The position numbers were made by a program, and so were the translations under genes. This document shows positions 1 to 40,620 of a stretch of DNA of 40,620 bases, piece by piece. Where the stretch lies: IMG/VR virus record IMGVR_UViG_2563366828_000005. One strand, 5' to 3'. Under the pieces are notes generated by a model. It did not search any database. It saw only the letters and a program-made list of their open reading frames with translations, and had not been told where the DNA came from. This DNA is from a virus. Its lineage: Duplodnaviria; Heunggongvirae; Uroviricota; Caudoviricetes. Positions within the stretch are counted from its first letter, which is position 1, and each line of letters begins with the position of its first letter.

Positions 1-1284
1 TTACTTCTTCGCCTCTGCAACCACTTTGCTACCCACGCCGCGGTTATTGTATTCCCACATGCGGTTGTAGTTAGTGTCATTCAGATTGCGTTGTATTTCG
101 TCGTTATCATCAACGCTGCCGGTGTTACCCGCAAACGGACGATTAGAGATCACCGCATCAGCCCAGGGTTTGGCTGTGTTAAAACCTTCGTTGATGGCGC
201 TATCACGGATCACCACCTGACCGTTGGTATTGGCATCAACATCCAGCGAGCGACCCAGTTGCGCCACGCCATCACCGGAAGCATTGAAACGGCTGTTTAC
301 GGCGAGGAAACCGTAATAGATGTTAGACAGCGTAGCCGGTGCAAACACATACGCTTCTTGCTGAGTACGTGAGTTCACCACGCGGAATTCGGTGTTATCG
401 AACACCACTGCGCCGCGACCAGAAACGATATCCACATCCCCTTCAATGTAACTGTTGGTCACCAGAGTACGCGGCTGACGGTTGGTTTCCAGACGGTTTT
501 GCACACCACTGTTGGTGACAAAGAAGGTATTCTGACGACCGAGAATGTTGACGTTATTGATCTGCACTTTGTCACCATCAGTACGCAGTGCCACCGCCGG
601 ATGGTTACCCGCATCTACGCTATCGCCCAGCGTGTTTTCGATGGTCAGATTTTGCAGTTGCAGGCCATTGTTTTGTGACCAGAAGACCGCAGAGCAGAGA
701 ACACCGATACTGTCGCTGCGTTTGCTCTGGCAGCTATCGTACATATACCACGCTGGTTTACCTGGCATATATTTGCCGCGCGGGTTGACGTCGTGACGCC
801 AGTCGGCAGGGCTCATGCCCCCATCAAGGGAAAGCCCAATCTTCACATCAATCGGTTTTTCACCTGTACCGTACAGAGTAATTCCACCCGGAGCGGCAGG
901 GACATACACCGTTCCCTGATACTCACCAGGCATCACGGCAATATACTGGCGCTTGTTGGTGCGCTTGATAATTGCCGCATCTACCGCCGCCTGAATCGTG
1001 GTATGCGTTACACCTTGAGTACCCGCCGGGCCGACAACAAAGTCAGGTTGCGCAGGCAGGGTAATCGGGGAAGGATTCCACGCTGCCGCACCTGGTGTCA
1101 GGGATGCAAAATAGTGTTGAGCATCGAAATTCTGCGCTTCTTTTGCCGACAGAATCGGGCGAGAAGAGGTACCAGGCGCGGTTTGATCAGAAGGACGTTG
1201 ATCGGGCGGTGTTGAGCTACAGGCGGTCAGCGTCACGCCAAAAGCCAATGCCAGCGCCAGACGGGAAACTGAAAATGTGTTCAC
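1..1284 (-). CDS. ybhC: YbhC-like outer-membrane lipoprotein (pectinesterase/acyl-CoA thioesterase family), host gene flanking attB-lambda
   Basis: 427-aa ORF with signal peptide and lipobox (LTAC); recognised from memory as the chromosomal gene next to the lambda attachment site; sits immediately outside the att core. Confidence 0.8.
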   Translation of the reverse strand: MNTFSVSRLALALAFGVTLTACSSTPPDQRPSDQTAPGTSSRPILSAKEAQNFDAQHYFASLTPGAAAWNPSPITLPAQPDFVVGPAGTQGVTHTTIQAAVDAAIIKRTNKRQYIAVMPGEYQGTVYVPAAPGGITLYGTGEKPIDVKIGLSLDGGMSPADWRHDVNPRGKYMPGKPAWYMYDSCQSKRSDSIGVLCSAVFWSQNNGLQLQNLTIENTLGDSVDAGNHPAVALRTDGDKVQINNVNILGRQNTFFVTNSGVQNRLETNRQPRTLVTNSYIEGDVDIVSGRGAVVFDNTEFRVVNSRTQQEAYVFAPATLSNIYYGFLAVNSRFNASGDGVAQLGRSLDVDANTNGQVVIRDSAINEGFNTAKPWADAVISNRPFAGNTGSVDDNDEIQRNLNDTNYNRMWEYNNRGVGSKVVAEAKK

Positions 1285-1320
1285 AGGTTGCTCCGGGCTA
1301 TGAAATAGAAAAATGAATCC

Positions 1321-1418
1321 GTTGAAGCCTGCTTTTTTATACTAAGTTGGCATTATAAAAAAGCATTGCTTATCAATTTGTTGCAACGAACAGGTCACTA
1401 TCAGTCAAAATAAAATCA
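1321..1418. other. attL: Prophage attL: bacterial B arm, 15-bp lambda att core GCTTTTTTATACTAA (1331-1345), phage P-prime arm
   Basis: Exact lambda core sequence at 1331-1345; upstream gttgaagcct matches the attB B arm; downstream AT-rich arm matches lambda P-prime arm and abuts int. Confidence 0.85.
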
Positions 1419-2489
1419 TTATTTGATTTCAATTTTGTCCCACTCCCTGCCTCTGTCATCACGATACTGTGATGCCATGGTGTCCGACTTATGCCCGAGA
1501 AGATGTTGAGCAAACTTATCGCTTATCTGCTTCTCATAGAGTCTTGCAGACAAACTGCGCAACTCGTGAAAGGTAGGCGGATCCCCTTCGAAGGAAAGAC
1601 CTGATGCTTTTCGTGCGCGCATAAAATACCTTGATACTGTGCCGGATGAAAGCGGTTCGCGACGAGTAGATGCAATTATGGTTTCTCCGCCAAGAATCTC
1701 TTTGCATTTATCAAGTGTTTCCTTCATTGATATTCCGAGAGCATCAACATGCAATGCTGTTGGGATGGCAATTTTTACGCCTGTTTTGCTTTGCTCGACA
1801 TAAAGATATCCATCTACGATATCAGACCACTTCATTTCGCATAAATCACCAACTCGCTGCCCGGTAACAACAGCCAGTTCCATTGCAAGTCTAAGCCAAC
1901 ATGGTGATGATTCTGCTGCTTGATAAATTTTCAGGTATTCGTCAGCCGTAAGTCTTGATCTCCTTACCTCTGATTTTGCTGCGCGAGTGGCAGCGACCGG
2001 GTTTGTTGTTATATGGCCTTCAGCTATTGCCTCTCGGAATGCATCGCTCAGTGTTGATCTGATTAACTTGGCTGACGCCGCCTTGCCCTCGTCTATGTAT
2101 CCATTGAGCATTGCTGCAATTTCTTTTGTGGTGATGTCTTCAAGTGGAACATCAGGTAGCCCCCTCCTTATTGCTTTAATTTTGCTCATGTAATTTATAA
2201 GTGTCTTCTGCTTGATTCCTCTGCTGGCGAGGATTTTTTCGTAGCGATCAAGCCATGAATGTAACGTAACAGAATTATCACTGTTGATTCTCGCTGTCAG
2301 AGGCTTGTGTTTGTGTCCTGAAAATAACTCAATGTTTGCCTGTATTGCTTCAGTAATTGCTATCCTCCTGTCTCTGCCTAATCCGAACTCTTTACCCGTC
2401 CTTGGGTCCCTGTAGCAGTAATATCCATTGTTTCTTATATAAAGGTTAGGGGGTAAATCCCGGCGCTCATGACTTCGCCTTCTTCCCAT
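1419..2489 (-). CDS. int: Tyrosine integrase, lambda Int type
   Basis: 356-aa ORF starting MGRRRSHERRDLPPNLYIRNNGYYCYRDP, recognised as lambda Int; adjacent to att core. Confidence 0.95.
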   Translation of the reverse strand: MGRRRSHERRDLPPNLYIRNNGYYCYRDPRTGKEFGLGRDRRIAITEAIQANIELFSGHKHKPLTARINSDNSVTLHSWLDRYEKILASRGIKQKTLINYMSKIKAIRRGLPDVPLEDITTKEIAAMLNGYIDEGKAASAKLIRSTLSDAFREAIAEGHITTNPVAATRAAKSEVRRSRLTADEYLKIYQAAESSPCWLRLAMELAVVTGQRVGDLCEMKWSDIVDGYLYVEQSKTGVKIAIPTALHVDALGISMKETLDKCKEILGGETIIASTRREPLSSGTVSRYFMRARKASGLSFEGDPPTFHELRSLSARLYEKQISDKFAQHLLGHKSDTMASQYRDDRGREWDKIEIK

Positions 2490-2685
2490 TTCTGATCCTC
2501 TTCAAAAGGCTACCTGTTACTGGTCGATTTAAGTCAACCTTTACCGCTGATTCGTGGAACAGATACTCTCTTCCATCCTTAACCGGAGGAGGGAATATCC
2601 TGCATTCGCGCACCCATCGACGAACTGTTTCAAGGCTTCTTGGGCGTCGCTGGCGAGCGTTCCACTCCTGAAGTGTCAAGTACAT
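2467..2685 (-). CDS. xis: Excisionase Xis
   Basis: 72-aa product MYLTLQEWNARQRRPRSLETVRRWVRECRIFPPP = lambda Xis; overlaps int start as in lambda; the longer ORF in the track is an upstream in-frame extension. Confidence 0.9.
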   Translation of the reverse strand: MYLTLQEWNARQRRPRSLETVRRWVRECRIFPPPVKDGREYLFHESAVKVDLNRPVTGSLLKRIRNGKKAKS

Positions 2686-2799
2686 CGCAAAGTCTCCGCA
2701 ATTACACGCAAGAAAAAGCCGCATTGATGCGGCGATGGTAGGTCTGGATATCATTGAGCAATGAACAGGCCTCATCGAGTGTGAGGCTGTATGGCTCTA

Positions 2800-3144
2800 T
2801 TATTTCACCTCTTGTTGTGACATTGTTGAAAAATGGATACCAGCTCGTTGCTGCCAGATGATCCAACCGAGAGTCATATCCCATGCCATGTATTCGTTAT
2901 CGCCGTTTTTTGCTCTCCGACGATCGACTGTTTTACCGAAACGCTTTTCCATAAATAATTCATAGGCTGCGCGTTCATCTGGCTCAACTTCCAGAGATGC
3001 CAGTGCAATCCGTGCCAGTTCTAAATCATTTTCAAGCTCAGCGCGAATCTCAGCGAATGCACTCTGTGTTAAGGCGAACTCAATGCTCTGCACTTTATTC
3101 CGTGCGCGCTCAAGCAGTGCATGGTAGTTAATTTCGGTTGTCAT
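2800..3144 (-). CDS. Hypothetical early-left protein (114 aa)
   Basis: ORF whose start overlaps the stop of the upstream PAPS-reductase-like gene (ATGA-style coupling); no family recognised. Confidence 0.5.
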   Translation of the reverse strand: MTTEINYHALLERARNKVQSIEFALTQSAFAEIRAELENDLELARIALASLEVEPDERAAYELFMEKRFGKTVDRRRAKNGDNEYMAWDMTLGWIIWQQRAGIHFSTMSQQEVK

Positions 3145-4019
3145 ACCCCTACCTCTTCGAATTCCAATTCCAATTGATCACCCCAGATTTCACATGACTC
3201 TGAACACGAGCCGGTATCGAATCGCCTGGCCTGTACCATCGCCTGATACAAATTTCTGTAGTCGCTGTTGGCAGACATTCTGGCAATTCCGTCAAGCGTC
3301 AGGTGACCACGGTACATAATGTCTTTACCTGTTCTGCGATGACCATCCCTGACGTGTTTGCCTGTAACCAGCTCATTAAAAACTCGCATCAGACCTGGTT
3401 CGTCTTTACATGCAAGCCCCAGCTTTTGCGTTGACTTTTTGATGCAGAAAACACAGTTCCCGAGATGCTCCGGGATTTGCAAATCAAAAGGTTGTTTTCG
3501 CCACCACCGGATAACATCCGACTTATCAAAATCTGACAGCTCGGCAAGATACCGGACGCCCGATTTCGGTTTCAGCCTACGGGGTTCGTCTGCACGAATA
3601 CCCAGCCATGTGATGTAATTACCTCGCCCGAAATGGTTATCGCAGTATTTCGTGAAAGGGATGAGTTTTAGCCTGTCAGTACAGAACGCGCCGCCGATGT
3701 ATGGCGTGCCGTACTTTTTAACCATGTCCATAAACGGTTTAAGCACCGGCATTCGTGTCTGAATATCCGTTGGCTCCCATTCTGTATAACCATTTGGCTG
3801 CCCAAGCTCAGGATTTATATCGACCTGTAACACAGTTAGTGGTATGTCCCAGAACTTCACAACCTCCCGGATAAAGCGGTATGTCAGCGGATGTTCGCAA
3901 CCGGTATCCATAAAGATGTAGCAGACGTTATTGCCAGCCTTTCTTTGTTCTTCCATCAGGTGAACAAGATATGCGGATGTTCTCCCGCCAGAAAAACTAA
4001 CTACATGAGTTATGCACAT
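3141..4019 (-). CDS. PAPS reductase-like / PP-loop ATP pyrophosphatase superfamily protein
   Basis: 292-aa ORF with N-terminal SFSGGRTS PP-loop-like motif and a C-terminal Cys cluster (CVFC, CSESC); family call by motif only. Confidence 0.7.
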   Translation of the reverse strand: MCITHVVSFSGGRTSAYLVHLMEEQRKAGNNVCYIFMDTGCEHPLTYRFIREVVKFWDIPLTVLQVDINPELGQPNGYTEWEPTDIQTRMPVLKPFMDMVKKYGTPYIGGAFCTDRLKLIPFTKYCDNHFGRGNYITWLGIRADEPRRLKPKSGVRYLAELSDFDKSDVIRWWRKQPFDLQIPEHLGNCVFCIKKSTQKLGLACKDEPGLMRVFNELVTGKHVRDGHRRTGKDIMYRGHLTLDGIARMSANSDYRNLYQAMVQARRFDTGSCSESCEIWGDQLELEFEEVGV

Positions 4020-4546
4020 TTGCGTAATTCCGATAACTCGTTGAAGCGTTCCATAAACATCCCGTAGGCATGGCCCGGTGCCAGTGGAATAACTTTGAAC
4101 ATCTCTGTTGCCGGGATACCTTCCAGTACTGGCCAGAAAGAGCCATCATCAAGCCCGAGATCGCGGCGTTCAGTTGCCAGCATGATGAGATCGGCATATT
4201 TCACGGGTGTACTCATAACTGGGGGTAACCCGTATTTCTCACGGATTACGGCGTCTATTTTTTCTTCCATCCGTTTATAGTCAGGAAGAAGGCGTTTCAG
4301 TGGCGCCGGGATGTCCTGGCAATACGCTTCTGTTGCATCATGCATTAACGCTTCAAAAGCAAATTCCTGCGGCACCAGTTGGCTGCAAAGCACCGCATGT
4401 TGGGCGACGCTGTAGAAATGTGAAAGATGTCCTGCAAAGCGACAGATATTTGAAAGGGAAACCGCGATATCGTTAATAACGATGTCGTCTTGATTTATCT
4501 TGTCATAATAAAAATGCTTCCCGGAAAAAGTTTTAATAAATGACAT
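4010..4546 (-). CDS. HD-domain phosphohydrolase (YfdR-like 5'-deoxynucleotidase family)
   Basis: 178 aa from MSFIKTF; H..HD metal-binding motif (SHFYSVAQHAV, LMHDATEAY); the upstream in-frame extension in the track is probably not translated. Confidence 0.7.
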   Translation of the reverse strand: MSFIKTFSGKHFYYDKINQDDIVINDIAVSLSNICRFAGHLSHFYSVAQHAVLCSQLVPQEFAFEALMHDATEAYCQDIPAPLKRLLPDYKRMEEKIDAVIREKYGLPPVMSTPVKYADLIMLATERRDLGLDDGSFWPVLEGIPATEMFKVIPLAPGHAYGMFMERFNELSELRKCA

Positions 4547-4673
4547 TTTGTTCTCCACGTATATGCGCTGCACCGCGCTGAATTCTGGTAAAAGGAAGTC
4601 CTCACCATCCGGCGATTATTGAGTTAATTACGTTTCCATAAATTCCCCCGCAGGGGCATTTGCAGTAATGAAA

Positions 4674-5498
4674 TCAGGCGGTGAAAGTACCAATAAAGGT
4701 TTCTACTTTGCTGTCTTTGAATTTCTCAACAAGCAGATCACGAAATTCGTTAGCCATTTCTTCCTGCACCGCTTCCAGCTGAATAATGCGCAGAACCAGT
4801 ACAGGACGATCGCCAGTGATAATGCTGAGGCGTAATTTAAATGGACGTTCTTTCAGGCCTTCAAACGGAACGCATTTAAATTCAAATGCCACTGGCATAA
4901 TGTCTTTGGTCTTCGCTTCGACAGACTCCATCAGGGAGCGTTTGCCGCTGAAGTCATTATCTTCAAAATCAGCGGTCTGGTTCGCTTCAATTGTGATTTT
5001 ACGGATAGCCGCCGCCGCTTTGGTTGCCTGAATGGCGTCACCATTAGCATCAAAGCCCACAAGGTAGTCGGCCCAGTCTTCAATCCATTCTGCCAGTGAT
5101 TTCTGGGAGTTACGCTCGCCATTAACAGACAACAGAGCAGAGAACGGTGCTGTCTTTTTCAGTTTGAGAGTGGCGGTGTTATCTGCGTGACCTGGTTCAT
5201 CAATAGTACCCAGGTTAAGCACACTGACGGCACGCATATTATCAGCATCGATAAAGCAGCGGGTGCCTTCATCTGCAAGATCTTTAGAATAACGGGTAAA
5301 GTCATCGATGCTGGCAGTGGAAAGCGCACCACGGAAACGGAAGCGATTTAAATTAAATTTTTCCAGATCATGAATGCGGAAATTCTCAGGCAATGCCACA
5401 GCATCGGCACCAATCTTACTGATAATTTCATTAACACCCTGAGCAGAAATAAGGGCATGGATTTGATTAATTGCGGTTGCGTCTAAGTTCTGAGACAT
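4674..5498 (-). CDS. DUF2303 (YfdQ-like) family phage protein
   Basis: 274-aa ORF; size and gene order (120-aa, 274-aa, 178-aa HD, PP-loop protein) resemble the yfdP-yfdT block of E. coli CPS-53 as recalled; not verified. Confidence 0.5.
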
Positions 5499-5563
5499 AA
5501 TAAGTCCTCACTATATAAAGATATTCAGTGATGAGATAAATAATCGGTTAATTAAGAACGATA

Positions 5564-5926
5564 TTAATGACCTGCTGCGCGGAGTTTTCCGTCAGGTTCA
5601 CCGGCAAGAGTCAGTAATTGTCCCTGGTCTTCCTGCAGAATAGTCAGGCGACCACCGCGATTGACATACATCGGCGTTTCGGTGGTGTCTTCTTCGGAAA
5701 TTTTCCCGCGGTTAGTCGGGCGAACATATGAGAGTTTGTGTTTGATTTTCACACGGTTCTCATCAAATGGTTCGATTTCCAGGTTGAGTGAGACCTTACC
5801 TTTGGTTTTCGTGTTCATCACACCGGAAGCGACTTCACTGAGAACTGCGCCGATTTTGGTTTCAAATACGCCGCCGTCCAGCTCCCCGATAAATGCCTGC
5901 ACATCAGTACTGCGTTCGCTAGCCAT
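5564..5926 (-). CDS. Hypothetical early-left protein (120 aa)
   Basis: Start chosen at ATG (MASERSTDVQ) preceded by GGAG about 9 nt upstream; the 226-aa ORF in the track extends into a GC-rich non-coding stretch and is probably too long. Confidence 0.5.
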   Translation of the reverse strand: MASERSTDVQAFIGELDGGVFETKIGAVLSEVASGVMNTKTKGKVSLNLEIEPFDENRVKIKHKLSYVRPTNRGKISEEDTTETPMYVNRGGRLTILQEDQGQLLTLAGEPDGKLRAAGH

Positions 5927-5949
5927 TTTGCTGCTCCTCATCATATCGA

Positions 5950-6390
5950 CCCTGCAAGGTCGGTTAGTTTCTCCACAAAACAGAGAAGAACACCTGCGGT
6001 GACTGCCGCCCGGATGGATTGGGTTATGAGCCCGTCGTCCGGTGATGCTCTTCTCTGTTTTGTAAAAAGGACGGTACCAGCCGGAAGCAAGGGTACAAAC
6101 TGGTACCGCCAGGACTACACACAGCATAAAGTTGTGGTGCCGGGTGCCTCCCGGTGCCTGGCGAAGGTTGCACACCAGGCGGGTGGGTATCCACAGAAGG
6201 TCGACTGTCAGCCTCAACCTTAACCCGCGTGCGCTGAGCCGCATTCACCACAACGCTAAGGATTCTCTCTGGTTGAAAATACTTAGCTGTTATGTGCCTG
6301 CTTTTAGCCACATCAGGCGAGGTGGACCTGGTTATTCCCCAACAACAAGGATTCGGTTAATCTGGTTATCCCCAACAACGCAAAAGGAAA
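5950..6390. other. GC-rich, highly structured non-coding stretch (candidate ncRNA or regulatory element)
   Basis: No convincing ORF; 15-bp perfect inverted repeat ACAAAACAGAGAAGA (5975-5990 / 6049-6063), GGTACCAG/CTGGTACC inverted repeat, tandem GGTTATyCCCCAACAAC motif (6340-6380). Confidence 0.3.
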
Positions 6391-6394
6391 AGAA

Positions 6395-6829
6395 ATGTCC
6401 GGTAATATCTATACGCTGTACAAATCCCACTGTGAAAATGTTGGAAAGTATCGGGGCATTGAAATCAGTGGGGTAGTGTCATCAGTCGAAATAAGCAAAG
6501 TTGAATCAAGGGCAACATTACTTACTCTTCTGGACCTTGTCTTAAATGAGCACCGGAAGAAATTCGGCACACCCTATAATCAGTTGAATGGGAAAAAGGC
6601 TCTGGTTCACCTTATTCTGATGAAGCATCACTGGATGCCAAAACAGATTAATGAGATGAAATTTGATGAACTTCTTCTTTCAATTCAGGATGAACTCACG
6701 CTTGATAAAATAAGTGTAACCGCCCAGAAATTTTTAGATTATCGAGACTGGAGATCACAAATTCATCACTTTGATGATTTTGACGAAAATGAATGGGATC
6801 CTAATTTGTCTGCACAATATCTAAAGTAA
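6395..6829 (+). CDS. Hypothetical 144-aa protein, AT-rich moron on the strand opposite the early-left operon
   Basis: Clean ORF with AAGGA about 10 nt upstream; AT-rich versus flanks; hairpin plus T-run terminator downstream on the same strand. Confidence 0.55.
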   Translation: MSGNIYTLYKSHCENVGKYRGIEISGVVSSVEISKVESRATLLTLLDLVLNEHRKKFGTPYNQLNGKKALVHLILMKHHWMPKQINEMKFDELLLSIQDELTLDKISVTAQKFLDYRDWRSQIHHFDDFDENEWDPNLSAQYLK

Positions 6830-7007
6830 CATCCTGTGATAAAACCGTGATTTCCTGATCCAGTTTTTTTAAGGAGTCTATTGTTTCCTGTCGATAAGAC
6901 AGCACTTCACGAAGCTGGTTTATAGCTGCCAGCTTCTTTGTCATCCACTCATAAATTTCCTCATCTGTGTAGCCAGGCGCGACGATTTTTGGTTCTGTTT
7001 TGTGCAT
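6801..7007 (-). CDS. Hypothetical 68-aa protein, first ORF downstream of the putative PL
   Basis: ATG (MHKTEPKIV) preceded by GAGGAGG at 6-nt spacing; 3' end overlaps the convergent 144-aa gene by 29 nt. Confidence 0.45.
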   Translation of the reverse strand: MHKTEPKIVAPGYTDEEIYEWMTKKLAAINQLREVLSYRQETIDSLKKLDQEITVLSQDVTLDIVQTN

Positions 7008-7064
7008 TTCACACCTCCTCAAGTTATCAGTTACTTGTTGATGGGGACCAGATTGTTAAAGAGC

Positions 7065-7090
7065 GAAGCGTCCTATAGGGCGCTTTTTTT
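7065..7090 (+). terminator. Intrinsic terminator, plus strand
   Basis: Stem AAGCGTCC / GGGCGCTT with TATA loop followed by TTTTTT. Confidence 0.45.
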
Positions 7091-7263
7091 GTTGCTAACG
7101 AATCATCCGGTCATTCATACGCCACCGGCGGCTACTTCGTGGGCGTCCTGCCTGTTCGTTTTTGACATTTACTGACCTCTTACGACACATGCACCGTGCA
7201 CCGTGTTGCAACCAGATTTTGTTGTAATCCTGTAGTTGGTCTGGAACAAAAGATAAAATTAAA

Positions 7264-7300
7264 TTGCGAGATATGCAAGTAATATTTGCGAAATATGCAA
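7264..7300. promoter_or_regulatory. Putative OL operators / PL region
   Basis: Two 15-bp sites TTGCGAGATATGCAA and TTGCGAAATATGCAA 7 bp apart; same TTGCG-type motif recurs in the cI-cro intergenic region. Confidence 0.45.
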
Positions 7301-7310
7301 AACGGTGGGT

Positions 7311-7334
7311 AATAAAAAGCCACCTTTCGGTGGC
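7311..7334 (-). terminator. Intrinsic terminator downstream of cI
   Basis: On the minus strand: stem GCCACC / GGTGGC followed by a U-rich tract, 20 nt past the cI stop. Confidence 0.5.
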
Positions 7335-7354
7335 CGATGGATGGGATATTGAGG

Positions 7355-8047
7355 TTAATTATGTCTCTTAAGGGTTTGCGACTGACTGATTAAGACCTTT
7401 CCAAAGACCATAAATCGGTGTTCGTTTTCGCTAGTAATTCCCCATTCACGGTAAATCTGGTTATCAGAAATCACCAGCAGTTTGTCAGGAATCATTTGAA
7501 GTCTTTTAACGTATATTTTGTCATCAAAACCAAAGACATATATACCATCACCATCAAACTGATTGATGCTGACATCAACGAAGATGAGATCTCCTGGCTC
7601 AATGGTTGGACACATACTGTCCCCACGAACGTTGATAACTTTGATGTGATTGGCTGGTCGTCCGCCGAACATTGATACAGCATTATCAGTTCTGTATTCG
7701 ATGGCATGAATCACATCAATGACATCACCGCCCTGGATAAGGCCATTTCCCGCACTGGCACTGATATCCAGCATTTCAATACGGAACACATCCTTCACCT
7801 GCGCAACATCCTCATTATTACTGTTTTTATATACAGTATTACTTTTGAGGGCAGAGGTAAAGAGATCAGCAATATCAACACCTAAGCTCTTGGCAATATT
7901 ACTCAGTGTTTGTTCGGTAAATTGTTTTTGCTTACCCGTTTCTAAGCGCGAGATGTTCGCCGCATCTACTCCTATTGCTTCAGCGAGATCGGCGATTTTC
8001 ATGTTCTTCGCTTGGCGAAGTTGTCTGACTCGGTTTCCTATGTTCAT
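7355..8047 (-). CDS. cI: CI-type prophage repressor (HTH_XRE N-terminal domain, S24 LexA-like peptidase C-terminal domain)
   Basis: 230-aa ORF; N-terminal HTH (QLRQAKNMKIADLAEAIGVDAANISRLETG), C-terminal GDSMCPTIEPGDLIFVD autocleavage-type motif; divergent from a cro-like gene. Confidence 0.85.
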   Translation of the reverse strand: MNIGNRVRQLRQAKNMKIADLAEAIGVDAANISRLETGKQKQFTEQTLSNIAKSLGVDIADLFTSALKSNTVYKNSNNEDVAQVKDVFRIEMLDISASAGNGLIQGGDVIDVIHAIEYRTDNAVSMFGGRPANHIKVINVRGDSMCPTIEPGDLIFVDVSINQFDGDGIYVFGFDDKIYVKRLQMIPDKLLVISDNQIYREWGITSENEHRFMVFGKVLISQSQTLKRHN

Positions 8048-8144
8048 GCGTTTATTACATTTCTTTATTGCGTGATAAGCAAATCAACTTGCGCAAAATA
8101 ATTGCGTGAAATAACATGCATAACGCGCAATATTTGGAGGGTAT
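8048..8144. promoter_or_regulatory. OR / PRM-PR divergent promoter-operator region
   Basis: 97-bp AT-rich intergenic region between divergent cI and cro-like genes with repeated TTGCG(T/C) motifs (e.g. TTGCGTGATAAGCAA at 8068-8082). Confidence 0.55.
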
Positions 8145-8405
8145 ATGCAATCACCATTACGAAATGTGCGTAAGGCGCATGGTTTCACTTTGCAGCATGT
8201 TGCTGCGGGTGTTCAAGTCAATCCAGCGACGTTGAGTCGTATTGAGAGGCTGGAGCAGATTCCATCTATCGAACTTGCAGAACGTTTAGCCAATTTTTTT
8301 AAGGGTGAAGTCAGCGAAATGCAGATTCTTTATCCGGCACGTTTTCAATCTAGCCAAAACCAGAATGGGTTTAAACCACAGGAACAGGAGGTAAGCCGTG
8401 GGTAA
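8145..8405 (+). CDS. Cro-like HTH transcriptional regulator
   Basis: 86-aa ORF with HTH (GFTLQHVAAGVQVNPATLSRIERLEQ); divergent from cI. Confidence 0.65.
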   Translation: MQSPLRNVRKAHGFTLQHVAAGVQVNPATLSRIERLEQIPSIELAERLANFFKGEVSEMQILYPARFQSSQNQNGFKPQEQEVSRG

Positions 8406-8949
8406 GCATCATTGGAAAGTGGAAAAACAACCTGAGTGGTACGTGAAAGCTGTCAGAAAAACTATCGCGGCATTGCCAGGGGGTTACGCTGAAGCTGCTG
8501 ACTGGCTGGATGTAACAGAGAACGCTTTATTCAACCGCCTTCGTGCAGATGGCGATCAGATTTTCCCGTTGGGATGGGCAATGGTTTTACAGCGTGCTGC
8601 TGGCAATCACCACATTGCGGATGCTGTCGCACAGTCTGCTGGTGGGGTGTTTGTATCACTTCCTGAAATTGAGGAAGTAGAGAACGCCGATATCAACCAG
8701 CGCCTGTTGGAGGTTATTGAACAGATCGGCAGTTATTCAAAACAGATTCGTTCAGCAATTGAAGACGGGGTGGTGGAACCACACGAGCAGGCAGCAATTA
8801 ACGACGAGCTGTACATGTCAATTTCGAAGCTGCAGGAGCATGCAGCACTGGTCTACAAAATCTTTTGCGCTCCAGAAAAGAGTGACGCCCGCGAGTGTGC
8901 AGCTCCGGGCGCCGTGGCGTTTTGTGTCTGTGGAGAAACTAACGCATGA
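8398..8949 (+). CDS. Hypothetical regulatory protein in the CII position (possibly YdaT-like)
   Basis: 183-aa ORF overlapping the cro-like stop; position matches cII / ydaT of lambdoid prophages; family not verified. Confidence 0.4.
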
Positions 8950-9284
8950 ACAGTTTAACAACACACTACCGTCGCTCGCAACTGATTGCGCTTCCTGTAC
9001 CGGGTGGAAAAGCGAAGGTGGAATATTGCTATGCAGTGAATGTACCAGGTGACAGGGAAATTGTAACCCACAGCTTTGCTGAGTGGGCTGTGGGTGATTT
9101 CAACCGGCAGAAGGAGACAGTCCTTTGCGACAAGTTAACCGCTGGTTCAAAGATCACTACGGAGTGCCCGTCAGAGTCATTCGTTGGGAACCGGAAACAC
9201 AACGGGTTATCTACCTCCGCGAAGGCTATGAGCATGAATGCTTCAGTCCGCTCGAACAGTTTCGTCGTAAATTCAGGGAAATAG
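8946..9284 (+). CDS. Hypothetical protein, possibly frameshifted
   Basis: 112-aa ORF start-coupled to the upstream gene; C-terminal half is Ser-rich and odd while a different frame (9125-9304) reads as more typical protein. Confidence 0.3.
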
Positions 9285-9293
9285 AGGTCGGTC

Positions 9294-10235
9294 ATGAGCA
9301 CTAAATTAACCGGCTATGTATGGGATGGTTGCGCTGCGTCAGGCATGAAGTTATCCAGCGTGGCAATTATGGCCCGCCTGGCTGATTTCAGTAATGACGA
9401 AGGTGTGTGCTGGCCATCAATTGAAACCATTGCCCGCCAGATTGGCGCGGGGATGAGTACCGTCAGAACGGCTATCGCACGACTGGAAGCAGAAGGCTGG
9501 TTAACGCGTAAGGCGCGTCGCCAGGGTAACCGCAATGCGTCGAATGTTTATCAGCTTAACGTTGCGAAGCTTCAGGCAGCGGCATTTTCTCAACTGTCAG
9601 ATTCTGACCCGTCAAAATCTGACGCATCAAAATCTGACCCGTCAAAATTTGATGCGTCGAAATCTGGCAAAAAAGCGGGTTTTCACCCGTCAGAATCTGG
9701 CGGGGATCCGTCAGTAAAATCAAAACATGATCCGTCAGATAAAAAACCTTCTCGTCCGGACGCTTCGCAACCGGACACGCAGACGGCTGAACAGAATTTT
9801 TTAACTCGCCATCCTGATGCGGTTGTATTCAGCCCTAAAAAGCGCCAGTGGGGAACGCAGGATGATTTGACCTGCGCACAGTGGCTCTGGAAAAAAATCA
9901 TCGCCCTGTACGAGCAGGCCGCCGAATGTGACGGCGAGGTGGTACGTCCGAAAGAACCGAACTGGACAGCCTGGGCAAATGAAATTCGCCTGATGTGTGT
10001 ACAGGACGGTCGTACCCACAAACAAATCTGCGAGATGTACAACCGTGTCAGCCGCGACCCGTTCTGGTGCCGTAACGTGCTCAGCCCGTCGAAGCTGCGG
10101 GAAAAATGGGATGAACTTTCCCTGCGCTTATCGCCGTCCGTCAGCACGTACACAGAAAAACGCGAAGACCCGTACTTCAAAGCCAGTTACGACAATGTGG
10201 ACTACAGCCAGATCCCGGCAGGATTCAGGGGGTGA
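9294..10235 (+). CDS. Replication initiation protein (O-like, winged-helix N-terminus) containing the origin iterons
   Basis: 313-aa ORF; N-terminal HTH-like region; internal DNA direct repeats encode a reiterated DPSKSD peptide, as in lambda O with ori inside the gene. Confidence 0.55.
   Translation: MSTKLTGYVWDGCAASGMKLSSVAIMARLADFSNDEGVCWPSIETIARQIGAGMSTVRTAIARLEAEGWLTRKARRQGNRNASNVYQLNVAKLQAAAFSQLSDSDPSKSDASKSDPSKFDASKSGKKAGFHPSESGGDPSVKSKHDPSDKKPSRPDASQPDTQTAEQNFLTRHPDAVVFSPKKRQWGTQDDLTCAQWLWKKIIALYEQAAECDGEVVRPKEPNWTAWANEIRLMCVQDGRTHKQICEMYNRVSRDPFWCRNVLSPSKLREKWDELSLRLSPSVSTYTEKREDPYFKASYDNVDYSQIPAGFRG
9594..9740. repeat. Iteron-like direct repeats (putative origin of replication)
   Basis: At least six copies of CCGTCA(A/G)AATCTGA-like 12-14-bp units within the replication gene. 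Confidence 0.55.
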
Positions 10236-10720
10236 TCATGAGCCTTTTGAATGACGTTCAGAAATTCATTGAAGCCCATCCGGGGTGTACTTCCGGAGAC
10301 ATTGCGGATGCTTTTGCAGGTTACTCACGGCAGCGAGTTCTGCAGTCAGCAAGCAAGTTACGTCAGAGTGGGCGTGTGGCTCACCGTTGTGAAGAGGATA
10401 CACGCAGACATTTCCCGCGCCAGGCTGAGATATCGCAGGAGCCGGAACCAGTTTGTGAAACCAGACCTGTGCGCAATTTCTATGTCGGCACTAACGACCC
10501 CCGGGTGATTTTGTGCCTGACCCGCCAGGCTGAAGAACTGGAGTCCAGGGGCTTATTCCGTCGAGCTGCAACGGTGTGGATGGAGGCATTCCGTGAAAGC
10601 CACTCCCAGCCAGAACGAAACAATTTTCTGGCGCGTCGTGAGCGGTGCTTACGGAAAAGCAGCAAGCGCGCTGCATCGGGTGAAGAGTGGTATCTGTCAG
10701 GGAATTACGTGGGGGCTTAA
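10232..10720 (+). CDS. Hypothetical protein (162 aa) in the P position
   Basis: ORF coupled to the replication gene stop; no Walker motifs, so not an obvious DnaC/P-type loader. Confidence 0.4.
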   Translation: MIMSLLNDVQKFIEAHPGCTSGDIADAFAGYSRQRVLQSASKLRQSGRVAHRCEEDTRRHFPRQAEISQEPEPVCETRPVRNFYVGTNDPRVILCLTRQAEELESRGLFRRAATVWMEAFRESHSQPERNNFLARRERCLRKSSKRAASGEEWYLSGNYVGA

Positions 10721-11046
10721 TGACGACGTTAACTCAATGCCAGCAGCAGGTGCTGGATATGCTGATTTCTTACCAGAAAGAACGTGGCTTCCCGCCAACC
10801 AATCAGGAGGTGGCTACCATGCTGGGATACCGTTCAGTGAATGCAGCGGTGGAGCATCTTCGCGCACTGGAGAAAAAAGGCGTCATCACGATAAAGCGTG
10901 GCGTGGCCCGGGGCATCACGCTTCATACCGCGGTGAAGGACGACGATAGCGAGGCGGCCGGGATTATCCGCGCACTGCTTGCTGGTGAGGAAAACGCCAG
11001 GCCGCGTGCAGCCCACTGGTTACATGAGAGGGGGCTGAAAGTATGA
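10720..11046 (+). CDS. LexA-like N-terminal DNA-binding domain protein (winged helix only, no peptidase domain)
   Basis: 108 aa from MTTLTQCQQQVLDMLISYQKERGFPPTNQEVATMLGYRS, resembling the LexA DNA-binding domain; start overlaps the upstream stop. Confidence 0.5.
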   Translation: MTTLTQCQQQVLDMLISYQKERGFPPTNQEVATMLGYRSVNAAVEHLRALEKKGVITIKRGVARGITLHTAVKDDDSEAAGIIRALLAGEENARPRAAHWLHERGLKV

Positions 11047-11432
11047 AGCTGATTCTGCCTTTTCCACCCAGCGTGAACACCTACTGGCGACACCCCAACA
11101 AAGGGGCATTTGCTGGTAAGAGCCTGATAAGCGCGGCGGGGCGAAAATTCCAGAGTGCGGCGTGCACAGCAATAGTTGAGCAGTTACGTCGTCTGCCGAA
11201 ACCAACGTCGGCACCTGCTTCAGTGGAGATCGTGTTGTTTCCTCCGGATAACCGGATCCGCGATCTGGACAACTATAACAAGGCGCTGTTTGACGCCCTG
11301 ACCCACGCGGGTGTGTGGGAAGACGACAGCCAGGTGAAAAGAATGCTGGTTGAGTGGGGACCGGTTATCCCGAAAGGGAAGGTCGAGATCACTATCAGTA
11401 AGTACGAGAAAACGGCGGGTGCAGCCGCCTGA
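11043..11432 (+). CDS. rusA: Holliday junction resolvase RusA
   Basis: 129-aa ORF MKLILPFPPSVNTYWRH, DxDN motif, typical nin-region position. Confidence 0.8.
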   Translation: MKLILPFPPSVNTYWRHPNKGAFAGKSLISAAGRKFQSAACTAIVEQLRRLPKPTSAPASVEIVLFPPDNRIRDLDNYNKALFDALTHAGVWEDDSQVKRMLVEWGPVIPKGKVEITISKYEKTAGAAA

Positions 11433-11451
11433 TCAAGAGGAGAAACGAAGT

Positions 11452-12261
11452 ATGAATAATCTGATGGTCATTGATGGTATTGAAGTTCGTCGTGATGCTT
11501 ATGGGCGTTACAGCCTGAACGATCTGCATCGCGCAGCAGTAGCATCTGGTGCAAATGCCAGAACCAAGGAGCCAGGAAAGTTTCTTTCCAGCCAACAAAC
11601 TGTTGAGCTTGTTCATGAATTGACCAACACCCAGAATTTGGGTGTTGACCCGGTGAGTGTGATTCATGGGGGAAATGAACGGGGAACGTATGTCTGCAAG
11701 GAACTGGTGTATGCCTATGCAATGTGGATCAGTCCGTCATTCCATCTGAAGGTGATCCGTACTTTCGATATGATAACCAGCACACTGGAAAAATTATCCG
11801 GGCAGGCTGCTGACAAGATGCAGGCTGGCGTGATCCTGCTGGACTTTATGCGCCGGGAGTTAAACCTGTCTAACTCTTCAGTGCTTGGTGCCTGTCAGAA
11901 ACTCCAGGAGGCTGTTGGCTTACCGAATCTGGCACCGCGCTATGCCATTGATGCTCCTGCTGATGCACACGATGGCTCAAGTCGCCCGACACTGTCACTG
12001 AGTGCACTGTTGAAACAGTATGGTATCCGCCTGACGGCTAATCAGGCATATCACCAGATGGTGAAGCTGGGGATCGTCGAGCAGCGCGAACGATACAGCC
12101 GTACCGCGATTAACAACATCAAAAAATTCTGGTCGCTGACAGCGAAAGGCTGCATGTTCGGCAAGAACATCACCAGTCCCGCAAATCCGCGCGAGACGCA
12201 GCCACACTTCTTCGAATCCCGATTCCCTGAGCTGTTAAAGCTGCTCGATACCGTTCATTGA
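11452..12261 (+). CDS. KilA-N domain protein
   Basis: 269 aa from MNNLMVIDGIEVRRDAYGRYSLNDLHRAA with AGAGGAG upstream; the longer ORF in the track overlaps rusA and is probably an extension. Confidence 0.5.
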   Translation: MNNLMVIDGIEVRRDAYGRYSLNDLHRAAVASGANARTKEPGKFLSSQQTVELVHELTNTQNLGVDPVSVIHGGNERGTYVCKELVYAYAMWISPSFHLKVIRTFDMITSTLEKLSGQAADKMQAGVILLDFMRRELNLSNSSVLGACQKLQEAVGLPNLAPRYAIDAPADAHDGSSRPTLSLSALLKQYGIRLTANQAYHQMVKLGIVEQRERYSRTAINNIKKFWSLTAKGCMFGKNITSPANPRETQPHFFESRFPELLKLLDTVH

Positions 12262-12262
12262 G

Positions 12263-13258
12263 GTGACCGTGAGAGCACTACTGACCCCTGAAATTGCCCC
12301 GCGTATGGGGATCGTATTGTTCAGACCCGGTTCAGAGCTGATGCCCCTGTTTATGCAGGGGCGTGTCCTGCTGGAGCCTGAGCCGGAGCGTTATTCATCT
12401 TTCGCCAGTGGTGCCGTTCCGGCGGTATCACAACCGCTGGCGGATGATCCTGCCGTTCGGGCCGTGTTCCGCAATGAGGCAGTGATCCGTCGTGCTGGTG
12501 GCGTGGAATGTCTTGAAAGCTGGTTACTTCGTGAAAAAGGCTGCCAGTGGCCTCATTCCGACTGGCACAGCGAGAACATGACCACAATGCGACACGCGCC
12601 GGGTGCAATCCGTCTGTGCTGGCACTGTGATAACCAGCTGCGCGATCAGTTCACGGAACGGCTGGAATCAATGGCAACGGATAACTGTGCCCGCTGGGTG
12701 TTGTCTGTTGTGCGTCGGGATCTCGGTTTTGATGACAGTCACGTTGTGACAATGCCGGAACTGTGCTGGTGGCTGATTCGTAATGACCTGGCGGATGCCT
12801 TACCGGAAAGTGCAGCCTGTAAGGCACTGAGATTACCGAAGCCTGTTGTGCCGTCTGTCACCCGGGAAAGTGACCTTGTTCCTTCGGTTCCTGCCACCAG
12901 CATCATCCAGGATAAAGCGAAAAAGGTGCTGGCGCTGAAAGTGGATCCGGAGTCGCCGGAGTCTTTTATGTTACGCCCAAAACGTCGCCGCTGGGTTAAT
13001 GAAAAGTACACGCGCTGGGTTAAGACGCAGCCGTGTGCATGTTGTGGAAAGCCTGCTGATGATCCCCACCATCTGATAGGCCACGGTCAGGGGGGAATGG
13101 GTACAAAAGCGCATGATCTCTTTGTGTTGCCTTTGTGCAGAAAGCATCACGACGAGCTGCATGCGGATACCATGGCATTTGAAGAGAAGTATGGCTCCCA
13201 GCTGGAGTTGATATTTCGTTTTATCGATCGTGCGCTGGCAATTGGTGTGCTGGCCTGA
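12263..13258 (+). CDS. DUF968 (YdfU-like) nin-region protein with C-terminal HNH-like Cys/His motif
   Basis: 331-aa ORF with GTG start; C-terminal CACCGKPADDPHHLIGHGQGG...CRKHHDELH. Confidence 0.5.
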   Translation: MTVRALLTPEIAPRMGIVLFRPGSELMPLFMQGRVLLEPEPERYSSFASGAVPAVSQPLADDPAVRAVFRNEAVIRRAGGVECLESWLLREKGCQWPHSDWHSENMTTMRHAPGAIRLCWHCDNQLRDQFTERLESMATDNCARWVLSVVRRDLGFDDSHVVTMPELCWWLIRNDLADALPESAACKALRLPKPVVPSVTRESDLVPSVPATSIIQDKAKKVLALKVDPESPESFMLRPKRRRWVNEKYTRWVKTQPCACCGKPADDPHHLIGHGQGGMGTKAHDLFVLPLCRKHHDELHADTMAFEEKYGSQLELIFRFIDRALAIGVLA

Positions 13259-13275
13259 TTTTGTGGAGAAAGTTG

Positions 13276-13632
13276 ATGCGTGATATGTATGAAGTAATGG
13301 ATCGTTGGGGAGCTTGGGCTGCTTCAGACAATAGCGGAGTGGACTGGCAGCCGATAGCGGCTGGTTTCAAGGGACTTTTACCTCATGGCAAAAAGTCACG
13401 GATTCAGTGTGATGATGACGAAGGCATCATGATAGACAGTTGTGTGGCTCGGTTGAGAAGGTATAAACCAGAGGAATATGAGCTCATCATCGCCCACTTT
13501 GTTATCGGTATCTCATTACGCACTATTGCGAAGAAGAGAAAATGCTCTGATGGCACAATTAGGAAGGAACTGCAAACTGCAATGGGGTTTGTTGACGGCT
13601 GTTTAGCAATGTTAGCTTATAGTATGGCATAA
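13276..13632 (+). CDS. Q: Late-gene antiterminator Q (phage 21/82 type)
   Basis: 118 aa from MRDMYEVMDRWGAWAASDNSGVDWQPIAAGFKGL, recalled as phage-21-type Q; GGAG 8 nt upstream. Confidence 0.75.
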   Translation: MRDMYEVMDRWGAWAASDNSGVDWQPIAAGFKGLLPHGKKSRIQCDDDEGIMIDSCVARLRRYKPEEYELIIAHFVIGISLRTIAKKRKCSDGTIRKELQTAMGFVDGCLAMLAYSMA

Positions 13633-14102
13633 AAAATAAAATAGATTTACTGCCGATTTTTCAAAAAAGACTGGGAACTGTTTATATCCAACGTAAATAA
13701 GGCCTCCATAAAACATGGCTGATGCGAGATATTTAACAGTTCTCATCCTTTTTTTAGCTTTATCAATCAAACCTGTAATGCTACTCTTAATACTATCTGC
13801 ATTATCTTTGATTTCTTTATTTTCTTCAAACTTTAAATACTTATCGAAAGCGGACTCCACTCGAGAACGTAAGTTGTCGAATGTTTCATTGAATATCTCA
13901 ATAGAAATGTAATTGACTTTTTTTATCATCCAAAGTCCTGCGATAATCAATATTGCCTCGGTTGTTTCATTAGCCTTCACTAAGCCACCAGCAGCTATTA
14001 ATGCACCGGGAATAGTCAATGCTTTTGTCTGATTAGATGATATGAATGGTGATGCTGCCAACTTACTGATTTAGTGTATGATGGTGTTTTTGAGGTGCTC
14101 CA

Positions 14103-14378
14103 GTGGCTTCTGTTTCTATCAGCTGTCCCTCCTGTTCAGCTACTGACGGGGTGGTGCGTAACGGCAAAAGCACCGCCGGACATCAGCGCTATCTCTGCTC
14201 TCACTGCCGTAAAACATGGCAACTGCAGTTCACTTACACCGCTTCTCAACCCGGTACGCACCAGAAAATCATTGATATGGCCATGAATGGCGTTGGATGC
14301 CGGGCAACCGCCCGCATTATGGGCGTTGGCCTCAACACGATTTTCCGCCATTTAAAAAACTCAGGCCGCAGTCGGTAA
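14103..14378 (+). CDS. insA: IS1 InsA
   Basis: 91-aa ORF with zinc-finger motif CPSC...CSHC, matches IS1 InsA. Confidence 0.95.
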
Positions 14379-14800
14379 CCTCGCGCATACAGCCGGGCAG
14401 TGACGTCATCGTCTGCGCGGAAATGGACGAACAGTGGGGATACGTCGGGGCTAAATCGCGCCAGCGCTGGCTGTTTTACGCGTATGACAGGCTCCGGAAG
14501 ACGGTTGTTGCGCACGTATTCGGTGAACGCACTCTGGCCACACTGGAGCGTCTTCTAAGCCTGCTGTCGGCCTTTGAGGTCGTGGTATGGATGACGGATG
14601 GCTGGCCGCTGTATGAATCCCGCCTGAAGGGAAAGCTGCACGTAATCAGCAAGCGTTACACTCAGCGAATTGAGCGGCATAACCTGAATCTGAGACAACA
14701 TCTGGCAAGGCTGGGACGGAAGTCACTGTCGTTCTCAAAATCGGTGGAGCTGCATGACAAGGTCATCGGGCATTATCTGAACATAAAACACTATCAGTAA
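14297..14800 (+). CDS. insB: IS1 InsB (normally expressed as InsAB' fusion via -1 frameshift)
   Basis: 167-aa ORF matching IS1 InsB, overlapping insA in the -1 frame. Confidence 0.9.
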
Positions 14801-15604
14801 GTTGGAGTCATTACCATATGAATTCGTTAATTTTACTCGTGAACTCAAGATTTTTCTCATCGAGTTCGTTAAGAATTTTATTTACAGAAAACCTCTTTGT
14901 GTAAATCTCATATAGTTCATCATATTTTTTCCTGACGAGTTCAGTAGAGTTAAGCAAGTCAAAGAAATTGAACGTACCATTTGCTTTAAATACTTCGTTT
15001 ATGGCTGAGCGTATAACGAGCTTGCGCTCGCTTTTGTGTAAATCATTGATTTTTATTGTGTCGAGAAGCTCCTTTATAATTTCATATTTAAGAGACGAGT
15101 TCGATAAGCGATTAATCTCGCTATATTGTAAAAAATGCGTGAGTTCGACTGTATAACTTTTGTCTTCATTGGTGAAAAATAAGACAGAGCAGTCACTGTT
15201 ATGATGATCAGCAATTAATGAAAGGATATCTTTCCACATAAAGAAAATATGGATTTTTTCGATGCTTTCATTCTTAGAAGTAGGGAGTATTAACGGCGTT
15301 CCGATGATATAATTTTTCGGAAGAGCGTTTTGGGTGTTTACTCTAGACCAAAAAGACTCAACATTCTCATAAATTATAGCGTCATCCCAAGATGAAGCTT
15401 GGCGATCTAGCCAAATTTCATTATTTTCGATGCAGGTTGTTGCCTTTTTATAACCTATAGATTGTAACAGTCTAATTATTTCAGAACTATTTACAATAAC
15501 AATGCTTTCTTCAAGACTTATGACAGTGTAGTAGCCCTCAACTCTGCTTGAGGCTCCGTTAATAATCTGCGCTAATCTTGATAAGTCATCAGCAATTGTC
15601 ATTA

Positions 15605-16780
15605 TTAGCTGTCTCTATATCTTTTGAGTTCATCATAATTTGCCTGACTCAATTTTATCACAATTTCGCATTTGTTGTCAGTGAGAATTACAGGCTTATT
15701 TGACTTTTCGTCTCCAATAGCTCCACGCATTATTTTCAACTTAAAATTATTGTCGTTATCTGCCACTTCAATTGTAAGCGCGCTTTCAGCTGCTTTAGGA
15801 GTTGGTTCAAATTGAGGGTCAATCTGGAAACCATTAAGATTAACAAAATCGACAAACGTTCCCTTACATTTGTGTGAATCAGTCAGGCATGAGTCAATTA
15901 TTTTTGAAATATCCTCTATCTTAACGGACTTATTTCCGTGTTTATCTTTTGATTTTTTTTCCAGTAAGGATTTAACTTCGTTGTCAATAGTATCACGCAG
16001 TACACGACCGAGTGAGTTTTTACTAGCAAAAATATCTATAGCACTGAATAATTGCTGAATGCTTCTTTTATTGTCCGAATCATGTCGGCAACCTAATGAG
16101 TCTTTGAAAAAATCGCTTTTAGATTTACCTTGCAAGAAATGTACATATGAGTCACCCTTGTTTTCTGGATAACTGGCTTCGAATAAAGTTAAATCGAACA
16201 TCGCAGCCTGCCGTAAGGCATCGGTATTAATTGGATTTAATCTTGTTGGGGTCAACTTATCCGAATCAAAGTCATAGGCGCTTTGTTTATCAACCATTAC
16301 GATTAGAAGTTTCCCCAAATCCTCTGGTTCGGTAGACTTATAGTGGATGAAAACAACGCTCCCCCCCTGAAGTTGGGCAACTCTCGATTCGTTATTAGCA
16401 TTATGTTTAAGCTTCTCTATTATAGCTCTAGATAAATCAATGAATTCATTATTTTTATTAATGTATTTTTTTAGGATCGTAGGAATGGATGAAGGGTTGT
16501 GATCTGAGTCTAGGAAGTTATGAAATTTGTTTTTTCGGCTAAATTTTTTCTCAATTCTGGTTATGAATTCAGATGTGACTTCATTTTTTAGATCCCAAAC
16601 TTCACCTAATCGATAATCAAATGCTCTTGAATCATTTTTTTCAAGATTTGCTGTTACAGCACCAATAGGAAAGTACGATTGTTTGCCCAGCACTACAACA
16701 TGAGGCGTGGCACCGCATTTATCGCAAGCTACAGTTGGGTCGTCAAGAACATTGCCACATTCTAAACAAGTTATATCCAT
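15605..16780 (-). CDS. Hypothetical 391-aa protein with N-terminal zinc ribbon; first gene of the two-gene cassette
   Basis: AT-rich ORF; CLECG...CDKCG at residues 5-22; stop is 2 nt from the start of the downstream IS1-disrupted gene. Confidence 0.6.
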   Translation of the reverse strand: MDITCLECGNVLDDPTVACDKCGATPHVVVLGKQSYFPIGAVTANLEKNDSRAFDYRLGEVWDLKNEVTSEFITRIEKKFSRKNKFHNFLDSDHNPSSIPTILKKYINKNNEFIDLSRAIIEKLKHNANNESRVAQLQGGSVVFIHYKSTEPEDLGKLLIVMVDKQSAYDFDSDKLTPTRLNPINTDALRQAAMFDLTLFEASYPENKGDSYVHFLQGKSKSDFFKDSLGCRHDSDNKRSIQQLFSAIDIFASKNSLGRVLRDTIDNEVKSLLEKKSKDKHGNKSVKIEDISKIIDSCLTDSHKCKGTFVDFVNLNGFQIDPQFEPTPKAAESALTIEVADNDNNFKLKIMRGAIGDEKSNKPVILTDNKCEIVIKLSQANYDELKRYRDS

Positions 16781-16897
16781 TATATATCCCGAATTATAAG
16801 AATGAATTTTTATGTGGCTGAAAATTCTATCAAAACACTAACGCGTACGCAAAAAGTATTGTATTGTGTTAAGAGTGGTTACTTCGCCACACAGCTT

Positions 16898-16929
16898 AAA
16901 CCCGCCGTCGAGCGGGTTTTGTCGTTTCT
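16898..16929 (+). terminator. Hairpin plus T-rich tract upstream of the lysis cassette (possible tR'-type terminator)
   Basis: AAACCCGC / GCGGGTTT stem followed by TGTCGTTTCT in the 291-bp intergenic region before the holin gene. Confidence 0.35.
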
Positions 16930-17071
16930 GGGCCTGGGGATTCGTTGGGCCTAGTCTATCCCGCAGTTATCCATTGGCTCGGCTTCTTTGACGTTTCCGC
17001 TTCTGATTTGCGGTACATGATGTTTCCTCAATTTGCACCTGCTGTATCAGCGAGGTGAGAGATAACTACAA

Positions 17072-17398
17072 ATGCCTCATAACCCAAATACTTGGCTGGA
17101 GTTGGTCCAGAGCTGGTGGCGTGGAGACACACCGCTGGGCGCAGTGATTATGTCGATCGTTATGGCTGGCTTGCGCATTGCCTATTTTGGCGGTGGTGGT
17201 GGCTGGAAGAGAAAAACGCTCGAGATTTTGCTCTGTGGCGCTCTGACGCTGACCTTTGCATCCGCTCTTGAATATGTCGGATGGCCTAAATCGCTTTCTG
17301 TTGCCATTGGTGGTGGCGTGGGGCTGATCGGTGTCGATGCTATTCGTGGGGCTGCAATGCGAGTAATCGGTAACAAATTTGGTAGCTCGAAGGAGTAA
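17072..17398 (+). CDS. Holin (three predicted TM segments)
   Basis: 108-aa ORF directly upstream of the endolysin with three hydrophobic segments and a charged C-terminus. Confidence 0.6.
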   Translation: MPHNPNTWLELVQSWWRGDTPLGAVIMSIVMAGLRIAYFGGGGGWKRKTLEILLCGALTLTFASALEYVGWPKSLSVAIGGGVGLIGVDAIRGAAMRVIGNKFGSSKE

Positions 17399-17401
17399 TT
17401 T

Positions 17402-17878
17402 ATGCAGGCACTAAATTCCCAGCGTAAAGCTTTCCTGGATATGGTGGCATGGTCAGAAGGAACGGATAACGGGCGACAACCGACACGTAACCACGGTTAT
17501 GATGTTATTGTTGGTGGCGAACTGTTCACTGATTACTCCGATCACCCTCGCAAACTTGTCACGCTAAACCCCAAACTCAAATCAACAGCTGCCGGACGTT
17601 ACCAGCTTCTTTCACGCTGGTGGGATGCTTACCGTAAACAGCTTGGCCTGAAAGATTTTTCTCCAGAAAGCCAGGACGCTGTAGCTCTGCAGCAGATTAA
17701 AGAGCGTGGTGCTTTACCGATGATTGACCGCGGCAGTATTCGTCAGGCAATCGACCGTTGCAGCAATATCTGGGCGTCGTTACCTGGTGCAGGTTACGGT
17801 CAGTATGAACATAAAATCGGTGACCTGATTGCCCGATTTAAAAAAGCTGGTGGGGTAGTAAATGAAGCTGAGATATAA
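17402..17878 (+). CDS. R: Endolysin, lambda R-type lytic transglycosylase
   Basis: 158-aa product with QRKAFLDMVAWSEGTDNGRQPTRNHGYDVIVGGELFTDYSDHPRKLVTLNPKLKST, near-identical to lambda R as recalled. Confidence 0.9.
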   Translation: MQALNSQRKAFLDMVAWSEGTDNGRQPTRNHGYDVIVGGELFTDYSDHPRKLVTLNPKLKSTAAGRYQLLSRWWDAYRKQLGLKDFSPESQDAVALQQIKERGALPMIDRGSIRQAIDRCSNIWASLPGAGYGQYEHKIGDLIARFKKAGGVVNEAEI

Positions 17879-18254
17879 GCTGGTTATTGTTGCCTTCGTT
17901 GTTAGCGTCATTGGTTCCTTCATCTGGTCTGCTGGACATTACTACAGCAAATATCAGCACGAAAAGGAGCGTGCTGATGAGGCTGTACGAAATGCTGAAT
18001 CAGCAACTGCCATTACCCGTAACGTTCTGCAATCACTGCAAATCATCAATACAGTTATAGAGGCTAACCAGCATGCAAAACAGCAGATCGCACTGGAGTC
18101 ACAGAGAACCCAGGAAGATATCAAAGTGGCTGTTGCGGATGATGATTGTGCTTCAAGTCATGTGCCTGCTGCCGCTGCTGACCGGTTGCGGAAGTACGCG
18201 AACAGTTTACGTGCCGGTTCCGGCGGTACCGCTGCCAACAAGCCTGACCACTGA
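17862..18254 (+). CDS. Spanin inner-membrane subunit (Rz-like)
   Basis: 130-aa ORF with N-terminal TM segment then coiled-coil-like region, overlapping the endolysin stop. Confidence 0.55.
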   Translation: MKLRYKLVIVAFVVSVIGSFIWSAGHYYSKYQHEKERADEAVRNAESATAITRNVLQSLQIINTVIEANQHAKQQIALESQRTQEDIKVAVADDDCASSHVPAAAADRLRKYANSLRAGSGGTAANKPDH

Positions 18255-18396
18255 AACGCCCCAGCCAGTCATTCCCGACCCGCTGACCTATGGGGCCAGT
18301 CTGGATCTGAATGTGAGCCTGCTTTCGGCGCTGGGCCAGTGCAACATCGACAAGGCCAGTATCAGGAAGATAGAAACGTCACGCAACTCACAGTAG
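18139..18396 (+). CDS. Spanin outer-membrane lipoprotein (Rz1-like), overlapped arrangement
   Basis: Alternate frame inside and beyond Rz: MMIVLQVMCLLPLLTGCGS lipobox followed by a Pro-rich mature region. Confidence 0.55.
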   Translation: MMIVLQVMCLLPLLTGCGSTRTVYVPVPAVPLPTSLTTETPQPVIPDPLTYGASLDLNVSLLSALGQCNIDKASIRKIETSRNSQ

Positions 18397-18434
18397 CCAT
18401 TACAAAGCTCATCTGCGGGTGGGCTTTGTAATGG
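18397..18434. terminator. Bidirectional hairpin between convergent Rz1 and the 101-aa gene
   Basis: 12-bp perfect inverted repeat CCATTACAAAGC / GCTTTGTAATGG with a 14-nt loop. Confidence 0.5.
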
Positions 18435-18435
18435 C

Positions 18436-18741
18436 TTATTCGTAGTTGTCACCAGGGAAGTATTCCTGAAACTTTGATTTTGGGAGCTGGGTTTTCGCGA
18501 AGTTCGCAAGCCTTCCTCTTGTAAGCATGTAGTCACACCCACCTTCTTGTTTGAGAAGGTCACCAGCTAATGTCCGATACACAACGTCACTTCGCAAAAT
18601 TTCAATGGTGGAATTCCTGATGAGAAATGTTTCACACATCGGGCATCTAATTAACCAAGCGGTATCACGGTTCTGCCAGGTCGCATCTGAATTGCAAGCC
18701 GGGCAGCATTTCTGATCTTCTTGTCCTATGACCATTGTCAT
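18436..18741 (-). CDS. Hypothetical 101-aa zinc-ribbon protein (moron in the bor-equivalent position)
   Basis: Opposite-strand ORF between lysis cassette and HNH; CCPAC and CPMC cysteine pairs. Confidence 0.45.
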   Translation of the reverse strand: MTMVIGQEDQKCCPACNSDATWQNRDTAWLIRCPMCETFLIRNSTIEILRSDVVYRTLAGDLLKQEGGCDYMLTRGRLANFAKTQLPKSKFQEYFPGDNYE

Positions 18742-18814
18742 GCTCTCGCATAGTGAAGGAATTTTCAGATTAACTCATTTTCAGACGCATCGTAATGGCT
18801 TAAGGAAACAATTA

Positions 18815-19165
18815 ATGCCACCACGTACACCAAAAGCCTGCCGCGTTCGCGGTTGCCGCCATACCACAACTGACCCGTCAGGCTATTGCGAAAGCCACAA
18901 AAGCGAAGGCTGGAAGCAATACAAACCAGGCCTGTCACGTCATCAGCGCGGTTACGGTTCGAAGTGGGATACCATCCGTGAACGTGTGCTGAAGCGTGAC
19001 AAAGGCCTGTGTCAGTTATGTCTGCGTTCTGGTGTGGTGCGTGAGGCGAAAACCGTTGACCACATCATCCCTAAAGCGCATGGCGGCACTGATGCTGACA
19101 GTAATCTGCAGAGTCTGTGCTGGCCGTGCCATAAGGCGAAGACGGCCCGTGAACGGTTAAAGTGA
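18815..19165 (+). CDS. HNH endonuclease (terminase-associated)
   Basis: 116 aa from MPPRTPKACRV with AAGGA upstream; CxxC...HIIPKAHGG...CWPCH HNH motif; directly upstream of the terminase genes. Confidence 0.8.
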   Translation: MPPRTPKACRVRGCRHTTTDPSGYCESHKSEGWKQYKPGLSRHQRGYGSKWDTIRERVLKRDKGLCQLCLRSGVVREAKTVDHIIPKAHGGTDADSNLQSLCWPCHKAKTARERLK

Positions 19166-19290
19166 TAATAATTCTCAACTGTCTGAGGGGAGGGGCGGGT
19201 CAAATCCCTGTGACCTGACGTCTTCCGGACTGCCCGCCCCATCGTTTTTTTATACCCGCGAAAAATGAAATTTAACCAGGAGTGCCGCAT

Positions 19291-19785
19291 ATGGCTGGAA
19301 CGGCGGGGCGTTCCGGGCGTCGCCCCAAGCCAACGGCGCGCAAGGCGCTGGCCGGAAACCCCGGCAAGCGAGCCCTGAATAAAGATGAACCTGTTTTTAC
19401 GCCCATCAAAGGTGTTGAGCCACCGGAGTGGTTCGCTGAAGAAGATCTCCCTCTCGCTACGATCATGTGGCAACTGACAACTAAAGAACTCTGCGGTCAG
19501 GGCCTGCTGTGCGTGACTGACCTCGCGGTGCTTGAGCGGTGGTGCGTGGCCTACGAGTTCTGGCGACGTGCCGTGAAAAATATTGCCAGACAGGGCAACA
19601 CCATCACCGGTGCAATGGGCGGTATGGTCAAAAATCCGGAGCTGACCGCCAAAAAAGAACAGGAGTCCGAGATGAGCAGTACGGGGGCAATGCTCGGACT
19701 CGACCCCAGCAGCCGCCAGCGTCTGATTGGCCTGGCGGGGCAGAAGAAAACCACTAACCCGTTTCTGAAAATCATCGAATCATGA
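19291..19785 (+). CDS. Terminase small subunit (P27 family-like)
   Basis: 164 aa from [20 protein letters not shown] 8 nt upstream; precedes and overlaps the large subunit. Confidence 0.7.
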
Positions 19786-21515
19786 GCCGGAAATCTTACC
19801 CCAACGTAAATGCTGCCAATCAGTATGCCCGGGATGTCGTGCGCGGAAAGATTGTGGCCTGCCAGTTTGTGATTCAGGCCTGCCAGCGCCATCTTGATGA
19901 CCTGATGGAGGAAAAAAGTAAGTCGTTTCGTTACCGCTTCGACAAGGACCTGGCTGAACGGGCCGCGAAATTTATTCAGCTGTTGCCGCACACCAAGGGT
20001 GAGTGGGCATTCAAACGGATGCCCATCACGCTGGAGCCGTGGCAGCTATTTGTGATCTGCTGTGCGTTTGGCTGGGTCAATAAAGGCACCCGGTTGCGCC
20101 GCTTCCGGGAGGTGTATACCGAAATCCCCCGTAAGAACGGCAAATCAGCAATCTCTGCCGGTGTCGCCCTGTATTGTTTTGCCTGTGATAACGAGTTCGG
20201 CGCGGAAGTGTATTCCGGTGCCACGACAGAGAAACAGGCATGGGAAGTCTTTCGTCCGGCAAGACTGATGTGTAAACGCACACCCATGCTGACGGAAGCG
20301 TTCGGGATTGAGGTTAACGCCTCAAACATGAACCGTCCGGAGGATGGTGCGCGTTTTGAACCGCTGATCGGTAACCCCGGTGATGGTTCATCACCCCACT
20401 GTGCGGTGGTGGATGAATATCACGAGCACGCCACAGATGCGCTTTACACCACGATGCTTACCGGGATGGGGGCGCGACGTCAGCCACTGATGTGGGCTAT
20501 CACTACCGCCGGGTACAACATTGAGGGGCCGTGCTACGACAAACGGCGGGAAGTCATCGAGATGCTCAACGGCTCGGTGCCTAACGATGAACTGTTCGGG
20601 ATCATCTATACCGTTGATGAAGGTGACGACTGGACCGACCCGCAGGTGCTGGAAAAAGCCAATCCAAATATTGGCGTGTCGGTTTATCGCGAATTTTTGT
20701 TAAGTCAGCAGCAGCGTGCGAAAAATAACGCCCGTCTGGCAAACGTCTTTAAAACAAAACACCTCAATATCTGGGTGTCGGCGCGTTCGGCGTATTTCAA
20801 CCTGGTGAGCTGGCAGAGCTGCGAGGATAAATCACTGTCCCTTGAGCAGTTCGAGGGGCAGCCGTGCATTCTGGCCTTTGACCTGGCGCGTAAACTGGAT
20901 ATGAACAGCATGGCGCGACTTTATACCCGCGAGATTGACGGTAAAACGCATTACTACAGTGTAGCCCCGCGTTTCTGGGTACCGTATGACACGGTGTACA
21001 GCGTCGAGAAAAATGAAGATCGACGGACAGCCGAACGCTTTCAGAAATGGGTGGAAATGGGCGTTCTGACCGTTACCGATGGTGCGGAGGTGGATTATCG
21101 CTACATCCTCGAGGAGGCCAAAGCGGCGAACAAAATCAGCCCGGTCAGTGAGTCACCCATCGACCCCTTCGGGGCGACCGGGTTGTCACATGACCTTGCT
21201 GATGAAGACCTGAACCCCATCACTATCATTCAGAACTACACCAACATGTCCGACCCGATGAAAGAGCTGGAAGCGGCAATTGAATCGGGGCGCTTTCATC
21301 ATGACGGCAATCCCATCATGACCTGGTGTATCGGCAACGTGGTCGGCAAAACCATTCCGGGTAACGATGATGTGGTGAAACCCGTCAAAGAGCAGGCGGA
21401 AAACAAAATCGATGGTGCAGTTGCGCTGATTATGGCGGTTGGCAGAGCCATGCTGTACGAGAAAGAAGACACGCTGTCTGACCACATTGAGTCCTACGGG
21501 ATCCGCTCGCTTTAA
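19782..21515 (+). CDS. Terminase large subunit (HK97 type)
   Basis: 577-aa ORF with ATPase and nuclease regions in the expected position. Confidence 0.85.
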
Positions 21516-21526
21516 CTGAGGTAATT

Positions 21527-21709
21527 ATGATCATGCTGATTCTCGCGCCTCTGGTGGGCGTGCTGGGTGCGCTTTTGCTGGCATATGGTGCCTGGCTGAT
21601 TTATCCCCCGGCGGGTTTTGTTGTTGCCGGGGCGCTGTGCCTGTTCTGGTCGTGGCTGGTGGCGCGATATCTCGATCGTACACAGCTGTCTGTCGGCGGA
21701 GGTAAATAG
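21527..21709 (+). CDS. Small membrane protein (60 aa, two hydrophobic helices)
   Basis: ORF between terminase and portal; almost entirely hydrophobic. Confidence 0.35.
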
Positions 21710-22950
21710 TGTTCTTTTCGGGATTATTTCAACGAAAAAGTGACGCACCGGTGACCACGCCAGCAGAGCTGGCGGATGCCATCGGGTTGTCCTACGACAC
21801 CTATACCGGAAAGCAGATCAGCAGCCAGCGGGCCATGCGACTGACGGCGGTTTTTTCCTGTGTCAGGGTGCTGGCGGAGTCGGTCGGGATGTTGCCCTGC
21901 AACCTGTATCACCTGAACGGCAGCCTGAAGCAGAGAGCCACCGACGAACGTCTGCATAAGCTGATCTCCACGCATCCCAATGGCTATATGACGCCGCAGG
22001 AGTTCTGGGAGCTGGTGGTCACCTGTCTGTGCCTGCGGGGAAACTTTTACGCCTACAAAGTGAAAGCATTTGGCGAAGTGGCTGAACTGCTGCCCGTCGA
22101 TCCCGGCTGTGTGGTACCGAAGCTTAACAGTAGCTGGGAGCCGGTCTATCAGGTCACATTCCCGGATGGCTCCACGGATGTACTGAGCCAGGAGGATATC
22201 TGGCATGTGCGCACGCTGACGCTGGACGGTCTGGTGGGACTGAATCCCGTCGCCTATGCCCGTGAGGCAATATCGCTGGCAGCTGCGACCGAAGAGCACG
22301 GGGCCGGACTGTTCAGCAATGGCGCGGTGACGTCGGGTGTGTTGCGTACAGAACAGACGCTGTCGGATCAGGCTTATGAGCGCCTGAAGAAAGATTTTGA
22401 GGAGCGTCACACCGGGCTTGGTAATGCTCACCGCCCGATGATCCTTGAGATGGGGCTGGACTGGAAGTCGATGGCGCTGAACGCCGAGGACAGCCAGTTC
22501 CTGGAAACCCGCAAGTTTCAGCTTGAAGAAATCTGTCGTCTGTTCCGGGTGCCGTTGCACATGGTGCAGAACACCGATCGCGCCACCTTCAACAATATCG
22601 AAGAGCTGGGGCTGGGATTTATCAACTATTCACTGGTGCCGTATCTGACCCGCATCGAACAGCGGATCAACACCGGACTGGTACGAAAAAGTAAGCAGGG
22701 CGTTTATTACGCCAAATTTAACGCCGGGGCGTTACTGCGCGGGGATATGAAGTCCCGTTTTGAAGCCTACGCCACCGGGATCAACTGGGGAATTTACTCT
22801 CCCAATGACTGCCGCGATCTGGAAGATATGAATCCGCGTCCCGGTGGTGATGTCTATCTCACACCGATGAACATGACCACGAAACCCTCCGATGGCAGTA
22901 AAGCCGGTAAGCAGAAGGATAACGCCAATGCAGACGAAACAACGTCTTGA
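21709..22950 (+). CDS. Portal protein (HK97 family)
   Basis: 413-aa ORF between terminase and protease, length and order typical. Confidence 0.8.
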   Translation: MFFSGLFQRKSDAPVTTPAELADAIGLSYDTYTGKQISSQRAMRLTAVFSCVRVLAESVGMLPCNLYHLNGSLKQRATDERLHKLISTHPNGYMTPQEFWELVVTCLCLRGNFYAYKVKAFGEVAELLPVDPGCVVPKLNSSWEPVYQVTFPDGSTDVLSQEDIWHVRTLTLDGLVGLNPVAYAREAISLAAATEEHGAGLFSNGAVTSGVLRTEQTLSDQAYERLKKDFEERHTGLGNAHRPMILEMGLDWKSMALNAEDSQFLETRKFQLEEICRLFRVPLHMVQNTDRATFNNIEELGLGFINYSLVPYLTRIEQRINTGLVRKSKQGVYYAKFNAGALLRGDMKSRFEAYATGINWGIYSPNDCRDLEDMNPRPGGDVYLTPMNMTTKPSDGSKAGKQKDNANADETTS

Positions 22951-23578
22951 TGTACCGCTGAGTCTGAAGTCTATCAGTGACTCCGGTGAGTTTGAAGGGT
23001 ATGGCTCCGTCTTTGGTGTAAAGGACAGCCACGATGATGTGGTGATGTCCGGGGCATTTGCCGCCTCCCTGCGGGCGTGGAGTGACAGAAAAGCGTTACC
23101 TGCGCTGCTCTGGCAGCACCGCATGGATGAGCCCATCGGTGTTTACACCGAAATGAAGGAAGACGATGTCGGGCTTTACGTCAGGGGGCGGTTGCTCATT
23201 GATGATGATCCCCTGGCAAAACGCGCACATGCACACATGAAGGCCGGTTCGTTAACCGGCCTTTCTATTGGGTACGTCCTGAAAGACTGGGAATACGACC
23301 GGACGAAAGAAGCCTTTCTGCTAAAAGAAATCGACCTCTGGGAAGTCAGTCTGGTGACGTTCCCGTCTAACGACGAGGCACGGATCAGCGACGTCAAGAA
23401 CGCGCTGGCCCGCGGGGAAATCCCCGAACAGAAAAAAATCGAAAGAGTCCTGCGTGATGTCGGACTCTCCCGTACCCAGGCCAAAGCATTCATGGCCGGG
23501 GGCTATAGCGCACTGTCCCTGCGCGACGCTGAGGATGTGAGCTCTGCACTGAATGCACTGAAAAATCTGAACTTCTAA
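22928..23578 (+). CDS. Prohead maturation protease (HK97 family)
   Basis: 216 aa from MQTKQRLDVPLS; position between portal and capsid. Confidence 0.75.
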   Translation: MQTKQRLDVPLSLKSISDSGEFEGYGSVFGVKDSHDDVVMSGAFAASLRAWSDRKALPALLWQHRMDEPIGVYTEMKEDDVGLYVRGRLLIDDDPLAKRAHAHMKAGSLTGLSIGYVLKDWEYDRTKEAFLLKEIDLWEVSLVTFPSNDEARISDVKNALARGEIPEQKKIERVLRDVGLSRTQAKAFMAGGYSALSLRDAEDVSSALNALKNLNF

Positions 23579-23592
23579 TCAGGAGAAATACG

Positions 23593-24798
23593 ATGGCGGT
23601 AGATATTAAAGATGTCGAACAGGTCGCGCAGGAGCTGCAGCAGAAGTTTGACGACTTCAAAGCAAAGAACGACAAGCGCGTGGAGGCGATTGAGCAGGAA
23701 AAAGGCAAACTTGCCGGGCAGGTGGAAACCCTGAACGGAAAACTCAGCGAGCTGGAAAATCTCAAAAGCGACCTTGAAAAAGAGCTGCTTGAGCTGAAAC
23801 GTCCGGCAGGTGGTGCGCAAAATAAACTGGCCACCGAGCATAAAGAGGCGTTTGTGGGTTTTCTGCGTAAAGGCCGTGAAGACGGTCTGCGCGATCTGGA
23901 GCGTAAGGCATTGCAGGTGGGCACCGATGAAGACGGTGGCTACGCCGTGCCGGAAGAACTGGATCGCAACATTCTCAACCTGCTGAAAGATGAAGTGGTG
24001 ATGCGTCAGGAAGCCACGGTGATCACCGTTGGCGGTTCCGACTACAAAAAACTGGTGAATCTGGGCGGTACGGCTTCCGGATGGGTGGGGGAAACGGATA
24101 CGCGATCCCAGACTGCCACCTCCAGACTGGAGCTGATTGAACCTCTCATGGGGGAAATCTACGGTAACCCGCAGGCCACCCAGAAAATGCTGGACGATGC
24201 CTTTTTCAACGTGGAGGCCTGGATCAACAGCGAGCTGGCAACCGAATTTGCCGAACAGGAAGAAATTGCCTTTACCTCCGGCGATGGCACCAAGAAGCCA
24301 AAAGGGTTCCTGGCGTATGAATCCACCGATGAAACCGATAAGGTCCGGGCGTTCGGCAAACTTCAGCATATTGTATCCGGCGAAGCGACGGCGGTGACCG
24401 CAGACGCCATTATCAAACTGATTTACACGCTGCGTAAGGCACACCGCACTGGCGCGAAATTCATGATGAACAACAACAGCCTGTTTGCCATCCGTCTGCT
24501 GAAAGACAGCGAGGGTAACTATCTGTGGCGTCCGGGGCTGGAACTGGGGCAGCCGTCCTCTCTGGCGGGTTACGGTATCGCTGAAAACGAACAGATGCCG
24601 GATATCGCCGCTGATGCGAAAGCCATTGCATTTGGTAACTTCAAACGGGGTTACACCATCGTTGACCGTATCGGCACCCGCATTCTGCGTGACCCGTACA
24701 CCAATAAACCGTTTGTCGGTTTTTATACCACCAAGCGCACCGGCGGGATGCTGGTCGATTCGCAGGCCATCAAACTGCTGAAGATTGCAGCGGCGTAA
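23593..24798 (+). CDS. Major capsid protein (HK97 fold) with N-terminal coiled-coil delta domain
   Basis: 401-aa ORF; coiled-coil-like N-terminus then capsid-like body; position after protease. Confidence 0.85.
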   Translation: MAVDIKDVEQVAQELQQKFDDFKAKNDKRVEAIEQEKGKLAGQVETLNGKLSELENLKSDLEKELLELKRPAGGAQNKLATEHKEAFVGFLRKGREDGLRDLERKALQVGTDEDGGYAVPEELDRNILNLLKDEVVMRQEATVITVGGSDYKKLVNLGGTASGWVGETDTRSQTATSRLELIEPLMGEIYGNPQATQKMLDDAFFNVEAWINSELATEFAEQEEIAFTSGDGTKKPKGFLAYESTDETDKVRAFGKLQHIVSGEATAVTADAIIKLIYTLRKAHRTGAKFMMNNNSLFAIRLLKDSEGNYLWRPGLELGQPSSLAGYGIAENEQMPDIAADAKAIAFGNFKRGYTIVDRIGTRILRDPYTNKPFVGFYTTKRTGGMLVDSQAIKLLKIAAA

Positions 24799-24846
24799 TC
24801 ACTCAGGGGCGCGGAACCGCGCCCCTGTTCTGACGGGTGAAGAATC

Positions 24847-25047
24847 ATGATCCTGAAACAAGATCTGAAATGGTCACCGGACGGTATGCGTGTTGAGGTC
24901 ATTCGGGCCGGTGAGTATGACGACGGGGCGCTTCCTGCCCGGGTGCAGGAGATTGCACTTCAGGCTGGGTTAGCAGAGCGCGGAATCAGTACAAAAAGCA
25001 GTAAAGCGGCAAAAGAGAAAAAAGCCACGACCAGTAAAGAGGGCTGA
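24847..25047 (+). CDS. Hypothetical small protein (66 aa)
   Basis: ORF between capsid and head-tail connector; Lys-rich C-terminus. Confidence 0.35.
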   Translation: MILKQDLKWSPDGMRVEVIRAGEYDDGALPARVQEIALQAGLAERGISTKSSKAAKEKKATTSKEG

Positions 25048-25049
25048 GT

Positions 25050-25373
25050 ATGCTTCTGACAATGGAAGAGATTAAAGCCCAACTCCGGCTGGATGAGGAT
25101 TTCGATGCTGATGACCGCCATCTGCAACTGCTGGCCTGTGCGGCGCAAAAGCGGACGGAAACGTATCTGAACCGGAAGCTCTATGCACCGGATGAAACCA
25201 TTCCGGACAGCGATCCGGACGGGCTGCACCTGCCGGATGATATTCGTCTGGGGATGCTGATGCTTATCAGCCATTTTTACGAAAACCGCTCGTCGGTTAC
25301 GGAAGTGGAGAAACTCGACATGCCGCAGAGTTTTGGCTGGCTTGTCGGCCCGTACAGGTACTTTCCGCAATGA
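25050..25373 (+). CDS. Head-tail connector protein (gp6-like)
   Basis: 107-aa ORF in the conserved position after the capsid gene. Confidence 0.6.
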   Translation: MLLTMEEIKAQLRLDEDFDADDRHLQLLACAAQKRTETYLNRKLYAPDETIPDSDPDGLHLPDDIRLGMLMLISHFYENRSSVTEVEKLDMPQSFGWLVGPYRYFPQ

Positions 25374-25780
25374 AAATTCGTCAGGCGCAGACCAGCGCAA
25401 CCTACATTCTGCCGGACCCCGGTGAACTGAATAAACGCGTCCTGATCCGCCAGCGGGTGGATATGCCCGCGGATAACTTTGGCGTGGAGCATCAATACCC
25501 GGTTACGTTCCGGACATGGGCGAAGGTTATCCAGACCAGTGCCACCACCTGGCAGGAAACCGCGCAGACTGGAGACGCCATCACCCATTACATCACCATT
25601 CGCTACCGCCGGGGGATCACCGCTGATTATGAGGTGGTCTGCGGTGACAGTGTGTACCGGGTGAAACGTCAGCGCGATCTGAACGGGGCGCGGCGCTTTC
25701 TGCTGCTGGAGTGTACGGAACTGGGCGAATTTACGCAGAGTCACGGAGGCAGCAATGGCGACTCCCTTTTTTCACGTTGA
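25370..25780 (+). CDS. Head closure / head-tail adaptor protein
   Basis: 136-aa ORF start-coupled to the preceding gene. Confidence 0.55.
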   Translation: MKIRQAQTSATYILPDPGELNKRVLIRQRVDMPADNFGVEHQYPVTFRTWAKVIQTSATTWQETAQTGDAITHYITIRYRRGITADYEVVCGDSVYRVKRQRDLNGARRFLLLECTELGEFTQSHGGSNGDSLFSR

Positions 25781-26261
25781 TGTTCAGCAGCCCGCGGAGA
25801 TGCGCTTTAACCGCGCCCGTGTCCGGCGGGCGTTTGTCACGATTGGGCAGCGTCATATGCGTGATGCCCGTCGGCTGGTGATGCGCCGTGCGCGGTCGGC
25901 ACCGGGTGAAAATCCCGGTTATCAGACCGGACGTCTGGCTCGTTCGATTGGTTACATGGTGCCGAGAGCCAGTAAAAAGCGAGCCGGTTTTATGACACGC
26001 ATTGCCCCTAACCAGCGCAACGGGAAGGGGAACCGGATGATCTCTGGTGACTTCTATCCGGCGTTTCTGTTTTTTGGTGTCCGGGGAGGAGCAAAACGTC
26101 GTCGTAGCCATCATCGTGGTGCATCCGGTGGCAGCGGCTGGCGGCTGGCTCCACGTAATAACTTTATGGTGGAAACTCTTGAAAAGAACCGCAGCTGGAC
26201 ACGCTATTTTCTGGCGCGGGAATTGCGTAAATCACTGAAGCCGGAGCGACGACACAGATGA
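25755..26261 (+). CDS. Tail-proximal virion protein (HK97 gp10-like)
   Basis: 168-aa basic ORF in the head-tail joining module. Confidence 0.45.
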   Translation: MATPFFHVDVQQPAEMRFNRARVRRAFVTIGQRHMRDARRLVMRRARSAPGENPGYQTGRLARSIGYMVPRASKKRAGFMTRIAPNQRNGKGNRMISGDFYPAFLFFGVRGGAKRRRSHHRGASGGSGWRLAPRNNFMVETLEKNRSWTRYFLARELRKSLKPERRHR

Positions 26262-26818
26262 AACTGACGCCTGTTATTGCTGCGCTGCGTGCCCGCTGCC
26301 CGTATTTTGAAAACCGGGTGGCAGGCGCGGCACAGTTCAAAAATCTGCCGGAGGTCGGAAAGCTGAGACTCCCGGCGGCGTATGTGGTACCGGGTGATGA
26401 CTCTCCGGGAGAAAACAAAAGCCAGACCGACTACTGGCAGGAGCTGAAAGAGGGCTTCTCCGTGGTTGTCATACTGAGTAACGGGCGTGATGAGCGCGGT
26501 CAGTTTGCCTCGTATGATGTGGTGGACGATGTCCGGCAGATGCTCTTTAAGGCTCTGCTGGGCTGGAACCCGGAAGCGTGCGGTAACCCGATTACCTATG
26601 ACGGCGGCACGCTGCTGGATCTGAATCGTCATGAGCTGATTTATCAGTTCGATTTTTCGGTCATCAGCGAGCTGACCGAAGACGATACCCGCCAGCAGGA
26701 TGACCTGAACAGTCTGGATGAACTGCGAACGCTGGCGATTGATGTTGATTATCTCGATCCCGGTAACGGGCCTGACGGCGATATCGAACATCACACCGAA
26801 ATAACCCTTCCTTCCTGA
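26258..26818 (+). CDS. Virion morphogenesis protein (Mu gp37/DUF1834-like)
   Basis: 186-aa ORF immediately upstream of the sheath module. Confidence 0.4.
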   Translation: MKLTPVIAALRARCPYFENRVAGAAQFKNLPEVGKLRLPAAYVVPGDDSPGENKSQTDYWQELKEGFSVVVILSNGRDERGQFASYDVVDDVRQMLFKALLGWNPEACGNPITYDGGTLLDLNRHELIYQFDFSVISELTEDDTRQQDDLNSLDELRTLAIDVDYLDPGNGPDGDIEHHTEITLPS

Positions 26819-26826
26819 GGATCCTC

Positions 26827-26997
26827 ATGTTTGTGAAACCTGTTAAAGGGCGGTCAGTGCCTGACCCTGCCCGCGGCGACCTTTTGCCCGCCGAAGGGCG
26901 AAATGTTGACGAGAACAACTACTGGCTGCGCCGTGAAGCAGCGGGTGATATCCGGCGCGTGAATAAAAAGGTGAATACCGATGACGATAAGCTTTAA
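26827..26997 (+). CDS. Small hypothetical protein (56 aa) preceding the sheath gene
   Basis: ATG-initiated ORF absent from the track (below 60 aa); fills the gap and overlaps the sheath start. Confidence 0.35.
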   Translation: MFVKPVKGRSVPDPARGDLLPAEGRNVDENNYWLRREAAGDIRRVNKKVNTDDDKL

Positions 26998-28477
26998 CAC
27001 CATTCCGTCGAATACGCTGGTTCCGCTGTTTTATGCGGAAATGGATAACCAGGCTGCGAATACTGCACAGGACAGCGGAGCATCGCTGCTGATTGGTCAT
27101 GCCAATAACGGTGCAGAGATTGTTGCCAACAGTCTGGTGCTGATGCCGTCGGCAGACTATGCATGCCAGATTTGTGGTGCGGGAAGTCAGCTGGCGCGTA
27201 TGGTCGAGGCTTATCGCCAGACCGACCCGTTTGGTGAGCTGTATGTGATTGCCGTTCCTGAATCCACGGGCGCGGCGGCAACGGTTACGCTGACGGTGAC
27301 TGGAGCAGCAACCGAAAGCGGCACGGTGAATGTTTATGTGGGACGTACCCGCGTGCAGGCACCGGTGACCAACGGCGATAACGTCACGACGATTGCCAGC
27401 AGTATCCAGGATGCCATCAATGCCGTTCCGACCCTGCCGTTTACGGCCTCATCTTCGGCAGGCGTGGTCACGCTGACCGCGCGTCATAAGGGGCTTTGCG
27501 GGAATGAAATTCCTGTCAGCCTCAATTACTACGGCTTTGGTGGTGGCGAAGTGCTGCCAGCGGGTGTACAGATTGCTGTGGCGACGGGTACCGCCGGAAC
27601 GGGCGCTCCGGTTCTCACCGGCGCGGTGGCTGCAATGGCGGATGAGCCGTTTGATTATATCGGCCTGCCGTTCAACGACACGGCCTCCGTTAACACGCTG
27701 GTGACCGAGATGAACGATACCAGCGGTCGCTGGAGCTATGCGCGTCAGCTGTATGGTCATGTGTATACGGCAAAGATCGGCACGCTGTCAGAACTGGTGA
27801 CCGCAGGTGACCAGTTTAACCAGCAGCACATTACCCTGGCGGGATACGAAAAAGACACCCAGACGCCTGCCGACGAGCTGGCGGCAAGCCGTACCGCCCG
27901 CGCAGCGGTGTTTATTCGCAACGATCCGGCACGTCCCACGCAGACCGGTGAGCTGGTGGGTATGCTGCCTGCGCCGAAGGGGAAACGGTTCACGATGACA
28001 GAACAACAGACCCTGCTGTCTCATGGCGTGGCAACGGCGTATGTCGAAAGCGGGGTGCTGCGCATTCAGCGTGATGTCACCACGTACAGGGAAAATGCTT
28101 ACGGGGTTGCGGATAACAGCTACCTCGACAGCGAGACGCTGCATACCAGTGCGTATGTACTGCGCAAACTGAAATCCGTCATTACCAGTAAGTACGGGCG
28201 TCACAAGCTTGCCAGCGACGGTACCCGCTTTGGTCCCGGTCAGGCGATTGTCACCCCGGCGGTGATCAAAGGGGAACTGCTGGCAACCTACCGTCAGCTC
28301 GAGCGTGCGGGCATCGTGGAAAACTACGAACTGTTTAAGCAGTACCTGGTTGTGGAGCGTGATGCCAGCGATCCAAATCGCCTGAACACGCTGTTCCCGC
28401 CTGACTATGTTAACCAGCTGCGTGTCTTTGCCGTGGTTAACCAGTTCCGTCTTCAGTATTCAGAGGAGTCCGCATAA
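26981..28477 (+). CDS. Contractile tail sheath protein (Mu gpL-like)
   Basis: 498-aa ORF followed by a 118-aa tube gene. Confidence 0.8.
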   Translation: MTISFNTIPSNTLVPLFYAEMDNQAANTAQDSGASLLIGHANNGAEIVANSLVLMPSADYACQICGAGSQLARMVEAYRQTDPFGELYVIAVPESTGAAATVTLTVTGAATESGTVNVYVGRTRVQAPVTNGDNVTTIASSIQDAINAVPTLPFTASSSAGVVTLTARHKGLCGNEIPVSLNYYGFGGGEVLPAGVQIAVATGTAGTGAPVLTGAVAAMADEPFDYIGLPFNDTASVNTLVTEMNDTSGRWSYARQLYGHVYTAKIGTLSELVTAGDQFNQQHITLAGYEKDTQTPADELAASRTARAAVFIRNDPARPTQTGELVGMLPAPKGKRFTMTEQQTLLSHGVATAYVESGVLRIQRDVTTYRENAYGVADNSYLDSETLHTSAYVLRKLKSVITSKYGRHKLASDGTRFGPGQAIVTPAVIKGELLATYRQLERAGIVENYELFKQYLVVERDASDPNRLNTLFPPDYVNQLRVFAVVNQFRLQYSEESA

Positions 28478-28833
28478 TGGCCCGTATCGGGGGAACCTGT
28501 TATTTCAAGATTGACGGTCAGCAGCTATCGCTGACCGGCGGCATTGAGGTGCCCATGAACAAAACGGTTAATGATGACATCATCGGTCTGGACGGTTCAG
28601 TGGACCGCAAGGAAACTCACCGTGCACCTTATGTCAAAGGGACCTTCAAGGTACCGAAGAATTTTCCGGTGAGCAAAATCACCTCGTCTGATGAGATGAC
28701 CATCACTGCCGAGCTGGCGAACGGTCAGGTCTATGTATTGTCGTCAGCCTGGCTGCACGGCGAAGCGAACCATAATGCCGAAGAAGGCACGGTCGATATT
28801 GAATTTCACGGTGAAGAAGGGGATTACCAGTGA
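28477..28833 (+). CDS. Tail tube protein (Mu gpM-like)
   Basis: 118-aa ORF after the sheath gene, start overlapping the sheath stop. Confidence 0.75.
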   Translation: MARIGGTCYFKIDGQQLSLTGGIEVPMNKTVNDDIIGLDGSVDRKETHRAPYVKGTFKVPKNFPVSKITSSDEMTITAELANGQVYVLSSAWLHGEANHNAEEGTVDIEFHGEEGDYQ

Positions 28834-29153
28834 TTGAGCTTGTACTTAAAAAACCGATCATCGCCCACAAAGAAACACTGCATGTGTTGGAAATACGTGA
28901 GCCTACGTATGACGAGATTGAGGCGCTGGGGTTCCCTTTCTCTGTTTCGCCTGATGGTGGTATGAAAATGGACAGTCAGGTGGCGCTGAAATATATCCCG
29001 CTTCTGGCCGGGATCCCGCGCTCGTCTGCAGCGCAGATGACGAAGCTGGATATTTTCAAGGCAGGCATGATTGTAATGCGTTTTTTTACCGGCTTGGAGA
29101 CGGAAGAGACCTCAGGAAGCGATTCTACAATGTCGCGTGGTTCTGGAAATTAA
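28830..29153 (+). CDS. Tail assembly chaperone (short form); -1 frameshift at T TTT TTT (29081-29087) would extend it to 29245
   Basis: 107-aa ORF between tube and tape-measure genes; heptanucleotide of seven T; -1 frame stays open to a TGA overlapping the tape-measure start. Confidence 0.6.
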   Translation: MIELVLKKPIIAHKETLHVLEIREPTYDEIEALGFPFSVSPDGGMKMDSQVALKYIPLLAGIPRSSAAQMTKLDIFKAGMIVMRFFTGLETEETSGSDSTMSRGSGN

Positions 29154-29237
29154 ACCCACTTGAACTTCGCCGGACGGCTATTTCCCACTTTGCTGATCTG
29201 GAGGCAGAGGCCGTCCGTATAAATGAGGAGATGAAGC

Positions 29238-31145
29238 ATGGCTGATAATTTTCAGCTGAAAGCCATCATCACCGCCGTTGACAGGCTATCCGGCCCGCTT
29301 AAAGGTATGCAGCGTCAGCTTAAGGGATTTCAGAAAGAAGTCTCCAGCCTTGCTCTGGGTGCTGCCGGGGCGGGTACTGCAATAATGGGGGCACTGGCAC
29401 TCCCTGTAAAATCAGCCATCACCCTTGAATCGAAGATGGCTGATGTCCGCAAAGTGGTGGACGGTCTGGATACGCCGGATGCATTTAAGGCCATGACGGA
29501 GCAGGTACGCGCTTTGTCTACAGAGCTTCCCATGTCTGCAGACGGGATCGCGGAAATTGTGGCGGCTGGCGGTCAGGCCGGGATTGCACGTGATGAACTG
29601 ATGCAGTTTGCCACTGATGCGGTGAAGATGGGCGTGGCCTTTGATACAACGGCTGAAGAGTCCGGGCAGATGATGGCCCAGTGGCGTACTGCGTTTAATA
29701 TGACGCAGGATGAAGTGGCCGGGCTGGCTGACAAAATCAACTACCTTGGTAATACCGGCCCGGCGAATGCGAAGAAAATCTCCGATATTGTTACGCGTAT
29801 TGGTCCTTTAGGTGGTGTTGCAGGTGTGGCTTCCGGCGAAATTGCGGCAATGGGGGCAACCATTGCCGGGATGGGCGTGGAGTCAGAAATTGCCGCCACA
29901 GGGATCAAGAACTTCATGCTTTCCCTGACCGCGGGAAATTCTGCGACAAAATCGCAGAAACAGGCATTGCGTTTTCTGCGGATCAATCCGAAGAAATTAG
30001 CTGCTGATATGCAGAAAGATGCCCGGGGCACCATGCTGTCTGTACTGGATGCGATGGCTAAAGTGCCTAAAGAAAAACGGGCCGCTGTGCTGAATGCCCT
30101 GTTCGGGAAAGAGTCTCTGGGCGCGATAGCACCTCTGCTGACTAACCTTGATTTGTTGCGTACCAACTTCAGGCGGGTTGCGGATTCCCAGCAGTATGGC
30201 AGTTCGATGCAGAAGGAATATGCTTCGAGGGCAGCGACGACGGAAAACCAGCTTTTACTTCTGCAAAATCAACTTGATGCCATTTCTTCCACGCTGGGGG
30301 AAACGTTTCTTCCTGAGGTTAATGATGGTCTTGAAGCGGTAAAACCGCTCCTTGAGGAAGTGAGAACGTTTGTCCGTGAAAACCCGGAGCTCGTTAAGAC
30401 CATTGCTAAAATCGGTCTGGCCTTACTGACGGTGGGAGCCGCTGCAGGCTCTTTGTCCAGAATTATGAAAGTTCTCGGCGGTGTGATGAATATGACGCCA
30501 GCTAAGGGGCTGATTGCTCTTCTGGTTGGTGGCGCTTACCTCATTATTGATAACTGGGAAACCGTAGGCCCTGTCATAAAAAAAGTCTGGCACGTGGTGG
30601 ATGAAACGGCGCAGGCGATGGGGGGATGGGAAACTGTTCTGAAAGCGATTGCCCTGTTTATGGCAACCAAATGGGTTGCTGACGTTACCAAATCCATTAC
30701 CGCAGTGACCAGAGAGATGCGTACGCTGGGGAAGGTATCGGCAGAAACGGGATTGATGGGGAAAGGCCGCGGCTTTATCGGGAAGGCCGGGGGATATGGT
30801 TTTCTGGGAACCCTGATGTATGAGCCGGTTAAAGATACTCTGGAAAGTGTTGTTCCTGAAGATACGGTTAACTGGCTGGATAATAAAGGGCTGTTTCTGG
30901 CTTCAGACTGGACGCCTTTTTTTGATCGTAAAGAGTACGAGCAGTATCAGGCCAGCCTGAGCCAGTACAAACCCAATGTTCCGCTGTTGAATCCATCTTC
31001 TTCCATGACACAGCACAGCGAACTGAAAGTCACGTTCGAGAATGCTCCGCCAGGTATGAAGATAATTGATGTACCGGGCAAAGCCGATCCCCTGATGAAA
31101 ATCACGCACGATGTGGGGTATTCCCCTTTTCGTTTTCCACGATAA
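29238..31145 (+). CDS. Tail tape measure protein
   Basis: 635-aa ORF rich in Ala/Gly, located after the chaperone pair. Confidence 0.85.
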   Translation: MADNFQLKAIITAVDRLSGPLKGMQRQLKGFQKEVSSLALGAAGAGTAIMGALALPVKSAITLESKMADVRKVVDGLDTPDAFKAMTEQVRALSTELPMSADGIAEIVAAGGQAGIARDELMQFATDAVKMGVAFDTTAEESGQMMAQWRTAFNMTQDEVAGLADKINYLGNTGPANAKKISDIVTRIGPLGGVAGVASGEIAAMGATIAGMGVESEIAATGIKNFMLSLTAGNSATKSQKQALRFLRINPKKLAADMQKDARGTMLSVLDAMAKVPKEKRAAVLNALFGKESLGAIAPLLTNLDLLRTNFRRVADSQQYGSSMQKEYASRAATTENQLLLLQNQLDAISSTLGETFLPEVNDGLEAVKPLLEEVRTFVRENPELVKTIAKIGLALLTVGAAAGSLSRIMKVLGGVMNMTPAKGLIALLVGGAYLIIDNWETVGPVIKKVWHVVDETAQAMGGWETVLKAIALFMATKWVADVTKSITAVTREMRTLGKVSAETGLMGKGRGFIGKAGGYGFLGTLMYEPVKDTLESVVPEDTVNWLDNKGLFLASDWTPFFDRKEYEQYQASLSQYKPNVPLLNPSSSMTQHSELKVTFENAPPGMKIIDVPGKADPLMKITHDVGYSPFRFPR

Positions 31146-31169
31146 TGCAGTCCTTTTTGAGGTCAGTCT

Positions 31170-32546
31170 ATGGATTTATCCTCATTTCCCACCCGACCTT
31201 CATTACTTTCGTCGTCTTCAGGCTGGCGTGACAGACTTCAGGACGCGTCATTTCGCGGCGTGCCGTTTAAGGTTGAAGAAGAAAGTGCGGGAACCGGTCG
31301 CCGTGTGGAAACACATGAATACCCGAACCGCGACAAACCCTATACCGAAGACCTGGGGAAAATCACTTTTCGCCCGTCCATCACGGCTTATGTGGTGGGA
31401 GATGACTGCTTTGACCAGCGCGATCGCCTGATTGACGCGCTGAATAAACCCGGTCCCGGCACGCTTGTCCATCCGACATACGGTGAGCTGAAAGTCTGTG
31501 TTGACGGGGAGGTTCGGGTCAGCACATCGAAGAGTGAAGGGCGTATTGTCCGCTTTGACCTGAAGTTTGTCGAAGCGGGAGAACTCTCTTACCCCACATC
31601 AGGTGCGGCGACGGCGCAGACGCTGATGTCATCCTGTTCTGCACTGGATGACTGCATCAGTGACAGTTTCAGTGGTTTCAGTATCGATGGCGTGGCAGAT
31701 TTTGTGCAGAACGACGTCGTCGGTAATGCCAGCACAATGCTTGGGTATGTTTCTGATGCGATGAAAGTGGTGGATTCTGCCGTATCGGATGCCGCCAGGC
31801 TGTTGCAGGGGGATATCTCGGTACTTCTGCCGCCGCCATCGTCAGGCAAAAATTTCGTTGAGCAGGTGCAGAAAATGTGGCGTACCGGGAAACGCCTTTA
31901 TGGTAACGCCAGCGACCTGGTCACCATGATCAAAACGCTTTCCGGTGTCAGCCTCGGCAGCGATCTGCAACCGCGCGGCGTCTGGAAAACGGACAGTAAA
32001 ACTACCGCTACGGCGACGCAGCAGCGTAACGTGGTTGCCAGCACCCTTCGTACGACCGCAATCAGCGAAGCGGCGTATGCCGTCACACGATTGCCTGCGC
32101 CAACAACTTCCGCGGTGATGCAGAATGCCGCAATGGGGCAGGCAACAACACCTGCGCAGAGCACTGGCTGGCCTTCCGTCACGCATCCGGCACTGAACAA
32201 TGCACCGGCGGTGAAAAGCACGGTTGACCTGCCGACGTGGGAAGAACTGACTGACATTCGCGACACACTGAATACGACAATTGATAAGGAGTTGTCCCGT
32301 ACAACCAGTGATGCGCTGTTTCTGGCGCTGCGCCGGGTGAAAGCAGATCTGAATGCGGATATCAACATGCGCCTTGAACAGTCTGCGCGGATCATTCAGC
32401 GCACACCGGATGAGGTTTTACCCGCGCTGGTGCTGGCGGCGACCTGGTTTGATAACGCGGCGCGTGACGCGGACATTATCCGGCGTAATGCCATTACGCA
32501 TCCCGGCTTTGTGCCGGTGATCCCTCTGAAGGTGCCAGTGCAATGA
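31170..32546 (+). CDS. Mu N-like DNA circularisation protein
   Basis: 458-aa ORF with N-terminal motif ASFRGVPF...GRRVETHEYPNRDKPYTEDLG; follows the tape measure as in Mu. Confidence 0.7.
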   Translation: MDLSSFPTRPSLLSSSSGWRDRLQDASFRGVPFKVEEESAGTGRRVETHEYPNRDKPYTEDLGKITFRPSITAYVVGDDCFDQRDRLIDALNKPGPGTLVHPTYGELKVCVDGEVRVSTSKSEGRIVRFDLKFVEAGELSYPTSGAATAQTLMSSCSALDDCISDSFSGFSIDGVADFVQNDVVGNASTMLGYVSDAMKVVDSAVSDAARLLQGDISVLLPPPSSGKNFVEQVQKMWRTGKRLYGNASDLVTMIKTLSGVSLGSDLQPRGVWKTDSKTTATATQQRNVVASTLRTTAISEAAYAVTRLPAPTTSAVMQNAAMGQATTPAQSTGWPSVTHPALNNAPAVKSTVDLPTWEELTDIRDTLNTTIDKELSRTTSDALFLALRRVKADLNADINMRLEQSARIIQRTPDEVLPALVLAATWFDNAARDADIIRRNAITHPGFVPVIPLKVPVQ

Positions 32547-33622
32547 ACGACAATGTCACGCTACGGATAAATGGCCGGGAGTGGAATGGCTGGACATCGG
32601 TGCGCATCGGTGCCGGTATTGAACGGCTGGCGCGGGATTTCAGTGTGGAGATCACCCGCCAGTGGCCGGGTGATGAGGGTATCACCACGCTTCAGCCGCG
32701 CATTAAAAACGGTTCAAAAGTGGAGGTGCTGATTGGTGATGAGCTGGTGATCACCGGCTGGGTGGAGGCGACGCCCGTTCGTTACGATGCCCGTTCGGTC
32801 AGCACCGGTATTGCCGGACGTAGTCTGACGGCTGACCTGATTGACTGTGCAGCCGAACCGACACAGTTTAACGGACGCTCGCTGGTGCAGATTGCGCAGG
32901 CGCTTGCTGCGCCTTTCGGCATTGAGGTGGTGAACAGCGGTGCGCCGTCGGGTGTTATTCCTGATGTTCAGCCTGATCACGGTGAAACGGTGATTGAGGT
33001 AATCAACAAAATACTCGGTCAGCAGCAGGCGCTGGCTTATGACGACCCGCACGGCAGGCTGGTGATTGGTGGTATTGGCTCAACGCGGGCACATACCGCG
33101 CTGGTACTCGGGGAAAACATCCTTTCCTGCGATACGGAGAAGAGTATCCGGGAGCGGTTTTCTGTTTACCAGGTGGCGGGGCAGCGTGCCGGAAACGACG
33201 ATGATTTCGGTGAGGCCACCACCACCGCGCTGCGGGCCCGCACAGAGGACGCATTTATTGCCCGTTACCGTCCGATGTATATCAGGCAGACAGGACAGGC
33301 TACGGGGGCTGGCTGTATTGCCCGTGCGGACTTTGAAGCCCGACAACGGGCGGCGCGGACGGATGAAACCACCTATGTGGTGCAGGGCTGGCGACAGGGT
33401 AACGGTACGCTGTGGCAGCCCAACCAGCGGGTGATTGTCTTTGATCCGGTCTGTGGTTTCGACAACACCGAACTGCTTGTTTCGGAAGTCACGTTTACTC
33501 AGGACCAGAACGGCACCCTGACGGAAATCCGTGTCGGCCCACCAGATGCTTATCTGCCTGAACCCGAAGCCCCCGGCGCGCGGAAAAAGAAAAAAGCCAG
33601 AGTACAGGAGGACCCGTTCTGA
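32543..33622 (+). CDS. Baseplate hub protein (Mu gpP-like)
   Basis: 359-aa ORF in the Mu-like baseplate order. Confidence 0.65.
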   Translation: MNDNVTLRINGREWNGWTSVRIGAGIERLARDFSVEITRQWPGDEGITTLQPRIKNGSKVEVLIGDELVITGWVEATPVRYDARSVSTGIAGRSLTADLIDCAAEPTQFNGRSLVQIAQALAAPFGIEVVNSGAPSGVIPDVQPDHGETVIEVINKILGQQQALAYDDPHGRLVIGGIGSTRAHTALVLGENILSCDTEKSIRERFSVYQVAGQRAGNDDDFGEATTTALRARTEDAFIARYRPMYIRQTGQATGAGCIARADFEARQRAARTDETTYVVQGWRQGNGTLWQPNQRVIVFDPVCGFDNTELLVSEVTFTQDQNGTLTEIRVGPPDAYLPEPEAPGARKKKKARVQEDPF

Positions 33623-34170
33623 TGAGGACGATTGAAGCCATGCAGCGACAACTCCTCGGCCTGATTGGGCGGGCCGTGGTGAAAAGCATCAGTGCCGCCA
33701 CGAAATGTCAGACCGTGGATGTGTCCCTGATTGCCGGTGAACCCAAAGCCGGGGTTGAACATCTTGAACCCTACGGTTTTACTGCAAGGGCAAACAGTGG
33801 TGCGGAAGCGGTGGTGTTGTTTCCGGATGGCGACCGTTCTCATGCGGTGGTTGTTACGGTGTCGGACCGTCGCTACCGCCTGAAAGGGCTGCAGACGGGG
33901 GAGGTGGCTGTCTATGACGATCAGGGGCAGTCCGTGACGCTGACCCGGGAGGGGATTGTGGTGGACGGTGCAGGTAAAACGATCACGTTTCGCAATGCAC
34001 CTGAAGCACGTTTTGAAATGGACCTGGAAGTGACAGGACAGGTGAAAGACCTGTGCGACTCCGGCGGCACCACCATGTCAGCGATGCGGCTTGCCTATAA
34101 CGGGCATCGTCACAGAGAGAACGGTCAGGGCAGTAACACCGACAAACCTGATAAATCGATGGAGGCATGA
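33622..34170 (+). CDS. Baseplate spike / assembly protein V (Mu gp45-like)
   Basis: 182-aa ORF in the conserved position. Confidence 0.65.
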   Translation: MRTIEAMQRQLLGLIGRAVVKSISAATKCQTVDVSLIAGEPKAGVEHLEPYGFTARANSGAEAVVLFPDGDRSHAVVVTVSDRRYRLKGLQTGEVAVYDDQGQSVTLTREGIVVDGAGKTITFRNAPEARFEMDLEVTGQVKDLCDSGGTTMSAMRLAYNGHRHRENGQGSNTDKPDKSMEA

Positions 34171-34595
34171 TGGAACTGTGGCTGACGGTGAACGGTAAAC
34201 GCACCTGCGCCAGCGCACCGCTGGATCCGCTGACCCGCGCCGTGGTGATTTCCCTGTTTACCTGGCGGCGGGCGGAGCCTGATGACAATGCCGACGTCCC
34301 GATGGGATGGTGGGGGGATACCTGGCCTGAGGTACAGAATGACCGTTACGGCTCCCGACTGTGGCTGCTTCAGCGCAGCAAACTGACCAATCAACTGGTG
34401 CAGACGGTAAGGGGGTATATCCGCGAATGCCTGCAATGGATGATTGATGACGGCGTGGTGTCCCGTATTGATCTGGATATCCGCCGCACCGGGATTAATG
34501 AACTGGGTAACAGTATCACTCTCTGGCGTCGTGACGGACCGGTAATGATTTCTTTTGATGATCTGTGGAGTGCGATAACGCATGGCGGACAGTGA
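34167..34595 (+). CDS. Baseplate protein (Mu gp46-like)
   Basis: 142-aa ORF start-coupled within the baseplate operon. Confidence 0.55.
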   Translation: MMELWLTVNGKRTCASAPLDPLTRAVVISLFTWRRAEPDDNADVPMGWWGDTWPEVQNDRYGSRLWLLQRSKLTNQLVQTVRGYIRECLQWMIDDGVVSRIDLDIRRTGINELGNSITLWRRDGPVMISFDDLWSAITHGGQ

Positions 34596-35640
34596 ATTTC
34601 AGCGCCCGACGCTGGCAGAAAATATCAGTATGCTCCGTAACGATTTATTCGCCAGGCTGGACGTCAGCGACACGCTCCGGCGCATGGATGAAGACGTGCG
34701 GGCAAAGGTGTATGCGGCGGCGCTGCATACGGTTTACGGGTACATCGATTATCTGGCAATGAACATGCTGCCTGACCTGTGCGATGAGTCCTGGCTGGCG
34801 CAACATGCTGCGATGAAACGGTGTCCGCGCAAGGGGGCCACGGCTGCCAGCGGGTATATGCGCTGGGAAGGTGTCAGCGATGGCCTGAAGGTGACCGCCG
34901 GAAGTGTTATTCAGCGCGATGACCTGGTTCAGTACACGGCAACTGCCGATGCAACCAGCACCGGTGGTGTCCTGCGCGTGCCGATCGCCTGCTCAAGTGC
35001 AGGCGCGGTCGGTAACGCTGACGACGGTACGTCATTAATCCTGGTCACGCCGGTTAATGGTCTGCCGTCTTCCGGCGAGGCAGATACCCTGACAGGTGGA
35101 TTTGATACTGAAGAGCTGGAAACGTGGCGCGCCCGCGTCATTGAGCGGTATTACTGGACGCCTCAGGGCGGGGCTGACGGGGACTATGTCGTCTGGGCTA
35201 AAGAAGTGCCCGGCATTACCCGCGCATGGACATACCGACACTGGATGGGAACGGGGACTGTCGGTGTGATGATTGCCAGCAGTGACCTGATTAACCCCAT
35301 TCCGGAAGAATCAACGGAAACGGCGGCAAGACAACATATCGAGCCACTGGCCCCGGTGGCAGGCTCTGATTTGTATGTATTCAGGCCGGTGGCGCACAAA
35401 GTGGATTTTCATATCCGCGTGACGCCGGACACACCGGAAATACGGGCTGCCATCACCGCGGAGTTGCGTTCATTCCTGCTGCGTGATGGTTATCCGCAGG
35501 GAGAGCTTAAGGTATCGCGTATCAGTGAAGCGATTTCCGGTGCGAACGGGGAATACAGCCATCAGTTGCTTGCTCCGGCGGACAATATCTCCATTGCAAA
35601 AAATGAACTGGCGGTTCTGGGGACGATTTCATGGACGTGA
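34582..35640 (+). CDS. Baseplate J-like protein (Mu gp47-like)
   Basis: 352-aa ORF in the conserved position. Confidence 0.7.
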
Positions 35641-36215
35641 CAAACGATGATTACATCCGTCTGTTGTCGGCACTGTTGCCCCCTGGTCCGGCGTGGTCAG
35701 CCAGCGATCCGGCGATTGCCGGTGCGGCACAGTCATTAACCCGTGCTCATCAGCGTGCGGATGCCCTGATGCGGGAGCTGGATCCGCGCACCACCACCGA
35801 ACTGATAAACCGCTGGGAGCGTCTGTGCGGCCTGCCGGATGAATGTATTCCGGCAGGGACGCAGACCCTTCGCCAGCGTCAGCAACGGCTGGATGCGAAG
35901 GTTAACCTGGCGGGTGGCATCAATGAGGATTTTTACCTTGCGCAGCTTGCTGCCCTGGGCAGACCAGATGCCACCATCACGCGATACGACAAAAGCACGT
36001 TCACCTGCTCATCGGCCTGTACTGACGCGGTGAATGCGCCGGAATGGCGGTATTACTGGCAGGTCAATATGCCAGCTGCCACCAACACCACCTGGATGAC
36101 ATGTGGCGATCCCTGTGATTCCGCACTGCGTATCTGGGGGGACACCGTTGTCGAGTGCGTGCTTAACAAACTCTGCCCGTCGCATACCTACGTAATTTTT
36201 AAATATCCGGAGTAA
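35631..36215 (+). CDS. Tail protein (Mu gp48/DUF2313-like)
   Basis: 194-aa ORF between baseplate J and the tail fibre gene. Confidence 0.55.
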
Positions 36216-36218
36216 TTC

Positions 36219-37151
36219 ATGCATCGTATAGACACGAAAACCGCGCAGAAGGATAAGTTCGGCGCGGGTAAGAACGGTTTTACCCGTGGTAACCCCCAGA
36301 CCGGCACGCCTGCCACCGATCTGGATGATGACTACTTTGACATGTTGCAGGAGGAGCTTTGCAGCGTGGTGGAGGCATCCGGTGCCAGCCTGGAGAAGGG
36401 GCGGCATGACCAGTTGCTTACAGCGCTTCGTGAGCTGCTGTTAAGCCGCAAGAATCCGTTTGGCGATATCAAATCGGATGGCACGGTGAAAACGGCTCTC
36501 GAAAACCTTGGTTTGGGAGATGGCTCGGGGCGTTACAGCAAAACTGTCGTTTTTTCATCGTCGGGTTCATATACGTGGCCAGCTGACGTAAAACGAATTG
36601 ACGTTATTCTGACTGCGGCGGGCGGCGGTGGCGGTGGATGTAACGCGGAGAACGCAAATCAGACATTTTCAGGGGCTGGCGGAGGAGCCGGAGGTACTGT
36701 TTTTGCCACTATTTATGCGACAGACAACGATGCCGGGCCAGGGACCTATACAGTGACAATTGGTAGCGGTGGTAGTGGTGCCAATGGGCCAGGGTCTGGA
36801 AATAATGGCGGTCATAGTTCGTTCATGACATTAACTGCGCTCGGCGGCCAGGGTGGGCAATGGGGCGGCGCTACAAATACCGCTGGCGGGCTCGGTGGTT
36901 CAGGCTCTGGCGGTTATAAAACTGAACAAGGCGGAGACGGTTCAGACGGACAGGCGGGCCAGGCGCTATTAGTAGGCAATGGGGCATCGAGCTATTGGGG
37001 TGGCGGCGGCCGCGCTGGGCAACTGAGCGGTAATTCTGGAGTTTGCTCTGGCTCCGGCGGCGGGGGTGCATACGATAATAGCTATTCACACACGTCAGGA
37101 CGTGGCGGGCACGGAGCTAATGGCGTGCTGGTAATTCGGGAGTACATGTAA
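36219..37151 (+). CDS. Tail fibre protein with conserved N-terminal anchor and glycine-rich C-terminal region
   Basis: 310-aa ORF; N-terminus [47 protein letters not shown] typical of tail fibre N-termini; C-terminal 180 aa dominated by Gly runs. Confidence 0.7.
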
Positions 37152-37556
37152 ATGAATGATGTTTATGCAGTTGTTGATAATAACGTTGTTATTAATGTCA
37201 TTATCTGGGACGGAATTTCTGAATGGAAACCAGAGGCTGGTAATTTAGTTCCGTTAAACGGCGATGCTGGCATCGGTTGGTCATATTCAGACGGAGTATT
37301 TACCGCGCCACCTCCCCCAGAACGCTCTCACAACGCGTTAGTTGCGGAGGCTGAGCTGCAGAAATCAGCACTACTGACCGTAGCAAATAACGCAATAGCA
37401 CCGCTGCAGGATGCCGTTGATTTGGAAATGGCGACAGACGATGAACAGACGTTACTGCTGGCGTGGAAAAAATACAGGGTACTGCTGAACCGTGTTGATA
37501 CCTCAGCGGCACCCGAAATAGAGTGGCCTACGCAACCGGGGGAGCGGGCCAGTTGA
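37152..37556 (+). CDS. tfa: Tail fibre assembly protein (Tfa)
   Basis: 134-aa ORF immediately after the fibre gene; C-terminal [25 protein letters not shown] matches the Tfa C-terminal signature. Confidence 0.75.
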
Positions 37557-37857
37557 TATCAGGCGCAGGGGCAGCATCAACTGCTGTCACTGCGTCGATG
37601 TAGTCGAGTACCGCATTCAGCCGCCTTTTTTCATCATCAGTCAGTTTGCGGCCTACACCTCTCCGTTGACATCTTTGTTATATGGTACAACTGCGCAGAG
37701 GCCTGTCTCTCCAATTGTGCCAGTTGAATACTACGATACAACGCTAGGTCTTCCAATATGGTATAACGGCACAGCTTCATCATGGCAGCGAGCTGATGGA
37801 ACAAATACTTGATTAATTTATGGCGCATCAATATAAAGTATCGATGCGCCATAATAA

Positions 37858-39345
37858 TCACTGACAAATGTTTTTGTCAAAATCAACTACAATAATATCA
37901 TCATATGAGTATAAGTTATATTCATATGCTCTTTTAATCTTTGCGGTTGAGCAAAAGGTTTTTTCATTTAACACACTTGCAATGTTTGTATTCCCAGGGT
38001 GTTTAAAGTAAACTCCAACTCTATTCATATAAGGGAATGGCCAATCCCAATTATAGAAATACTCTGGGAAAAATCTAGATATTAACGGGTAATTATTTCG
38101 TGCGTTTACAAAAACATCATTGTCTTTCTTTTTACCATTAAAAATAAGTATCTGATTTGTTTTTCCGCTTAACTCGAAAGCATCATTTTTAATCTGATGA
38201 AACAGAACTGTGGTTATGTTTTTTTCTTCTGTCATTGCATTTGTGTATGAACATAAAAAACCAAAAACATAAATCAGAGGAATTACAAGTATATATGTTA
38301 TTGGATTTTTTGTTTCTCGCGAGAAAAGATAAACAATCATGAATAAGAACAACATCGTAGCAGAAAAACCGATCATCACTCTTGGGGCGTCGATGTGATG
38401 CTGAAGTGGTAATAGAGTAGCAAAAGACAATATCAAAGCTGTTACTGGTGATGTTATTGTAATTAAAAAATTAATAATACCAGTAATACTTTTATTAGGT
38501 ATTGATTTCTTTAGCGCGATGAATGTCGTCATTGCAATGAAAAATAAAAATATTACTATAAACGCAACTCGTCCTGATTCCCCAAAAATACCACTAGATA
38601 TTGAATGAAGATAAAATTTTAAGTTTTCATATATAACTGAAAAAATGCCTTCAGTTTTAATTGATGGGTGATCCGGGTCCCCAACAACAGTTAAAAATAA
38701 AGGAATAACCACCAAAAAATATAATGCAACACCTATAACTAATGATACCGTCTTTTCTATGAGGTAAGTTAATAGATGTCTGTTACTATCTGAGTTAAAG
38801 TACATGTAAACATATTTACACAGAATAATAACCAGCATGAAATTTAATGATGCTTGGTATATAGACAATATAAATAATGTTAACAGGGCGGCAAAAGAAA
38901 TATTTAAAATTGTCTTTTTGAAATTAAATATTACAACTGAGAATGACAATGCAATACTTATGAACATCGGTAAAACATCAAAGCGATACATTGCATTTTC
39001 AATTAAAAATGGGCTTGATAAAATACCAAGAGGAACCAACAGTCCAATAAATTTATTATCTGTCGATATAAACATCCTGCTAAAAAAATACAGGCAAACA
39101 GATATCAAAAATACTGATAATATTGCAGGAAATGGGAATAAGTCCGTTATGTGCATGTTGAAATTCAATGCAATCATCAACATTTCAGCCAAAGGTCTAC
39201 CATCCCTAGCCCATCCAGTATACCCCCATATAGCTCTTCCCTGATCATCTACATAATGAATATTTGCCATGATGATGGGGGTGAAATATATAAAAACAGA
39301 TATCAAGAACCAATGGAAAGGTGTTTTGTTTTTATTTGCAATCAT
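37858..39345 (-). CDS. gtrC: Serotype-specific O-antigen glucosyltransferase (GtrC-type polytopic membrane protein)
   Basis: 495-aa AT-rich ORF with many hydrophobic segments, third gene after gtrA and gtrB. Confidence 0.6.

Positions 39346-40620: not shown

Follow-up and report, generated by a model that had tools for sequence, protein, structure and literature searches.

The five genes between positions 2800 and 5926 of the window, which denotes the whole stretch of 40,620 nucleotides analysed here, are by sequence the known yfdP-yfdQ-yfdR prophage set of E. coli with a NinC-type gene swapped into one slot. The block is already known, being a widespread and annotated mosaic of named prophage genes, and represents no new system. 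The whole block occurs, with annotation, in 272 complete E. coli genomes, while the ninC-like gene is present in 429 of 5426 genomes and the yfd cluster at least partly in 3704 of the 5426. Probably, though far from certainly, the block comprises two independent accessory units of the early-left operon, a yfdPQR/T-like unit directed at DnaA and a NinC cassette with an anti-restriction role, and the absence of Rec genes is a separate matter. The original prediction, made from the letters of this DNA, had described a co-directional block, and all five ORFs indeed lie on the minus strand (Table 1). Its domain calls of a PP-loop/PAPS-reductase-like enzyme, an HD protein and a DUF2303 protein agree with the PF01507, phrog_318 and PF10065 matches. 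It had treated the genes as unknowns, whereas they are the yfdP, yfdQ, yfdR and yfdT-like genes of CPS-53 and SfV together with a homolog of lambda NinC.

Table 1. Coordinates of the block and of the neighbouring landmarks in the window.
Feature	Position	Strand	Length and matches
yfdP	5564..5926	-	120 aa; RefSeq name 'protein YfdP'; phrog_204 E 1e-49
yfdQ (DUF2303)	4674..5498	-	274 aa; PF10065 E 6e-93, full length
yfdR (HD-domain 5'-deoxynucleotidase; DnaA-binding protein)	4010..4546	-	178 aa; phrog_318 E 5e-111
ninC-like PP-loop / Cys-rich PAPS-reductase-family gene	3141..4019	-	292 aa; PF01507; phrog_424 E 1e-90
yfdT-like gene, divergent N-terminus	2800..3144	-	114 aa; phrog_660 E 7e-24
Mosaic cassette replacing yfdS (DUF551) and the yfdT 5' end	3010..4011		blastn homology breaks
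cI-like repressor	7355..8047	-	phrog_4 and phrog_6201 repressor families; RefSeq: XRE family regulator
Lambda-type int and xis beside ybhC	1419..2685	-	ORFs; RefSeq on identical locus: ybhC, tyrosine recombinase, excisionase

The int and xis genes beside ybhC form the left end of the prophage. The early-left operon leads out of the immunity region, which is marked by the cI-like repressor. The block would be a mosaic part of the xis-proximal portion of this operon, the equivalent of the 'ea/b-region', in an SfV-like lambdoid prophage at the lambda attachment site. The ninC-like gene overlaps yfdR by 10 nt (ATGTGCATAA) and the yfdT-like gene by 4 nt (ATGA). Translational coupling, which had been proposed for the block, fits these three genes and does not extend to yfdP/yfdQ and yfdQ/yfdR, where the gaps are 65 and 127 nt, respectively. 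The YfdR length of 178 aa corresponds to the RefSeq start at 4546; the longest ORF reaches 4573. A scan of 2400-8300 against Rfam gave no RNA family, a repeat scan gave only short repeats at chance level, and a sigma-70 promoter scan gave 2 sites against 9.4 expected.

K-12 CPS-53 (KpLE1) with yfdP-yfdQ-yfdR-yfdS-yfdT and SfV with orf32-orf28 have the same gene order and orientation beside xis. The shared DNA stretches from 5945 (K-12) or 6300 (SfV) down to 4012 at 97-98% identity, and the 10-nt overlap arrangement at the yfdR stop is the same as in the prophage. In contrast, the prophage has a lambda-type int/xis at ybhC, and K-12 CPS-53 and SfV use argW or thrW. At the protein level, YfdP, YfdQ and YfdR are 99.2%, 99.6% and 98.3% (over 178 aa) identical to their K-12 counterparts. 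In the yfdT-like protein, residues 36-114 are 84% identical to K-12 YfdT, and identity to SfV orf28 is 93% over the final 69 aligned residues. YfdQ residues 7-272 align to positions 2-269 of the 269-position PF10065 profile, and the solved structure PDB 9o7m ('YfdQ Protein', 36 chains) matches the YfdQ family profile at E 7e-59; fold comparison with the AF2 model of YfdQ (pLDDT 76.7) gave no informative match. YfdR contains H49 and the H68-D69 HD dyad and matches the HD protein of PDB 2gz4 at E 2e-13, with a score of 24.1 against the Pfam YfbR-like model, slightly under the cutoff of 25.9. Pfam and NCBIfam have no match for YfdP or the 114-aa yfdT-like protein, and PADLOC has none for YfdP, YfdQ, YfdR or the YfdT-like protein.

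The first unit would thus consist of yfdP-yfdQ-yfdR and the yfdT-like gene, whose products are in essence those of K-12 CPS-53. K-12 YfdR binds domain I of DnaA at Phe46, in competition with DiaA and DnaB, and multicopy yfdQ and yfdR together with either yfdS or yfdT inhibit oriC initiation in K-12 (PMC4776307). The set required for this inhibition, Q, R and T-like, is present in the block. During lytic growth the unit may damp initiation of the host chromosome and perhaps free DnaB, which would aid phage replication. The initiation effect of YfdQRST was obtained by overexpression only, deletion of the genes has no initiation phenotype, and its authors grant that it may be an artefact (PMC4776307). 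A different proposal is that the yfd genes, perhaps with ninC, benefit the lysogen and not the phage, as lysogenic-conversion genes for tolerance of H2O2, acid and MMS stress. K-12 yfdQ and yfdS deletions are reported to raise sensitivity to H2O2, and the yfdQ deletion also sensitivity to MMS (cited in PMC4776307). In addition, a cryptic prophage keeps the intact cluster, with 98-99% identity, and parts of it are present in the 3704 genomes counted above. However, these phenotypes are weak and come from screens, the genes lie in a repressor-controlled early-left operon downstream of terminator-like sites, and functional phages (SfV, LLS, Stx phages) conserve them as well. A benefit to the lysogen is therefore considered unlikely.

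The second unit would be a cassette of about 1 kb with a NinC-family enzyme in the slot of yfdS. By blastn, the DNA homology to K-12 CPS-53 and SfV ends at 4012, the yfdR stop, and restarts at 3009, inside yfdT, at 92-93% identity. The slot between these points is filled in K-12 and SfV by the DUF551 gene yfdS/orf29 and the yfdT 5' end; in the prophage it holds the ninC-like gene. The sharp breaks at the yfdR stop and inside yfdT therefore identify the ninC-like gene as a cassette. Among 80 IMG/VR loci, yfdP/Q/R flank NinC only in the E. coli lineage whose NinC shares 93% identity or more with the window protein; the other NinC copies adjoin ninB in 19 loci, exo/recT in about 9 and Dam-like methyltransferases in about 15. 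Moreover, yfdPQR is widely found without NinC (SfV, K-12, LLS), and NinC is widely found without yfdPQR (lambda nin region, Vibrio phages). Since the linkage is restricted to one lineage, the block is a mosaic and not a pathway.

This bears directly on the suggestion, already present in the original prediction, that the genes are one coupled system. In its full form, all five genes would constitute one coordinated nucleotide-pool or DNA-hypermodification pathway leading to a modified phage genome, in which the HD enzyme clears canonical dNMPs, the PP-loop enzyme builds the modified base and the DUF2303 protein is an accessory. Base-modification pathways of phages do make use of HD dNMP/dNTPases and of PP-loop enzymes, QueC for example, the genes are co-directional with three of them overlapping, and YfdP-like, DUF2303 and NinC-like genes are also close together in Stx2a phages. 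Against these points stand the cassette exchange with its sharp homology breaks and the common occurrence of each unit without the other. The early-region ORFs scanned include no transglycosylase, base-synthesis or glycosyl/aminoacyl-transfer genes, the nucleotide affinity of YfdR is reported to be low (PMC4776307), and there is no support for a nucleotide-pool role in which the HD protein works jointly with the PP-loop enzyme. A single pathway, and with it the proposed nucleotide-pool role, is hence regarded as very unlikely.

The NinC-like protein is 79% identical to lambda NinC over residues 2-287 (lambda 41078-41935; tblastn, 98% of its length) and 93% identical to the Stx2a-phage copy. 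Lambda NinC (orf290) has the same size as the prophage protein, about 290 aa, and is non-essential. The lambda gene lies by ninB in the nin region of the early-right operon, whereas the prophage copy lies early-left by yfdR, a placement that resembles the one in Stx2a phages. PF01507 (PAPS_reduct) is matched with 35.2 bits against a cutoff of 22.5. The PP-loop, S8-F-S-G-G-R-T-S15, is essentially invariant in the family alignments, and among 38 family members with identities down to 28%, lambda NinC itself not being one of the aligned sequences, C113, C189, C192 and C276 never vary, while at least 90% keep C272. The conservation of C272 and C276 supports the C-terminal Cys cluster that had been noticed earlier, and the overall Cys pattern reads GNCxFC...SCSESCE. 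The AF2 model (pLDDT 85.7) has a fold that matches PP-loop enzymes, and the closest solved folds are APS/PAPS reductases (the Fe-S APS reductase and CysH) and LarE. From these features, the protein is probably a PP-loop ATP pyrophosphatase, with a Cys set of C113, C189, C192, C272 and C276 that is likely to be Fe-S or persulfide-carrying.

The family name invites the reading that the gene encodes an auxiliary metabolic PAPS reductase of the CysH type, which would boost sulfate assimilation in the host. The PHROG label 'moron, auxiliary metabolic gene', the RefSeq name 'PAPS reductase family' and the PF01507 match are all in its favour. In contrast, HMM classification does not place the protein as a sulfate-assimilation homolog, since it reaches 20.1 bits with the NCBIfam equivalog for CysH, NF002537, whose cutoff is 154. 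Solved CysH/APS reductases resemble it over about 100 N-terminal residues only, and the TM-scores are 0.35-0.5. The NinC-like protein has the canonical SGGxxS PP-loop of ATP-PPases, whereas CysH has SSSFG, and its C-terminus, SCSESCE, is without a motif of the ECGLH type, the C-terminal Cys motif of CysH. Furthermore, the repeated fusion partners of the family are DNA methyltransferases and not enzymes of sulfur metabolism. A CysH-type function is accordingly judged extremely improbable.

The same fusions point to DNA. Six of the 10 long representatives of the NinC family are fused to N6-adenine DNA methyltransferases, in both domain orders and with methyltransferases of two families (PF05869 and PF02086). 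Dam and ninC are overlapping genes in phage Oslo, and a NinC-DUF551 chimera also exists (P0021). With PADLOC, the best match of the NinC-like protein is SspD (E 1.2e-14, residues 5-152 only), followed by the weak matches BrxP (3e-4) and DndC (6e-3); the SspD/DndC similarity is limited to the N-terminal, nucleotide-binding half. DndC, SspD and BrxP belong to the same PP-loop superfamily and are Cys-rich like the NinC-like protein, and DndC is a [4Fe-4S] protein. The NinC-like gene differs from them in having no adjacent NTPase, DNA-recognition or desulfurase genes. It also differs in being phage-encoded with a related phenotype of anti-defence, as opposed to defence for DndC, SspD and BrxP.

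That phenotype comes from Vibrio phage 44E38.1, in which p0018 and p0019 swapped in together gave escape from Dnd (DndFGH restriction), and a 2026 paper credits p0018 with promoting Dnd evasion. The p0018 protein is a NinC-Dam fusion, 55% identical to the NinC-like protein over 96% of the query, and its N-terminal domain keeps all the conserved Cys residues. It is the only NinC family member with a phenotype. Whereas p0018 is fused to an N6-adenine methyltransferase, the prophage protein is stand-alone, and a tblastn search of the window with phage queries found no Dam-type methyltransferase. The Vibrio swap involved two genes, one of them a Dam fusion, and its effect may owe to more than the PAPS-like domain. 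As a relative of YfdR, p0019 (DUF6475) was rejected (E 69), and the characterised anti-Dnd protein JSS1_004 was rejected as NinC-like, being an unrelated kinase/shutoff protein. Phage NinC goes unmentioned in the reappraisal of Dnd systems by the Aravind laboratory.

Because of the SspD HMM match, the repeated adenine-methyltransferase fusions and the Vibrio anti-Dnd homolog, a role in DNA modification or anti-defence is the best-supported reading for the ninC-like gene alone, as far as sequence and analogy allow. The original prediction had offered such a role for the whole block, and it does not carry over to the other genes. In mechanism, NinC would resemble DndC/SspD, the subunits that insert sulfur in DNA phosphorothioation, and it would most likely act on DNA, in anti-restriction against phosphorothioate-based (Dnd/Ssp-type) defence. 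Known phosphorothioation requires an NTPase (DndD/SspC/BrxC) and a DNA-recognition subunit (PMC12914056). No NTPase or DNA-recognition/nicking partner (DndE/SspB) was found beside the ninC-like gene by PADLOC or by Pfam searches on YfdR, YfdQ, YfdP and YfdT-like, and NinC would for this reason rely on partners supplied by the host.

A more specific and rather doubtful version takes the NinC family as DNA-acting PP-loop/Fe-S enzymes which work at sites defined by N6-adenine methyltransferases and install an undescribed 'self' mark against Dnd/Ssp-type defences. In many phages the methyltransferase would be the fused or adjacent one, whereas stand-alone copies, among them lambda NinC and the prophage copy, would depend on host Dam, and the mark may be a phosphorothioate or another ATP-activated modification on phage DNA. 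Against the anti-restriction reading in either version, lambda DNA is not known to carry phosphorothioate or any other NinC-dependent modification, and lambda ninC is dispensable.

The lack of exo/bet/gam is a trait separate from the block, and the prophage would rely on host RecBCD. By tblastn with phage queries, which did not include lambda bet and gam, the window has no exo, recT or ninB homologs, and the best RecT/Exo match is no better than E 0.2. PHROG and NCBIfam scans of the early-left ORFs likewise found no recombination gene. The missing exo of the original prediction is thereby confirmed; its proposal that the block stands in place of exo/bet/gam is contradicted. As an unrecognised recombination module, the block would functionally replace these genes, and its place does correspond to that of the lambda red genes, with xis on one side and the immunity region on the other, in a prophage without recognisable Rec genes. 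Yet phage Lys12581Vzw (equivalent to ArgO145) has YfdP-like, DUF2303 and NinC-like genes downstream of a complete gamL-recT-exo-ssb set, another gene standing where yfdR would be. The YfdQ model is unlike Rad52, RecT, Erf and Gp2.5 folds, and a yfdPQR-type cluster has been argued explicitly not to stand in for exo/bet/gam (PMC12315714). Chi (GCTGGTGG) occurs at 11 sites, 9 of them on the plus strand, against 1.34 expected, a count that none of 100 shuffles reaches, and this excess points to RecBCD. A recombination function for the block is thus most improbable.

With no Rec genes and a Chi excess biased to one strand, the prophage matches a class of lambdoids described in the literature as having no Rec module and being rich in Chi (PMC12315714). 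Like the Rec-less lambdoids LLS, ST64B and the phiNP class, it has no exo/bet/gam, carries yfbR(yfdR)/yfdQ/yfdP homologs early-left and over-represents Chi mostly on one strand, with 11 Chi in about 39 kb compared to 23 in 42.9 kb for LLS. Unlike them, it has an SfV-like late region with gtr genes.

The prophage is hence a further example of the recently described Rec-less, Chi-rich lambdoid class. Methyltransferase fusions in two families and both orders, the five-Cys set and a homolog tied to anti-Dnd activity together suggest DNA-directed chemistry for NinC. This gives a sharpened and testable hypothesis for a 40-year-old orphan gene of lambda, namely that its product performs such chemistry against phosphorothioate-based immunity. 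If true, the installation of a 'self' mark would give lambda ninC a function, and E. coli prophages of the present type offer a tractable system in which the NinC hypothesis may be tested.

E. coli ybhC is the first gene of the window and a lambda-type int/xis pair comes next, which makes the element a lambdoid prophage integrated at lambda's attachment site. Five co-directional minus-strand open reading frames lie after xis, at the predicted positions (table). Their supposed translational coupling holds for two junctions, where yfdR and the ninC-like gene overlap by 10 nt and the ninC-like gene and the 114-aa gene by 4 nt, but the other two junctions are gaps of 65 and 127 nt.

Genes of the early-left accessory block (window positions)
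Product	Position	Strand	Length
YfdT-like	2800-3144	-	114 aa
NinC-like, PAPS-reductase family	3141-4019	-	292 aa
YfdR, HD protein	4010-4546	-	178 aa
YfdQ, DUF2303	4674-5498	-	274 aa
YfdP	5564-5926	-	120 aa

A megablast search with 2700-6300 found the same block in E. coli chromosomes at 99.9% identity, where RefSeq names the products YfdP, YfdQ family, yfdR 5'-deoxynucleotidase and "PAPS reductase family protein". In 272 complete E. coli genomes, 80% or more of the block is present; part of it occurs in 3704 of 5426, and the ninC-like gene in 429 of 5426. The whole block thus consists of named families already annotated in hundreds of genomes and is not novel. Compared with the K-12 prophage CPS-53, YfdP is 99.2%, YfdQ 99.6% and YfdR 98.3% identical, and the 114-aa protein shares 84% identity with K-12 YfdT across residues 36-114. 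K-12 YfdS was rejected as the PP-loop enzyme, being a 120-aa DUF551 protein. By its sequence, the PP-loop protein is a NinC, sharing 79% identity with the lambda protein and 93% with a left-arm gene of Stx2a-converting phages.

The block is a mosaic. DNA identity to K-12 and Shigella phage SfV is 97-98% down to 4012, the yfdR stop codon, where it breaks, and homology to both returns at 3009, inside the yfdT-like gene. Therefore, a segment of about 1 kb (3010-4011) with the ninC-like gene has taken the place of yfdS together with the 5' end of yfdT. The start codon of the ninC-like gene and that of the K-12/SfV versions lie at the identical position within the last yfdR codons. One NinC homolog from the database searches, P0021 (294 aa), matches 88% of the NinC-like protein at 86% identity, and ends in a C-terminal DUF551 (YfdS-type) domain where the NinC-like protein has an SCSESCE cysteine motif. 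From its sequence, P0021 looks like a recombinant of NinC and DUF551, which occupy this slot as alternatives. In a neighbour census of 80 IMG/VR loci encoding NinC homologs, yfdR, yfdQ and yfdP stood beside NinC only in one E. coli lineage, in which NinC shares at least 93% identity with the window protein. At 19 other loci NinC lies by ninB, within the nin region; the same census placed it directly downstream of exo/recT at about nine loci and beside Dam-like methyltransferases at about 15. Moreover, SfV, K-12 and LLS have yfdPQR without NinC. These distributions indicate two independent accessory units and no pathway, so the idea of a single coupled pathway is not borne out: the ninC-like gene is a cassette swap, linked to yfdPQR in one E. 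coli lineage only.

The original prediction also placed the block where exo, bet and gam would be. No Rec genes were found in the window with phage RecT and Exo queries, and no early-left open reading frame matches any recombination family. However, the gene order of phage Lys12581Vzw is kil-abrB-gamL-recT-exo-ssb, followed by a YfdP-like gene, DUF2303, a non-yfdR gene in the yfdR position and a NinC-like gene, so that a full Rec module and a version of the block occur together in one phage. Casjens, Smith and colleagues likewise concluded that the yfdPQR-type cluster is no Rec substitute, and reported Chi richness in lambdoid phages that lack a Rec module (PMC12315714). Of the 11 Chi sites (GCTGGTGG) in the window, at 8638-27959, 9 are on the plus strand; 1.34 sites would be expected, and none of 100 shuffled windows reached 11. 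The prophage fits the class with no Rec module and high Chi (PMC12315714), and the block is the counterpart of lambda's exo-xis accessory region, not of the red genes.

Several other features of the prophage were recorded. Directly upstream of yfdP, 5941-6251 (-) is a frameshifted hypothetical gene according to RefSeq, and 6395-6829 (+) is a moron-like, antisense early-left gene of the phage-associated ECs1072 family (NF033230, E 5e-46). The early-right operon (9294-13632) encodes an O-like initiator, a PerC-like activator, a LexA-family repressor, RusA, a KilA-N protein, a DUF968/HNH protein and a Q-like antiterminator; a lambda P-like helicase loader is missing, as are NinB and NinC copies at the nin position. 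At 14297-16780, an IS1 transposase fragment (14297-14800, +) adjoins a low-GC (35-38%) two-gene minus-strand operon, which lies between the Q-like antiterminator and the lysis genes and comprises a 263-aa protein without a Pfam match (14811-15602) and a YejK/NA37-family nucleoid-associated protein (15605-16780; PF04245, E 1e-23). This pair resembles the 'PANGU' defence systems, in which a NAP sensor is combined with an effector (bioRxiv 10.64898/2026.04.06.716658), and by that analogy may be prophage-borne defence cargo. At 37858-40620 (-), an O-antigen-modifying serotype-conversion module as in SfV is made up of a GtrII-type glucosyltransferase, a GtrB-like family-2 glycosyltransferase and an ORF that stands where gtrA would be, assigned by position only; the prophage here uses a lambda-type integrase at ybhC.

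The K-12 proteins, near-identical to those of the window, were studied by Noguchi and Katayama (PMC4776307). Multicopy yfdQ and yfdR with either yfdS or yfdT suppressed over-initiation and inhibited initiation at oriC, and YfdR bound DnaA domain I at Phe46, competing with DiaA and DnaB; the K-12 gene deletions had no phenotype, the authors conceded a possible overexpression artefact, and they suggested a lambda-P-like role in the ancestral phage (PMC4776307). The Q, R and T-like set that suffices in K-12 is present in the window. YfdR retains intact HD residues, and its closest solved relative is the HD protein 2gz4. A deposited structure (PDB 9o7m, 'YfdQ Protein', 36 chains), for which no describing paper was found, matches the DUF2303 profile of YfdQ at E 7e-59; it did not appear in the Foldseek PDB copy of April 2026. 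Fold comparison of an AF2 model of the window YfdQ (pLDDT 76.7) yielded nothing informative. By analogy with K-12, we infer that the yfdQRT-like unit would most likely damp host initiation during lytic growth.

The PP-loop and cysteine cluster proposed for the PAPS-reductase-like protein are confirmed. The canonical PP-loop S8-x-S-G-G-R-x-S15 is present, and 38 family members, the most distant at 28% identity, all share C113, C189, C192 and C276, with C272 kept in at least 90% of them. A CysH identity was rejected: the protein reaches 20 bits with the CysH equivalog, whose cutoff is 154, likeness to solved PAPS/APS reductases is confined to about 100 N-terminal residues, and CysH has SSSFG at the PP-loop site. 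The folds closest to the AF2 model (pLDDT 85.7) are those of Fe-S APS reductase, CysH, LarE and MnmA, although TM-scores are just 0.35-0.5. SspD (E 1e-14) is the top hit among defence HMMs, followed by weak BrxP and DndC hits.

Searching 1.84 billion representative proteins with a profile gave 3160 relatives. Six of the ten long relatives scanned are fused to N6-adenine DNA methyltransferases, in NinC-Dam order (homologs P0241, P0249 and P0272), in Dam-NinC order (P0242 and P0243) or with a separate D12 methyltransferase family (P0250). ninC and a Dam gene overlap in Salmonella phage Oslo. Vibrio phage 44E38.1 p0018 is a NinC-Dam fusion with an N-terminal domain 55% identical to the window protein; when p0018 and p0019 were transferred together, a sensitive phage plated fully on a host with Dnd, in a swap that comprised two genes and a Dam domain. 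From the Vibrio result, a 2026 paper named phage PAPS reductases as candidate anti-defence genes.

Phosphorothioation requires an NTPase and a DNA-recognition subunit (PMC12914056). Pfam and defence-HMM scans of the block found neither partner beside the ninC-like gene, and no Dam-like gene was found in the window. A stand-alone NinC would consequently need host partners or be an inhibitor or decoy. Lambda DNA is not known to carry a NinC-dependent mark. Lambda ninC is dispensable, and the lambda two-hybrid map has zero NinC interactions. The SspD match, the methyltransferase fusions and the Vibrio anti-Dnd homolog together support DNA-directed chemistry with an anti-restriction role, so that the DNA-modification or anti-defence role suggested for the block is retained for the PP-loop gene only. 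By homology and analogy, this enzyme probably counters host defence by acting on DNA, most plausibly with phosphorothioate-based systems as its target.

Follow-up and report, generated by a model that had tools for sequence, protein, structure and literature searches.

Copies of STnc100, a prophage-borne RNA considered here together with PasD and EcOnc27, are expressed and bound by Hfq, and a discrete Hfq-bound sRNA has been described for the canonical copies only, in EHEC, EPEC and Salmonella (PMC5331693; PMC12711010; bioRxiv 10.64898/2026.05.13.724894). We found no mention of a pseudoknot in the STnc100-type fold in the one dedicated paper on the family that was consulted. A second RNA of interest is DicF, for which the accounts of the ends and of the RNase III cut conflict: an RNase III-made 3' end was reported for the 72-nt DicF (PMC5069750), whereas a 2023 study of dicBF found RNase III cutting upstream of DicF and not downstream (bioRxiv 10.1101/2023.04.14.536235). 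In E. coli K-12, the e14 stretch that is homologous to the region studied here belongs to the ymfH-xisE-intE operon, which is induced in the SOS response (PMC2634741; PMC12132413). No description of a structured spacer came to light in publications on ymfH or on DicF and RNase III.

The window, a 40,620-nucleotide stretch of viral DNA (IMG/VR record IMGVR_UViG_2563366828_000005), is a lambdoid prophage of the SfV/SfIV/e14 type. A reading of the sequence alone had singled out positions 5950-6390 as one structured non-coding element. This stretch is instead a cluster of three separable structured non-coding RNA modules that lie on the opposite strand to a gene for a 144-aa protein, next to a tandem motif that is unrelated to them (Table 1). 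The modules occupy a part of the early-left operon that is bounded by the immunity region and by a yfdP-like gene; the latter matches phrog_204, and its relatives are annotated as YfdP. Most E. coli genomes contain relatives of the modules, some of them under protein annotations. Probably the region is a minus-strand island of non-coding RNA that gives rise to an sRNA, within the PL operon of leftward early genes in an SfV/e14-like prophage.

Table 1. Features of the structured region (positions in the window; minus-strand features are listed 5' to 3' on that strand).
Feature	Position	Strand	Basis or detail
Tandem motif copies	6327-6346 and 6362-6380	plus	upstream of 144-aa gene
Hairpin directly 5' of P1, GCUAAGUAUUUUC / GAGAAUCCUUAGC	6287-6255	minus	inverted repeat, MFE fold
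STnc100/PasD-type domain, 'type B'	6254-6131	minus	RF02076 match, covariation, MFE fold
P1	6254-6246 with 6139-6131	minus	9-bp perfect pair
J1/2	6245-6243	minus	AAU
P2	6242-6227	minus	5 bp and bulged A, loop UCAGC
P3	6226-6223 with 6184-6181	minus	
Pseudoknot	6221-6215 with 6170-6164	minus	strand a AAGGUUG, strand a' CAACCUU (P4 loop)
P4 hairpin	6180-6156	minus	
P5	6154-6140	minus	CCGGG-AGGCA-CCCGG
DicF-like sRNA module and terminator	6130-6062	minus	alignment with DicF variants, inverted-repeat stem
A/U-rich linker and seed UUUAUGCUGUGUGUAGUCCUGG	6130-6109	minus	
Intrinsic terminator hairpin, 3' of the domain	6108-6072	minus	
U-tract UCCUUUUUAC	6071-6062	minus	
tRNA-like three-way junction ('TLE')	6063-5975	minus	fold energy, family in viral contigs
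TLE arm 1	6042-6010	minus	tip GGG-CUCAUAA-CCC
Segment CGGGCUCAUAACCC in arm 1	6034-6021	minus	14/14 consecutive nt identical to E. coli tRNA-fMet anticodon stem-loop
TLE arm 2	6009-5996	minus	
yfdP-like gene leader	5964-5926	minus	hairpin 5964-5945, Shine-Dalgarno GAGGAG 5939-5934, ATG 5926

All of the convincing structure is found on the minus strand. For positions 6055-6290 the minimum free energy of the minus strand is -97.3 kcal/mol (z = -4.5, with 0 of 200 shuffled sequences as stable), compared to -85.7 kcal/mol for the plus strand (z = -1.7, 10 of 200). The minus strand of 5927-6068, in which the yfdP leader hairpin was also recovered, reaches -59.5 kcal/mol (z = -6.25, 0 of 200). G-U pairs are common on the sense (minus) strand of the modules. 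Because pairing is strand-asymmetric and rich in such pairs, the recombination or binding site in DNA that had been offered as one interpretation is unlikely.

The same evidence bears on a broader proposal, in which the stretch acts at the DNA level, be it as an origin, an operator array or a site of recombination, or else supplies the 144-aa gene with an RNA partner or antitoxin. Dense inverted repeats and two direct repeats beside that gene would fit such a role, and the element is present at 80 of the 80 loci that carry the gene. Yet the element is widespread where the gene is missing, namely in SfV, e14, ST64B, mEp460 and phiES15; in ST64B it takes up the space from cI to yfdP and in mEp460 it directly follows PL. 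The 80 loci, which all have the repeats as well, count as a single observation because they are 99-100% identical, and they are too similar for testing the tandem motif. Furthermore, the cI operators are located elsewhere and differ in sequence, and the structured element is not adjacent to int or att. We therefore regard this proposal as very unlikely, and the notion that the 144-aa gene has its leader or its partner in this RNA was not upheld. The tandem motif itself, (CTG)GTTAT(T)CCCCAACAAC, is indeed present in two copies, 35 bp apart, as had been noticed, but the second is one base shorter and the exact-match count is one. Copy 1 is polymorphic in relatives (CTAG vs CTGG). Homology to SfV, SfII and e14 ends at window position 6325, and the motif belongs to an inserted cassette of the 144-aa and 73-aa genes and not to the RNA modules.

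We also considered that the stretch encodes a protein, either YmfH-like on the minus strand or of the phrog_3651 family on the plus strand and perhaps decayed, with the stems being incidental. Open reading frames of 74-114 aa do exist on both strands, and public annotations here include hypothetical proteins, K-12 ymfH (as a CDS) and SfIV gp34 and gp35; the plus-strand 74-aa ORF matches phrog_3651 with E=1e-49. All that this match reflects is that annotated ORFs are conserved as DNA. The alignment of K-12 YmfH is spread over two reading frames of the window and over three of ST64B, the 74-aa ORF is broken into three frames in e14, and its protein identity to ST64B is 50.6% where the DNA identity is 77%. 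Homologues have no open frame in common and some have none at all. For the flanking and overlapping ORFs, Pfam returned no match and PHROG returned families without assigned function only. Judged from these alignments, the called ORFs are not conserved in frame, and a coding role is extremely improbable. The earlier statement that no credible ORF is present thus stands as regards conservation, but not as regards the existence and annotation of ORFs. An intact gene in homologous loci had been named as a finding that would overturn a structured RNA; what we observed there was called ORFs that shift frame between close relatives.

An Rfam/Infernal scan, which had been suggested as a check, identified a family below its curated threshold. 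RF02076 (STnc100) matched 6284-6062 of the minus strand over model positions 1-206 of 206 with 43.1 bits (E=7.5e-8); the gathering threshold of 47 bits was not reached, and a gathering-level Rfam scan of the region reports nothing. Matches to other Rfam families, including riboswitches, ribozymes, retron and other ncRNAs, were at chance level (E of at least 0.25). By its sequence and predicted fold, the domain is a divergent STnc100/PasD member of a promoter-less 'type B' subgroup. It shares with STnc100, PasD and EcOnc27 the helix P1, the AAU of J1/2, P2 with a UNNGC loop, P4, and an A followed by P5, CCGGG-AGGCA-CCCGG, stacked on CACCA. A 20-nt core, CCGGGAGGCACCCGGCACCA, is also identical, and in more than 120 IMG/VR viral contigs (68 sequence clusters) it is unchanged. 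Among 113 unique sequences, AAU is found in 112, the A before P5 in all 113, and the AGGCA loop in 106. As in STnc100, the domain leads into a single-stranded linker and then an intrinsic terminator, and the RNA is prophage-borne. We scanned genomes with a domain pattern and kept the enterobacterial matches; most of the 98 matches were rejected as chance hits, in genomes that are rich in GC and in which the downstream core is missing.

The P1 strands were recovered in a repeat search as a perfect long-range pair that closes the whole central domain. Folding of the window sequence by minimum free energy returned P1, P2, P4 and P5, but paired strand a of the pseudoknot locally, which counts against the reading favoured below. 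A hairpin abuts P1 on the 5' side and is a candidate for a processing structure or for one at the 5' end; the stem at this position in ST64B and phiES15 has a different sequence. Two palindromes had been pointed out previously. The first, CGGTACCAG / CTGGTACCG, pairs at 9 of 9 positions (6072-6080 with 6100-6108) and is the stem of the terminator. The second, GGTGCCGGG...CCCGGTGCC, holds as a 5-bp Watson-Crick hairpin (CCGGG/CCCGG), but the longer pairing requires two G-U pairs and is available on the plus strand only.

The stems are backed by covariation across many homologous prophages, which bears out the proposal of a structured RNA. For P1, P2 and P5, counted on the alignment, 94.9% of the cells are paired compared to 80.7% in shuffled alignments, and twelve pairs have changed on both sides, a number reached in 0 of 500 shuffles; slid controls gave 32-49%. 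These counts are tallies of pairs and variants and not a covariance model. In a MAFFT alignment of the whole domain the registers of P4 and the pseudoknot differ between clades, and these two elements were therefore counted one sequence at a time, with swapped partners as the control. Distinct variants number 49 for the P4 stem and about 40 for the pseudoknot, in which at least 6 bp form in 87% of matched partners but in only 16% of mismatched ones.

The window domain nonetheless differs from STnc100 in several respects. Its P2 is flipped (GCGGC...GC(A)CGC vs CCCCC...GG(N)GGG), its 3' module is DicF-like, and it resides in the early-left operon by the immunity region, whereas STnc100 lies downstream of Q, stx or lysis genes. 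Unlike type-A copies, which start at their own promoter, it has no sigma-70 promoter of its own. A promoter scan found none beside the element upstream of 6254; the only minus-strand match, at 6641-6614, amounts to fewer than expected by chance. A stringent promoter pattern was present in 24 of 51 type-A cluster representatives, in 0 of 7 type-B representatives, and in 5 of 63 unique type-B domains.

Type-B copies directly precede dicB, kilR, kil, tciA and yfdP, and those of phage P1 and Qin are not separated from the gene by a terminator of their own. This arrangement suggests a cis-acting leader in which the domain would sense a ligand or protein, or modify RNA polymerase, with the sRNA as a by-product. 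It could take the form of a riboswitch, an attenuator or a put-like antiterminator that controls the 6108-6062 terminator, the yfdP-like gene and further early-left genes. The multi-helix junction closed by P1 is aptamer-like, with a pseudoknot and invariant unpaired AAU, UNNGC and AGGCA elements ahead of a terminator, and these phages have no recognisable N protein at the post-PL position of the element. The put RNAs of HK022, antiterminators that act in cis from sites just downstream of PL and PR, have the same position, as the first structured RNA of the PL transcript in an N-less lambdoid phage. However, the window fold exceeds put in size and contains a pseudoknot, transcripts of family members that have their own promoter end just behind the domain, and in a motif test, as opposed to a structural comparison, the HK022 genome had no co-occurring domain signatures anywhere. 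The absence of the signature motifs from this paradigm of put, and of any Rfam riboswitch match, argues against the leader model. So do the terminator sequences and downstream genes, which are unrelated among members and offer no visible conserved antiterminator pairing, and the type-A copies, which build up to high levels as sRNAs that are terminated, bound by Hfq and linked to targets by RIL-seq (bioRxiv 10.64898/2026.05.13.724894; PMC5331693). We consider the leader model unlikely.

The second module aligns with DicF-like variants that flank kil-type genes. The nearest of these score 42.8 bits (variant L150) and 38.1 bits on the Rfam DicF model, and the window shows three differences from L150 over about 30 nt. 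The window itself scores 15.7 bits on RF00039 (E=1.7, 6123-6069) and does not reach the gathering threshold of 48 bits. Like DicF, it is placed in an early operon under repressor control in a lambdoid prophage, has a 5' flank rich in A and U, contains the motif UGGCGGyAyCAGUUU and has a U-tract at its terminator. DicF and DicF-like matches adjoin type-B domains in other prophages also, and linkage to such a domain is common to the window, Qin (dicF-domain-dicB) and Rac-type loci. The module order is reversed, with the domain preceding the DicF-like module in the window. Further differences are the seed (GCUGUGUGUAGUC in the window, UUUCUGGUGACGU in DicF), the nucleotides of the terminator stem, and the downstream gene, which is yfdP-like rather than kil-type. 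No target emerged for the window RNA: with a crude energy model of the duplex with the ftsZ translation-initiation region it was no better than shuffled sequences, in a test of low power that gave a marginal z = -1.4 for true DicF.

The third module corresponds to the perfect 15-bp inverted repeat that had drawn attention to the stretch (5975-5989 with 6049-6063, enclosing 59 nt). The repeat extends to 25-nt arms (5975-5999/6039-6063) with 84% complementarity, and the closing stem of the TLE is about 21-25 bp long. Its first arm shares with the anticodon arm of tRNA-fMet three G-C pairs and a CUCAUAA loop; the tRNA-fMet sequence used for this comparison was confirmed on annotated tRNA-Met genes of E. 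coli. The TLE differs from a tRNA in having two arms instead of three, with neither D arm nor T-loop, and in the window the long stem replaces the acceptor-like stem and no CCA end is present. Members of the family occur in two contexts, in more than 120 viral contigs altogether, and all variants share one architecture. In Klebsiella-type phages, where it ends in NCCA, the homologue is part of tRNA arrays, separated by a 6-nt spacer from the tRNA genes that precede it. The TLE matches no Rfam family, the tRNA model included, and ARAGORN finds no tRNA in the window. We rejected an attP site or a tRNA-gene remnant as explanations, as both strands of the anticodon stem are kept, nothing of the 3' half of the tRNA is present, and the TLE is not beside int. 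It is apparently an undescribed RNA motif.

The long TLE stem and the tRNA context could also mean that domain and TLE serve mainly as RNA punctuation, that is, as signals for processing by RNase III, RNase P or RNase E and for insulation, with no function in trans. Through them the early polycistronic transcript would be divided into an sRNA and individual mRNAs. In line with this idea, P1 of Qin-type prophages is lengthened to a helix of about 21 bp immediately behind DicF, for which a compensatory variant exists and inside which the 3' end of the 72-nt DicF (PMC5069750) would fall by position count; in phage P1 the domain is located among tRNA genes in the ban operon. But P1 is a helix of only 9 bp in the window, type-A copies with their own promoter need no 5' processing, and the RNase III cut of the 2023 study is upstream of DicF and not downstream (bioRxiv 10.1101/2023.04.14.536235). 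Punctuation would also leave unexplained 20 invariant nucleotides and a conserved pseudoknot over at least 68 clusters. Such a role is somewhat unlikely.

For the favoured reading, an sRNA-yielding island, we propose the following sequence of events. Prophage induction would give a transcript from PL, a promoter placed by cI-type operators at about 7264-7300, which would first cross the 73-aa gene and then run antisense to the 144-aa gene. The 124-nt pseudoknotted domain would fold next, followed by the A/U-rich linker with its seed, the GC-rich hairpin and the U-tract. Termination at the U-tract would release an sRNA of about 190-225 nt and putatively of the Hfq type, with the usual STnc100 layout of a structured 5' domain, a single-stranded seed and a terminator. 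By analogy, an RNase E cut in the linker could free a DicF-like sRNA of about 65 nt. Read-through RNA would form the TLE, whose long stem would absorb the U-tract region and, again by analogy, is a likely RNase III site at which the sRNA could be separated from the yfdP-like mRNA. Because no promoter was found beside the element, expression in this scheme depends on the proposed PL, which lies about 950 nt away on the far side of a gene in the opposite orientation. Genes behind a terminator within an operon are reached only by read-through or antitermination, and we found no mechanism for either.

The two phage RNA modules may have specific, previously undescribed biochemical roles, although we hold this to be quite doubtful. 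The STnc100-type domain, with about 30 invariant nucleotides, also occurs in the 'ymfH' of e14 and in the Qin dicF-dicB spacer, which about 85% of complete E. coli genomes possess. This domain may be a portable functional RNA such as a protein- or ligand-binding or self-processing module. The TLE may mimic the anticodon arm of the initiator tRNA as a decoy for tRNA-fMet nucleases such as VapC/MvpT; alternatively, it could bind readers of that arm (IF3, the 30S P site or MetRS).

Taken for what it is, the stretch is neither junk nor protein-coding, and K-12 ymfH, SfIV gp34/gp35 and PHROG 3651 are probably RNA genes that have been described as proteins. The STnc100/PasD family is much broader than the Rfam threshold captures. 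Its promoter-less subgroup sits in early operons of lambdoid and P1-like phages and is physically coupled to DicF-type sRNAs and kil-type toxic genes, including those of the well-studied dicBF operon. A family fold that includes a pseudoknot and an invariant core raises a structural question, and the TLE provides a testable link between phage RNAs and the machinery for translation initiation or tRNA targeting.

The flagged stretch at 5950-6390 folds far better than shuffled controls on the minus strand only. Minus-strand 6055-6290 reached -97.3 kcal/mol (z = -4.5; 0 of 200 shuffles folded as well) and minus-strand 5927-6068 gave z = -6.25, compared with z = -1.7 for plus-strand 6055-6290. The structured RNA suggested by the sequence-only reading is real, but is encoded opposite to the 144-aa gene. 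All repeats listed in that reading were found in the window, but two descriptions need correcting: of the third "palindrome" only a 5-bp hairpin is present, and the tandem motif lacks one base in its second copy. The locus is an RNA island of three modules. They mostly fall into known families, STnc100/PasD and DicF-like, arranged in a new way, and one of the three appears to be undescribed.

Features of the RNA island and its surroundings in the window
Feature	Position	Strand	Basis or remark
yfdP-like gene	ATG 5926	-	phrog_204; one flank of RNA island
TLE, tRNA-like three-way junction	6063-5975	-	closed by a 15-bp inverted repeat
DicF-like module	6130-6062	-	alignment with DicF and DicF-like variants
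STnc100-type domain	6254-6131	-	Rfam RF02076
Pseudoknot (predicted)	AAGGUUG 6221-6215 with CAACCUU 6170-6164	-	
144-aa gene	6395-7022 cassette	+	phrog_5286; other flank of RNA island
73-aa gene	right of 144-aa gene	-	
Terminator-like hairpins	6911-6936, 7065-7086	+	
cI-type repressor gene	7355-8047	-	
cro	8145	+	

An Rfam/Infernal scan, the first check proposed in the sequence-only reading, returned no match in the region at curated thresholds, but a sensitive scan gave a full-length match to STnc100 (43.1 bits, E=7.5e-8, below the gathering score of 47). The core of this domain, CCGGGAGGCACCCGGCACCA, occurs verbatim in >120 IMG/VR contigs, the flanks of which form 68 clusters at 88% identity. 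Its fold was deduced by reading the family sequences and counting pairs. The closing helix P1 is 9 bp in the window; among the inner 8 bp scored across the family, one position is G-C in 85 sequences, A-U in 21 and G-U in 6, and the next is U-A in 63, C-G in 39 and U-G in 11. AAU is invariant in the junction J1/2; P2 combines 5 bp with a bulge and a UNNGC loop; the P4 hairpin has 49 distinct stem variants; and in P5, CCGGG/CCCGG encloses the loop AGGCA, with one pair that is either G-C (71 sequences) or U-A (42). In a 35-sequence alignment, P1, P2 and P5 were 94.9% paired versus 80.7% in shuffles and 32-49% in slid controls, and 12 pairs changed on both sides, an outcome matched by 0 of 500 shuffles. 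Covariation across homologues, which the sequence-only reading had looked to, thus supports all three helices. The segment directly after P2 can pair with the P4 loop in nearly all sequences despite some 40 sequence variants, with a helix of at least 6 bp for 87% of true partners versus 16% of swapped partners. This helix is a predicted pseudoknot, with a compensatory AAGGCUG/CAGCCUU in phiES15; the one dedicated paper on the STnc100/PasD family that was consulted does not mention it. A motif comparison showed no relation to the HK022 put RNAs.

Two forms of the domain can be distinguished. P2 reads CCCCC...GG(N)GGG in the canonical STnc100/PasD form (type A) and is flipped to GCGGC...GC(A)CGC in type B. 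The motif TTGnnn-N16-18-TAnnnT ends just before helix P1 in 24 of 51 type A cluster representatives and is nearly absent from type B (0/7 representatives, 5/63 unique domains). Type B members are found in the window, ST64B, phiES15, K-12 e14 (a decayed copy) and P1-like phages, whose copies belong to the ban operon, amid tRNA genes and directly before tciA. The canonical copies map to late regions, close to Q, stx or lysis genes; they are expressed and Hfq-bound, and number 11 in EDL933 (PMC5331693; PMC12711010; bioRxiv 10.64898/2026.05.13.724894). The copy in the window departs from them in position, promoter status and P2. In phage P1 (L006 2504-2623; 70077-70200 of NC_005856) and SJ46 (L005), the ban operon is C1-controlled and the domain sits between tRNA-Asn/Thr genes and tciA, without a terminator and with the tciA ribosome-binding site immediately following; in phage P1, GCGGUG/CACCGC replaces GUGGUG/CACCAC, a compensatory change. 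A still more divergent domain lies about 230 nt after PL in mEp460 (L007 2700-2830, minus), with the same P1 and AAU and with P5 as CCGG-AGAUCAGCA-CCGG. At E <= 0.01, Rfam did not match it to STnc100. The family therefore reaches past the invariant core on which the search was based.

Helix P1 is followed by UUUAUGCUGUGUGUAGUCCUGGCGGUACCAGUUU..., a 9-bp GC-rich stem and UCCUUUUUAC. This second module aligns with DicF and is closer to the DicF-like variants found ahead of kilR and further kil-type genes. Against the Rfam DicF model, these variants reach 42.8 and 38.1 bits, the window module only 15.7 bits. The pairing of a type B domain with a DicF-type module is general. Qin-type prophages have a true DicF (76.7 bits), 12 nt, a type B domain and then the dicB start codon, an arrangement that 4,646 of 5,426 complete E. 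coli genomes share; their P1 is extended to ~21 bp (z = -5.55) and also occurs in a compensatory variant. The papers on the dicBF operon that were consulted do not mention this domain in the spacer. The same spacer in IMG/VR contig L157 (4405-4663) scores 39.1 bits as an STnc100-like type B domain. The DicF-like motif is upstream in 38 and downstream in 9 of the 63 unique type B domains; the window, with the domain first, follows the order typical of STnc100: a structured 5' domain, then the seed, then the terminator.

The 15-bp inverted repeat of the sequence-only reading is real and closes a minus-strand three-way junction, the TLE. The tip of its arm 1 is GGG-CUCAUAA-CCC, and 14 nt, CGGGCUCAUAACCC, exactly reproduce the E. 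coli initiator tRNA-fMet anticodon stem-loop, as checked against annotated tRNA-Met genes. The motif occurs in >120 viral contigs in two contexts. One, as in the window, is after an intrinsic terminator and before a yfdP-like gene, with a long, covarying closing stem (ACAAAACAGAGAAGAG... versus ACGCAACACACGAGAG...). The other is 6 nt past tRNA genes, downstream of Q, in Klebsiella-type phages, with a 6-bp GGCCUG/CAGGCC stem and then NCCA. In Klebsiella phage RCIP0034 (L328 1503-1572), the 70-nt tRNA-like RNA follows tRNA-Arg and has the acceptor-like stem, a CUCAUAA anticodon-like loop, one more hairpin and the NCCA end; L334, L341, L344, L393 and other contigs are similar. All variants share the fold, and counted pairs were 99.2% paired; shuffles gave 90.3% and slid controls 26-50%. 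Since most double changes divide just two lineages, covariation support is moderate. Neither ARAGORN nor Rfam recognised the TLE in the window or in Klebsiella-type phages.

A protein-coding gene intact in homologues, the rival raised by the sequence-only reading, was also looked for. In its favour, a plus-strand 74-aa ORF across the island matches phrog_3651 (E=1e-49). This ORF breaks into three frames in e14, its ST64B counterpart is 50.6% identical as protein and 77% as DNA, K-12 YmfH aligns over two frames of the window and three of ST64B, no frame is common to the homologues, and a Pfam search of ORFs here gave no match. The best explanation for the ORF calls is that a conserved, GC-rich RNA locus gives rise to them artefactually, and phrog_3651, of "unknown function", was probably assembled from spurious ORFs that overlie conserved RNA genes and the yfdP antisense strand. 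The annotated ymfH of e14 (L001 3002-3313) covers decayed copies of the same three modules, the core having a 1-nt deletion and a G-to-A change (29.2 bits); since its frame is not kept in relatives, ymfH is probably no protein gene.

The window represents an E. coli or Shigella lambdoid prophage of the SfV/SfIV/e14 type. Positions 5930-6394 share 98-100% identity with phages Kati, SfIV and SfV and have a match in 2,782 of the 5,426 complete E. coli genomes searched, over half of them. Operator-like TTGCGnnATAnGCAA repeats flank the cI-like gene on both sides, between cI and cro (8060-8135) and at ~7264-7300, and look like OR and OL operators; because they occur at both places, we infer a leftward promoter, PL, just left of cI. 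A possible candidate is TTGCAT-N17-TATCTT, leftward at ~7290-7250. The convergent 144-aa and 73-aa genes form a cassette inserted between PL and the island; it is absent from mEp460 and ST64B, and e14 has ymfI and ymfJ in its position. As homology to SfV, SfII and e14 ends at 6325, the tandem repeats belong to this cassette; they are present in 80/80 loci with the 144-aa gene, which are uninformative because they are 99-100% identical. A short CCAC...GUGG hairpin and the stretch CUAAAAGCAGGCACAUAACAG (6308-6325, minus) are kept upstream of the domain in otherwise differing phages (e14, phiES15, L161); they contain no recognisable promoter and lie outside the Rfam model. Other Rfam sRNAs, namely isrK, C4, RalA and isrJ, scored above threshold in neighbouring prophage regions (L002 5232-5308; L222 578-766; L150 11327-11505; L334 597-675); these early regions are rich in RNA genes.

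Because the e14 homologue lies in the SOS-induced ymfH-xisE-intE operon (PMC2634741; PMC12132413) and the element directly follows the immunity region in ST64B and mEp460, we propose a PL-driven RNA made on induction. Transcription from PL would yield the domain and DicF-like module, ending at 6062-6066. As with DicF, RNase E might then trim this RNA within the A/U-rich linker; any read-through transcript would be cleaved in the long stem of the TLE, upstream of yfdP. In a crude test of pairing with ftsZ, the window RNA did not outdo shuffles, but the test had little power, true DicF itself being just marginal. The domain could possibly be a riboswitch or antiterminator instead, or its role could be purely one of processing. 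The RNA island would gain in interest should a specific biochemical function emerge for the tRNA-fMet mimic or for the conserved domain.

Follow-up and report, generated by a model that had tools for sequence, protein, structure and literature searches.

The gene at positions 6395–6829 of the viral DNA analyzed here, hereinafter gene A, is a moron in the accepted sense of the term and comes from a catalogued but uncharacterised protein family. According to the reading preferred here, it would be expressed in lysogens within a dedicated antisense frame and be coupled to a convergent partner on the lytic strand, gene B; taken as a whole, this reading is tentative and stands slightly short of an even chance. 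That gene A is a real autonomous gene is almost certain.

According to sequence comparison, the window, i.e., the whole stretch of DNA that was analyzed (40,620 nt), is an SfIV/SfV-like lambdoid prophage of E. coli. Its region 5900–7360 shows 100% identity with many E. coli chromosomes and 97–98% identity with the phages SfIV, Kati, and others. The following features were located in and around the region of gene A:

2800–5911, − strand: leftward genes (yfdR, yfdQ, yfdP-like, and others), all on this strand
6062–6284, − strand: STnc100/PasD-like prophage sRNA, which carries its own terminator and borders the slot on the left
6326–7096: variable cassette between conserved prophage flanks, delimited by blastn against SfV and SfII
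6326–6394, + strand: leader of gene A ("type A"), with an imperfect direct repeat within
6335–6363, + strand: candidate weak sigma-70 promoter (−35 TTCCCC at 6335–6340, 17-nt spacer, −10 TAATCT at 6358–6363)
6385–6388, + strand: ribosome-binding site of gene A, AGGA, 6 nt ahead of the ATG
6395–6829, + strand: gene A, encoding a 144-aa ECs1072-family protein (NF033230, phrog_5286), ATG start
6801–7007, − strand: gene B, the first gene behind PL, encoding a small acidic protein of 68 aa that is YdfC-like (phrog_1744)
6911–6936, + strand: second hairpin, within gene B and antisense to it, followed by UUUGU (−15.6 kcal/mol, z = −3.35)
7014–7020, − strand: strong ribosome-binding site of gene B, GAGGAGG
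7048–7093, + strand: conserved terminator block, CCAGATTGTTAAAGAGCG, followed by a 9-bp hairpin at 7065–7086 and T7 at 7084–7090
7264–7300: OL operators, two copies of TTGCGArATATGCAA, with PL firing leftward
7355–8047, − strand: cI-like repressor (HTH and Peptidase_S24), with its own terminator at 7318–7335 (−)
8068–8130: OR sites related to the OL operators

The sRNA at the left border matched the Rfam family RF02076 with 43.1 bits (gathering cutoff 47) and E = 1.3e-7. Past the repressor, the rightward genes are cro, a cII-like gene, and replication genes. The original prediction that gene A runs opposite to a putative PL operon and beside the immunity region is borne out: the yfdP, yfdQ, and yfdR genes are all on the − strand, and the repressor lies 0.5 kb from gene A, on the strand opposite to it. 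This position had also been likened to that of rexAB and sieB in lambda. In lambda, the rexAB pair, which includes the gene for the membrane protein RexB, is situated between OL and cI and shares the cI transcript; sieB has the same orientation as PL transcription. The likeness holds for the region, as rexAB and sieB (lambda, P22) are expressed from the prophage and also lie in or beside the immunity and early-left region, but it is a loose one. Unlike these genes, gene A is antisense to PL, lies on the strand opposite to cI, has its own terminator, and encodes no transmembrane segment, and there is no sequence kinship between them.

Gene A has its own ribosome-binding site, as had been claimed. 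Its GC content is 37.9%, compared with 46.9% and 44.1% in the 2-kb flanks, so that it is indeed more AT-rich than its neighbours; the corresponding values are 39.9% for the whole variable cassette, 47.6% for the left flank of the cassette, and 50.3% for the window. For gene A, the dN/dS ratio was 0.05 in comparison with the SfIV copy and 0.25 in comparison with a homolog of 72% identity. Together with the match to the NF033230 HMM, these ratios indicate that the ORF is coding and not a product of chance. Gene A is a genuine gene under purifying selection.

As for the encoded protein, the original prediction could name no family for it, and here the HMM search gave a different result. The NCBIfam profile NF033230 ("ECs1072 family phage-associated protein") matches residues 4–144 with E = 5e-46 and 156.2 bits (curated cutoff 70). 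The protein matches phrog_5286 with E = 4e-90, as do all 52 aligned relatives, and the identical RefSeq protein WP_000016392.1 carries the ECs1072-family name. RefSeq places NF033230 in the class "hypothetical equivalog" and gives no function for it. An exhaustive HMM search yielded 73 cluster representatives of the family, all single-domain, the full-length ones being about 145–155 aa long; named members come from Escherichia, Salmonella, Citrobacter, Enterobacter, Klebsiella, Pantoea, Erwinia, and Pseudomonas. In addition, a 96-aa Salmonella protein (locus L010, positions 5678–5968) covers just the central positions 61–110 of the family profile (E = 2e-7). Identity within the family falls to 20–25% with the invariant residues still kept; the best-kept ones are R54 (51/52), H72 (51/52), and W134 (52/52), along with G66 and A69.

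The product of gene A, described as cytoplasmic, is an all-alpha protein of 17 kDa with a pI of 6.4 and a GRAVY of −0.47, and has neither a transmembrane segment nor a signal peptide. Modeling with AlphaFold gave a pLDDT of 45 from 4 sequences versus 93.8 from the 52-sequence alignment, and the model consists of a pair of long helices and, after them, a small helical domain. A structure search with this model found no match among solved or viral structures. Pfam, PADLOC, and PDB sequence searches returned nothing for any ECs1072-family member; PADLOC 2.0 gave no match for gene A, gene B, or any of the 52 family members, and the family is not in the DefensePredictor supplements. The HMM and structure-based searches that the original prediction had proposed as a check have named the family, but provided no fold relative and no Pfam or PADLOC match. 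No functional study on ECs1072, WP_000016392, ECs_5703, or STMMW_20121 was found in the literature.

Two assignments of the protein were considered and rejected. Several weak HEPN chains occurred among the noise matches, and assignment to the HEPN RNases was dropped because the R-x4-H motif is present in 10 of the 52 family members and is thus not conserved. A DNA-binding regulator was rejected in view of the pI of 6.4, the acidic nature of the candidate "recognition" helix, and the lack of an HTH match.

According to blastn analysis, homology of the window with SfV and SfII ends at 6325 and restarts at 7097, indicating that 6326–7096 is an exchangeable cassette. Of 5426 complete E. coli genomes, 408 (about 7.5%) contain at least 80% of its length, and about 640 others match just both cassette ends, around other cargo. 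The cassette is replaced by different cargo between the same flanks in SfV, SfII, PhiR29_1, mEp460, 720R4, and the loci L028, L029, and L030, and the site is thus a genuine hotspot of exchange. Besides an own promoter and transcription in the lysogen, morons are recognized by exchange between collinear phages, by their own terminator, and by a deviating base composition. The cassette with gene A is exchanged in this way, a hairpin with T7 at 7065–7090 ends it on the + strand, and the composition of gene A deviates as described above.

A classical moron is lambda bor (Juhala/Hendrix definition); genes of this kind have their own promoter and are expressed from the prophage. Like such morons, gene A is a single gene placed between backbone genes, with its own terminator and a deviant composition, antisense to the lytic operon; its promoter is a candidate only. 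It is unlike them in that the leader and terminator belong to a reusable frame and a convergent partner travels along.

The frame became evident from two blocks that recur around unrelated cargo, namely, the leader (CCTGGTTATTCCCCAACAACAAGGATTCGGyTAATCTGGAT) and the terminator block (CCAGATTGTTAAAGAGCkAAGCGTCCTrTAGGGCGCTTTTTT). In other E. coli prophages, unrelated + strand cargo is preceded by the gene A leader (L029 and L030), and the terminator block lies 12–25 nt behind the stop codon of unrelated cargo in L029, L030, and L024. The alternative cargo encodes a 170-aa protein with a signal peptide and a weak likeness to LprI, a 171-aa protein with a coiled coil and a Zn ribbon, and a 159-aa protein with two transmembrane segments. 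In a Gifsy-like prophage of Salmonella (L010), a diverged leader and terminator flank a 39%-identical homolog of gene A with no gene B; there, the terminator is situated 65 nt past the stop codon and has the loop AGAA, not TATA. Overall, the loop of the terminator varies (TATA, TGTA, AGAA), and the stem is retained. Since the blocks flank unrelated + strand cargo, the terminator serves the cargo on the + strand. As judged from these sequence comparisons, the two blocks make up an "expression frame" in the prophage backbone, which houses genes antisense to PL. No convincing PADLOC match was obtained for the alternative cargo, and the slot is not defence-specific, because its cargo includes the secreted, weakly LprI-like protein.

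Within the leader of gene A, the direct repeat consists of CTGGTTATTCCCCAACAAC at 6328–6346 and CTGGTTATCCCCAACAAC at 6362–6379. A standard promoter scan found no consensus sigma-70 promoter on the + strand ahead of gene A. According to a looser position-weight scan of 12 family loci, 10 of them have a −10-like hexamer 34–44 nt ahead of the start codon. In the Salmonella locus L010, the promoter hexamers are retained around a diverged spacer; in the Sakai copy, TATAAT is present. From these data we infer that TTCCCC-N17-TAATCT is a weak candidate for the gene A promoter, with a predicted transcription start near 6370. Control by cI was also considered and rejected, as no operator-like site was found near the leader.

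The hairpin at 7065–7086 has a folding energy of −14 kcal/mol on the + strand versus −7.2 kcal/mol, with no U-tail, on the − strand, which suggests that the terminator acts on rightward transcription only. Taken alone, the hairpin shows a modest gain over shuffled sequence (z = −2.06); its presence is not due to chance, since the same block is also situated immediately behind different + strand genes in further prophages. The terminator that the original prediction placed at 7065–7090 is therefore real on the + strand and part of a recurring block, but it lies 236 nt past the stop codon of gene A, and the gap contains gene B, overlooked at that time, on the opposite strand. The second hairpin (6911–6936) is kept in L009 and L016 and is a possible proximal stop for the gene A transcript.

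Genes A and B converge, and their 3′ ends overlap by 29 nt. Gene B is 39–41% identical to phage genes annotated as ydfC, and, as with YdfC of the K-12 Qin prophage, it belongs to a repressor-controlled early-left (dicB-type) operon. Starting from gene B, phmmer and then profiles placed its homologs exactly at the ORFs that run toward the 3′ end of gene A or overlap it, namely in L007, L009/L016, the Pantoea P2-like prophage, Sakai Sp4 (as an unannotated ORF), Klebsiella L019, ST64B (sb50), and Klebsiella phage GP45. The partner family has the motif P-h-h-x-x-G-[YLM]-[TS]-x-x-[EQ]-[IL]-x-[ED]-W-[LM], behind which a coiled coil is situated. Comparison of the partner set of the PL and P2 slots with that of the PR and Q-holin slots in hhalign gave a probability of 92.7% (E = 4e-7), and the combined partner profile identified the convergent ORF in two loci fetched afterwards (L033, E = 2.6e-9; L034, E = 1.2e-5). 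The description of gene A as a self-contained unit holds insofar as the cassette is autonomous and antisense, but it missed a convergent partner that is conserved with the family.

Convergence of a gene B homolog on gene A was observed in 9 of 15 contexts, which represent four operon slots. Gene A occurs without gene B in six contexts, one of which is a non-phage chromosomal site; in L008, L010, L015, and L017 it stands alone, with the terminator right after its stop codon. Conversely, YdfC-like genes without gene A were detected in 19 phage records, and no gene A converges on ydfC of the PPompW and Evi phages. These cases of A alone and B alone imply that the link between the two genes is not obligate. 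In our estimate, the chances for and against a functional coupling of gene A to gene B are evenly balanced.

The placement of gene A is also regular across the family. In 13 of 15 contexts, spread over four slots, gene A or its homolog runs against the lytic operon that encloses it, and the GC content of gene A is below that of both flanks in 14 of 15 loci. The PL-operon slot beside the repressor is occupied in the window, L007, L008, L009/L016, L010–12, and L015. The PR-operon slot between cro/cII and O is occupied in Sakai Sp4, where ECs_5703 is the namesake of the family, and in Klebsiella L019/L020. In a Pantoea prophage (L021/L022), the gene is in the P2-like slot, within the early Cox operon, and in ST64B, Klebsiella phage KPP5665-2, L017/L018, and L033/L034 it is in the Q-holin slot. 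The antisense placement does not apply to short contigs flanked by IS21 or to a copy that is surrounded by ordinary chromosomal genes. No paper found reports the leader–terminator frame, the head-on rule, or the convergent partner.

Such placement could also be expected if the A/B unit were a device for lysis–lysogeny control, in which convergent transcription and the long 3′ UTR of gene A damp leaky lytic transcription close to the promoter and the gene A protein may antagonise B, lysogeny being stabilised in this way. Lambda oop, PaQ, and the face-to-face promoters of P2 and 186 are comparable control devices. Gene A always lies head-on to a lytic promoter (PL, PR, Pe, PR′) and within about 1 kb downstream of it; in Sakai Sp4 and Klebsiella L019, it takes the oop position between cII and O, and in the window its transcript would cover all of gene B. 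However, conservation of the protein down to 20–25% identity with invariant residues implies that the protein itself is selected. In L008, L010, L015, and L017, moreover, the terminator directly past the stop codon of gene A leaves no antisense target, gene A is also found outside prophages, and the frame carries unrelated cargo. On balance, the control-device explanation appears quite improbable.

Evidence of expression in lysogens comes from the Salmonella phage ST64B. An ORF without annotation in the ST64B phage record (L005, 3281–3715; 435 nt, 144 aa) encodes a distant member of the family (HMM E = 5e-43, 29–32% identity). Its length of 435 nt, the holin next to it, and an overlap of 71 nt with sb50/STMMW_20131 identify it as STMMW_20121 of S. 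Typhimurium D23580. Like gene A, this gene is antisense to lytic genes and overlaps a converging B-like gene (sb50); unlike gene A, it occupies the Q-holin slot rather than the PL operon, and its authors assigned it to no family. Owen et al. (2020, PMC7067206) report that STMMW_20121 has its own promoter, from which it is transcribed against the direction of the lytic genes under nearly every condition tested. Its TPM is 60–270 in 16 of 17 conditions versus 0.3–40 for the adjacent holin, and it was flagged by Owen et al. as a candidate accessory gene of unknown function (PMC7067206). In addition, the family member ECs1072 was detectable on a Sakai array, with a 2.1-fold change at the growth transition (PMC2241611). 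Gene A is thus probably expressed in lysogens. The earlier claim of expression in lysogens is supported at the family level by STMMW_20121 (PMC7067206), but the copy in the window has just a weak candidate promoter.

The gene B homolog STMMW_20131 also has a TPM >100 in lysogens, the strand resolution of the counts in the table being unclear (PMC7067206). This contradicts expression of B in the lytic phase only, unless reads of the gene A 3′ UTR were counted. High TPM of both ST64B homologs in lysogens would also be compatible with a toxin–antitoxin-like addiction pair in which A and B stabilise the prophage, as would the physical coupling and joint inheritance of two small genes and their co-divergence in L007, where gene A and gene B each show 39% identity. 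Yet the genes are convergent and do not form a co-directional operon, gene A is alone in six contexts and gene B in 19 phage records, no toxin or antitoxin family was matched, and the HEPN Rx4-6H motif is not conserved in gene A. An addiction pair is therefore very improbable.

According to another explanation, gene A is a lysogenic-conversion gene whose product binds a host factor and alters host physiology or virulence, gene B being a mere early-gene neighbour. The change of ECs1072 at the growth transition (PMC2241611) would fit such a role. The same applies to the mixed cargo of the frame (secreted LprI-like, two-transmembrane, and Zn-ribbon coiled-coil proteins), to the lone copy of gene A among ordinary chromosomal genes in L035 and L036, and to the common occurrence of the ECs1072 family in pathogenic Enterobacterales. 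At the same time, the gene A protein lacks a signal peptide and any known effector domain, and with a pI of 6.4 and acidic helices it bears no signature of DNA binding; moreover, the explanation does not account for a homologous gene B converging in four unrelated operon slots. We consider it unlikely, though less so than the control device or the addiction pair.

A lysogen-protective effector with a lytic-phase antagonist is ranked above these rivals. In the proposed mechanism, gene A would be transcribed rightward in the repressed prophage from the weak leader promoter (−10 at 6358–6363) and translated from the AGGA ribosome-binding site. The transcript would pass antisense through gene B (7007–6801) and halt at the terminator at 7065–7090, ahead of OL/PL and cI; as this terminator acts in one direction, PL would not be blocked. 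Upon induction, transcription from PL would run head-on through gene A and yield gene B, which would make the expression of A and B mutually exclusive. The gene A product may act on a protein partner and shield the lysogen from incoming phages, and gene B may be its lytic-phase antagonist, sparing the prophage's own induction.

A working system of this design is Tha/Ith of S. aureus prophages, in which a defence gene expressed in the lysogen is paired with a small inhibitor gene that overlaps it on the opposite strand (Rostol et al. 2024, PMC11087260). The A/B pair matches it in architecture, with the 29-nt 3′ overlap in the window and overlap or close convergence in nine contexts, and the proposed logic is alike. 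In Gifsy prophages, too, defence genes (gipd474 and remAIN) are found within the immunity regions (PMC12724215). An anti-phage (exclusion) role of gene A is possible but doubtful. It is given no more weight than this because neither defence databases nor fold comparisons support it, the cargo of the frame is mixed, both genes also occur alone, and the ST64B homolog of gene B has the TPM described above. A still more doubtful proposal is that A and B form an unrecognised two-gene module of Enterobacterales, comprising an anti-phage or anti-prophage effector whose fold lacks known relatives and its lytic-strand antidote, which would act during induction of the prophage itself. Such a module would be a Gram-negative counterpart of Tha/Ith, and its two genes would be transferred jointly among the PL, PR, P2-early, and Q-holin slots.

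Beyond E. coli, relatives extend across further genera, from Salmonella to Pseudomonas, and the analysis provides three testable regularities: a reusable antisense-cargo frame by the immunity region, a head-on position a short way downstream of lytic promoters, and a conserved convergent partner. If gene A is a defence gene and gene B its antidote, they would represent a compact system with a previously unseen fold, and the principle of autoimmunity avoided by antisense overlap would be extended from staphylococcal to enterobacterial phages. If gene A does not serve in defence, the frame would still mark lysogen-expressed cargo in lambdoid prophages.

In addition to the first leader type, a leader of a second type was found in the slot (the exchangeable cassette of the early-left region), where it lies upstream of plus-strand cargo and has the form CCACwTCAGGC..GGTGGTATCTTGG...CCAAGAAGG. 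It carries an extended -10-like sequence, TGGTATCTT, and a hairpin adjoining the ribosome-binding site. The second leader type (in SfV, a related leader) was located at the following loci:

L002 (SfV), about 2965 onward
L003 (SfII), 2908-3099
L007
L015
L010 (Salmonella), 5600-5680

The cargo behind it comprises homologs of A, the 144-aa ECs1072-family gene (L007, L015), as well as unrelated genes (SfII_36 and a 96-aa gene of L010). In SfV, a related leader (GGTGGTATCCTTT) precedes a plus-strand ORF that has no annotation. In the window itself, the cassette junction truncates the second-type leader at 6325.

At the left border of the slot, the Rfam search placed the following element just under the cutoff (43.1 bits vs a gathering score of 47, E = 1.3e-7):

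6062-6284, minus strand, STnc100/PasD-like prophage sRNA

It has a terminator hairpin of its own, located at about 6062-6110. The PGAP annotation of this region is a frameshifted pseudogene, and that of SfIV is a 226-aa ORF spanning it. PasD and STnc100 have been linked in a recent preprint (bioRxiv 10.64898/2026.05.13.724894).

The PL leader at 7097-7170 of the window, CGAATCATCC...GGCGGCTACTTCGTGGGCGTCCTGCCTGTTCGTTTTTGAC, is kept in SfV, SfII, the Salmonella locus L010 and other prophages, irrespective of cargo or immunity type; within the early-left transcript it may constitute an RNA or regulatory element.

A further antisense island occupies 13612-16780 of the window, between the Q antiterminator and the large plus-strand ORFs that begin at 17402:

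13261-13632, plus strand, Q antiterminator (left neighbour of the island)
13612-14061, minus strand, very AT-rich 149-aa ORF (GC 0.32-0.36), with no match in either Pfam or PADLOC
14297-14800, plus strand, IS1 transposase
14811-15602, minus strand, 263-aa ORF
15605-16780, minus strand, NA37-like nucleoid-associated protein (391 aa)

The right end of the window (37858-40620, minus strand) contains genes for O-antigen modification:

37858-39345, minus strand, GtrII-type glucosyltransferase
39332-40261, minus strand, GtrB-like family-2 glycosyltransferase
40258 to the window end, minus strand, additional ORF

As for the early-left operon, its PAPS-reductase-family protein (3141-4019, minus strand) matches the PADLOC SspD model (E = 1.2e-14), and may be a lone SspD/DndC-like enzyme and not a component of a defence system.

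In the PR-operon slot, between cII and O, predicted ORFs resembling the YdfC-like gene B were detected:

L023 (Sakai Sp4), 14168-14677, plus strand
L019 (Klebsiella), 5206-5682, minus strand

Both are long (about 150-170 aa), lack annotation and share some 270-320 nt with A; the real gene may be the full ORF or the N-terminal B-like part alone.

GenBank phage records omit the A-family genes of ST64B (L005, 3281-3715) and KPP5665-2 (L006, 3321-3794), and annotate the opposite-strand genes alone. The 96-aa Salmonella protein (L010, 5678-5968, plus strand), encoded in tandem 3' of an A homolog, matches only the central positions 61-110 of the family profile (E = 2e-7) and looks like a short paralog. 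Finally, P0026, a 145-aa member of the family (L035/L036, 4001-4438), is solitary among PhoX, DUF1275 and MFS-transporter genes, with phage genes absent within 4 kb, and may represent a domesticated copy.

Follow-up and report, generated by a model that had tools for sequence, protein, structure and literature searches.

Organization of the cassette between Q and the holin gene

Two minus-strand genes, called DS-1A and DS-1B below, occur in the window (the whole stretch of DNA analyzed, 40,620 nucleotides in length) between the antiterminator gene Q, which forms the upstream flank of the cassette, and a lambda-family holin gene, which forms its downstream flank (Table 1). The original prediction described a coupled gene pair located at this site and running against the late operon, and this description agrees with the RefSeq annotation of identical DNA. 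DS-1A encodes 391 amino acids and the reconstructed DS-1B 404, and the two genes are separated by only 2 nt (15603-15604), between the stop codon of DS-1A and the ATG of DS-1B at 15602. Q and DS-1B are convergent, and their 3' ends share 21 nt (13612-13632). The cassette was also expected to be more AT-rich than the backbone, and its GC content is indeed 0.349 when IS1 is excluded, vs. 0.503 in the whole window; that of IS1 is 0.534. A consensus scan, which is not evidence of function, picked up two candidate signals between DS-1A and the holin gene: on the minus strand, a sequence resembling a promoter for DS-1 (16833..16806) and, on the plus strand, 5' of the lysis genes, a hairpin resembling a terminator (16898-16919).

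Table 1. Features of the cassette and its flanks (positions in the window)
Feature	Position	Strand	Characteristics
Antiterminator Q	13276..13632	plus	ORF and RefSeq annotation of identical DNA
DS-1B (gene B), 3' part	13612..14047	minus	Codons about 261-404; all three hydrophobic helices
Target-site duplication, left copy	14040-14047		ATATGAAT, 8-bp direct repeat
IS1	14048..14815	plus	768 bp, complete; insA 14103..14378, insB' 14297..14800
Target-site duplication, right copy	14816-14823		ATATGAAT, 8-bp direct repeat
DS-1B (gene B), 5' part	14824..15602	minus	Codons 1 to about 260; N-terminal alpha/beta domain and helical linker
DS-1A (gene A)	15605..16780	minus	391 aa, 1176 nt; intact ORF
Intergenic, DS-1A start to holin	16781..17071		
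Lambda-family holin	17072..17398	plus	First lysis-cassette gene; ORF and RefSeq annotation of identical DNA

The element inserted in DS-1B shows the features by which IS1 is recognized: its length, the terminal inverted repeats, the insA and insB' genes and a target-site duplication within the 8-9 bp range. The inverted repeats are imperfect: the arms delimited by the repeat finder (14046-14070 and 14793-14817), which include flanking bases, are 84% complementary. The element has many matches, at 96-97% identity, to annotated copies of IS1A and IS1B. When 14048..14823 is removed in silico, 13612..14047 is fused to 14824..15602 in a single frame of 404 codons. In the DNA as it stands, DS-1B is split after about codon 260, and the two genes of DS-1 are therefore not both intact: the remaining ORF (14811..15602) encodes 263 amino acids and ends at a stop codon within the end of IS1, while the 3' part of DS-1B is severed from its start codon and promoter. 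The exact junction between IS1 and DS-1B was not found in any of the 5,426 complete E. coli genomes searched; the IS1 half of this junction has counterparts in thousands of annotated copies of IS1.

With IS1 inserted between the N-terminal domain of DS-1B and all three hydrophobic helices, no effector can be produced. The copy of DS-1 present in the window is therefore most likely inactive; it is a relic and not a functioning module, and would not be expected to protect against phages. The locus should accordingly be annotated as a DS-1 pseudogene pair rather than as an active defense system.

Identity with DS-1 and features of the two proteins

Judging from their sequences, the two AT-rich genes are a copy of DS-1 (working identifier D390), an anti-phage system identified with DefensePredictor and experimentally validated (DeWeirdt et al., bioRxiv 10.1101/2025.01.08.631726, 2025; Science 2026, PMC13092281). 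This identification is based on the fact that both proteins score above the cutoffs of NCBIfam equivalog models, on the match with the published sequences and on 100% DNA identity to annotated loci. DS-1A gave 451.4 bits with NF053868 (DS1_1_antiphage; cutoff 330) over residues 10-377, and the 404-residue DS-1B gave 375.2 bits with NF053869 (DS1_2_antiphage; cutoff 315), the latter cutoff being passed only after the in silico removal of IS1. The full sequence of DS-1A is that of WP_000355468.1 as given in Table S8 of PMC13092281, and the reconstructed DS-1B is identical to WP_000150292.1 over every residue in that table, from which the last six are absent. At the DNA level, the reconstructed pair shows 100% identity to loci bearing these two accessions, which newer RefSeq records label "anti-phage protein" and "nucleoid-associated anti-phage protein". 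The cloned DS-1 unit measures 2,393 bp (1176 + 2 + 1215), like the reconstructed pair; the proteins, the gene order and the 2-nt spacing are all the same in the two copies, and they differ in that the published copy is intact whereas that in the window carries IS1 within DS-1B.

The intact DS-1, once cloned, conferred protection against phages from its native promoter (PMC13092281). The -log10 EOP values were 7.6 with Bas1, 2.7 with Bas26, 1.7 with both Bas3 and T3, 1.0 with T5 and 0.9 with T7, while T4 has no entry for DS-1 (Table S7 in PMC13092281). The plating of Bas1 was thus lowered about 10^7.6-fold, and the T7 plaques were smaller (PMC13092281). The proposal that the cassette might be an anti-phage module combining a sensor-like protein with a partner carrying C-terminal hydrophobic helices was therefore correct, since the pair is the cloned DS-1, present here as a moron in the interval from Q to the lysis genes, but the module is not "undescribed", as was proposed, since curated NCBIfam equivalog models name both its proteins. 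The profile searches gave matches with the NCBIfam DS-1 models and with Pfam NA37, but none with PADLOC-DB v2 (2023) for either protein at E up to 1, a library older than DS-1.

The CxxC...CxxC motif predicted at residues 5-22 of DS-1A is present (C5, C8, C19, and C22), and all four cysteines are invariant across four orthologs. The Pfam zinc-ribbon matches were sub-threshold. The ribbon had been taken for the main feature of this protein, most of which in fact consists of a YejK-like nucleoid-associated (NA37) domain that had been overlooked. This domain extends from about residue 42/64 to residue 376 (Pfam NA37, E 1.2e-23), and residues 64-324 align with YejK in the PDB (9be2_A, E 1.2e-9). 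DS-1A thus belongs to the same NA37 fold family as the E. coli housekeeping nucleoid-associated protein YejK (NdpA), but it is not a YejK ortholog, since it scored 81.4 bits with the YejK equivalog model NF001557 (NCBIfam), the cutoff of which is 341. It also differs from YejK by its additional zinc ribbon, its location in a prophage and its association with an effector.

DS-1B is composed of an N-terminal alpha/beta domain of about 220 residues, followed by long helices and then by hydrophobic helices. The latter were rightly placed at the C-terminus in the original prediction, but there are three of them (269-284, 290-304, and 366-381) instead of two. All three are helical in the AF2 prediction, and the first two form a short, highly conserved hairpin. 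Their hydrophobicity is modest: the Kyte-Doolittle maximum of DS-1B over 19 residues is 1.56, just below the usual membrane threshold of 1.6. The N-terminal domain was modeled with a pLDDT of 93.4 (residues 1-222); it is mildly acidic (pI 4.8-5.3) and is not an obvious DNA mimic. No match with DS-1B was found in Pfam, nor was any found among the PDB sequences searched with the DS-1B family profile, and the alpha/beta domain is without a close counterpart among the solved structures.

Distribution of the pair

The uninterrupted cassette, which it had been suggested to look for elsewhere, was identified in 106 of the 5,426 complete E. coli genomes; about 2% of the complete genomes of this species thus carry DS-1 beside Q in a lambdoid prophage. 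No match was obtained when the cassette was compared by megablast with the INPHARED phages. In all 12 of the species-representative loci examined, the DS-1B relative has a DS-1A relative directly upstream, the match with A being only fragmentary in two of them (L014, at a contig end, and L023). The same arrangement occurs in Serratia, Pseudoalteromonas and P. aeruginosa, and the pair is thus strictly linked, with the A-then-B order conserved across the Gammaproteobacteria. In the Pseudomonas members of the family, the zinc ribbon is replaced by an acidic tail and the B partner is retained, which shows that the ribbon does not belong to the conserved core of the family. The genes found near the homologs elsewhere include AbiEii, BstA-like and ATPase defense genes. 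In other strains, IS1 has inserted independently into the cassette at two further sites, one upstream of A and the other inside A.

Possible mode of action and comparison with PANGU systems

DS-1 shows one of the features by which type II PANGU systems are recognized, namely an NA37 protein encoded in a two-gene operon with a gap of <40 bp (2 nt here). The type II PANGU operon tested (PANGU-Ecu) comes from E. coli and encodes a nucleoid protein, Pag2A, and a transmembrane effector, Pag2B; both genes are required, neither is toxic singly, and the growth curves fit abortive infection (bioRxiv 10.64898/2026.04.06.716658). Pag2A binds with a KD of 19 nM to the N-terminal domain of the effector, an acidic, DNA-mimic-like domain (DMK), and upon T4 infection the GFP fusion of the nucleoid protein departs from the nucleoid (bioRxiv 10.64898/2026.04.06.716658). 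T4 is blocked by the type II operon, whereas T1 and T5 are resistant to both of the PANGU systems tested (bioRxiv 10.64898/2026.04.06.716658). The likeness to DS-1, which is one of domain layout and description, includes a compact operon of two genes, the first of which encodes a nucleoid protein resembling YejK, a partner with a soluble N-terminal domain and C-terminal hydrophobic helices, an origin in E. coli and a role in phage defense. The two systems differ in their spectra, since DS-1 strongly blocks the T1-like Bas1 and mildly T5, while type II PANGU blocks T4, and in the N-terminal domain of the effector, which is only mildly acidic in DS-1B but DNA-mimic-like in type II PANGU. DS-1A has a zinc ribbon, and the PANGU preprint mentions none. 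In type I PANGU (Pag1A nucleoid protein and Pag1B GRel toxSAS), the kind of sensor and the logic of release from degraded DNA would be the same as in DS-1, but the effector is a cytosolic, non-membrane alarmone synthetase showing no homology to DS-1B.

By analogy with type II PANGU (bioRxiv 10.64898/2026.04.06.716658), DS-1A would reside on the chromosome in the uninfected cell. The degradation of the host DNA by a phage would set it free to bind to the N-terminal domain of DS-1B, the C-terminal part of which, inserted into the membrane, might then harm the cell and lead to abortive infection. Host-DNA degradation is common to T7/T3, T5, and T1-like phages, and the spectrum of DS-1 therefore fits a mechanism based on the loss of the nucleoid. 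The mismatch with the PANGU spectrum, the mild acidity of the N-terminal domain and a hydrophobicity just below the threshold are features of DS-1 that count against this mechanism. The best explanation for the locus as a whole, which we consider quite probable, is that of a prophage-borne copy of DS-1 acting by nucleoid release and abortive infection and inactivated here by IS1.

DS-1 might also defend the cell without sensing the loss of the nucleoid, if DS-1A, possibly via its zinc ribbon, recognized a phage protein or phage DNA and activated DS-1B. The ribbon, with its invariant cysteines, is an addition missing from YejK, and the DS-1 spectrum is unlike that of the tested PANGU systems; but the ribbonless Pseudomonas proteins still keep their B partner, and the degradation of host DNA shared by otherwise unrelated T1-like, T5-like, and T7-like phages fits an indirect trigger, which makes direct recognition rather unlikely. 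Somewhat less likely still is the more general idea that DS-1 is not simply a type II PANGU system but responds to a trigger other than nucleoid loss, and that the repeated insertion of IS1 reflects selection against a costly system. The first part of this idea is based on the clade-specific zinc ribbon and on the very strong block of Bas1 with no recorded effect on T4, and the second on the three independent IS1 sites, an example of the cost being the firing of DS-1 upon the induction of its own prophage.

The broken locus itself could have kept a function: DS-1A, alone or along with the 263-residue fragment of DS-1B, might serve as a decoy or as an accessory nucleoid protein, and the insertion of IS1 would have been selected and not neutral. 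DS-1A, the N-terminal ORF of DS-1B and the upstream region are all intact, and the independent insertions at two other sites of the cassette in other strains point in the same direction. IS1 is abundant, however, and favors AT-rich DNA as a target, so that three insertions among about 108 copies may be due to chance; one of them destroys A, which argues against selection for keeping A, and the allele, present in 0 of the 5,426 complete E. coli genomes, shows no sign of spreading. We therefore regard a functional remnant as very doubtful. The idea that the pair is a prophage addiction (toxin-antitoxin) or gene-regulation module with no role in defense, which might be suggested by AT-rich, horizontally acquired cargo encoding a DNA-binding and a membrane protein, is the least credible of all and was rejected in view of the published protection data: the identical pair protects up to 10^7.6-fold from its native promoter (PMC13092281). 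In addition, the related type II PANGU genes are non-toxic singly (bioRxiv 10.64898/2026.04.06.716658), and the homologs present elsewhere adjoin defense genes.

The reasoning behind the original prediction, that AT-rich cargo lying on the opposite strand between Q and the lysis genes is a defense system, was sound, although the cassette is already known as DS-1 and little that is new follows from its presence here. The data make small additions to the description of DS-1: its site next to Q in prophages, the strict linkage between A and B, the fact that the zinc ribbon is not universal, and the inactivation of the system by IS1 on more than one occasion.

Identity and published activity of the cassette

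The two-gene cassette at 13612-16780, between the antiterminator Q and the holin, is not new: it is DS-1, a published, experimentally validated anti-phage system for which curated annotation models exist. Of the profile searches that the original prediction had proposed, PADLOC-DB v2 gave no match for protein A or B and Pfam recognised only one domain in the pair, the YejK-type nucleoid-associated domain NA37 in A. A further library, NCBIfam, names both proteins. A scored 451.4 bits on the equivalog NF053868 ("DS1_1_antiphage, nucleoid-associated anti-phage protein"; cutoff 330), and the reconstructed B scored 375.2 bits on NF053869 ("DS1_2_antiphage"; cutoff 315). The name DS-1 comes from the DefensePredictor study (bioRxiv January 2025; Science 2026, PMC13092281), Table S6 of which lists the system (D390) as a 2,393-bp unit for WP_000355468.1 and WP_000150292.1 (PMC13092281); the layout of the window cassette equals this length (1176 + 2 + 1215 = 2,393 bp). 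A is identical to the protein in Table S8 (PMC13092281), the reconstructed B is identical over the residues printed there, and loci annotated with these two accessions match the reconstructed DNA at 100% identity. "Anti-phage protein" and "nucleoid-associated anti-phage protein" are gene labels in recent RefSeq records. In view of the NCBIfam models and of the protein and DNA identities, the module can no longer be called undescribed; its reading as a defence module combining a sensor with a membrane effector was a good call.

In MG1655, the intact system was assayed from a low-copy plasmid under the control of its native promoter (PMC13092281). The -log10 EOP values (Table S7) were 7.6 with Bas1, 2.7 with Bas26, 1.7 with Bas3 and T3, 1.0 with T5 and 0.9 with T7, and SECphi27 formed smaller plaques only. 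The authors named the YejK domain as newly validated in defence, said nothing further on DS-1 and reported no mutants (PMC13092281).

Organization of the locus and disruption by IS1

The tightly coupled minus-strand pair described in the original prediction is borne out by the open reading frames, their spacing and the B frame obtained by removing the IS1. Its AT-richness relative to the prophage backbone is confirmed (34.9% GC in the cassette minus IS1 vs 50.3% in the whole window), its position between Q and the lysis genes agrees with the RefSeq annotation of identical DNA, and the cysteine motif expected near the N-terminus of A is present. B does carry hydrophobic C-terminal helices, although there are three (269-284, 290-304, and 366-381) rather than two, and their hydrophobicity is modest.

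Features of the cassette, its neighbours, and other regions
Feature	Coordinates	Strand	Description
Antiterminator Q gene	13276..13632	+	Upstream; RefSeq annotation of identical DNA
IS1	14048..14815	+ (insA, insB')	768 bp; imperfect terminal inverted repeats; interrupts gene B
B N-terminal remnant	14811..15602		263 aa
Gene B (DS-1B) start	15602	-	Two nucleotides past gene A stop codon
Gene A (DS-1A)	15605..16780	-	391 aa; Cys at 5, 8, 19, 22
Lambda-family holin, GH24 lysozyme			Downstream of cassette; RefSeq annotation of identical DNA
130-aa ORF	17862-18254		At place of DUF2570 (Rz-like) gene of near-identical prophages
101-aa ORF	18436-18741	-	Between Rz/Rz1 genes and HNH endonuclease; two Cys pairs (CCPAC...CPMC)
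GtrA-like ORF	within 37858-40620	-	120 aa, by translation
GtrB-like glycosyltransferase ORF	within 37858-40620	-	309 aa, by translation
Polytopic membrane ORF	within 37858-40620	-	495 aa, about 30% GC, by translation
Other IS1 insertion	L001 8867-9564 (NZ_CP145671.1)		Intergenic, DS-1A start to holin
Other IS1 insertion	L009 3497-4191 (NZ_OZ547033.1)		Inside DS-1A

The 3' ends of Q (plus) and DS-1B (minus) are convergent and overlap by 21 nt (13612-13632). Since the cassette abuts Q without any spacer, the late promoter region that depends on Q must be located beyond it, at about 16781-17071. A terminator-like hairpin is present at 16898-16919, within the same region.

The IS1 is flanked on both sides by the 8-bp direct repeat ATATGAAT, and B rejoins as a 404-aa frame after in silico removal of 14048..14823. 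The insertion splits B past about codon 260, and all the hydrophobic helices are stranded downstream of it, without a start or a promoter. Judging from this arrangement, the window copy would be inactive under any model in which the C-terminal part of B is the effector; it is a pseudogenised relic of DS-1. Independent IS1 insertions occur in the same cassette in two other E. coli strains, which makes three different sites including that in the window; several further copies are annotated as split genes, where frameshifts are possible.

Elsewhere in the window, translations point to a putative gtrABC-like O-antigen glucosylation (serotype-conversion) module at the prophage end, and the 101-aa ORF is possibly a further small moron. 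RefSeq flags the DUF2570 (Rz-like) gene of near-identical prophages (L001 10602-10871) as incomplete, with its C-terminus missing.

Distribution and conservation of the gene pair

The uninterrupted pair does exist in other genomes: the intact cassette (at least 99% identity) was found in 106 of the 5,426 complete E. coli genomes, including O104:H4 and O103:H2 strains, and nearly always adjoins Q. The IS1 junction of the window copy was present in none of the 5,426 genomes, and the INPHARED phage collection gave no megablast match to the cassette.

The A-then-B pair is strictly linked: a relative of A lies immediately upstream of a relative of B at every locus examined, including all 12 species-representative loci, in two of which (L014 and L023) the A match is fragmentary. 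The same order occurs in Serratia, Pseudoalteromonas, Pseudoteredinibacter, and P. aeruginosa. The P. aeruginosa partner is homologous to B (27% identity, hhalign probability 100). The species-representative loci all belong to Gammaproteobacteria except for one short metagenomic contig (JAATEZ010000277.1, L013; 2,641 bp), binned to a Lactobacillales metagenome-assembled genome, whose A and B show 48% and 38% identity, respectively, with those of E. coli. This occurrence of the pair more probably reflects misbinning than true presence in another phylum.

The four zinc ribbon cysteines are invariant in four orthologues. Pseudomonas members of the A family (P0162, P0173, P0175, and P0186; locus L010 4001-6422) have an acidic, cysteine-free N-terminal tail in place of the ribbon but retain the downstream DS-1B homologue; the zinc ribbon is therefore not the system's conserved core. 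The family of B is small and has no Pfam domain, and no sequence relative of B was found in the PDB. Its conservation is highest at residues 226-284, running into the first hydrophobic helix. In the AlphaFold2 model (pLDDT 84.6), long helices follow an N-terminal alpha/beta domain, and the structural matches to the full-length model are generic helical bundles only.

Comparison with PANGU systems

PANGU systems use a YejK-like nucleoid protein as their sensor (preprint 2026, 10.64898/2026.04.06.716658). In type I, this protein has affinity for long DNA and localises to the nucleoid, and the degradation of the chromosome by T4 releases it to bind and activate a cytosolic toxin (10.64898/2026.04.06.716658). 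Type II pairs the nucleoid protein with an effector that has a binding domain at its N-terminus and a transmembrane domain at its C-terminus; in one E. coli operon of this type both genes are needed, neither is toxic alone, and growth curves indicate abortive infection (10.64898/2026.04.06.716658). The nucleoid protein of this operon binds the effector N-terminal domain with a KD of 19 nM and, when fused to GFP, leaves the nucleoid upon T4 infection, the activation of the membrane effector being left open in the preprint (10.64898/2026.04.06.716658).

DS-1 and type II PANGU have a common architecture, and by this analogy DS-1 probably works by a PANGU-type mechanism. T1-like, T5-like, and T7/T3 phages are all known to degrade host DNA; the fact that these are the phages restricted by DS-1 fits a trigger based on nucleoid loss. 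However, the systems described in the preprint do not stop T1 or T5, whereas DS-1 strongly blocks the T1-like Bas1, and DS-1B has an N-terminal region that is only mildly acidic (pI 4.8-5.3). A mechanism has already been proposed for the architectural class of DS-1.

Follow-up and report, generated by a model that had tools for sequence, protein, structure and literature searches.

The window analyzed here, a stretch of 40,620 nucleotides (IMG/VR virus record IMGVR_UViG_2563366828_000005), represents an E. coli prophage that is lambdoid and SfV/CPS-53-like and lies beside ybhC, with an integrase gene at 1419-2489. A gtrA, gtrB, gtr(type) O-antigen glucosylation module lies at the prophage end. 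On the opposite (minus) strand, bounded by the gene for the Q antiterminator (13261-13632; Pfam Phage_antitermQ) and a lambda-family holin gene (17072-17398), is an AT-rich cassette (33-36% GC, 34% overall, vs 50-57% in the flanks) that carries the two genes of the phage defense system DS-1. The second of these genes is interrupted by an IS1 element. Apart from IS1, positions 1-28858 and 31230-37754 can be aligned colinearly to another prophage, one bearing an intact copy of the locus; the two differ between 28858 and 31230 and beyond 37754.

The first gene of the operon, DS-1A (15605..16780, minus strand), is intact and encodes a 391-aa protein identical to WP_000355468.1, which combines an N-terminal CxxC...CxxC zinc ribbon with a YejK/NA37 nucleoid-associated domain. 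The protein matches Pfam NA37 (YejK) at 1.2e-23 and the solved YejK structure 9be2_A at 1.2e-9, and its score of 451.4 bits exceeds the cut-off of 330 for the NCBIfam model NF053868 (DS1_1, 'nucleoid-associated anti-phage protein'). Upstream of DS-1A is a promoter-like site (16806..16833, minus strand) composed of TTGATA, a 16-nt spacer, and AAAAAT; this is a consensus match only, and a weak one (9 of 12 positions), and the total of such hits in the region does not rise above the shuffled expectation.

The second gene, DS-1B, follows after a gap of 2 bp and is present in two pieces. The first is a 263-aa ORF (14811..15602, minus strand) made up of native residues 1-262 followed by a Trp codon and by a TAA stop that the right end of IS1 provides. 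The second is an orphaned 3' part (13612..14040, minus strand) that comprises codons 263-404 and the stop, has neither an ATG nor a promoter of its own, and at its 3' end runs 21 bp into the end of the Q gene. No single intact ORF of the window scores above the cut-off of 315 for NF053869 (DS1_2, 'anti-phage protein'); the restored ORF alone does so, with 375.2 bits. With DS-1B broken up in this way, the locus is a disrupted DS-1.

The intact pair, WP_000355468.1 and WP_000150292.1, was published as system D390 and named DS-1 (DeWeirdt, Mahoney and Laub, Science 2026, PMC13092281). Cloned under its native promoter in a low-copy plasmid and carried by MG1655, DS-1 was validated and scored as a replicated defense, with -log(EOP) values of 7.6 for Bas1, 2.7 for Bas26, 1.7 for Bas3, 1.7 for T3, 1.0 for T5, and 0.9 for T7; against T4, DS-1 was not outstanding in the published screen (PMC13092281). 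The same study assigned by HHpred a ZF domain (3-43) and a YejK domain (42-382) to DS-1A and none to DS-1B; it covers intact DS-1 only and gives neither a mechanism nor mutants (PMC13092281). The gene pair is kept in other bacteria: in Serratia a DS-1B homolog of 31% identity lies directly downstream of a DS-1A homolog of 42% identity, and in Pseudoalteromonas the corresponding values are 29% and 35%, with the zinc ribbon of DS-1A retained in both. The PADLOC v2 models gave no match for DS-1A or DS-1B; DS-1 is later than that library. An Rfam scan of 13000-17500 returned no match, and among 50,697 phage records a megablast search found none that matched the cassette.

The IS1 element and the restored gene

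Inspection of the window sequence places a complete IS1 of exactly 768 bp at 14048..14815 on the plus strand, in the orientation opposite to that of the DS-1 operon. Its terminal inverted repeats, IRL (14048-14070; GGTGATGCTGCCAACTTACTGAT) and IRR (14793-14815; GGTAATGACTCCAACTTACTGAT), are imperfect repeats of ~23 bp, identical at 19 of 23 positions. Within the element and also on the plus strand lie insA (14103-14378) and the overlapping insB' frame (14297-14800), and their ORFs match Pfam Zn_ribbon_InsA (3e-21), HTH_Tnp_IS1 (1.7e-30), and DDE_Tnp_IS1 (3e-75). The A6C -1 frameshift motif TTAAAAAAC is located at about 14350, in the insA/insB' overlap, and an element identical to this one carries the RefSeq annotation 'programmed frameshift'. 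Across the whole window, IS1 ends were found only at the 14048-14815 element, with 0 chance matches expected. The element is flanked by two copies of the octamer ATATGAAT, at 14040..14047 on the left and 14816..14823 on the right. This direct repeat stops at 8 bp, with no match at the 9th, and a chance match of 8 bp at fixed positions has a probability of 4^-8, about 1.5e-5; target duplications of IS1 are reported to be 8 or 9 bp long (PMC12428005). In size, inverted repeats, genes, frameshift motif, and duplicated target, the 14048-14815 element is an IS1.

Comparison with intact loci identified the empty site. The window aligns to an intact prophage (L006) as two segments, 1-14047 and 14816 onward, whose overlap is exactly the 8-bp octamer, and in intact loci this octamer occurs as a single copy. 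When IS1 is deleted together with one copy of ATATGAAT, ORFs 14811-15602 and 13612-14061, both on the minus strand, become a single ORF of 404 aa with the in-frame junction ...KINEFI|SSNQTKALTIPG..., and the restored protein is identical to WP_000150292.1 of the intact loci. Over the restored 2,684 bp, which span both genes and the upstream intergenic region, DNA identity with an intact locus (L001) is 100%. As the restored locus carries 0 substitutions relative to intact copies, the insertion is very recent and does not belong to a long process of decay.

The earlier note had described a complete 768-bp IS1 inside the second cassette gene, and the length, inverted repeats, and Pfam matches confirm it. 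It had also pointed to an 8-bp direct repeat around the element, and had taken the two minus-strand ORFs for one gene split by IS1 and rejoined in frame by its removal. Both points held: the octamer is a true target duplication, being single in intact loci, and the alignment to related prophages without IS1, the check suggested at the time, recovered an empty site with one octamer and the in-frame junction.

An origin of the interruption in assembly has to be weighed here, as IS1 is multicopy and repeats are often misassembled, such that the assembler may have misplaced the element. Against this stands the perfect duplication of an octamer that intact loci carry only once. The same truncated ORF is, moreover, present in an NCBI draft assembly (contig of 676 kb), on another contig >1 Mb, and in sequencing runs whose assemblies were made independently. 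From this recurrence of the 263-aa product in other assemblies, an assembly artifact can therefore be dismissed as practically excluded.

What the insertion removes from DS-1B

The IS1 cut falls between I262 and S263. A profile search of 1.84 billion representatives yielded 776 relatives of DS-1B (representatives of 50%-identity clusters), and most of the best 150 of these 776 are about 380-450 aa long, so that the full-length architecture of ~400 aa is the norm. In an alignment of 41 homologs, the best-conserved block of DS-1B comprises residues 226-284, and the cut lies inside this block. Eight of 18 invariant residues (Q266, K268, A269, P273, A275, A278, F327, and Y330) are removed by the insertion, as are 15 positions that are nearly invariant in the same alignment. 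In the search at 90% identity, the shorter entries with a source name were labeled partial, and no independent family of proteins composed of the N-domain only stood out in that search or among the best 150 of the 776 relatives at 50%.

The AF2 model of full-length DS-1B (pLDDT 84.8) consists of an alpha/beta N-domain (1-218) followed by helices 220-268, which spans the cut, 271-284, 288-331, 337-383, and 385-403. All three Kyte-Doolittle peaks, at 269-283, 290-304, and 366-380, lie after residue 262. The prediction that the C-terminal helices are transmembrane is based on hydropathy, where the maximum in a 19-residue window is a borderline 1.56; other support comes from the AF2 helices and from an analogy with the effector Pag2B described below. 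The N-domain is mildly acidic (pI 5.2, net charge -9). A structure comparison found no solved fold related to the N-domain, and the family profile of DS-1B matched no PDB sequence. The resemblance of DS-1B to CorA/Mrs2 channels and the ClyA pore is structural only and may go no further than that of generic helical bundles.

What is left in the truncated product is the alpha/beta N-domain together with the greater part of helix 220-268. That a 263-aa product without the hydrophobic tail results from the insertion, as had been noted earlier, is confirmed by these data, since the 142 C-terminal amino acids that are lost hold the hydrophobic helices at 269-283, 290-304, and 366-380. Both the invariant QxKA..P.A..A motif and the three hydrophobic helices, along with one amphipathic helix, now reside in the orphaned fragment. 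Expression of this fragment from IS1 was considered and judged unlikely, because a promoter scan detected no outward promoter-like site from IS1 toward the fragment and because the fragment has no ATG, the only start codon being a TTG inside IRL.

How this cut might affect function can be approached by way of PANGU, in which YejK-like nucleoid-associated proteins serve as sensors that detach from the nucleoid upon chromosome degradation by phage nucleases and then bind and activate an effector (bioRxiv 10.64898/2026.04.06.716658). Type II PANGU, which comes from an E. coli strain, consists of the sensor Pag2A and the effector Pag2B, the latter with an acidic DNA-mimic domain ('DMK') at its N-terminus and a transmembrane domain at its C-terminus (bioRxiv 10.64898/2026.04.06.716658). 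The isolated DMK domain binds Pag2A with a KD of 19 nM; neither gene can be dispensed with, toxicity was seen with none of the single-gene constructs, and the phenotype is one of abortive infection (bioRxiv 10.64898/2026.04.06.716658). By analogy, the nucleoid protein DS-1A of an intact DS-1 would sit on the chromosome and be released when phage nucleases degrade it. Released DS-1A would then bind the N-domain of DS-1B, and the transmembrane part of DS-1B would bring about the abortion of infection.

In the interrupted locus, an active IS1 copy transposed between DS-1B codons 262 and 263, generating the 8-bp target duplication. DS-1A, which lies upstream in the operon and is untouched, could still be produced, together with a soluble 263-aa N-domain of DS-1B. 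With the motif after residue 262 and all membrane helices gone, the membrane-linked effector step would not take place and phage defense would be lost. Loss of defense by the IS1 allele is thus likely, judging from the lost motif and helices. Protection was shown only for the intact DS-1 operon (PMC13092281), and in the literature examined no published experiment was found in which only the C-terminal part was deleted. The allele amounts to a natural domain dissection, in which the soluble N-domain is separated from the conserved motif and the membrane helices of DS-1B, and residues 263-284 (SSxQxKALTIPGALIAxG) present themselves as the first mutagenesis target for the effector step, be it in DS-1 or in Type II PANGU.

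Selective and neutral accounts of the insertion

Among 5,426 complete E. coli genomes searched by megablast, 106 have the locus without interruption, all at 99% identity or higher, and none has IS1 at the site seen in the window. The exact 263-aa product was found in a draft genome, GCA_000351125.1, on the 676-kb contig mentioned above (locus L003); over 20.8 kb, this locus and the window are distinguished by 1 base. It was also found on one further contig >1 Mb and in a few sequencing-run assemblies, including a contig common to 6 samples. This distribution over few near-identical assemblies indicates that the allele belongs to one small clone.

Two other IS1-family insertions were found in the locus. 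In NZ_CP145671.1, an IS1 that is 100% identical to that of the window lies 67 bp upstream of the DS-1A start, flanked by the 8-bp duplication AACGCGTA, and in NZ_OZ547033.1 a divergent IS1-family element of 765 bp lies inside DS-1A with a 9-bp duplication. Together with the insertion in the window, the 2.7-kb locus has thus received three independent insertions of this family. Under a rough Poisson estimate that assumes ~10 IS1 copies per 5-Mb genome, ~0.5 hits would be expected in the 2.7-kb locus across 106 genomes vs 2 observed (about 0.1, not significant).

How often the gene is disrupted across genomes, a question raised by the earlier note, was examined in 86 of the 107 DS-1-bearing records. 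An uninterrupted 2,393-bp cassette at 99.7-100% identity was present in 73 of the 86 E. coli loci (~85%), and in the remaining 13 records the CDS is split or the coding region altered in length. Six of these loci were examined more closely, and all six carry indels in homopolymers (T8, T7, T6, A6, or C7), in five of the six within DS-1A. These alleles come mostly from long-read assemblies and may represent either slippage mutations or long-read errors. A reading of 'hypothetical protein (x2)' annotations as frequent frameshifts in DS-1B was dropped, since the examined cases fall mainly in DS-1A and entirely in homopolymers and constitute weak evidence.

The earlier note had suggested that the insertion would fit counter-selection against a toxic effector, while allowing for a neutral insertion. 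The first of these ideas did not find support, as DS-1 is tolerated from its native promoter and single-gene constructs of Type II PANGU are non-toxic, and it is weakened further by the intact state of most inspected loci, by the AT-rich target, and by the lack of any substitution since the insertion. Selection against toxicity as the reason for the insertion is accordingly less likely than a neutral hit, which is the better of the two readings.

A related account is adaptive inactivation. DS-1, as a damage-sensing abortive-infection system, might be costly and be knocked out for fitness, with IS1 acting as the commonest mutagen, and the cost could arise through activation during SOS, prophage induction, or nuclease stress. 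The PANGU model implies growth arrest upon activation, and the spread of the three independent IS1-family hits over DS-1B, the region 67 bp upstream of DS-1A, and the interior of DS-1A points in the same direction, as do the 13 records with a split CDS or length change. Against it stand the 73 loci that remain intact at 99.7-100% identity, the location of all six examined indels in homopolymers, where sequencing errors are possible, and the non-toxicity of the DS-1 and Type II PANGU constructs. The excess of observed over expected hits is not significant by the rough estimate even before the AT bias attributed to IS1 is taken into account, and the allele is limited to a handful of near-identical assemblies. 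We regard adaptive inactivation as unlikely on balance, even though the three IS1-family insertions and the homopolymer frameshifts leave some room for selection for loss. An extended form of the idea, in which DS-1 is a recurrent target for switching off by IS1, lysogens under SOS or nuclease stress gain from its loss, and DS-1A with the remaining N-domain may modulate the nucleoid, appears more doubtful still; were it true, the three IS1-family hits and the homopolymer frameshifts would be the footprint of selection for DS-1 loss.

It is also conceivable that the truncated product still has, or has acquired, a function, in which the soluble N-domain, possibly able to bind the nucleoid protein, would serve with intact DS-1A as a decoy, a regulator, or a membrane-independent defense. 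The 263-aa fragment modeled alone by AF2 is predicted to be well folded (pLDDT 89.9, pTM 0.81), DS-1A is intact and the operon promoter untouched, and the isolated N-terminal domain of the Type II PANGU effector binds its nucleoid protein tightly. Such a function is nevertheless very improbable: the residues lost are those best conserved in the family, most of the best 150 relatives of DS-1B are of about full length and the shorter named entries are labeled partial, and the allele is very rare and recent.

The reading that we prefer is a recent IS1 hit that probably disabled DS-1. Such a hit was probably opportunistic and neutral or near-neutral, falling in an AT-rich island and becoming fixed in one small clone. 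IS1 reportedly prefers AT-rich targets. The significance of the case is correspondingly limited, in that a defense system already named and validated has been knocked out by IS1 once more, within a single small lineage of E. coli. For annotators and defense-system finders, the locus should be scored as a disrupted DS-1 and not as an active one, and the IS1-family hits to the AT-rich cassette in three lineages show a route by which accessory prophage genes decay.

Comparison with known systems

The locus can be set beside three known systems. With the published DS-1, it shares DS-1A and the restored DS-1B, both identical at the protein level, and the layout agrees as well, with the two genes in the same order, 2 bp apart, and placed between the Q and holin genes of the prophage; it departs from the published system in that DS-1B is interrupted by IS1 after codon 262.

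With Type II PANGU, DS-1 shares a two-gene operon, a YejK-like protein encoded first, and an occurrence in E. coli. The mildly acidic soluble N-domain and C-terminal hydrophobic helices of DS-1B recall Pag2B, in a comparison made at the level of the published description. The systems differ in that DS-1A has a zinc ribbon as an extra N-terminal feature, the word 'zinc' having 0 occurrences in the PANGU preprint, and in phage range, with T4 and Bas34 reported for PANGU vs Bas1, Bas26, and T3 for DS-1; PANGU-Ecu, unlike DS-1, stands out against T4. DS-1 appears to have the architecture of Type II PANGU and, by analogy, may work like it.

Finally, the insertion itself shares with classical IS1 gene inactivation in E. 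coli all of the expected features, namely the length of the element, its repeats, the InsA/InsAB' genes, the frameshift motif, and the target duplication. The element is a textbook IS1, its target is published and annotated by NCBI, and the knock-out of accessory prophage genes by IS elements is already a familiar phenomenon. Only the site of insertion, in the most conserved motif of DS-1B, is particular to this case; relative to classical IS1 inactivation there is no difference in kind, and the target gene alone is new.

Transcriptional setting of the DS-1 cassette

The Q antiterminator gene (+) and DS-1B (-), the second gene of the two-gene anti-phage system DS-1, share 21 bp at their 3' ends (window 13612-13632) and thus converge. 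Transcription started at the DS-1 promoter would continue into Q in antisense, and the window's IS1 has a minus-strand terminator-like site (14188-14174) that could now lower this antisense transcription. At the other end of the cassette, the interval separating DS-1A from the holin gene contains a strong terminator-like hairpin (16898-16919, +), formed by AAACCCGC...GCGGGTTT and followed by a T-run. The ~240 bp that precede the holin gene (~16830-17071) are conserved, at 80-96% identity, in ~2,600 E. coli genomes without DS-1. They resemble the late promoter/terminator region; on that reading, DS-1 would lie between Q and the late promoter.

Further insertions and frameshifts in DS-1 loci

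A second, independent IS1 insertion was identified in strain S1-ZIM-01-A (NZ_CP145671.1; locus L002, 5773-6540). This 768-bp copy is identical to the window's IS1 and has the same orientation, is flanked by an 8-bp target duplication (AACGCGTA), and sits at the equivalent of window 16847/16848, 67 bp ahead of the DS-1A start codon and just upstream of the promoter-like site of DS-1A. It may alter expression of DS-1 or the adjacent late-gene control region. A third independent insertion, in isolate AF5 (NZ_OZ547033.1; locus L005, 3441-4205), is a 765-bp IS1-family element that is too divergent from the window's IS1 for a blastn match; it interrupts DS-1A at about codon 151 and generated a 9-bp target duplication.

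DS-1 is also frameshifted in the complete genomes of CB6886, FORC_069, EC2, MS 69-1, 21AR0303, and UID2309220009 (L007-L012), and every one of these frameshifts falls within a homopolymer. Those in DS-1A comprise T8 to T9 and T7 to T6 (two strains each) and C7 to C5, and those in DS-1B T6 to T5 together with A6 to A5. These changes may reflect real slippage or long-read error; unrelated strains carry identical split-protein accessions for the frameshifted genes.

Genomic carriers of DS-1 and its homologues

In isolate AF5, the Q/DS-1/holin module resides in a different lambdoid backbone (ybcN-ninE-ybcO-rusA-ylcG), and the module therefore moves between prophages. Strain MS 69-1 has two DS-1 copies, one chromosomal and the other, frameshifted, on NZ_CP146678.1 ('plasmid unnamed3'; L010). 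This circular 64-kb record also encodes the Q antiterminator and may represent either an excised prophage or a phage-plasmid. The window's prophage ends in a serotype-conversion module (37858-40620, -) encoding GtrA (120 aa), a GtrB-like family-2 glycosyltransferase (309 aa), and a GtrII-type glucosyltransferase (495 aa), whereas L006, an otherwise similar prophage with intact DS-1, carries an acyltransferase in its place.

Finally, a distant DS-1 homologue pair in Serratia marcescens (L013, 5423-6334) adjoins a resolvase and a BstA_C-domain protein, a setting that fits a mobile defence island. BstA_C-domain proteins are a known prophage defence family.

What the first reader, a model, noticed from the sequence alone, without database searches (positions are those of the whole stretch)
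18397..18741. Opposite-strand 101-aa zinc-ribbon gene between the lysis cassette and the packaging genes
Occupies the lambda bor position, is insulated from the convergent Rz1 by a 12-bp perfect hairpin, and encodes a small protein with two Cys pairs (CCPAC, CPMC). Small zinc-ribbon morons in this position are commonly lysogen-expressed and can be regulators, antitoxin-like proteins or anti-defence factors.
Basis: partly seen in the sequence, partly recalled or inferred. Interest (0 to 1): 0.4.

Follow-up and report, generated by a model that had tools for sequence, protein, structure and literature searches.

The report
Unannotated zinc-ribbon moron gene in prophage
A small gene that standard annotation misses sits backwards between the lysis and DNA-packaging genes of an E. 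coli prophage; it is a real, conserved, self-contained add-on ("moron") encoding a zinc-binding protein of a tiny orphan family whose function is still unknown.

Summary
A minus-strand ORF at 18436-18741 encodes a protein with CPAC and CPMC cysteine pairs, and a hairpin separates it from the convergent Rz1 gene. Two corrections apply:
- The real start is almost certainly the ATG at 18735, giving 99 aa (MVIGQ...).
- The perfect hairpin arms are 14 bp, not 12.

The gene is real. About 24 homologue clusters (39-99% identity) keep the four zinc cysteines, and dN/dS is 0.07-0.30. NCBI's pipeline annotates nothing there in any of the 30 listed E. coli genomes, out of 32 that carry near-identical DNA.

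It is a movable cassette of about 420 bp. Related prophages have an empty site with 26 nt between Rz1 and HNH. In more than 10 different phage backbones the gene always lies antisense between the lysis and terminase genes.

The protein is predicted (pLDDT 83) as a C4 zinc ribbon plus a four-helix domain. It has no Pfam, PHROG, NCBIfam or PADLOC membership, no structural neighbour, and no copy in 50,697 sequenced phages. Its ribbon resembles Lar/RalR only below threshold. Near-neutral pI argues against DNA binding.

My best guess, not shown, is a protein-binding factor in phage-host conflict, expressed independently of late transcription. It is an ordinary kind of element with an uncharacterised protein. 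Interest is modest.

The parts
18436..18735 (-). Coding sequence of the 99-aa zinc-ribbon protein (MVIGQ...DNYE; stop TAA at 18436-18438). Residues 6-40 form a four-stranded C4 zinc ribbon using C11, C14, C31 and C34 (99-aa numbering). Residues 41-92 form four helices.
   Evidence: ORF. Homologues all start MVIG. dN/dS 0.07-0.30. AlphaFold2 pLDDT 82.9, pTM 0.65.
18736..18741 (-). Probably 5' UTR, not translated.
   Evidence: Absent from the homologues. GAGAG at 18743-18747 is only 2 nt from this ATG but 8-12 nt from the ATG at 18735.
18736..18810 (-). Conserved 5' leader and putative promoter region of the cassette. It holds a Shine-Dalgarno-like GAGAG at 18743-18747 and a candidate -10 GAAAAT at 18777-18782. 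The -35 is poor in this copy (TTGTTA in relatives L005 and L007).
   Evidence: Homology among loci from different phages starts about 75 nt upstream of the ATG. PWM scan. The consensus scan found no promoter, so promoter status is inferred.
18395..18436 (.). Hairpin between the convergent stop codons of Rz1 (TAG 18394-18396) and the moron (TAA 18436-18438). It has 14-bp perfect arms and a 14-nt loop. On plus-strand RNA it extends to 19 pairs with a UGCG loop (-34.5 kcal/mol). No U-tract follows on either strand.
   Evidence: A hairpin at the same place in 8 loci has 5 of 12 pairs showing compensatory changes. Its core also occurs in HK022 and mEp235 without the gene.
18787..18802 (+). Second, direct copy (GCATCGTAATGGCTTA) of the hairpin's right arm (GCTTTGTAATGGCTTA, 18423-18438). 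The two copies bracket the gene and mark the right edge of the inserted block.
   Evidence: 16 nt, 88% identity, spacing 364. The 11-mer GTAATGGCTTA occurs only at these two places in the window. Homology to empty-site prophages resumes at about 18803. The same flanking repeat is seen in L002, L005 and L007.
18385..18802 (.). Whole block of about 420 bp that is present here but absent from empty-site relatives: the alternative Rz1 3' end, the hairpin, the gene, the leader and the repeat.
   Evidence: Alignment with E. coli KE51 and NADC1036 prophages, where Rz1 stop and HNH ATG are 26 nt apart.

Best explanation
Shown:
- This is a genuine protein-coding moron that RefSeq annotation does not call.
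- It is a self-contained cassette of about 420 bp: leader with putative promoter, a 99-aa gene, and a 3' hairpin, bracketed by a 16-nt direct repeat of the hairpin arm.
- It sits antisense to the late operon at the lysis/packaging junction of an SfV-like E. coli prophage.
- Its product belongs to a very small orphan family found only in enterobacterial lambdoid prophages.

Predicted:
- The product is a soluble cytoplasmic protein with an N-terminal C4 zinc ribbon packed against a four-helix domain.

Inferred, not shown:
- Being antisense to the late operon, it is transcribed from its own weak promoter, independently of Q-dependent late transcription. That means expression in the lysogen and/or straight after DNA entry.
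- Plus-strand late transcription reading through it would run antisense to its mRNA, which could lower its expression during lytic growth. This step is inference only.
- Given near-neutral charge, invariant surface-type residues (SDATW.N.D; DLLK) and no enzymatic motif, it most likely acts by binding a protein partner in phage-host or phage-phage conflict. That could be anti-restriction/anti-defence of the Lar type, or exclusion of competitors. DNA binding is less likely.
For: - Gene reality: homologues at 39-99% identity keep C11/C14/C31/C34 and about 15 other columns invariant. dN/dS is 0.07-0.13 in the window's clade and 0.07-0.30 in other clade pairs, except one near-identical pair (L026/L029, 6 differences, 0.55). 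Synonymous excess has P 1e-8 to 1e-13. All other frames are closed.
- Not annotated: no feature under the match in any of the 30 listed RefSeq genomes, out of 32 that carry it.
- Cassette: inter-locus homology is limited to about 75 nt upstream through the hairpin. The hairpin covaries. Direct repeat. Empty sites in KE51 and NADC1036. SfI and SfV share the flanks but lack the gene.
- Fixed position: always the lone opposite-strand gene between lysis genes and terS/ParB/HNH, in backbones with HK97-like, P22/MuF-like, lambda Nu1/GpA-like and other packaging modules.
- Fold: pLDDT 82.9, pTM 0.65, all five models 76-83.
- Protein-binding inference: family pI 4.9-8.2. All 23 members give weak hits to the Lar zinc ribbon (best E 1.3e-5).
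- GC is 45% against 50% for the window.
Against: - No expression data exist. The consensus scan finds no sigma-70 promoter or canonical terminator in 18200-19300, and the window's candidate promoter has a poor -35.
- The hairpin lacks a U-tract, so termination is unproven.
- The functional inference rests on weak similarity. Lar_restr_allev scores are below the gathering cut-off (17.6 vs 28.6 bits) and cover only the ribbon. hhalign against a Lar/RalR alignment gives 25% probability.
- There are no structural neighbours (best Foldseek E 0.22 to 2.7), no PADLOC hit and no conserved partner gene.
- The gene is rare: 32 of 5,426 E. coli genomes, none of 50,697 phage records. A frameshifted copy exists (P0006). 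It is therefore dispensable.
Confidence: 0.45

Rival explanations
1. Nucleic-acid-binding regulator. The zinc ribbon plus a helix-turn-helix-like C-terminal domain, an architecture like IS1 InsA or MqsA, binds DNA or RNA. It would control its own promoter, late read-through, or packaging initiation at the adjacent cos/pac region.
For: The fixed position next to terS/cos in all backbones could mean a position-linked function. The C-terminal half weakly matches tandem repeats of an archaeal protein (P0009, E 3.5e-9 summed over 6 stretches), and P0009 has a near-threshold HTH_32 hit (32.6 vs 33.7 bits). Motifs such as LTRGRLANFAK resemble a recognition helix (my reading of the sequence).
Against: Family pI is 4.9-8.2, untypical for a small DNA binder. 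hhalign gives 3% against P0009 and 1.8% against IS1 InsA. The C-terminal domain alone has no Pfam HTH hit even at E<=10. The flanking packaging genes and cos/pac types differ between loci, so no common DNA target is evident.
Confidence: 0.2
2. RalR/Lar-type toxin. Like the Rac prophage Lar protein, now named RalR and reported as a non-specific DNase kept in check by an sRNA, the zinc ribbon is a small toxic nuclease whose expression is limited by antisense RNA. Here that RNA would be the late transcript or an unrecognised sRNA.
For: Lar_restr_allev is the only family that all 23 members hit. K-12 Lar is annotated as endodeoxyribonuclease toxin RalR with the antisense sRNA RalA (PMC4041452, seen). 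The gene is antisense to the late operon and has a long, stable 3' hairpin.
Against: Similarity is confined to about 30 ribbon positions and is sub-threshold. The Lar C-terminal E-A-L-x-R-W-N-K-R helix is not aligned. This protein has an extra 60-aa domain. The leader is less conserved than the coding region, which does not fit a base-pairing antitoxin site. No Rfam sRNA was found.
Confidence: 0.1
3. Not a functional gene. It would be a chance antisense ORF, or a decaying remnant carried along in a mosaic junction, and the automatic annotation is right to skip it.
For: PGAP calls nothing there. No family membership. It is rare, with one frameshifted copy (P0006). No consensus promoter.
Against: The ORF stays intact with the same length and start in about 24 clusters down to 39% identity. 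dN/dS is 0.07-0.30 in four comparisons across clades. Third-position differences dominate. A confident compact fold is predicted.
Confidence: 0.03

Closest known systems
Phage lambda bor (moron at the Rz-cos junction)
   Same: Same genomic niche and orientation. It is a single small gene transcribed opposite to the late operon, between the Rz/Rz1 lysis genes and the cos/terminase region, and it is absent from close relatives. This is the classic moron arrangement (position of bor is from my own knowledge; position here).
   Different: No sequence relationship. There is no Lambda_Bor Pfam hit at E<=1. There is no signal peptide or lipobox, because the N-terminus is MVIGQEDQK. Bor is an outer-membrane lipoprotein, whereas this is a predicted soluble zinc-ribbon protein.
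Lar / RalR of the Rac prophage (Pfam PF14354 Lar_restr_allev; TIGR03655)
   Same: Small prophage-encoded protein with a CPxCG...CxxC zinc ribbon. All 23 family members give weak hits to the first ~30 positions of PF14354 (best E 1.3e-5). PHROG 'Lar-like' hits reach E 0.003-0.026.
   Different: Scores are below the curated cut-offs: 17.6 vs 28.6 bits for PF14354, and 14 vs 39.6 for TIGR03655 with a relative. Profile-profile probability is only 25% over 35 columns. The Lar C-terminal EAL-RWNKR helix is not aligned, and a 60-aa helical domain is added. The genomic location differs too: Lar lies in the early recET region.
Zinc-finger plus HTH small regulators (IS1 InsA, MqsA antitoxin)
   Same: Overall layout: an N-terminal C4 zinc module followed by a short helical domain within about 90-130 aa.
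   Different: hhalign against InsA gives 1.8%. There is no MqsA/YgiT Pfam hit. The protein is neutral to acidic rather than basic. No partner toxin gene is present.

Membership tests
Moron (extra phage gene with own transcription signals, as defined for HK97/HK022 by Hendrix and colleagues) | Present in some phages and absent from otherwise homologous relatives, at a gene boundary | tested here: met
   KE51 and NADC1036 prophages have 26 nt between Rz1 and HNH where the window has about 420 bp more. SfI and SfV share the flanks without the gene.
Moron (extra phage gene with own transcription signals, as defined for HK97/HK022 by Hendrix and colleagues) | Own terminator or stem-loop downstream of the gene | tested here: met
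   A hairpin lies directly after the stop codon with z = -6.9. It is conserved with compensatory changes in 8 loci. No U-tract follows, so termination itself is not shown.
Moron (extra phage gene with own transcription signals, as defined for HK97/HK022 by Hendrix and colleagues) | Own promoter upstream of the gene | tested here: inconclusive
   A conserved leader of about 75 nt travels with the gene. The candidate is TTGTTA-17-GAA(A/T)AT in L005 and L007, but the -35 is poor in the window. The consensus scan found none.
Moron (extra phage gene with own transcription signals, as defined for HK97/HK022 by Hendrix and colleagues) | Expressed from the repressed prophage | not testable with these tools
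   Needs RNA-seq or proteomics of a lysogen.
Lar / RalR restriction-alleviation family (PF14354, TIGR03655) | Scores at or above the curated family cut-off | tested here: not met
   PF14354 gives 17.6 bits against a cut-off of 28.6 for the window protein. All 23 members hit it at E<=0.01, with best E 1.3e-5. TIGR03655 gives 14 bits against 39.6 for P0008, and no hit for the window protein.
Lar / RalR restriction-alleviation family (PF14354, TIGR03655) | Full-length single-domain match, including the C-terminal helix (EAL.RWNKR in RalR) | tested here: not met
   Only profile positions 4-33 of 58 are matched. hhalign aligns 35 ribbon columns at 25% probability.
Lar / RalR restriction-alleviation family (PF14354, TIGR03655) | Alleviates type I restriction, or has DNase toxicity | not testable with these tools
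   Needs EcoKI restriction assays and toxicity assays.
Lambda Bor lipoprotein family | Sequence match, signal peptide and lipobox | tested here: not met
   No Bor hit in the Pfam scan at E<=1. The N-terminus MVIGQEDQKCC has no hydrophobic signal.
Known anti-phage defence proteins (PADLOC-DB v2) | Match to any defence-system protein model | tested here: not met
   Only LmuB at E 0.02-0.05 and about 10 bits, which is noise.
C4 zinc ribbon (structural class) | Two CxxC knuckles about 16 residues apart on a four-stranded beta ribbon, with invariant cysteines | tested here: met
   C11-x2-C14-x16-C31-x2/3-C34 is invariant in 23 sequences. The model has strands 6-10, 17-23, 26-31 and 35-40. Zinc binding itself was not tested.

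The most novel reading that the evidence does not exclude
The family is a new, position-locked 'first-in' counter-defence or takeover factor. The gene always lies just upstream of the packaging start. Here it is about 0.5-0.8 kb from the predicted right cos end at about 19240. That puts it on the last-packaged, first-ejected end of the virion DNA, with its promoter entering before the gene. It could therefore be made before any phage regulatory cascade starts, like T7 ocr or plasmid leading-region anti-restriction genes, and neutralise a host restriction or defence protein through its zinc ribbon. An equally novel alternative is a single-gene prophage exclusion factor with an undescribed fold.
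Probability: 0.2. Interest if true: 0.6.

Novelty: new member of a known kind. Interest (0 to 1): 0.3.

Why it matters
- Annotation gap: the gene is conserved and under selection, yet it is left out of current RefSeq annotation of E. coli prophages. This is a concrete case of small accessory genes being missed at module junctions.
- Experimental candidate: cargo genes at the lysis/terminase junction (lambda bor is the textbook case) often alter host phenotype or phage-phage competition. This family has a confident but unmatched predicted fold and an unusually strict position. That makes it a cheap, well-defined target for anti-restriction, anti-defence or exclusion screens.
- Ceiling: if it proves to have no phenotype, it remains one more hypothetical moron.

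Tried and rejected
- Family libraries: Pfam, PHROGs, NCBIfam and PADLOC scans of the protein and of 23 relatives gave only sub-threshold zinc-ribbon noise. The C-terminal domain alone gave nothing.
- Structure searches: two Foldseek runs against PDB and one against BFVD found nothing better than E 0.22. A profile search of PDB sequences gave only a generic CPxC ribbon at E 0.18.
- Wider homology: exhaustive HMMER over 1.84 billion representatives returned four hits: two full-length relatives not seen before (P0007, P0008), the frameshifted copy P0006, and one dubious archaeal repeat protein.
- Collections: the GTDB representative genomes gave no hit. tblastn against 50,697 phage records gave no hit.
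- Specific comparisons by hhalign: Lar/RalR single sequence and alignment gave 21-25%. YdaE gave 0.2%. IS1 InsA gave 1.8%. All were rejected as membership.
- RNA families: Rfam at gathering and permissive thresholds found no known RNA in the hairpin or leader.
- Transcription signals: the consensus promoter/terminator scan found none.
- Literature: searches for a described gene of this kind found nothing relevant.
- Partner gene: I looked for a conserved neighbour, such as a toxin or second component. Neighbours differ in every backbone.

Full report
**1. What is in the sequence**

The window carries an SfV/e14-like lambdoid prophage. It has a lambdoid early region, a Q antiterminator, a lysis cassette, an HK97-type head and a contractile tail, and in E. 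coli CFSAN061770 it is integrated next to ybhC.

The late-strand genes around the finding are:
- holin, 17072-17398
- GH24 endolysin, 17402-17878
- Rz, 17862-18254
- embedded Rz1/LysC, ending at TAG 18394-18396
- HNH endonuclease, 18815-19165
- P27-type small terminase, large terminase and portal

An inverted repeat lies exactly between the two convergent stop codons. Its perfect arms are 14 nt (18395-18408 / 18423-18436), not 12. As plus-strand RNA it extends through G-U pairs to 19 pairs with a UGCG loop, at -34.5 kcal/mol and z = -7.9. As minus-strand RNA it folds at -24.3 kcal/mol, z = -6.9. Neither strand has a U-tract after it, and the simple terminator scan does not call it.

**2. Is it a gene?**

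An antisense ORF of this size is not remarkable on its own. The ORF list around it contains many spurious ones. NCBI's pipeline annotates nothing here in any of the 30 listed E. coli genomes, out of 32 complete genomes carrying DNA at least 99.7% identical. Conservation settles the question.

- The first protein search found six clusters among 5.8 billion sequences.
- An exhaustive HMMER profile search of 1.84 billion representatives added two full-length relatives, P0007 and P0008.
- A viral-contig scan returned 18 loci.
- A profile search found 24 clusters in total, at 39-99% identity.

All relatives begin MVIG. This identifies the second ATG (18735) as the start, giving 99 aa, with GAGAG 8-12 nt upstream.

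C11, C14, C31 and C34 (99-aa numbering; CPxC...CxxC) and about 11 other columns are invariant. The extra Cys of 'CC' is not.

Nei-Gojobori dN/dS is 0.07-0.13 among the window and three relatives. In other clade pairs it is 0.07-0.30, except one near-identical pair with only six differences (0.55). Differences concentrate at third positions, and the synonymous excess has binomial P of 1e-8 to 1e-13. The other five frames are closed in every copy.

One database entry (P0006) is a frameshifted copy. The ORF is therefore a real gene under purifying selection.

**3. Anatomy of the element**

I aligned the gene with 250 nt of flank from phages that are otherwise unrelated in this region. Homology starts about 75 nt upstream of the ATG and ends just after the 3' hairpin.

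The hairpin accompanies the gene in eight divergent loci. The stem sequence differs between them but pairing is kept, and 5 of 12 pairs show compensatory changes.

The right hairpin arm (GCTTTGTAATGGCTTA, 18423-18438) is repeated directly on the other side of the gene (GCATCGTAATGGCTTA, 18787-18802). The 11-mer core occurs nowhere else in the window. The same bracket is seen in L002, L005 and L007.

Among 917 E. coli genomes that share part of the flanks, only 32 carry the gene. In KE51 and NADC1036 the Rz1 stop and the HNH start are 26 nt apart. Homology to the window is lost near 18385 and resumes at about 18803, the end of the repeat.

Phages SfI and SfV share the Rz1 and/or HNH flanks but have other cargo or none. 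HK022 and mEp235 carry the hairpin core behind a different late gene.

The element is thus a movable block of about 420 bp, which is what defines a moron. GC is 45% against 50% for the window.

A promoter is not demonstrated. The best conserved candidate is TTGTTA-17 nt-GAA(A/T)AT, ending 41 nt before the ATG in L005 and L007. In the window the -10 (GAAAAT, 18777-18782) is kept but the -35 is poor. The consensus scan found nothing.

**4. Position**

In every locus with enough context the gene is the lone opposite-strand gene between the lysis genes and the first packaging gene. The packaging modules differ:
- HK97/P27-type with HNH, in the window
- P22/Mu-F-type, in L002-L005
- ParB-like plus Terminase_6C, in L010-L013 and L032
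- lambda Nu1/GpA-type, in L014 and L026-L029
- other types, in L022, L025 and L031

No neighbouring gene is shared across these loci, so there is no evidence of a partner gene.

The right end of the SfI genome record aligns to window position 19240. If that record is cos-delimited, the gene lies 0.5-0.8 kb from the right cohesive end.

**5. The protein**

AlphaFold2 with the 23-sequence alignment gives pLDDT 82.9 and pTM 0.65, with all five models at 76-83. The model has a four-stranded zinc ribbon (residues 6-40) followed by helices 41-49, 51-63, 73-83 and 86-92. The 5-sequence model agreed.

Foldseek finds no neighbour in PDB or BFVD; the best E-values are 0.22 to 2.7. A PDB sequence-profile search finds only a generic ribbon at E 0.18.

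No Pfam, PHROG, NCBIfam or PADLOC model is matched above threshold. The C-terminal domain alone matches nothing.

The one recurrent signal is Lar_restr_allev (PF14354):
- All 23 members hit it at E<=0.01 (best 1.3e-5), but only over profile positions 4-33, the ribbon.
- The window protein scores 17.6 bits against a cut-off of 28.6.
- K-12 Lar is now annotated as the type I toxin RalR, a DNase (PMC4041452, seen).
- Profile-profile comparison with a RalR alignment gives 25% probability over 35 columns and does not include the RalR C-terminal helix.

I therefore do not file the protein as a Lar family member.

The match of the C-terminal half to tandem repeats in an archaeal 869-aa protein is not confirmed by hhalign, which gives 3%.

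The family's pI is 4.9-8.2, which does not fit a small DNA-binding regulator. There is no signal peptide or membrane segment.

No sequenced phage in the 50,697-record collection encodes a relative, and no GTDB representative genome does. The only names sources give are 'hypothetical protein' from E. coli and Enterobacter hormaechei.

**6. Most likely mechanism**

*Shown:* a selected gene in a mobile cassette at a fixed junction, with a predicted zinc ribbon plus helical fold.

*Inferred:* the gene is antisense to the Q-dependent late operon and carries its own conserved leader. It is therefore probably transcribed on its own, in the lysogen and/or right after DNA entry. Late read-through from the plus strand would run antisense to its mRNA, which could reduce its expression during lytic growth; I did not test this.

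With no catalytic motif, neutral charge and invariant exposed-type residues (SDATW.N.D in the ribbon; DLLK, LT and FPG in the helical part), binding a protein partner is the most economical mode of action. A role in phage-host or phage-phage conflict is the most probable setting.

I put about 0.45 on this overall picture. That combines near-certainty for 'real moron gene' with roughly one in three for the functional part.

Rivals:
- nucleic-acid-binding regulator, 0.2
- RalR-like toxin, 0.1
- non-functional ORF, 0.03

**7. A more novel reading not excluded**

Genes just upstream of the packaging start lie on the last-packaged end of the virion DNA. In lambda (my own knowledge) that end is the first to enter the cell. 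A cassette with its promoter nearer the end than the gene would be the earliest expressible gene. This suits an anti-restriction or anti-defence factor, by analogy with T7 ocr or plasmid leading-region genes. This is inference only, and I give it about 0.2.

**8. Verdict**

The moron and zinc-ribbon interpretation is supported. The functional suggestions remain untested, and the Lar-like lead fails the membership tests. The element is an ordinary kind (a moron at the bor position) carrying an uncharacterised, rare protein family. Interest is 0.3.

Noticed in passing
window 13612-16780 (minus strand), IS1 at about 14103-14800: Between Q and the holin lies a two-gene low-GC cargo matching the NCBIfam DS-1 anti-phage system. 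Gene 15605-16780 is 'DS1_1 nucleoid-associated anti-phage protein' (451 bits, cut-off 330), with an N-terminal zinc ribbon and a YejK/NA37 domain. The second gene (404 aa in other strains) is split by an IS1 insertion into 14811-15602 and 13612-14061, so the system is probably inactive here. Only E. coli S1-ZIM-01-A shares this insertion. The DefensePredictor paper (PMC13092281) lists a YejK nucleoid-associated domain among its newly validated defence domains.
   Followed up: partly
window about 19166-19260: The right end of the phage SfI genome record aligns to window 19240 (...GGACTGCCCGCCCC), 75 nt after the HNH stop. It lies in a G-rich region with the inverted motifs GGGGCGGG / CCCGCCCC. 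This is probably the cos site of the prophage.
   Followed up: partly
window 17862-18254 and locus L001 3466-3735: RefSeq marks the Rz (DUF2570) gene of the identical prophage as an incomplete pseudogene missing its C-terminus. The window has an intact 130-aa ORF with a DUF2570 match over residues 9-110. This looks like an annotation artefact of the embedded Rz1 gene.
   Followed up: no
window 18392-18433; L009 (HK022) 1501-1542; L008 (mEp235): The core of the hairpin (CCATTACAAAGCTCATCTGCGGGTGGGCTT) is 93% identical in HK022, mEp235, mEpX2, HK446 and mEp506. There it follows a different late gene (HK97 p61-like) and no zinc-ribbon gene is present. It may be a shared junction or recombination sequence of lambdoid late regions.
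   Followed up: partly
L037 5001-7610 (protein P0009): An 869-aa protein from a metagenomic contig has archaeal-looking neighbours (IF5A, PAC2, Roadblock). It contains about 10 tandem ~60-aa repeats ending ...AKEKLTPEEYQKRFP, which weakly resemble the C-terminal half of the moron protein. hhalign does not confirm the relationship.
   Followed up: partly
L014 14083-15771: A lambda-like prophage carrying a relative of the gene also encodes a colicin (PF01024) and a colicin immunity protein within the phage.
   Followed up: no
L035 (phage SfI) 1333-1536: At the equivalent Rz-HNH junction, SfI has an unannotated plus-strand ORF for a small hydrophobic protein (MKILWVISLLCSAIGF...), followed by a terminator-like hairpin. 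This is different cargo at the same hotspot.
   Followed up: no

Follow-up and report, generated by a model that had tools for sequence, protein, structure and literature searches.

Probable scar of two joined phage modules between tfa and gtrC in an SfIV/SfV-type prophage of Escherichia coli

The locus studied here raises the question of what the DNA between the tail-fibre assembly gene tfa and the glucosyltransferase gene gtrC (37557-37857) is and where it came from. The window, by which we mean the whole stretch of DNA that was analysed (40,620 nucleotides, IMG/VR record IMGVR_UViG_2563366828_000005), ends, according to its list of open reading frames, in the tail genes of an integrated phage, followed by the convergent genes gtrC, gtrB and gtrA (Table 1). 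A preliminary description had taken two frames in this interval, one on each strand, for a decayed alternative fibre and its chaperone, the footprint of a former invertible or swapped host-range cassette. Both translations are indeed present in the sequence, but the two fragments do not form a pair, as the modules from which they derive are unrelated and meet at about 37656/37660. We consider it very probable that the interval is a scar of two joined phage modules, consisting of two non-functional gene ends, and that the gtrC next to it is swapped as a cassette.

The prophage belongs to the serotype-converting phages of the SfIV/SfV type, and its tail end is of the e14 type. The baseplate genes and the N-terminus of its fibre are 96-97% identical to those of Shigella phage SfIV and of the K-12 cryptic prophage e14, and this identity extends only to 36520. 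DNA identical to that of the window is present in 17 of 30 complete E. coli genomes among the matches listed, related DNA occurs in 77 of 5426 complete E. coli genomes, and the prophage adjoins ybhB-bioA in both records examined for location. A megablast of 37100-37900 against phage records gave no match, and a distant search of phage records matched only the portion with tfa and the minus-strand relic (tfa'). When one-genome-per-species contigs were scanned, the junction between tfa' and the plus-strand relic (the stub) had no match, and a pattern back-translated from YYDTTLGLPIW had a single, irrelevant one. The empty junction scan indicates that the tfa'/stub structure is not widespread among species-representative genomes.

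Table 1. Features at the 3' end of the window (coordinates are those of the window)
Feature	Position	Strand	Basis or remark
ymfQ, tail gene upstream of the fibre gene	35631-36215		Open reading frame
Live tail-fibre gene, 310 aa	36219-37151	+	Continuous open reading frame; Pfam Gly_rich_2, E 8.5e-18; phrog_863, E 2.7e-90
Din-family invertase crossover site, e14 pix type, GAAAACCTTGGTTTGGGAGA	36501-36520	+	Identical to the e14 left repeat
tfa, live tail-fibre assembly chaperone, 134 aa	37152-37556	+	Pfam Caudo_TAP, E 1e-32
tfa' relic, last 42 codons and stop of a convergent second chaperone gene	37528-37656	-	N-terminus deleted
Tailspike 3' relic (stub), 51 codons and stop, ending YYDTTLGLPIWYNGTASSWQRADGTNT	37657-37812	+	Part of the linker and D4 of a P22-like tailspike of the CBA120 TSP3 type
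Conserved block of 39 nt coding for YYDTTLGLPIWYN; zone of the left crossover in gtrC exchange	37729-37767	+	Mismatch maps; blastn limits
Stem-loop with 16-nt arms, between the convergent stub and gtrC	37818-37854		Inverted repeat, 94% complementary
gtrC, predicted serotype-specific O-antigen glucosyltransferase, 495 aa, core of the variable cassette	37858-39345	-	Open reading frame; RefSeq "glucosyltransferase domain-containing protein"
gtrB, then gtrA to the window end; conserved right homology arm	39332-40620	-	Open reading frames; annotation

The minus-strand frame had been placed at 37640-37557; it exists, but its limits were drawn too narrowly, as the relic runs from 37656 to its stop codon at 37528-37530. 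The 29 nt at its 3' terminus lie within the end of the live tfa, just as tfaP and tfaE overlap in e14 and gp21 and gp22 in SfIV, and its similarity to a convergent Tfa C-terminus was borne out by a match to Pfam PF02413 (Caudo_TAP; E 4.7e-10; 40.2 bits, with 22.1 as the cut-off), which covers profile positions 95-130 of 131 only. The relic also matches phrog_3792 (E 8e-14) and phrog_188 (E 3e-12). In a tblastn search, e14 TfaE aligned to it with 68% identity over 41 aa (E 1.4e-12), and the last ~45 residues of e14 TfaE and SfIV gp22 are each aligned with 63% identity. Homology to SfIV gp22 and e14 tfaE is lost upstream of the AGRKL motif, at about 37653-37659, beyond which the residues are unrelated; the relic has neither a complete open reading frame with its own start nor the first two-thirds of the Caudo_TAP domain. 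It is a pseudogene fragment comprising the C-terminal third of a convergent Tfa, and it is already annotated in RefSeq, where PGAP labels 37528-37653 as "tail fiber assembly protein, incomplete, missing N-terminus" (partial pseudogene); the live tfa is labelled tail fiber assembly protein in the RefSeq records with identical DNA.

The live fibre gene is composed of an StfP-type constant N-terminus and a variable glycine-rich C-terminal domain. A crossover site, an imperfect palindrome centred on AAACC-TT-GGTTT, lies within its open reading frame, exactly where the homology to e14 and SfIV ends, that is, at the constant/variable junction. The site is the sole copy in the window at up to three mismatches, with none expected by chance. 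The preliminary description had looked to crossover sites and a nearby invertase gene as marks of an invertible cassette. One e14-identical site was thus found, while a second was absent from the window at the same tolerance and no further AAACCNNGGTTT core was found near the tail genes. An invertase gene did not turn up: the best tblastn hit of PinE in the whole window had an E value of 2.9, no serine invertase (pin, gin, cin) was found adjacent, and no homologue of an StfE-like alternative fibre was found in the window. With one fibre and one tfa intact and the second tfa truncated, the locus is not a Din-family invertible segment as it stands.

The closest known arrangement of the switch is the P segment of e14 (stfP-tfaP / tfaE-stfE, with pinE), which is of the same kind as the G segment of Mu (gin) and the C segment of P1 (cin). 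The ymfQ gene and the StfP N-terminus of e14 are 96% identical to those of the window, its left crossover site is identical and sits at the same constant/variable fibre junction, and the 29-nt convergent overlap of tfa and tfa' is found in both. However, the 1.8-kb P segment has 21-nt inverted repeats (4786-4806 and 6604-6624 of the e14 locus, L005) around stfP(v)-tfaP-tfaE-stfE, followed by pinE, whereas the window has one site and 42 codons of tfa', and the variable part of the window fibre, the glycine-rich domain, is unrelated to that of e14. Because of the convergent tfa' geometry and the crossover site at the constant/variable junction, it is well supported that an e14-type switch was probably once present and that the fibre is now locked in one orientation; in this respect, the earlier proposal of a former invertible host-range cassette holds up. 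The module order of SfIV (gp20-gp22, then gtrIV-gtrB-gtrA) is the same as that of the window, namely fibre, tfa, convergent tfa' and convergent gtr operon, and its baseplate region is 96.7% identical. In SfIV, by contrast, tfa' (gp22) is of full length with IS elements after it, a tailspike stub is lacking, and another gtrC is present. The full tfa' of SfIV is found in the absence of an invertase, which shows that a convergent pair of tfa genes can be maintained even where no switch operates; this counts against the loss of a switch in the present locus. No relative with the whole switch (tfa', fibre B and invertase) beside gtr was found, and the ancestral state is therefore drawn from e14 and SfIV only.

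In RefSeq, records whose DNA is identical to that of the window show the fibre gene as two features, a "glycine-rich domain-containing protein" and, before it, an "stfP pseudogene, missing C-terminus". They are divided at the crossover site (36501-36525), and the stfP pseudogene call therefore looks like an annotation artefact of the constant/variable join. As a speculation, the orphan site at 36501-36520 could still be a substrate for a Pin-type invertase acting in trans from another prophage, and large inversions could result if a second site were present elsewhere in the chromosome.

The plus-strand piece is, as had been described, an open frame of 51 codons followed by a stop. No Pfam model matches it. 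It matches phrog_20787 (E 5.9e-12, profile positions 27-65 of 67 only) and residues 584-625 of the CBA120 tailspike 3 chains in the PDB (5w6f, 6nw9; E 5.3e-10), and its motif, GTTAQRP...YYDTTLG.PIW..G..W..A.G, was found by tblastn in tail fibres and tailspikes of many phages. The parent tailspike came from a search of E. coli genomes; the large protein database gave only small open reading frames of the relic itself and small metagenomic proteins. A P22-like prophage of E. coli GF66.2, which contains a DNA transfer protein, Arc-family regulators, an antirepressor, the tailspike, gtrCBA and an integrase, encodes an intact 587-aa tailspike ending in GSTAQRPTAPVSGQMYYDTTLGLPIWYNGTASSWQRADGTNT, followed by an identical stem-loop and the same gtrC. 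This tailspike matches CBA120 TSP3 with an E value of 1e-219, and its final 27 residues are identical to those of the stub in the alignment. From 37729 on, the window is 98.5% identical in DNA to the 3' end of a tailspike gene that is intact and annotated, and 37729-40620 is 99.2% identical to GF66.2. In P22-like prophages, a tailspike of the CBA120 TSP3 type (PDB 5W6F/6NW9) adjoins gtrCBA, and in GF66.2 the stop codon of this gene is also that of the window. The stub corresponds to part of the 23-residue linker and the D4 subdomain, that is, the last ~45 residues of a TSP3-type tailspike; D4 of TSP3 is a sheet of three strands, from which a beta-prism II is built in the trimer (domain limits from PMC6517402). 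Chance similarity was rejected as an explanation for either fragment in view of the E values (4.7e-10 and 1.4e-12 for tfa', 5.9e-12 and 5.3e-10 for the stub).

This origin bears on the reading of the plus-strand piece as the C-terminus of an alternative fibre. In the e14 layout, the alternative fibre lies on the strand of tfa' and upstream of it, so that fibre B would here be on the minus strand, upstream of tfa', but the fragment is on the opposite strand. Moreover, StfE shows no resemblance to the piece, which is near-identical to the end of a P22-like tailspike with the same gtrC beside it. We therefore abandoned its identification as an alternative fibre and regard a common origin of the two fragments, as alternative fibre and chaperone decayed within a single invertible cassette, as very unlikely, even though the tfa' piece fits such a cassette, a crossover site survives, and the plus-strand piece resembles the termini of receptor-binding proteins.

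The head-binding N-terminal domain and the right-handed beta-helix of the tailspike are absent, as upstream of 37657 there are only the antisense of tfa' and tfa, and homology to the GF66.2 tailspike gene begins only at 37729. A stub without these two parts cannot form a tailspike. Moreover, the stub is chimeric: 37657-37734 is common to all sister prophages, and 37746-37812 goes with the present gtrC allele. The 5' half is an allele other than that of the GF66.2 tailspike, and no intact tailspike closely matching it (37657-37728) was found in E. coli complete genomes or phage records.

A rival reading takes the frame for a live small gene of 48-62 aa that encodes a D4-like module on its own, in the manner of the "virion structural protein" family phrog_20787, to which it shows the similarity given above; it is open in most variants and appears as "hypothetical protein" in some GenBank submissions, and free-standing metagenomic proteins of 80-96 aa carry its motif. 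We consider this very improbable. The N-terminal half of phrog_20787, which is seen in these metagenomic proteins (P0005-P0015), is missing from the stub; the frame has no ATG or GTG, and its first and sole possible start, the TTG at 37666, has no Shine-Dalgarno sequence; and PGAP makes no gene call at 37657-37812. Among the sister prophages, the frame is frameshifted in L008, and its conserved W and D are replaced in L007. The 3' half of the stub varies with the gtrC allele, as hitch-hiking DNA would. It is exceedingly unlikely that a +1 frameshift near the end of tfa yields a chaperone with an 85-aa extension ending in the D4-like module: although the stub is read in the tfa frame +1, in which no stop occurs from 37522 onward, and a run of five G lies at about 37538-37542, no recognised +1 slippery motif is present, the stub decays in relatives, and the 45 intervening codons are merely the antisense of tfa'. 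The stub, which is decaying in relatives, is treated here as non-coding. It is unannotated, and no description of it or of the tfa' relic was found in the literature searched.

The metagenomic proteins P0005-P0015 share a terminal GTTAQRP...YFDTTLGLPIWY..W.KADGT motif, and phrog_20787 is annotated as a virion structural protein in Cellulophaga phages. The existence of free-standing proteins with the same motif suggests that the TSP3-D4-like beta-prism module also occurs as a tiny independent protein family.

The reading of the interval as a joined scar beside an exchangeable gtrC is supported by the comparison with other prophages, in which the homologies, their boundaries and the mosaic pattern were observed directly. 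Four SfV-like sister prophages were compared, those of E. coli 042 (L004), L007, L008 and L009; the tfa' relic is present in all of them, as is the first half of the stub. Identity to the window is 97-99.5% as far as 37754-37821 and again from 39322-39342 (the end of gtrB), but between these flanks all four carry a gtrC unrelated to that of the window. In the P22-like prophage L006 as well as in L004, L007, L008 and L009, the gene in the gtrC slot is unrelated to the gtrC of the window while the flanks match, and homology with every compared locus resumes at 39322-39342. The window has the gene order gtrA-gtrB-gtrC of an O-antigen glucosylation cassette, with gtrA and gtrB 94-99% identical across the loci and gtrC unrelated. 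Furthermore, the SfV-like L008 and the P22-like L006 form a second cross-family pair, which shares another gtrC with 98.5% identity from the same starting base as in the pair of GF66.2 and the window. At least four unrelated gtrC genes have been found in the one slot of prophages that are nearly identical elsewhere (37858-39345 of the window, 5216-6691 of L004, 5116-6582 of L006, 4311-5768 of L007 and 4201-5616 of L008).

The breakpoints on the left side can be placed closely. The 39-nt block at 37729-37767 is common to the relics of the SfV-like prophages and the intact tailspikes of the P22-like ones. The blastn match to both P22-like partners starts at 37729, and the tailspike genes of these two (GF66.2 and L006) share 93.5% identity as far as the position that corresponds to 37767, beyond which they diverge. 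In the mismatch maps, the window is of the 042 type through 37734, with 1 difference in 635 nt, and of the GF66.2 type from 37746, with 0 differences to 37900, which places the crossover in the window at 37735-37745. Taken together with the limits of the SfV-like matches (37754-37821), the P22-like block limits indicate that the exchangeable unit comprises the last ~15 tailspike codons, the stem-loop and gtrC, bracketed by 37729-37767 and gtrB. From the homology of the stub and this breakpoint map, the relic marks the left edge of the exchangeable gtrC cassette.

The stem-loop at 37818-37854 is very stable, with a folding energy of -24.4 kcal/mol (z -6.3), and is identical in the GF66.2 prophage. 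It is inherited with the gtrC cassette. A scan for intrinsic terminators does not call it, and a U-tract is lacking on both strands; it may serve as a bidirectional transcript end or as a stabiliser.

The P22-like prophage of E. coli ESC818 (L006) is inserted at bioA-ybhB, the same attachment site as that of the SfV/e14-like prophage (L001/L004), and the two encode an identical GtrA protein. The shared site and the identical GtrA suggest that the P22-like and SfV/e14-like families have had repeated opportunities for recombination. The tailspike gene of L006 is split by an IS3-family element.

On the basis of these comparisons, we infer the following order of events. The ancestor would have had an invertible host-range segment on the plan of the e14 P segment, in which the constant fibre part was followed by a crossover site and by variable fibre A with tfa; convergent to these came tfa' with variable fibre B, and beyond them a second site and an invertase. 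The N-terminus of tfa', fibre B, the right-hand site and the invertase would then have been lost by deletion or illegitimate joining, leaving one crossover site in the locked fibre gene and the 42 codons of tfa' as remnants of the switch. The DNA joined on would be the end of a P22-like late region, with the last ~50 tailspike codons, the stem-loop and the convergent gtrC-gtrB-gtrA operon. The tailspike stub, presumably useless to a myovirus-type phage, matches the tailspike 3' ends of P22-like prophages, some of which lie at bioA-ybhB with shared gtrA and gtrB. The stub and gtrB bracket gtrC, homologous recombination in both arms would swap gtrC alleles, and the window is one such recombinant. 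It is probable that the stub did not just happen to lie at the breakpoint but acted as a homology arm. Breakpoints in a conserved block are, however, expected from homology alone and are no proof of a selected role. We find it unlikely that the stub has been retained as a portable homology arm that, together with gtrB, shuttles gtrC between P22-like podoviruses and SfV/e14-like myoviruses sharing bioA-ybhB and drives the diversification of the O77 group (O17/O44/O73/O106).

Mosaic lambdoid phages carry conserved "linker" sequences at their module boundaries. The arrangement in the window seems analogous, in that a variable module has short conserved stretches on its flanks, which are also where the recombination breakpoints fall. 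Unlike the intergenic linkers of lambdoid phages, one arm in the window is a dead structural-gene fragment from another phage family, and the exchange crosses podovirus-type and myovirus-type prophages. The finding is a case of ordinary phage mosaicism with a cleanly resolved module junction, which leaves the current understanding of mosaicism unchanged. What is mildly novel is the left homology arm for the exchange of gtrC between two prophage families, which is marked, and was probably provided, by a dead tailspike stub. The analysis also accounts for an unannotated 150-base stretch in at least 70 complete E. coli genomes and corrects its misreading as an alternative fibre, documents gene flow between podovirus-type and myovirus-type prophages, and provides an example of a prophage fibre locked in one orientation.

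E. coli O17, O44, O73, O77 and O106 have one common O-antigen gene cluster and backbone, and the differences within this O77 group are glucose side-branches that have been attributed to prophage gtr genes and confirmed for O44 (PMC7685785). An O17 reference strain, named O17_K12a, has the cassette of the window at 98.9%. The gtrC in the slot of E. coli 042, which we take to be an O44 strain, differs from that of the window. We suggest that the gtrC alleles in the slot are candidate determinants of the O17/O44/O73/O106 side-branches and that the compared cassettes probably underlie these variants of the O77 group. Plattner et al. are said to have identified, in 2019, TSP3 as the CBA120 tailspike responsible for O77 infection. 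CBA120 has been reported to infect E. coli O77 (PMC7506556). The location of a TSP3-type tailspike, a relative of one from an O77-infecting phage, beside genes modifying the O77-group backbone is consistent with this. Among the members of the O77 group are ST69 and the strains of recent STEC O77g:H18 outbreaks (PMC7685785, PMC13188871). The boundaries of the gtrC cassette, given here to the base with a left arm at 37729-37767 and a right arm from ~39322, could help in-silico serotyping.
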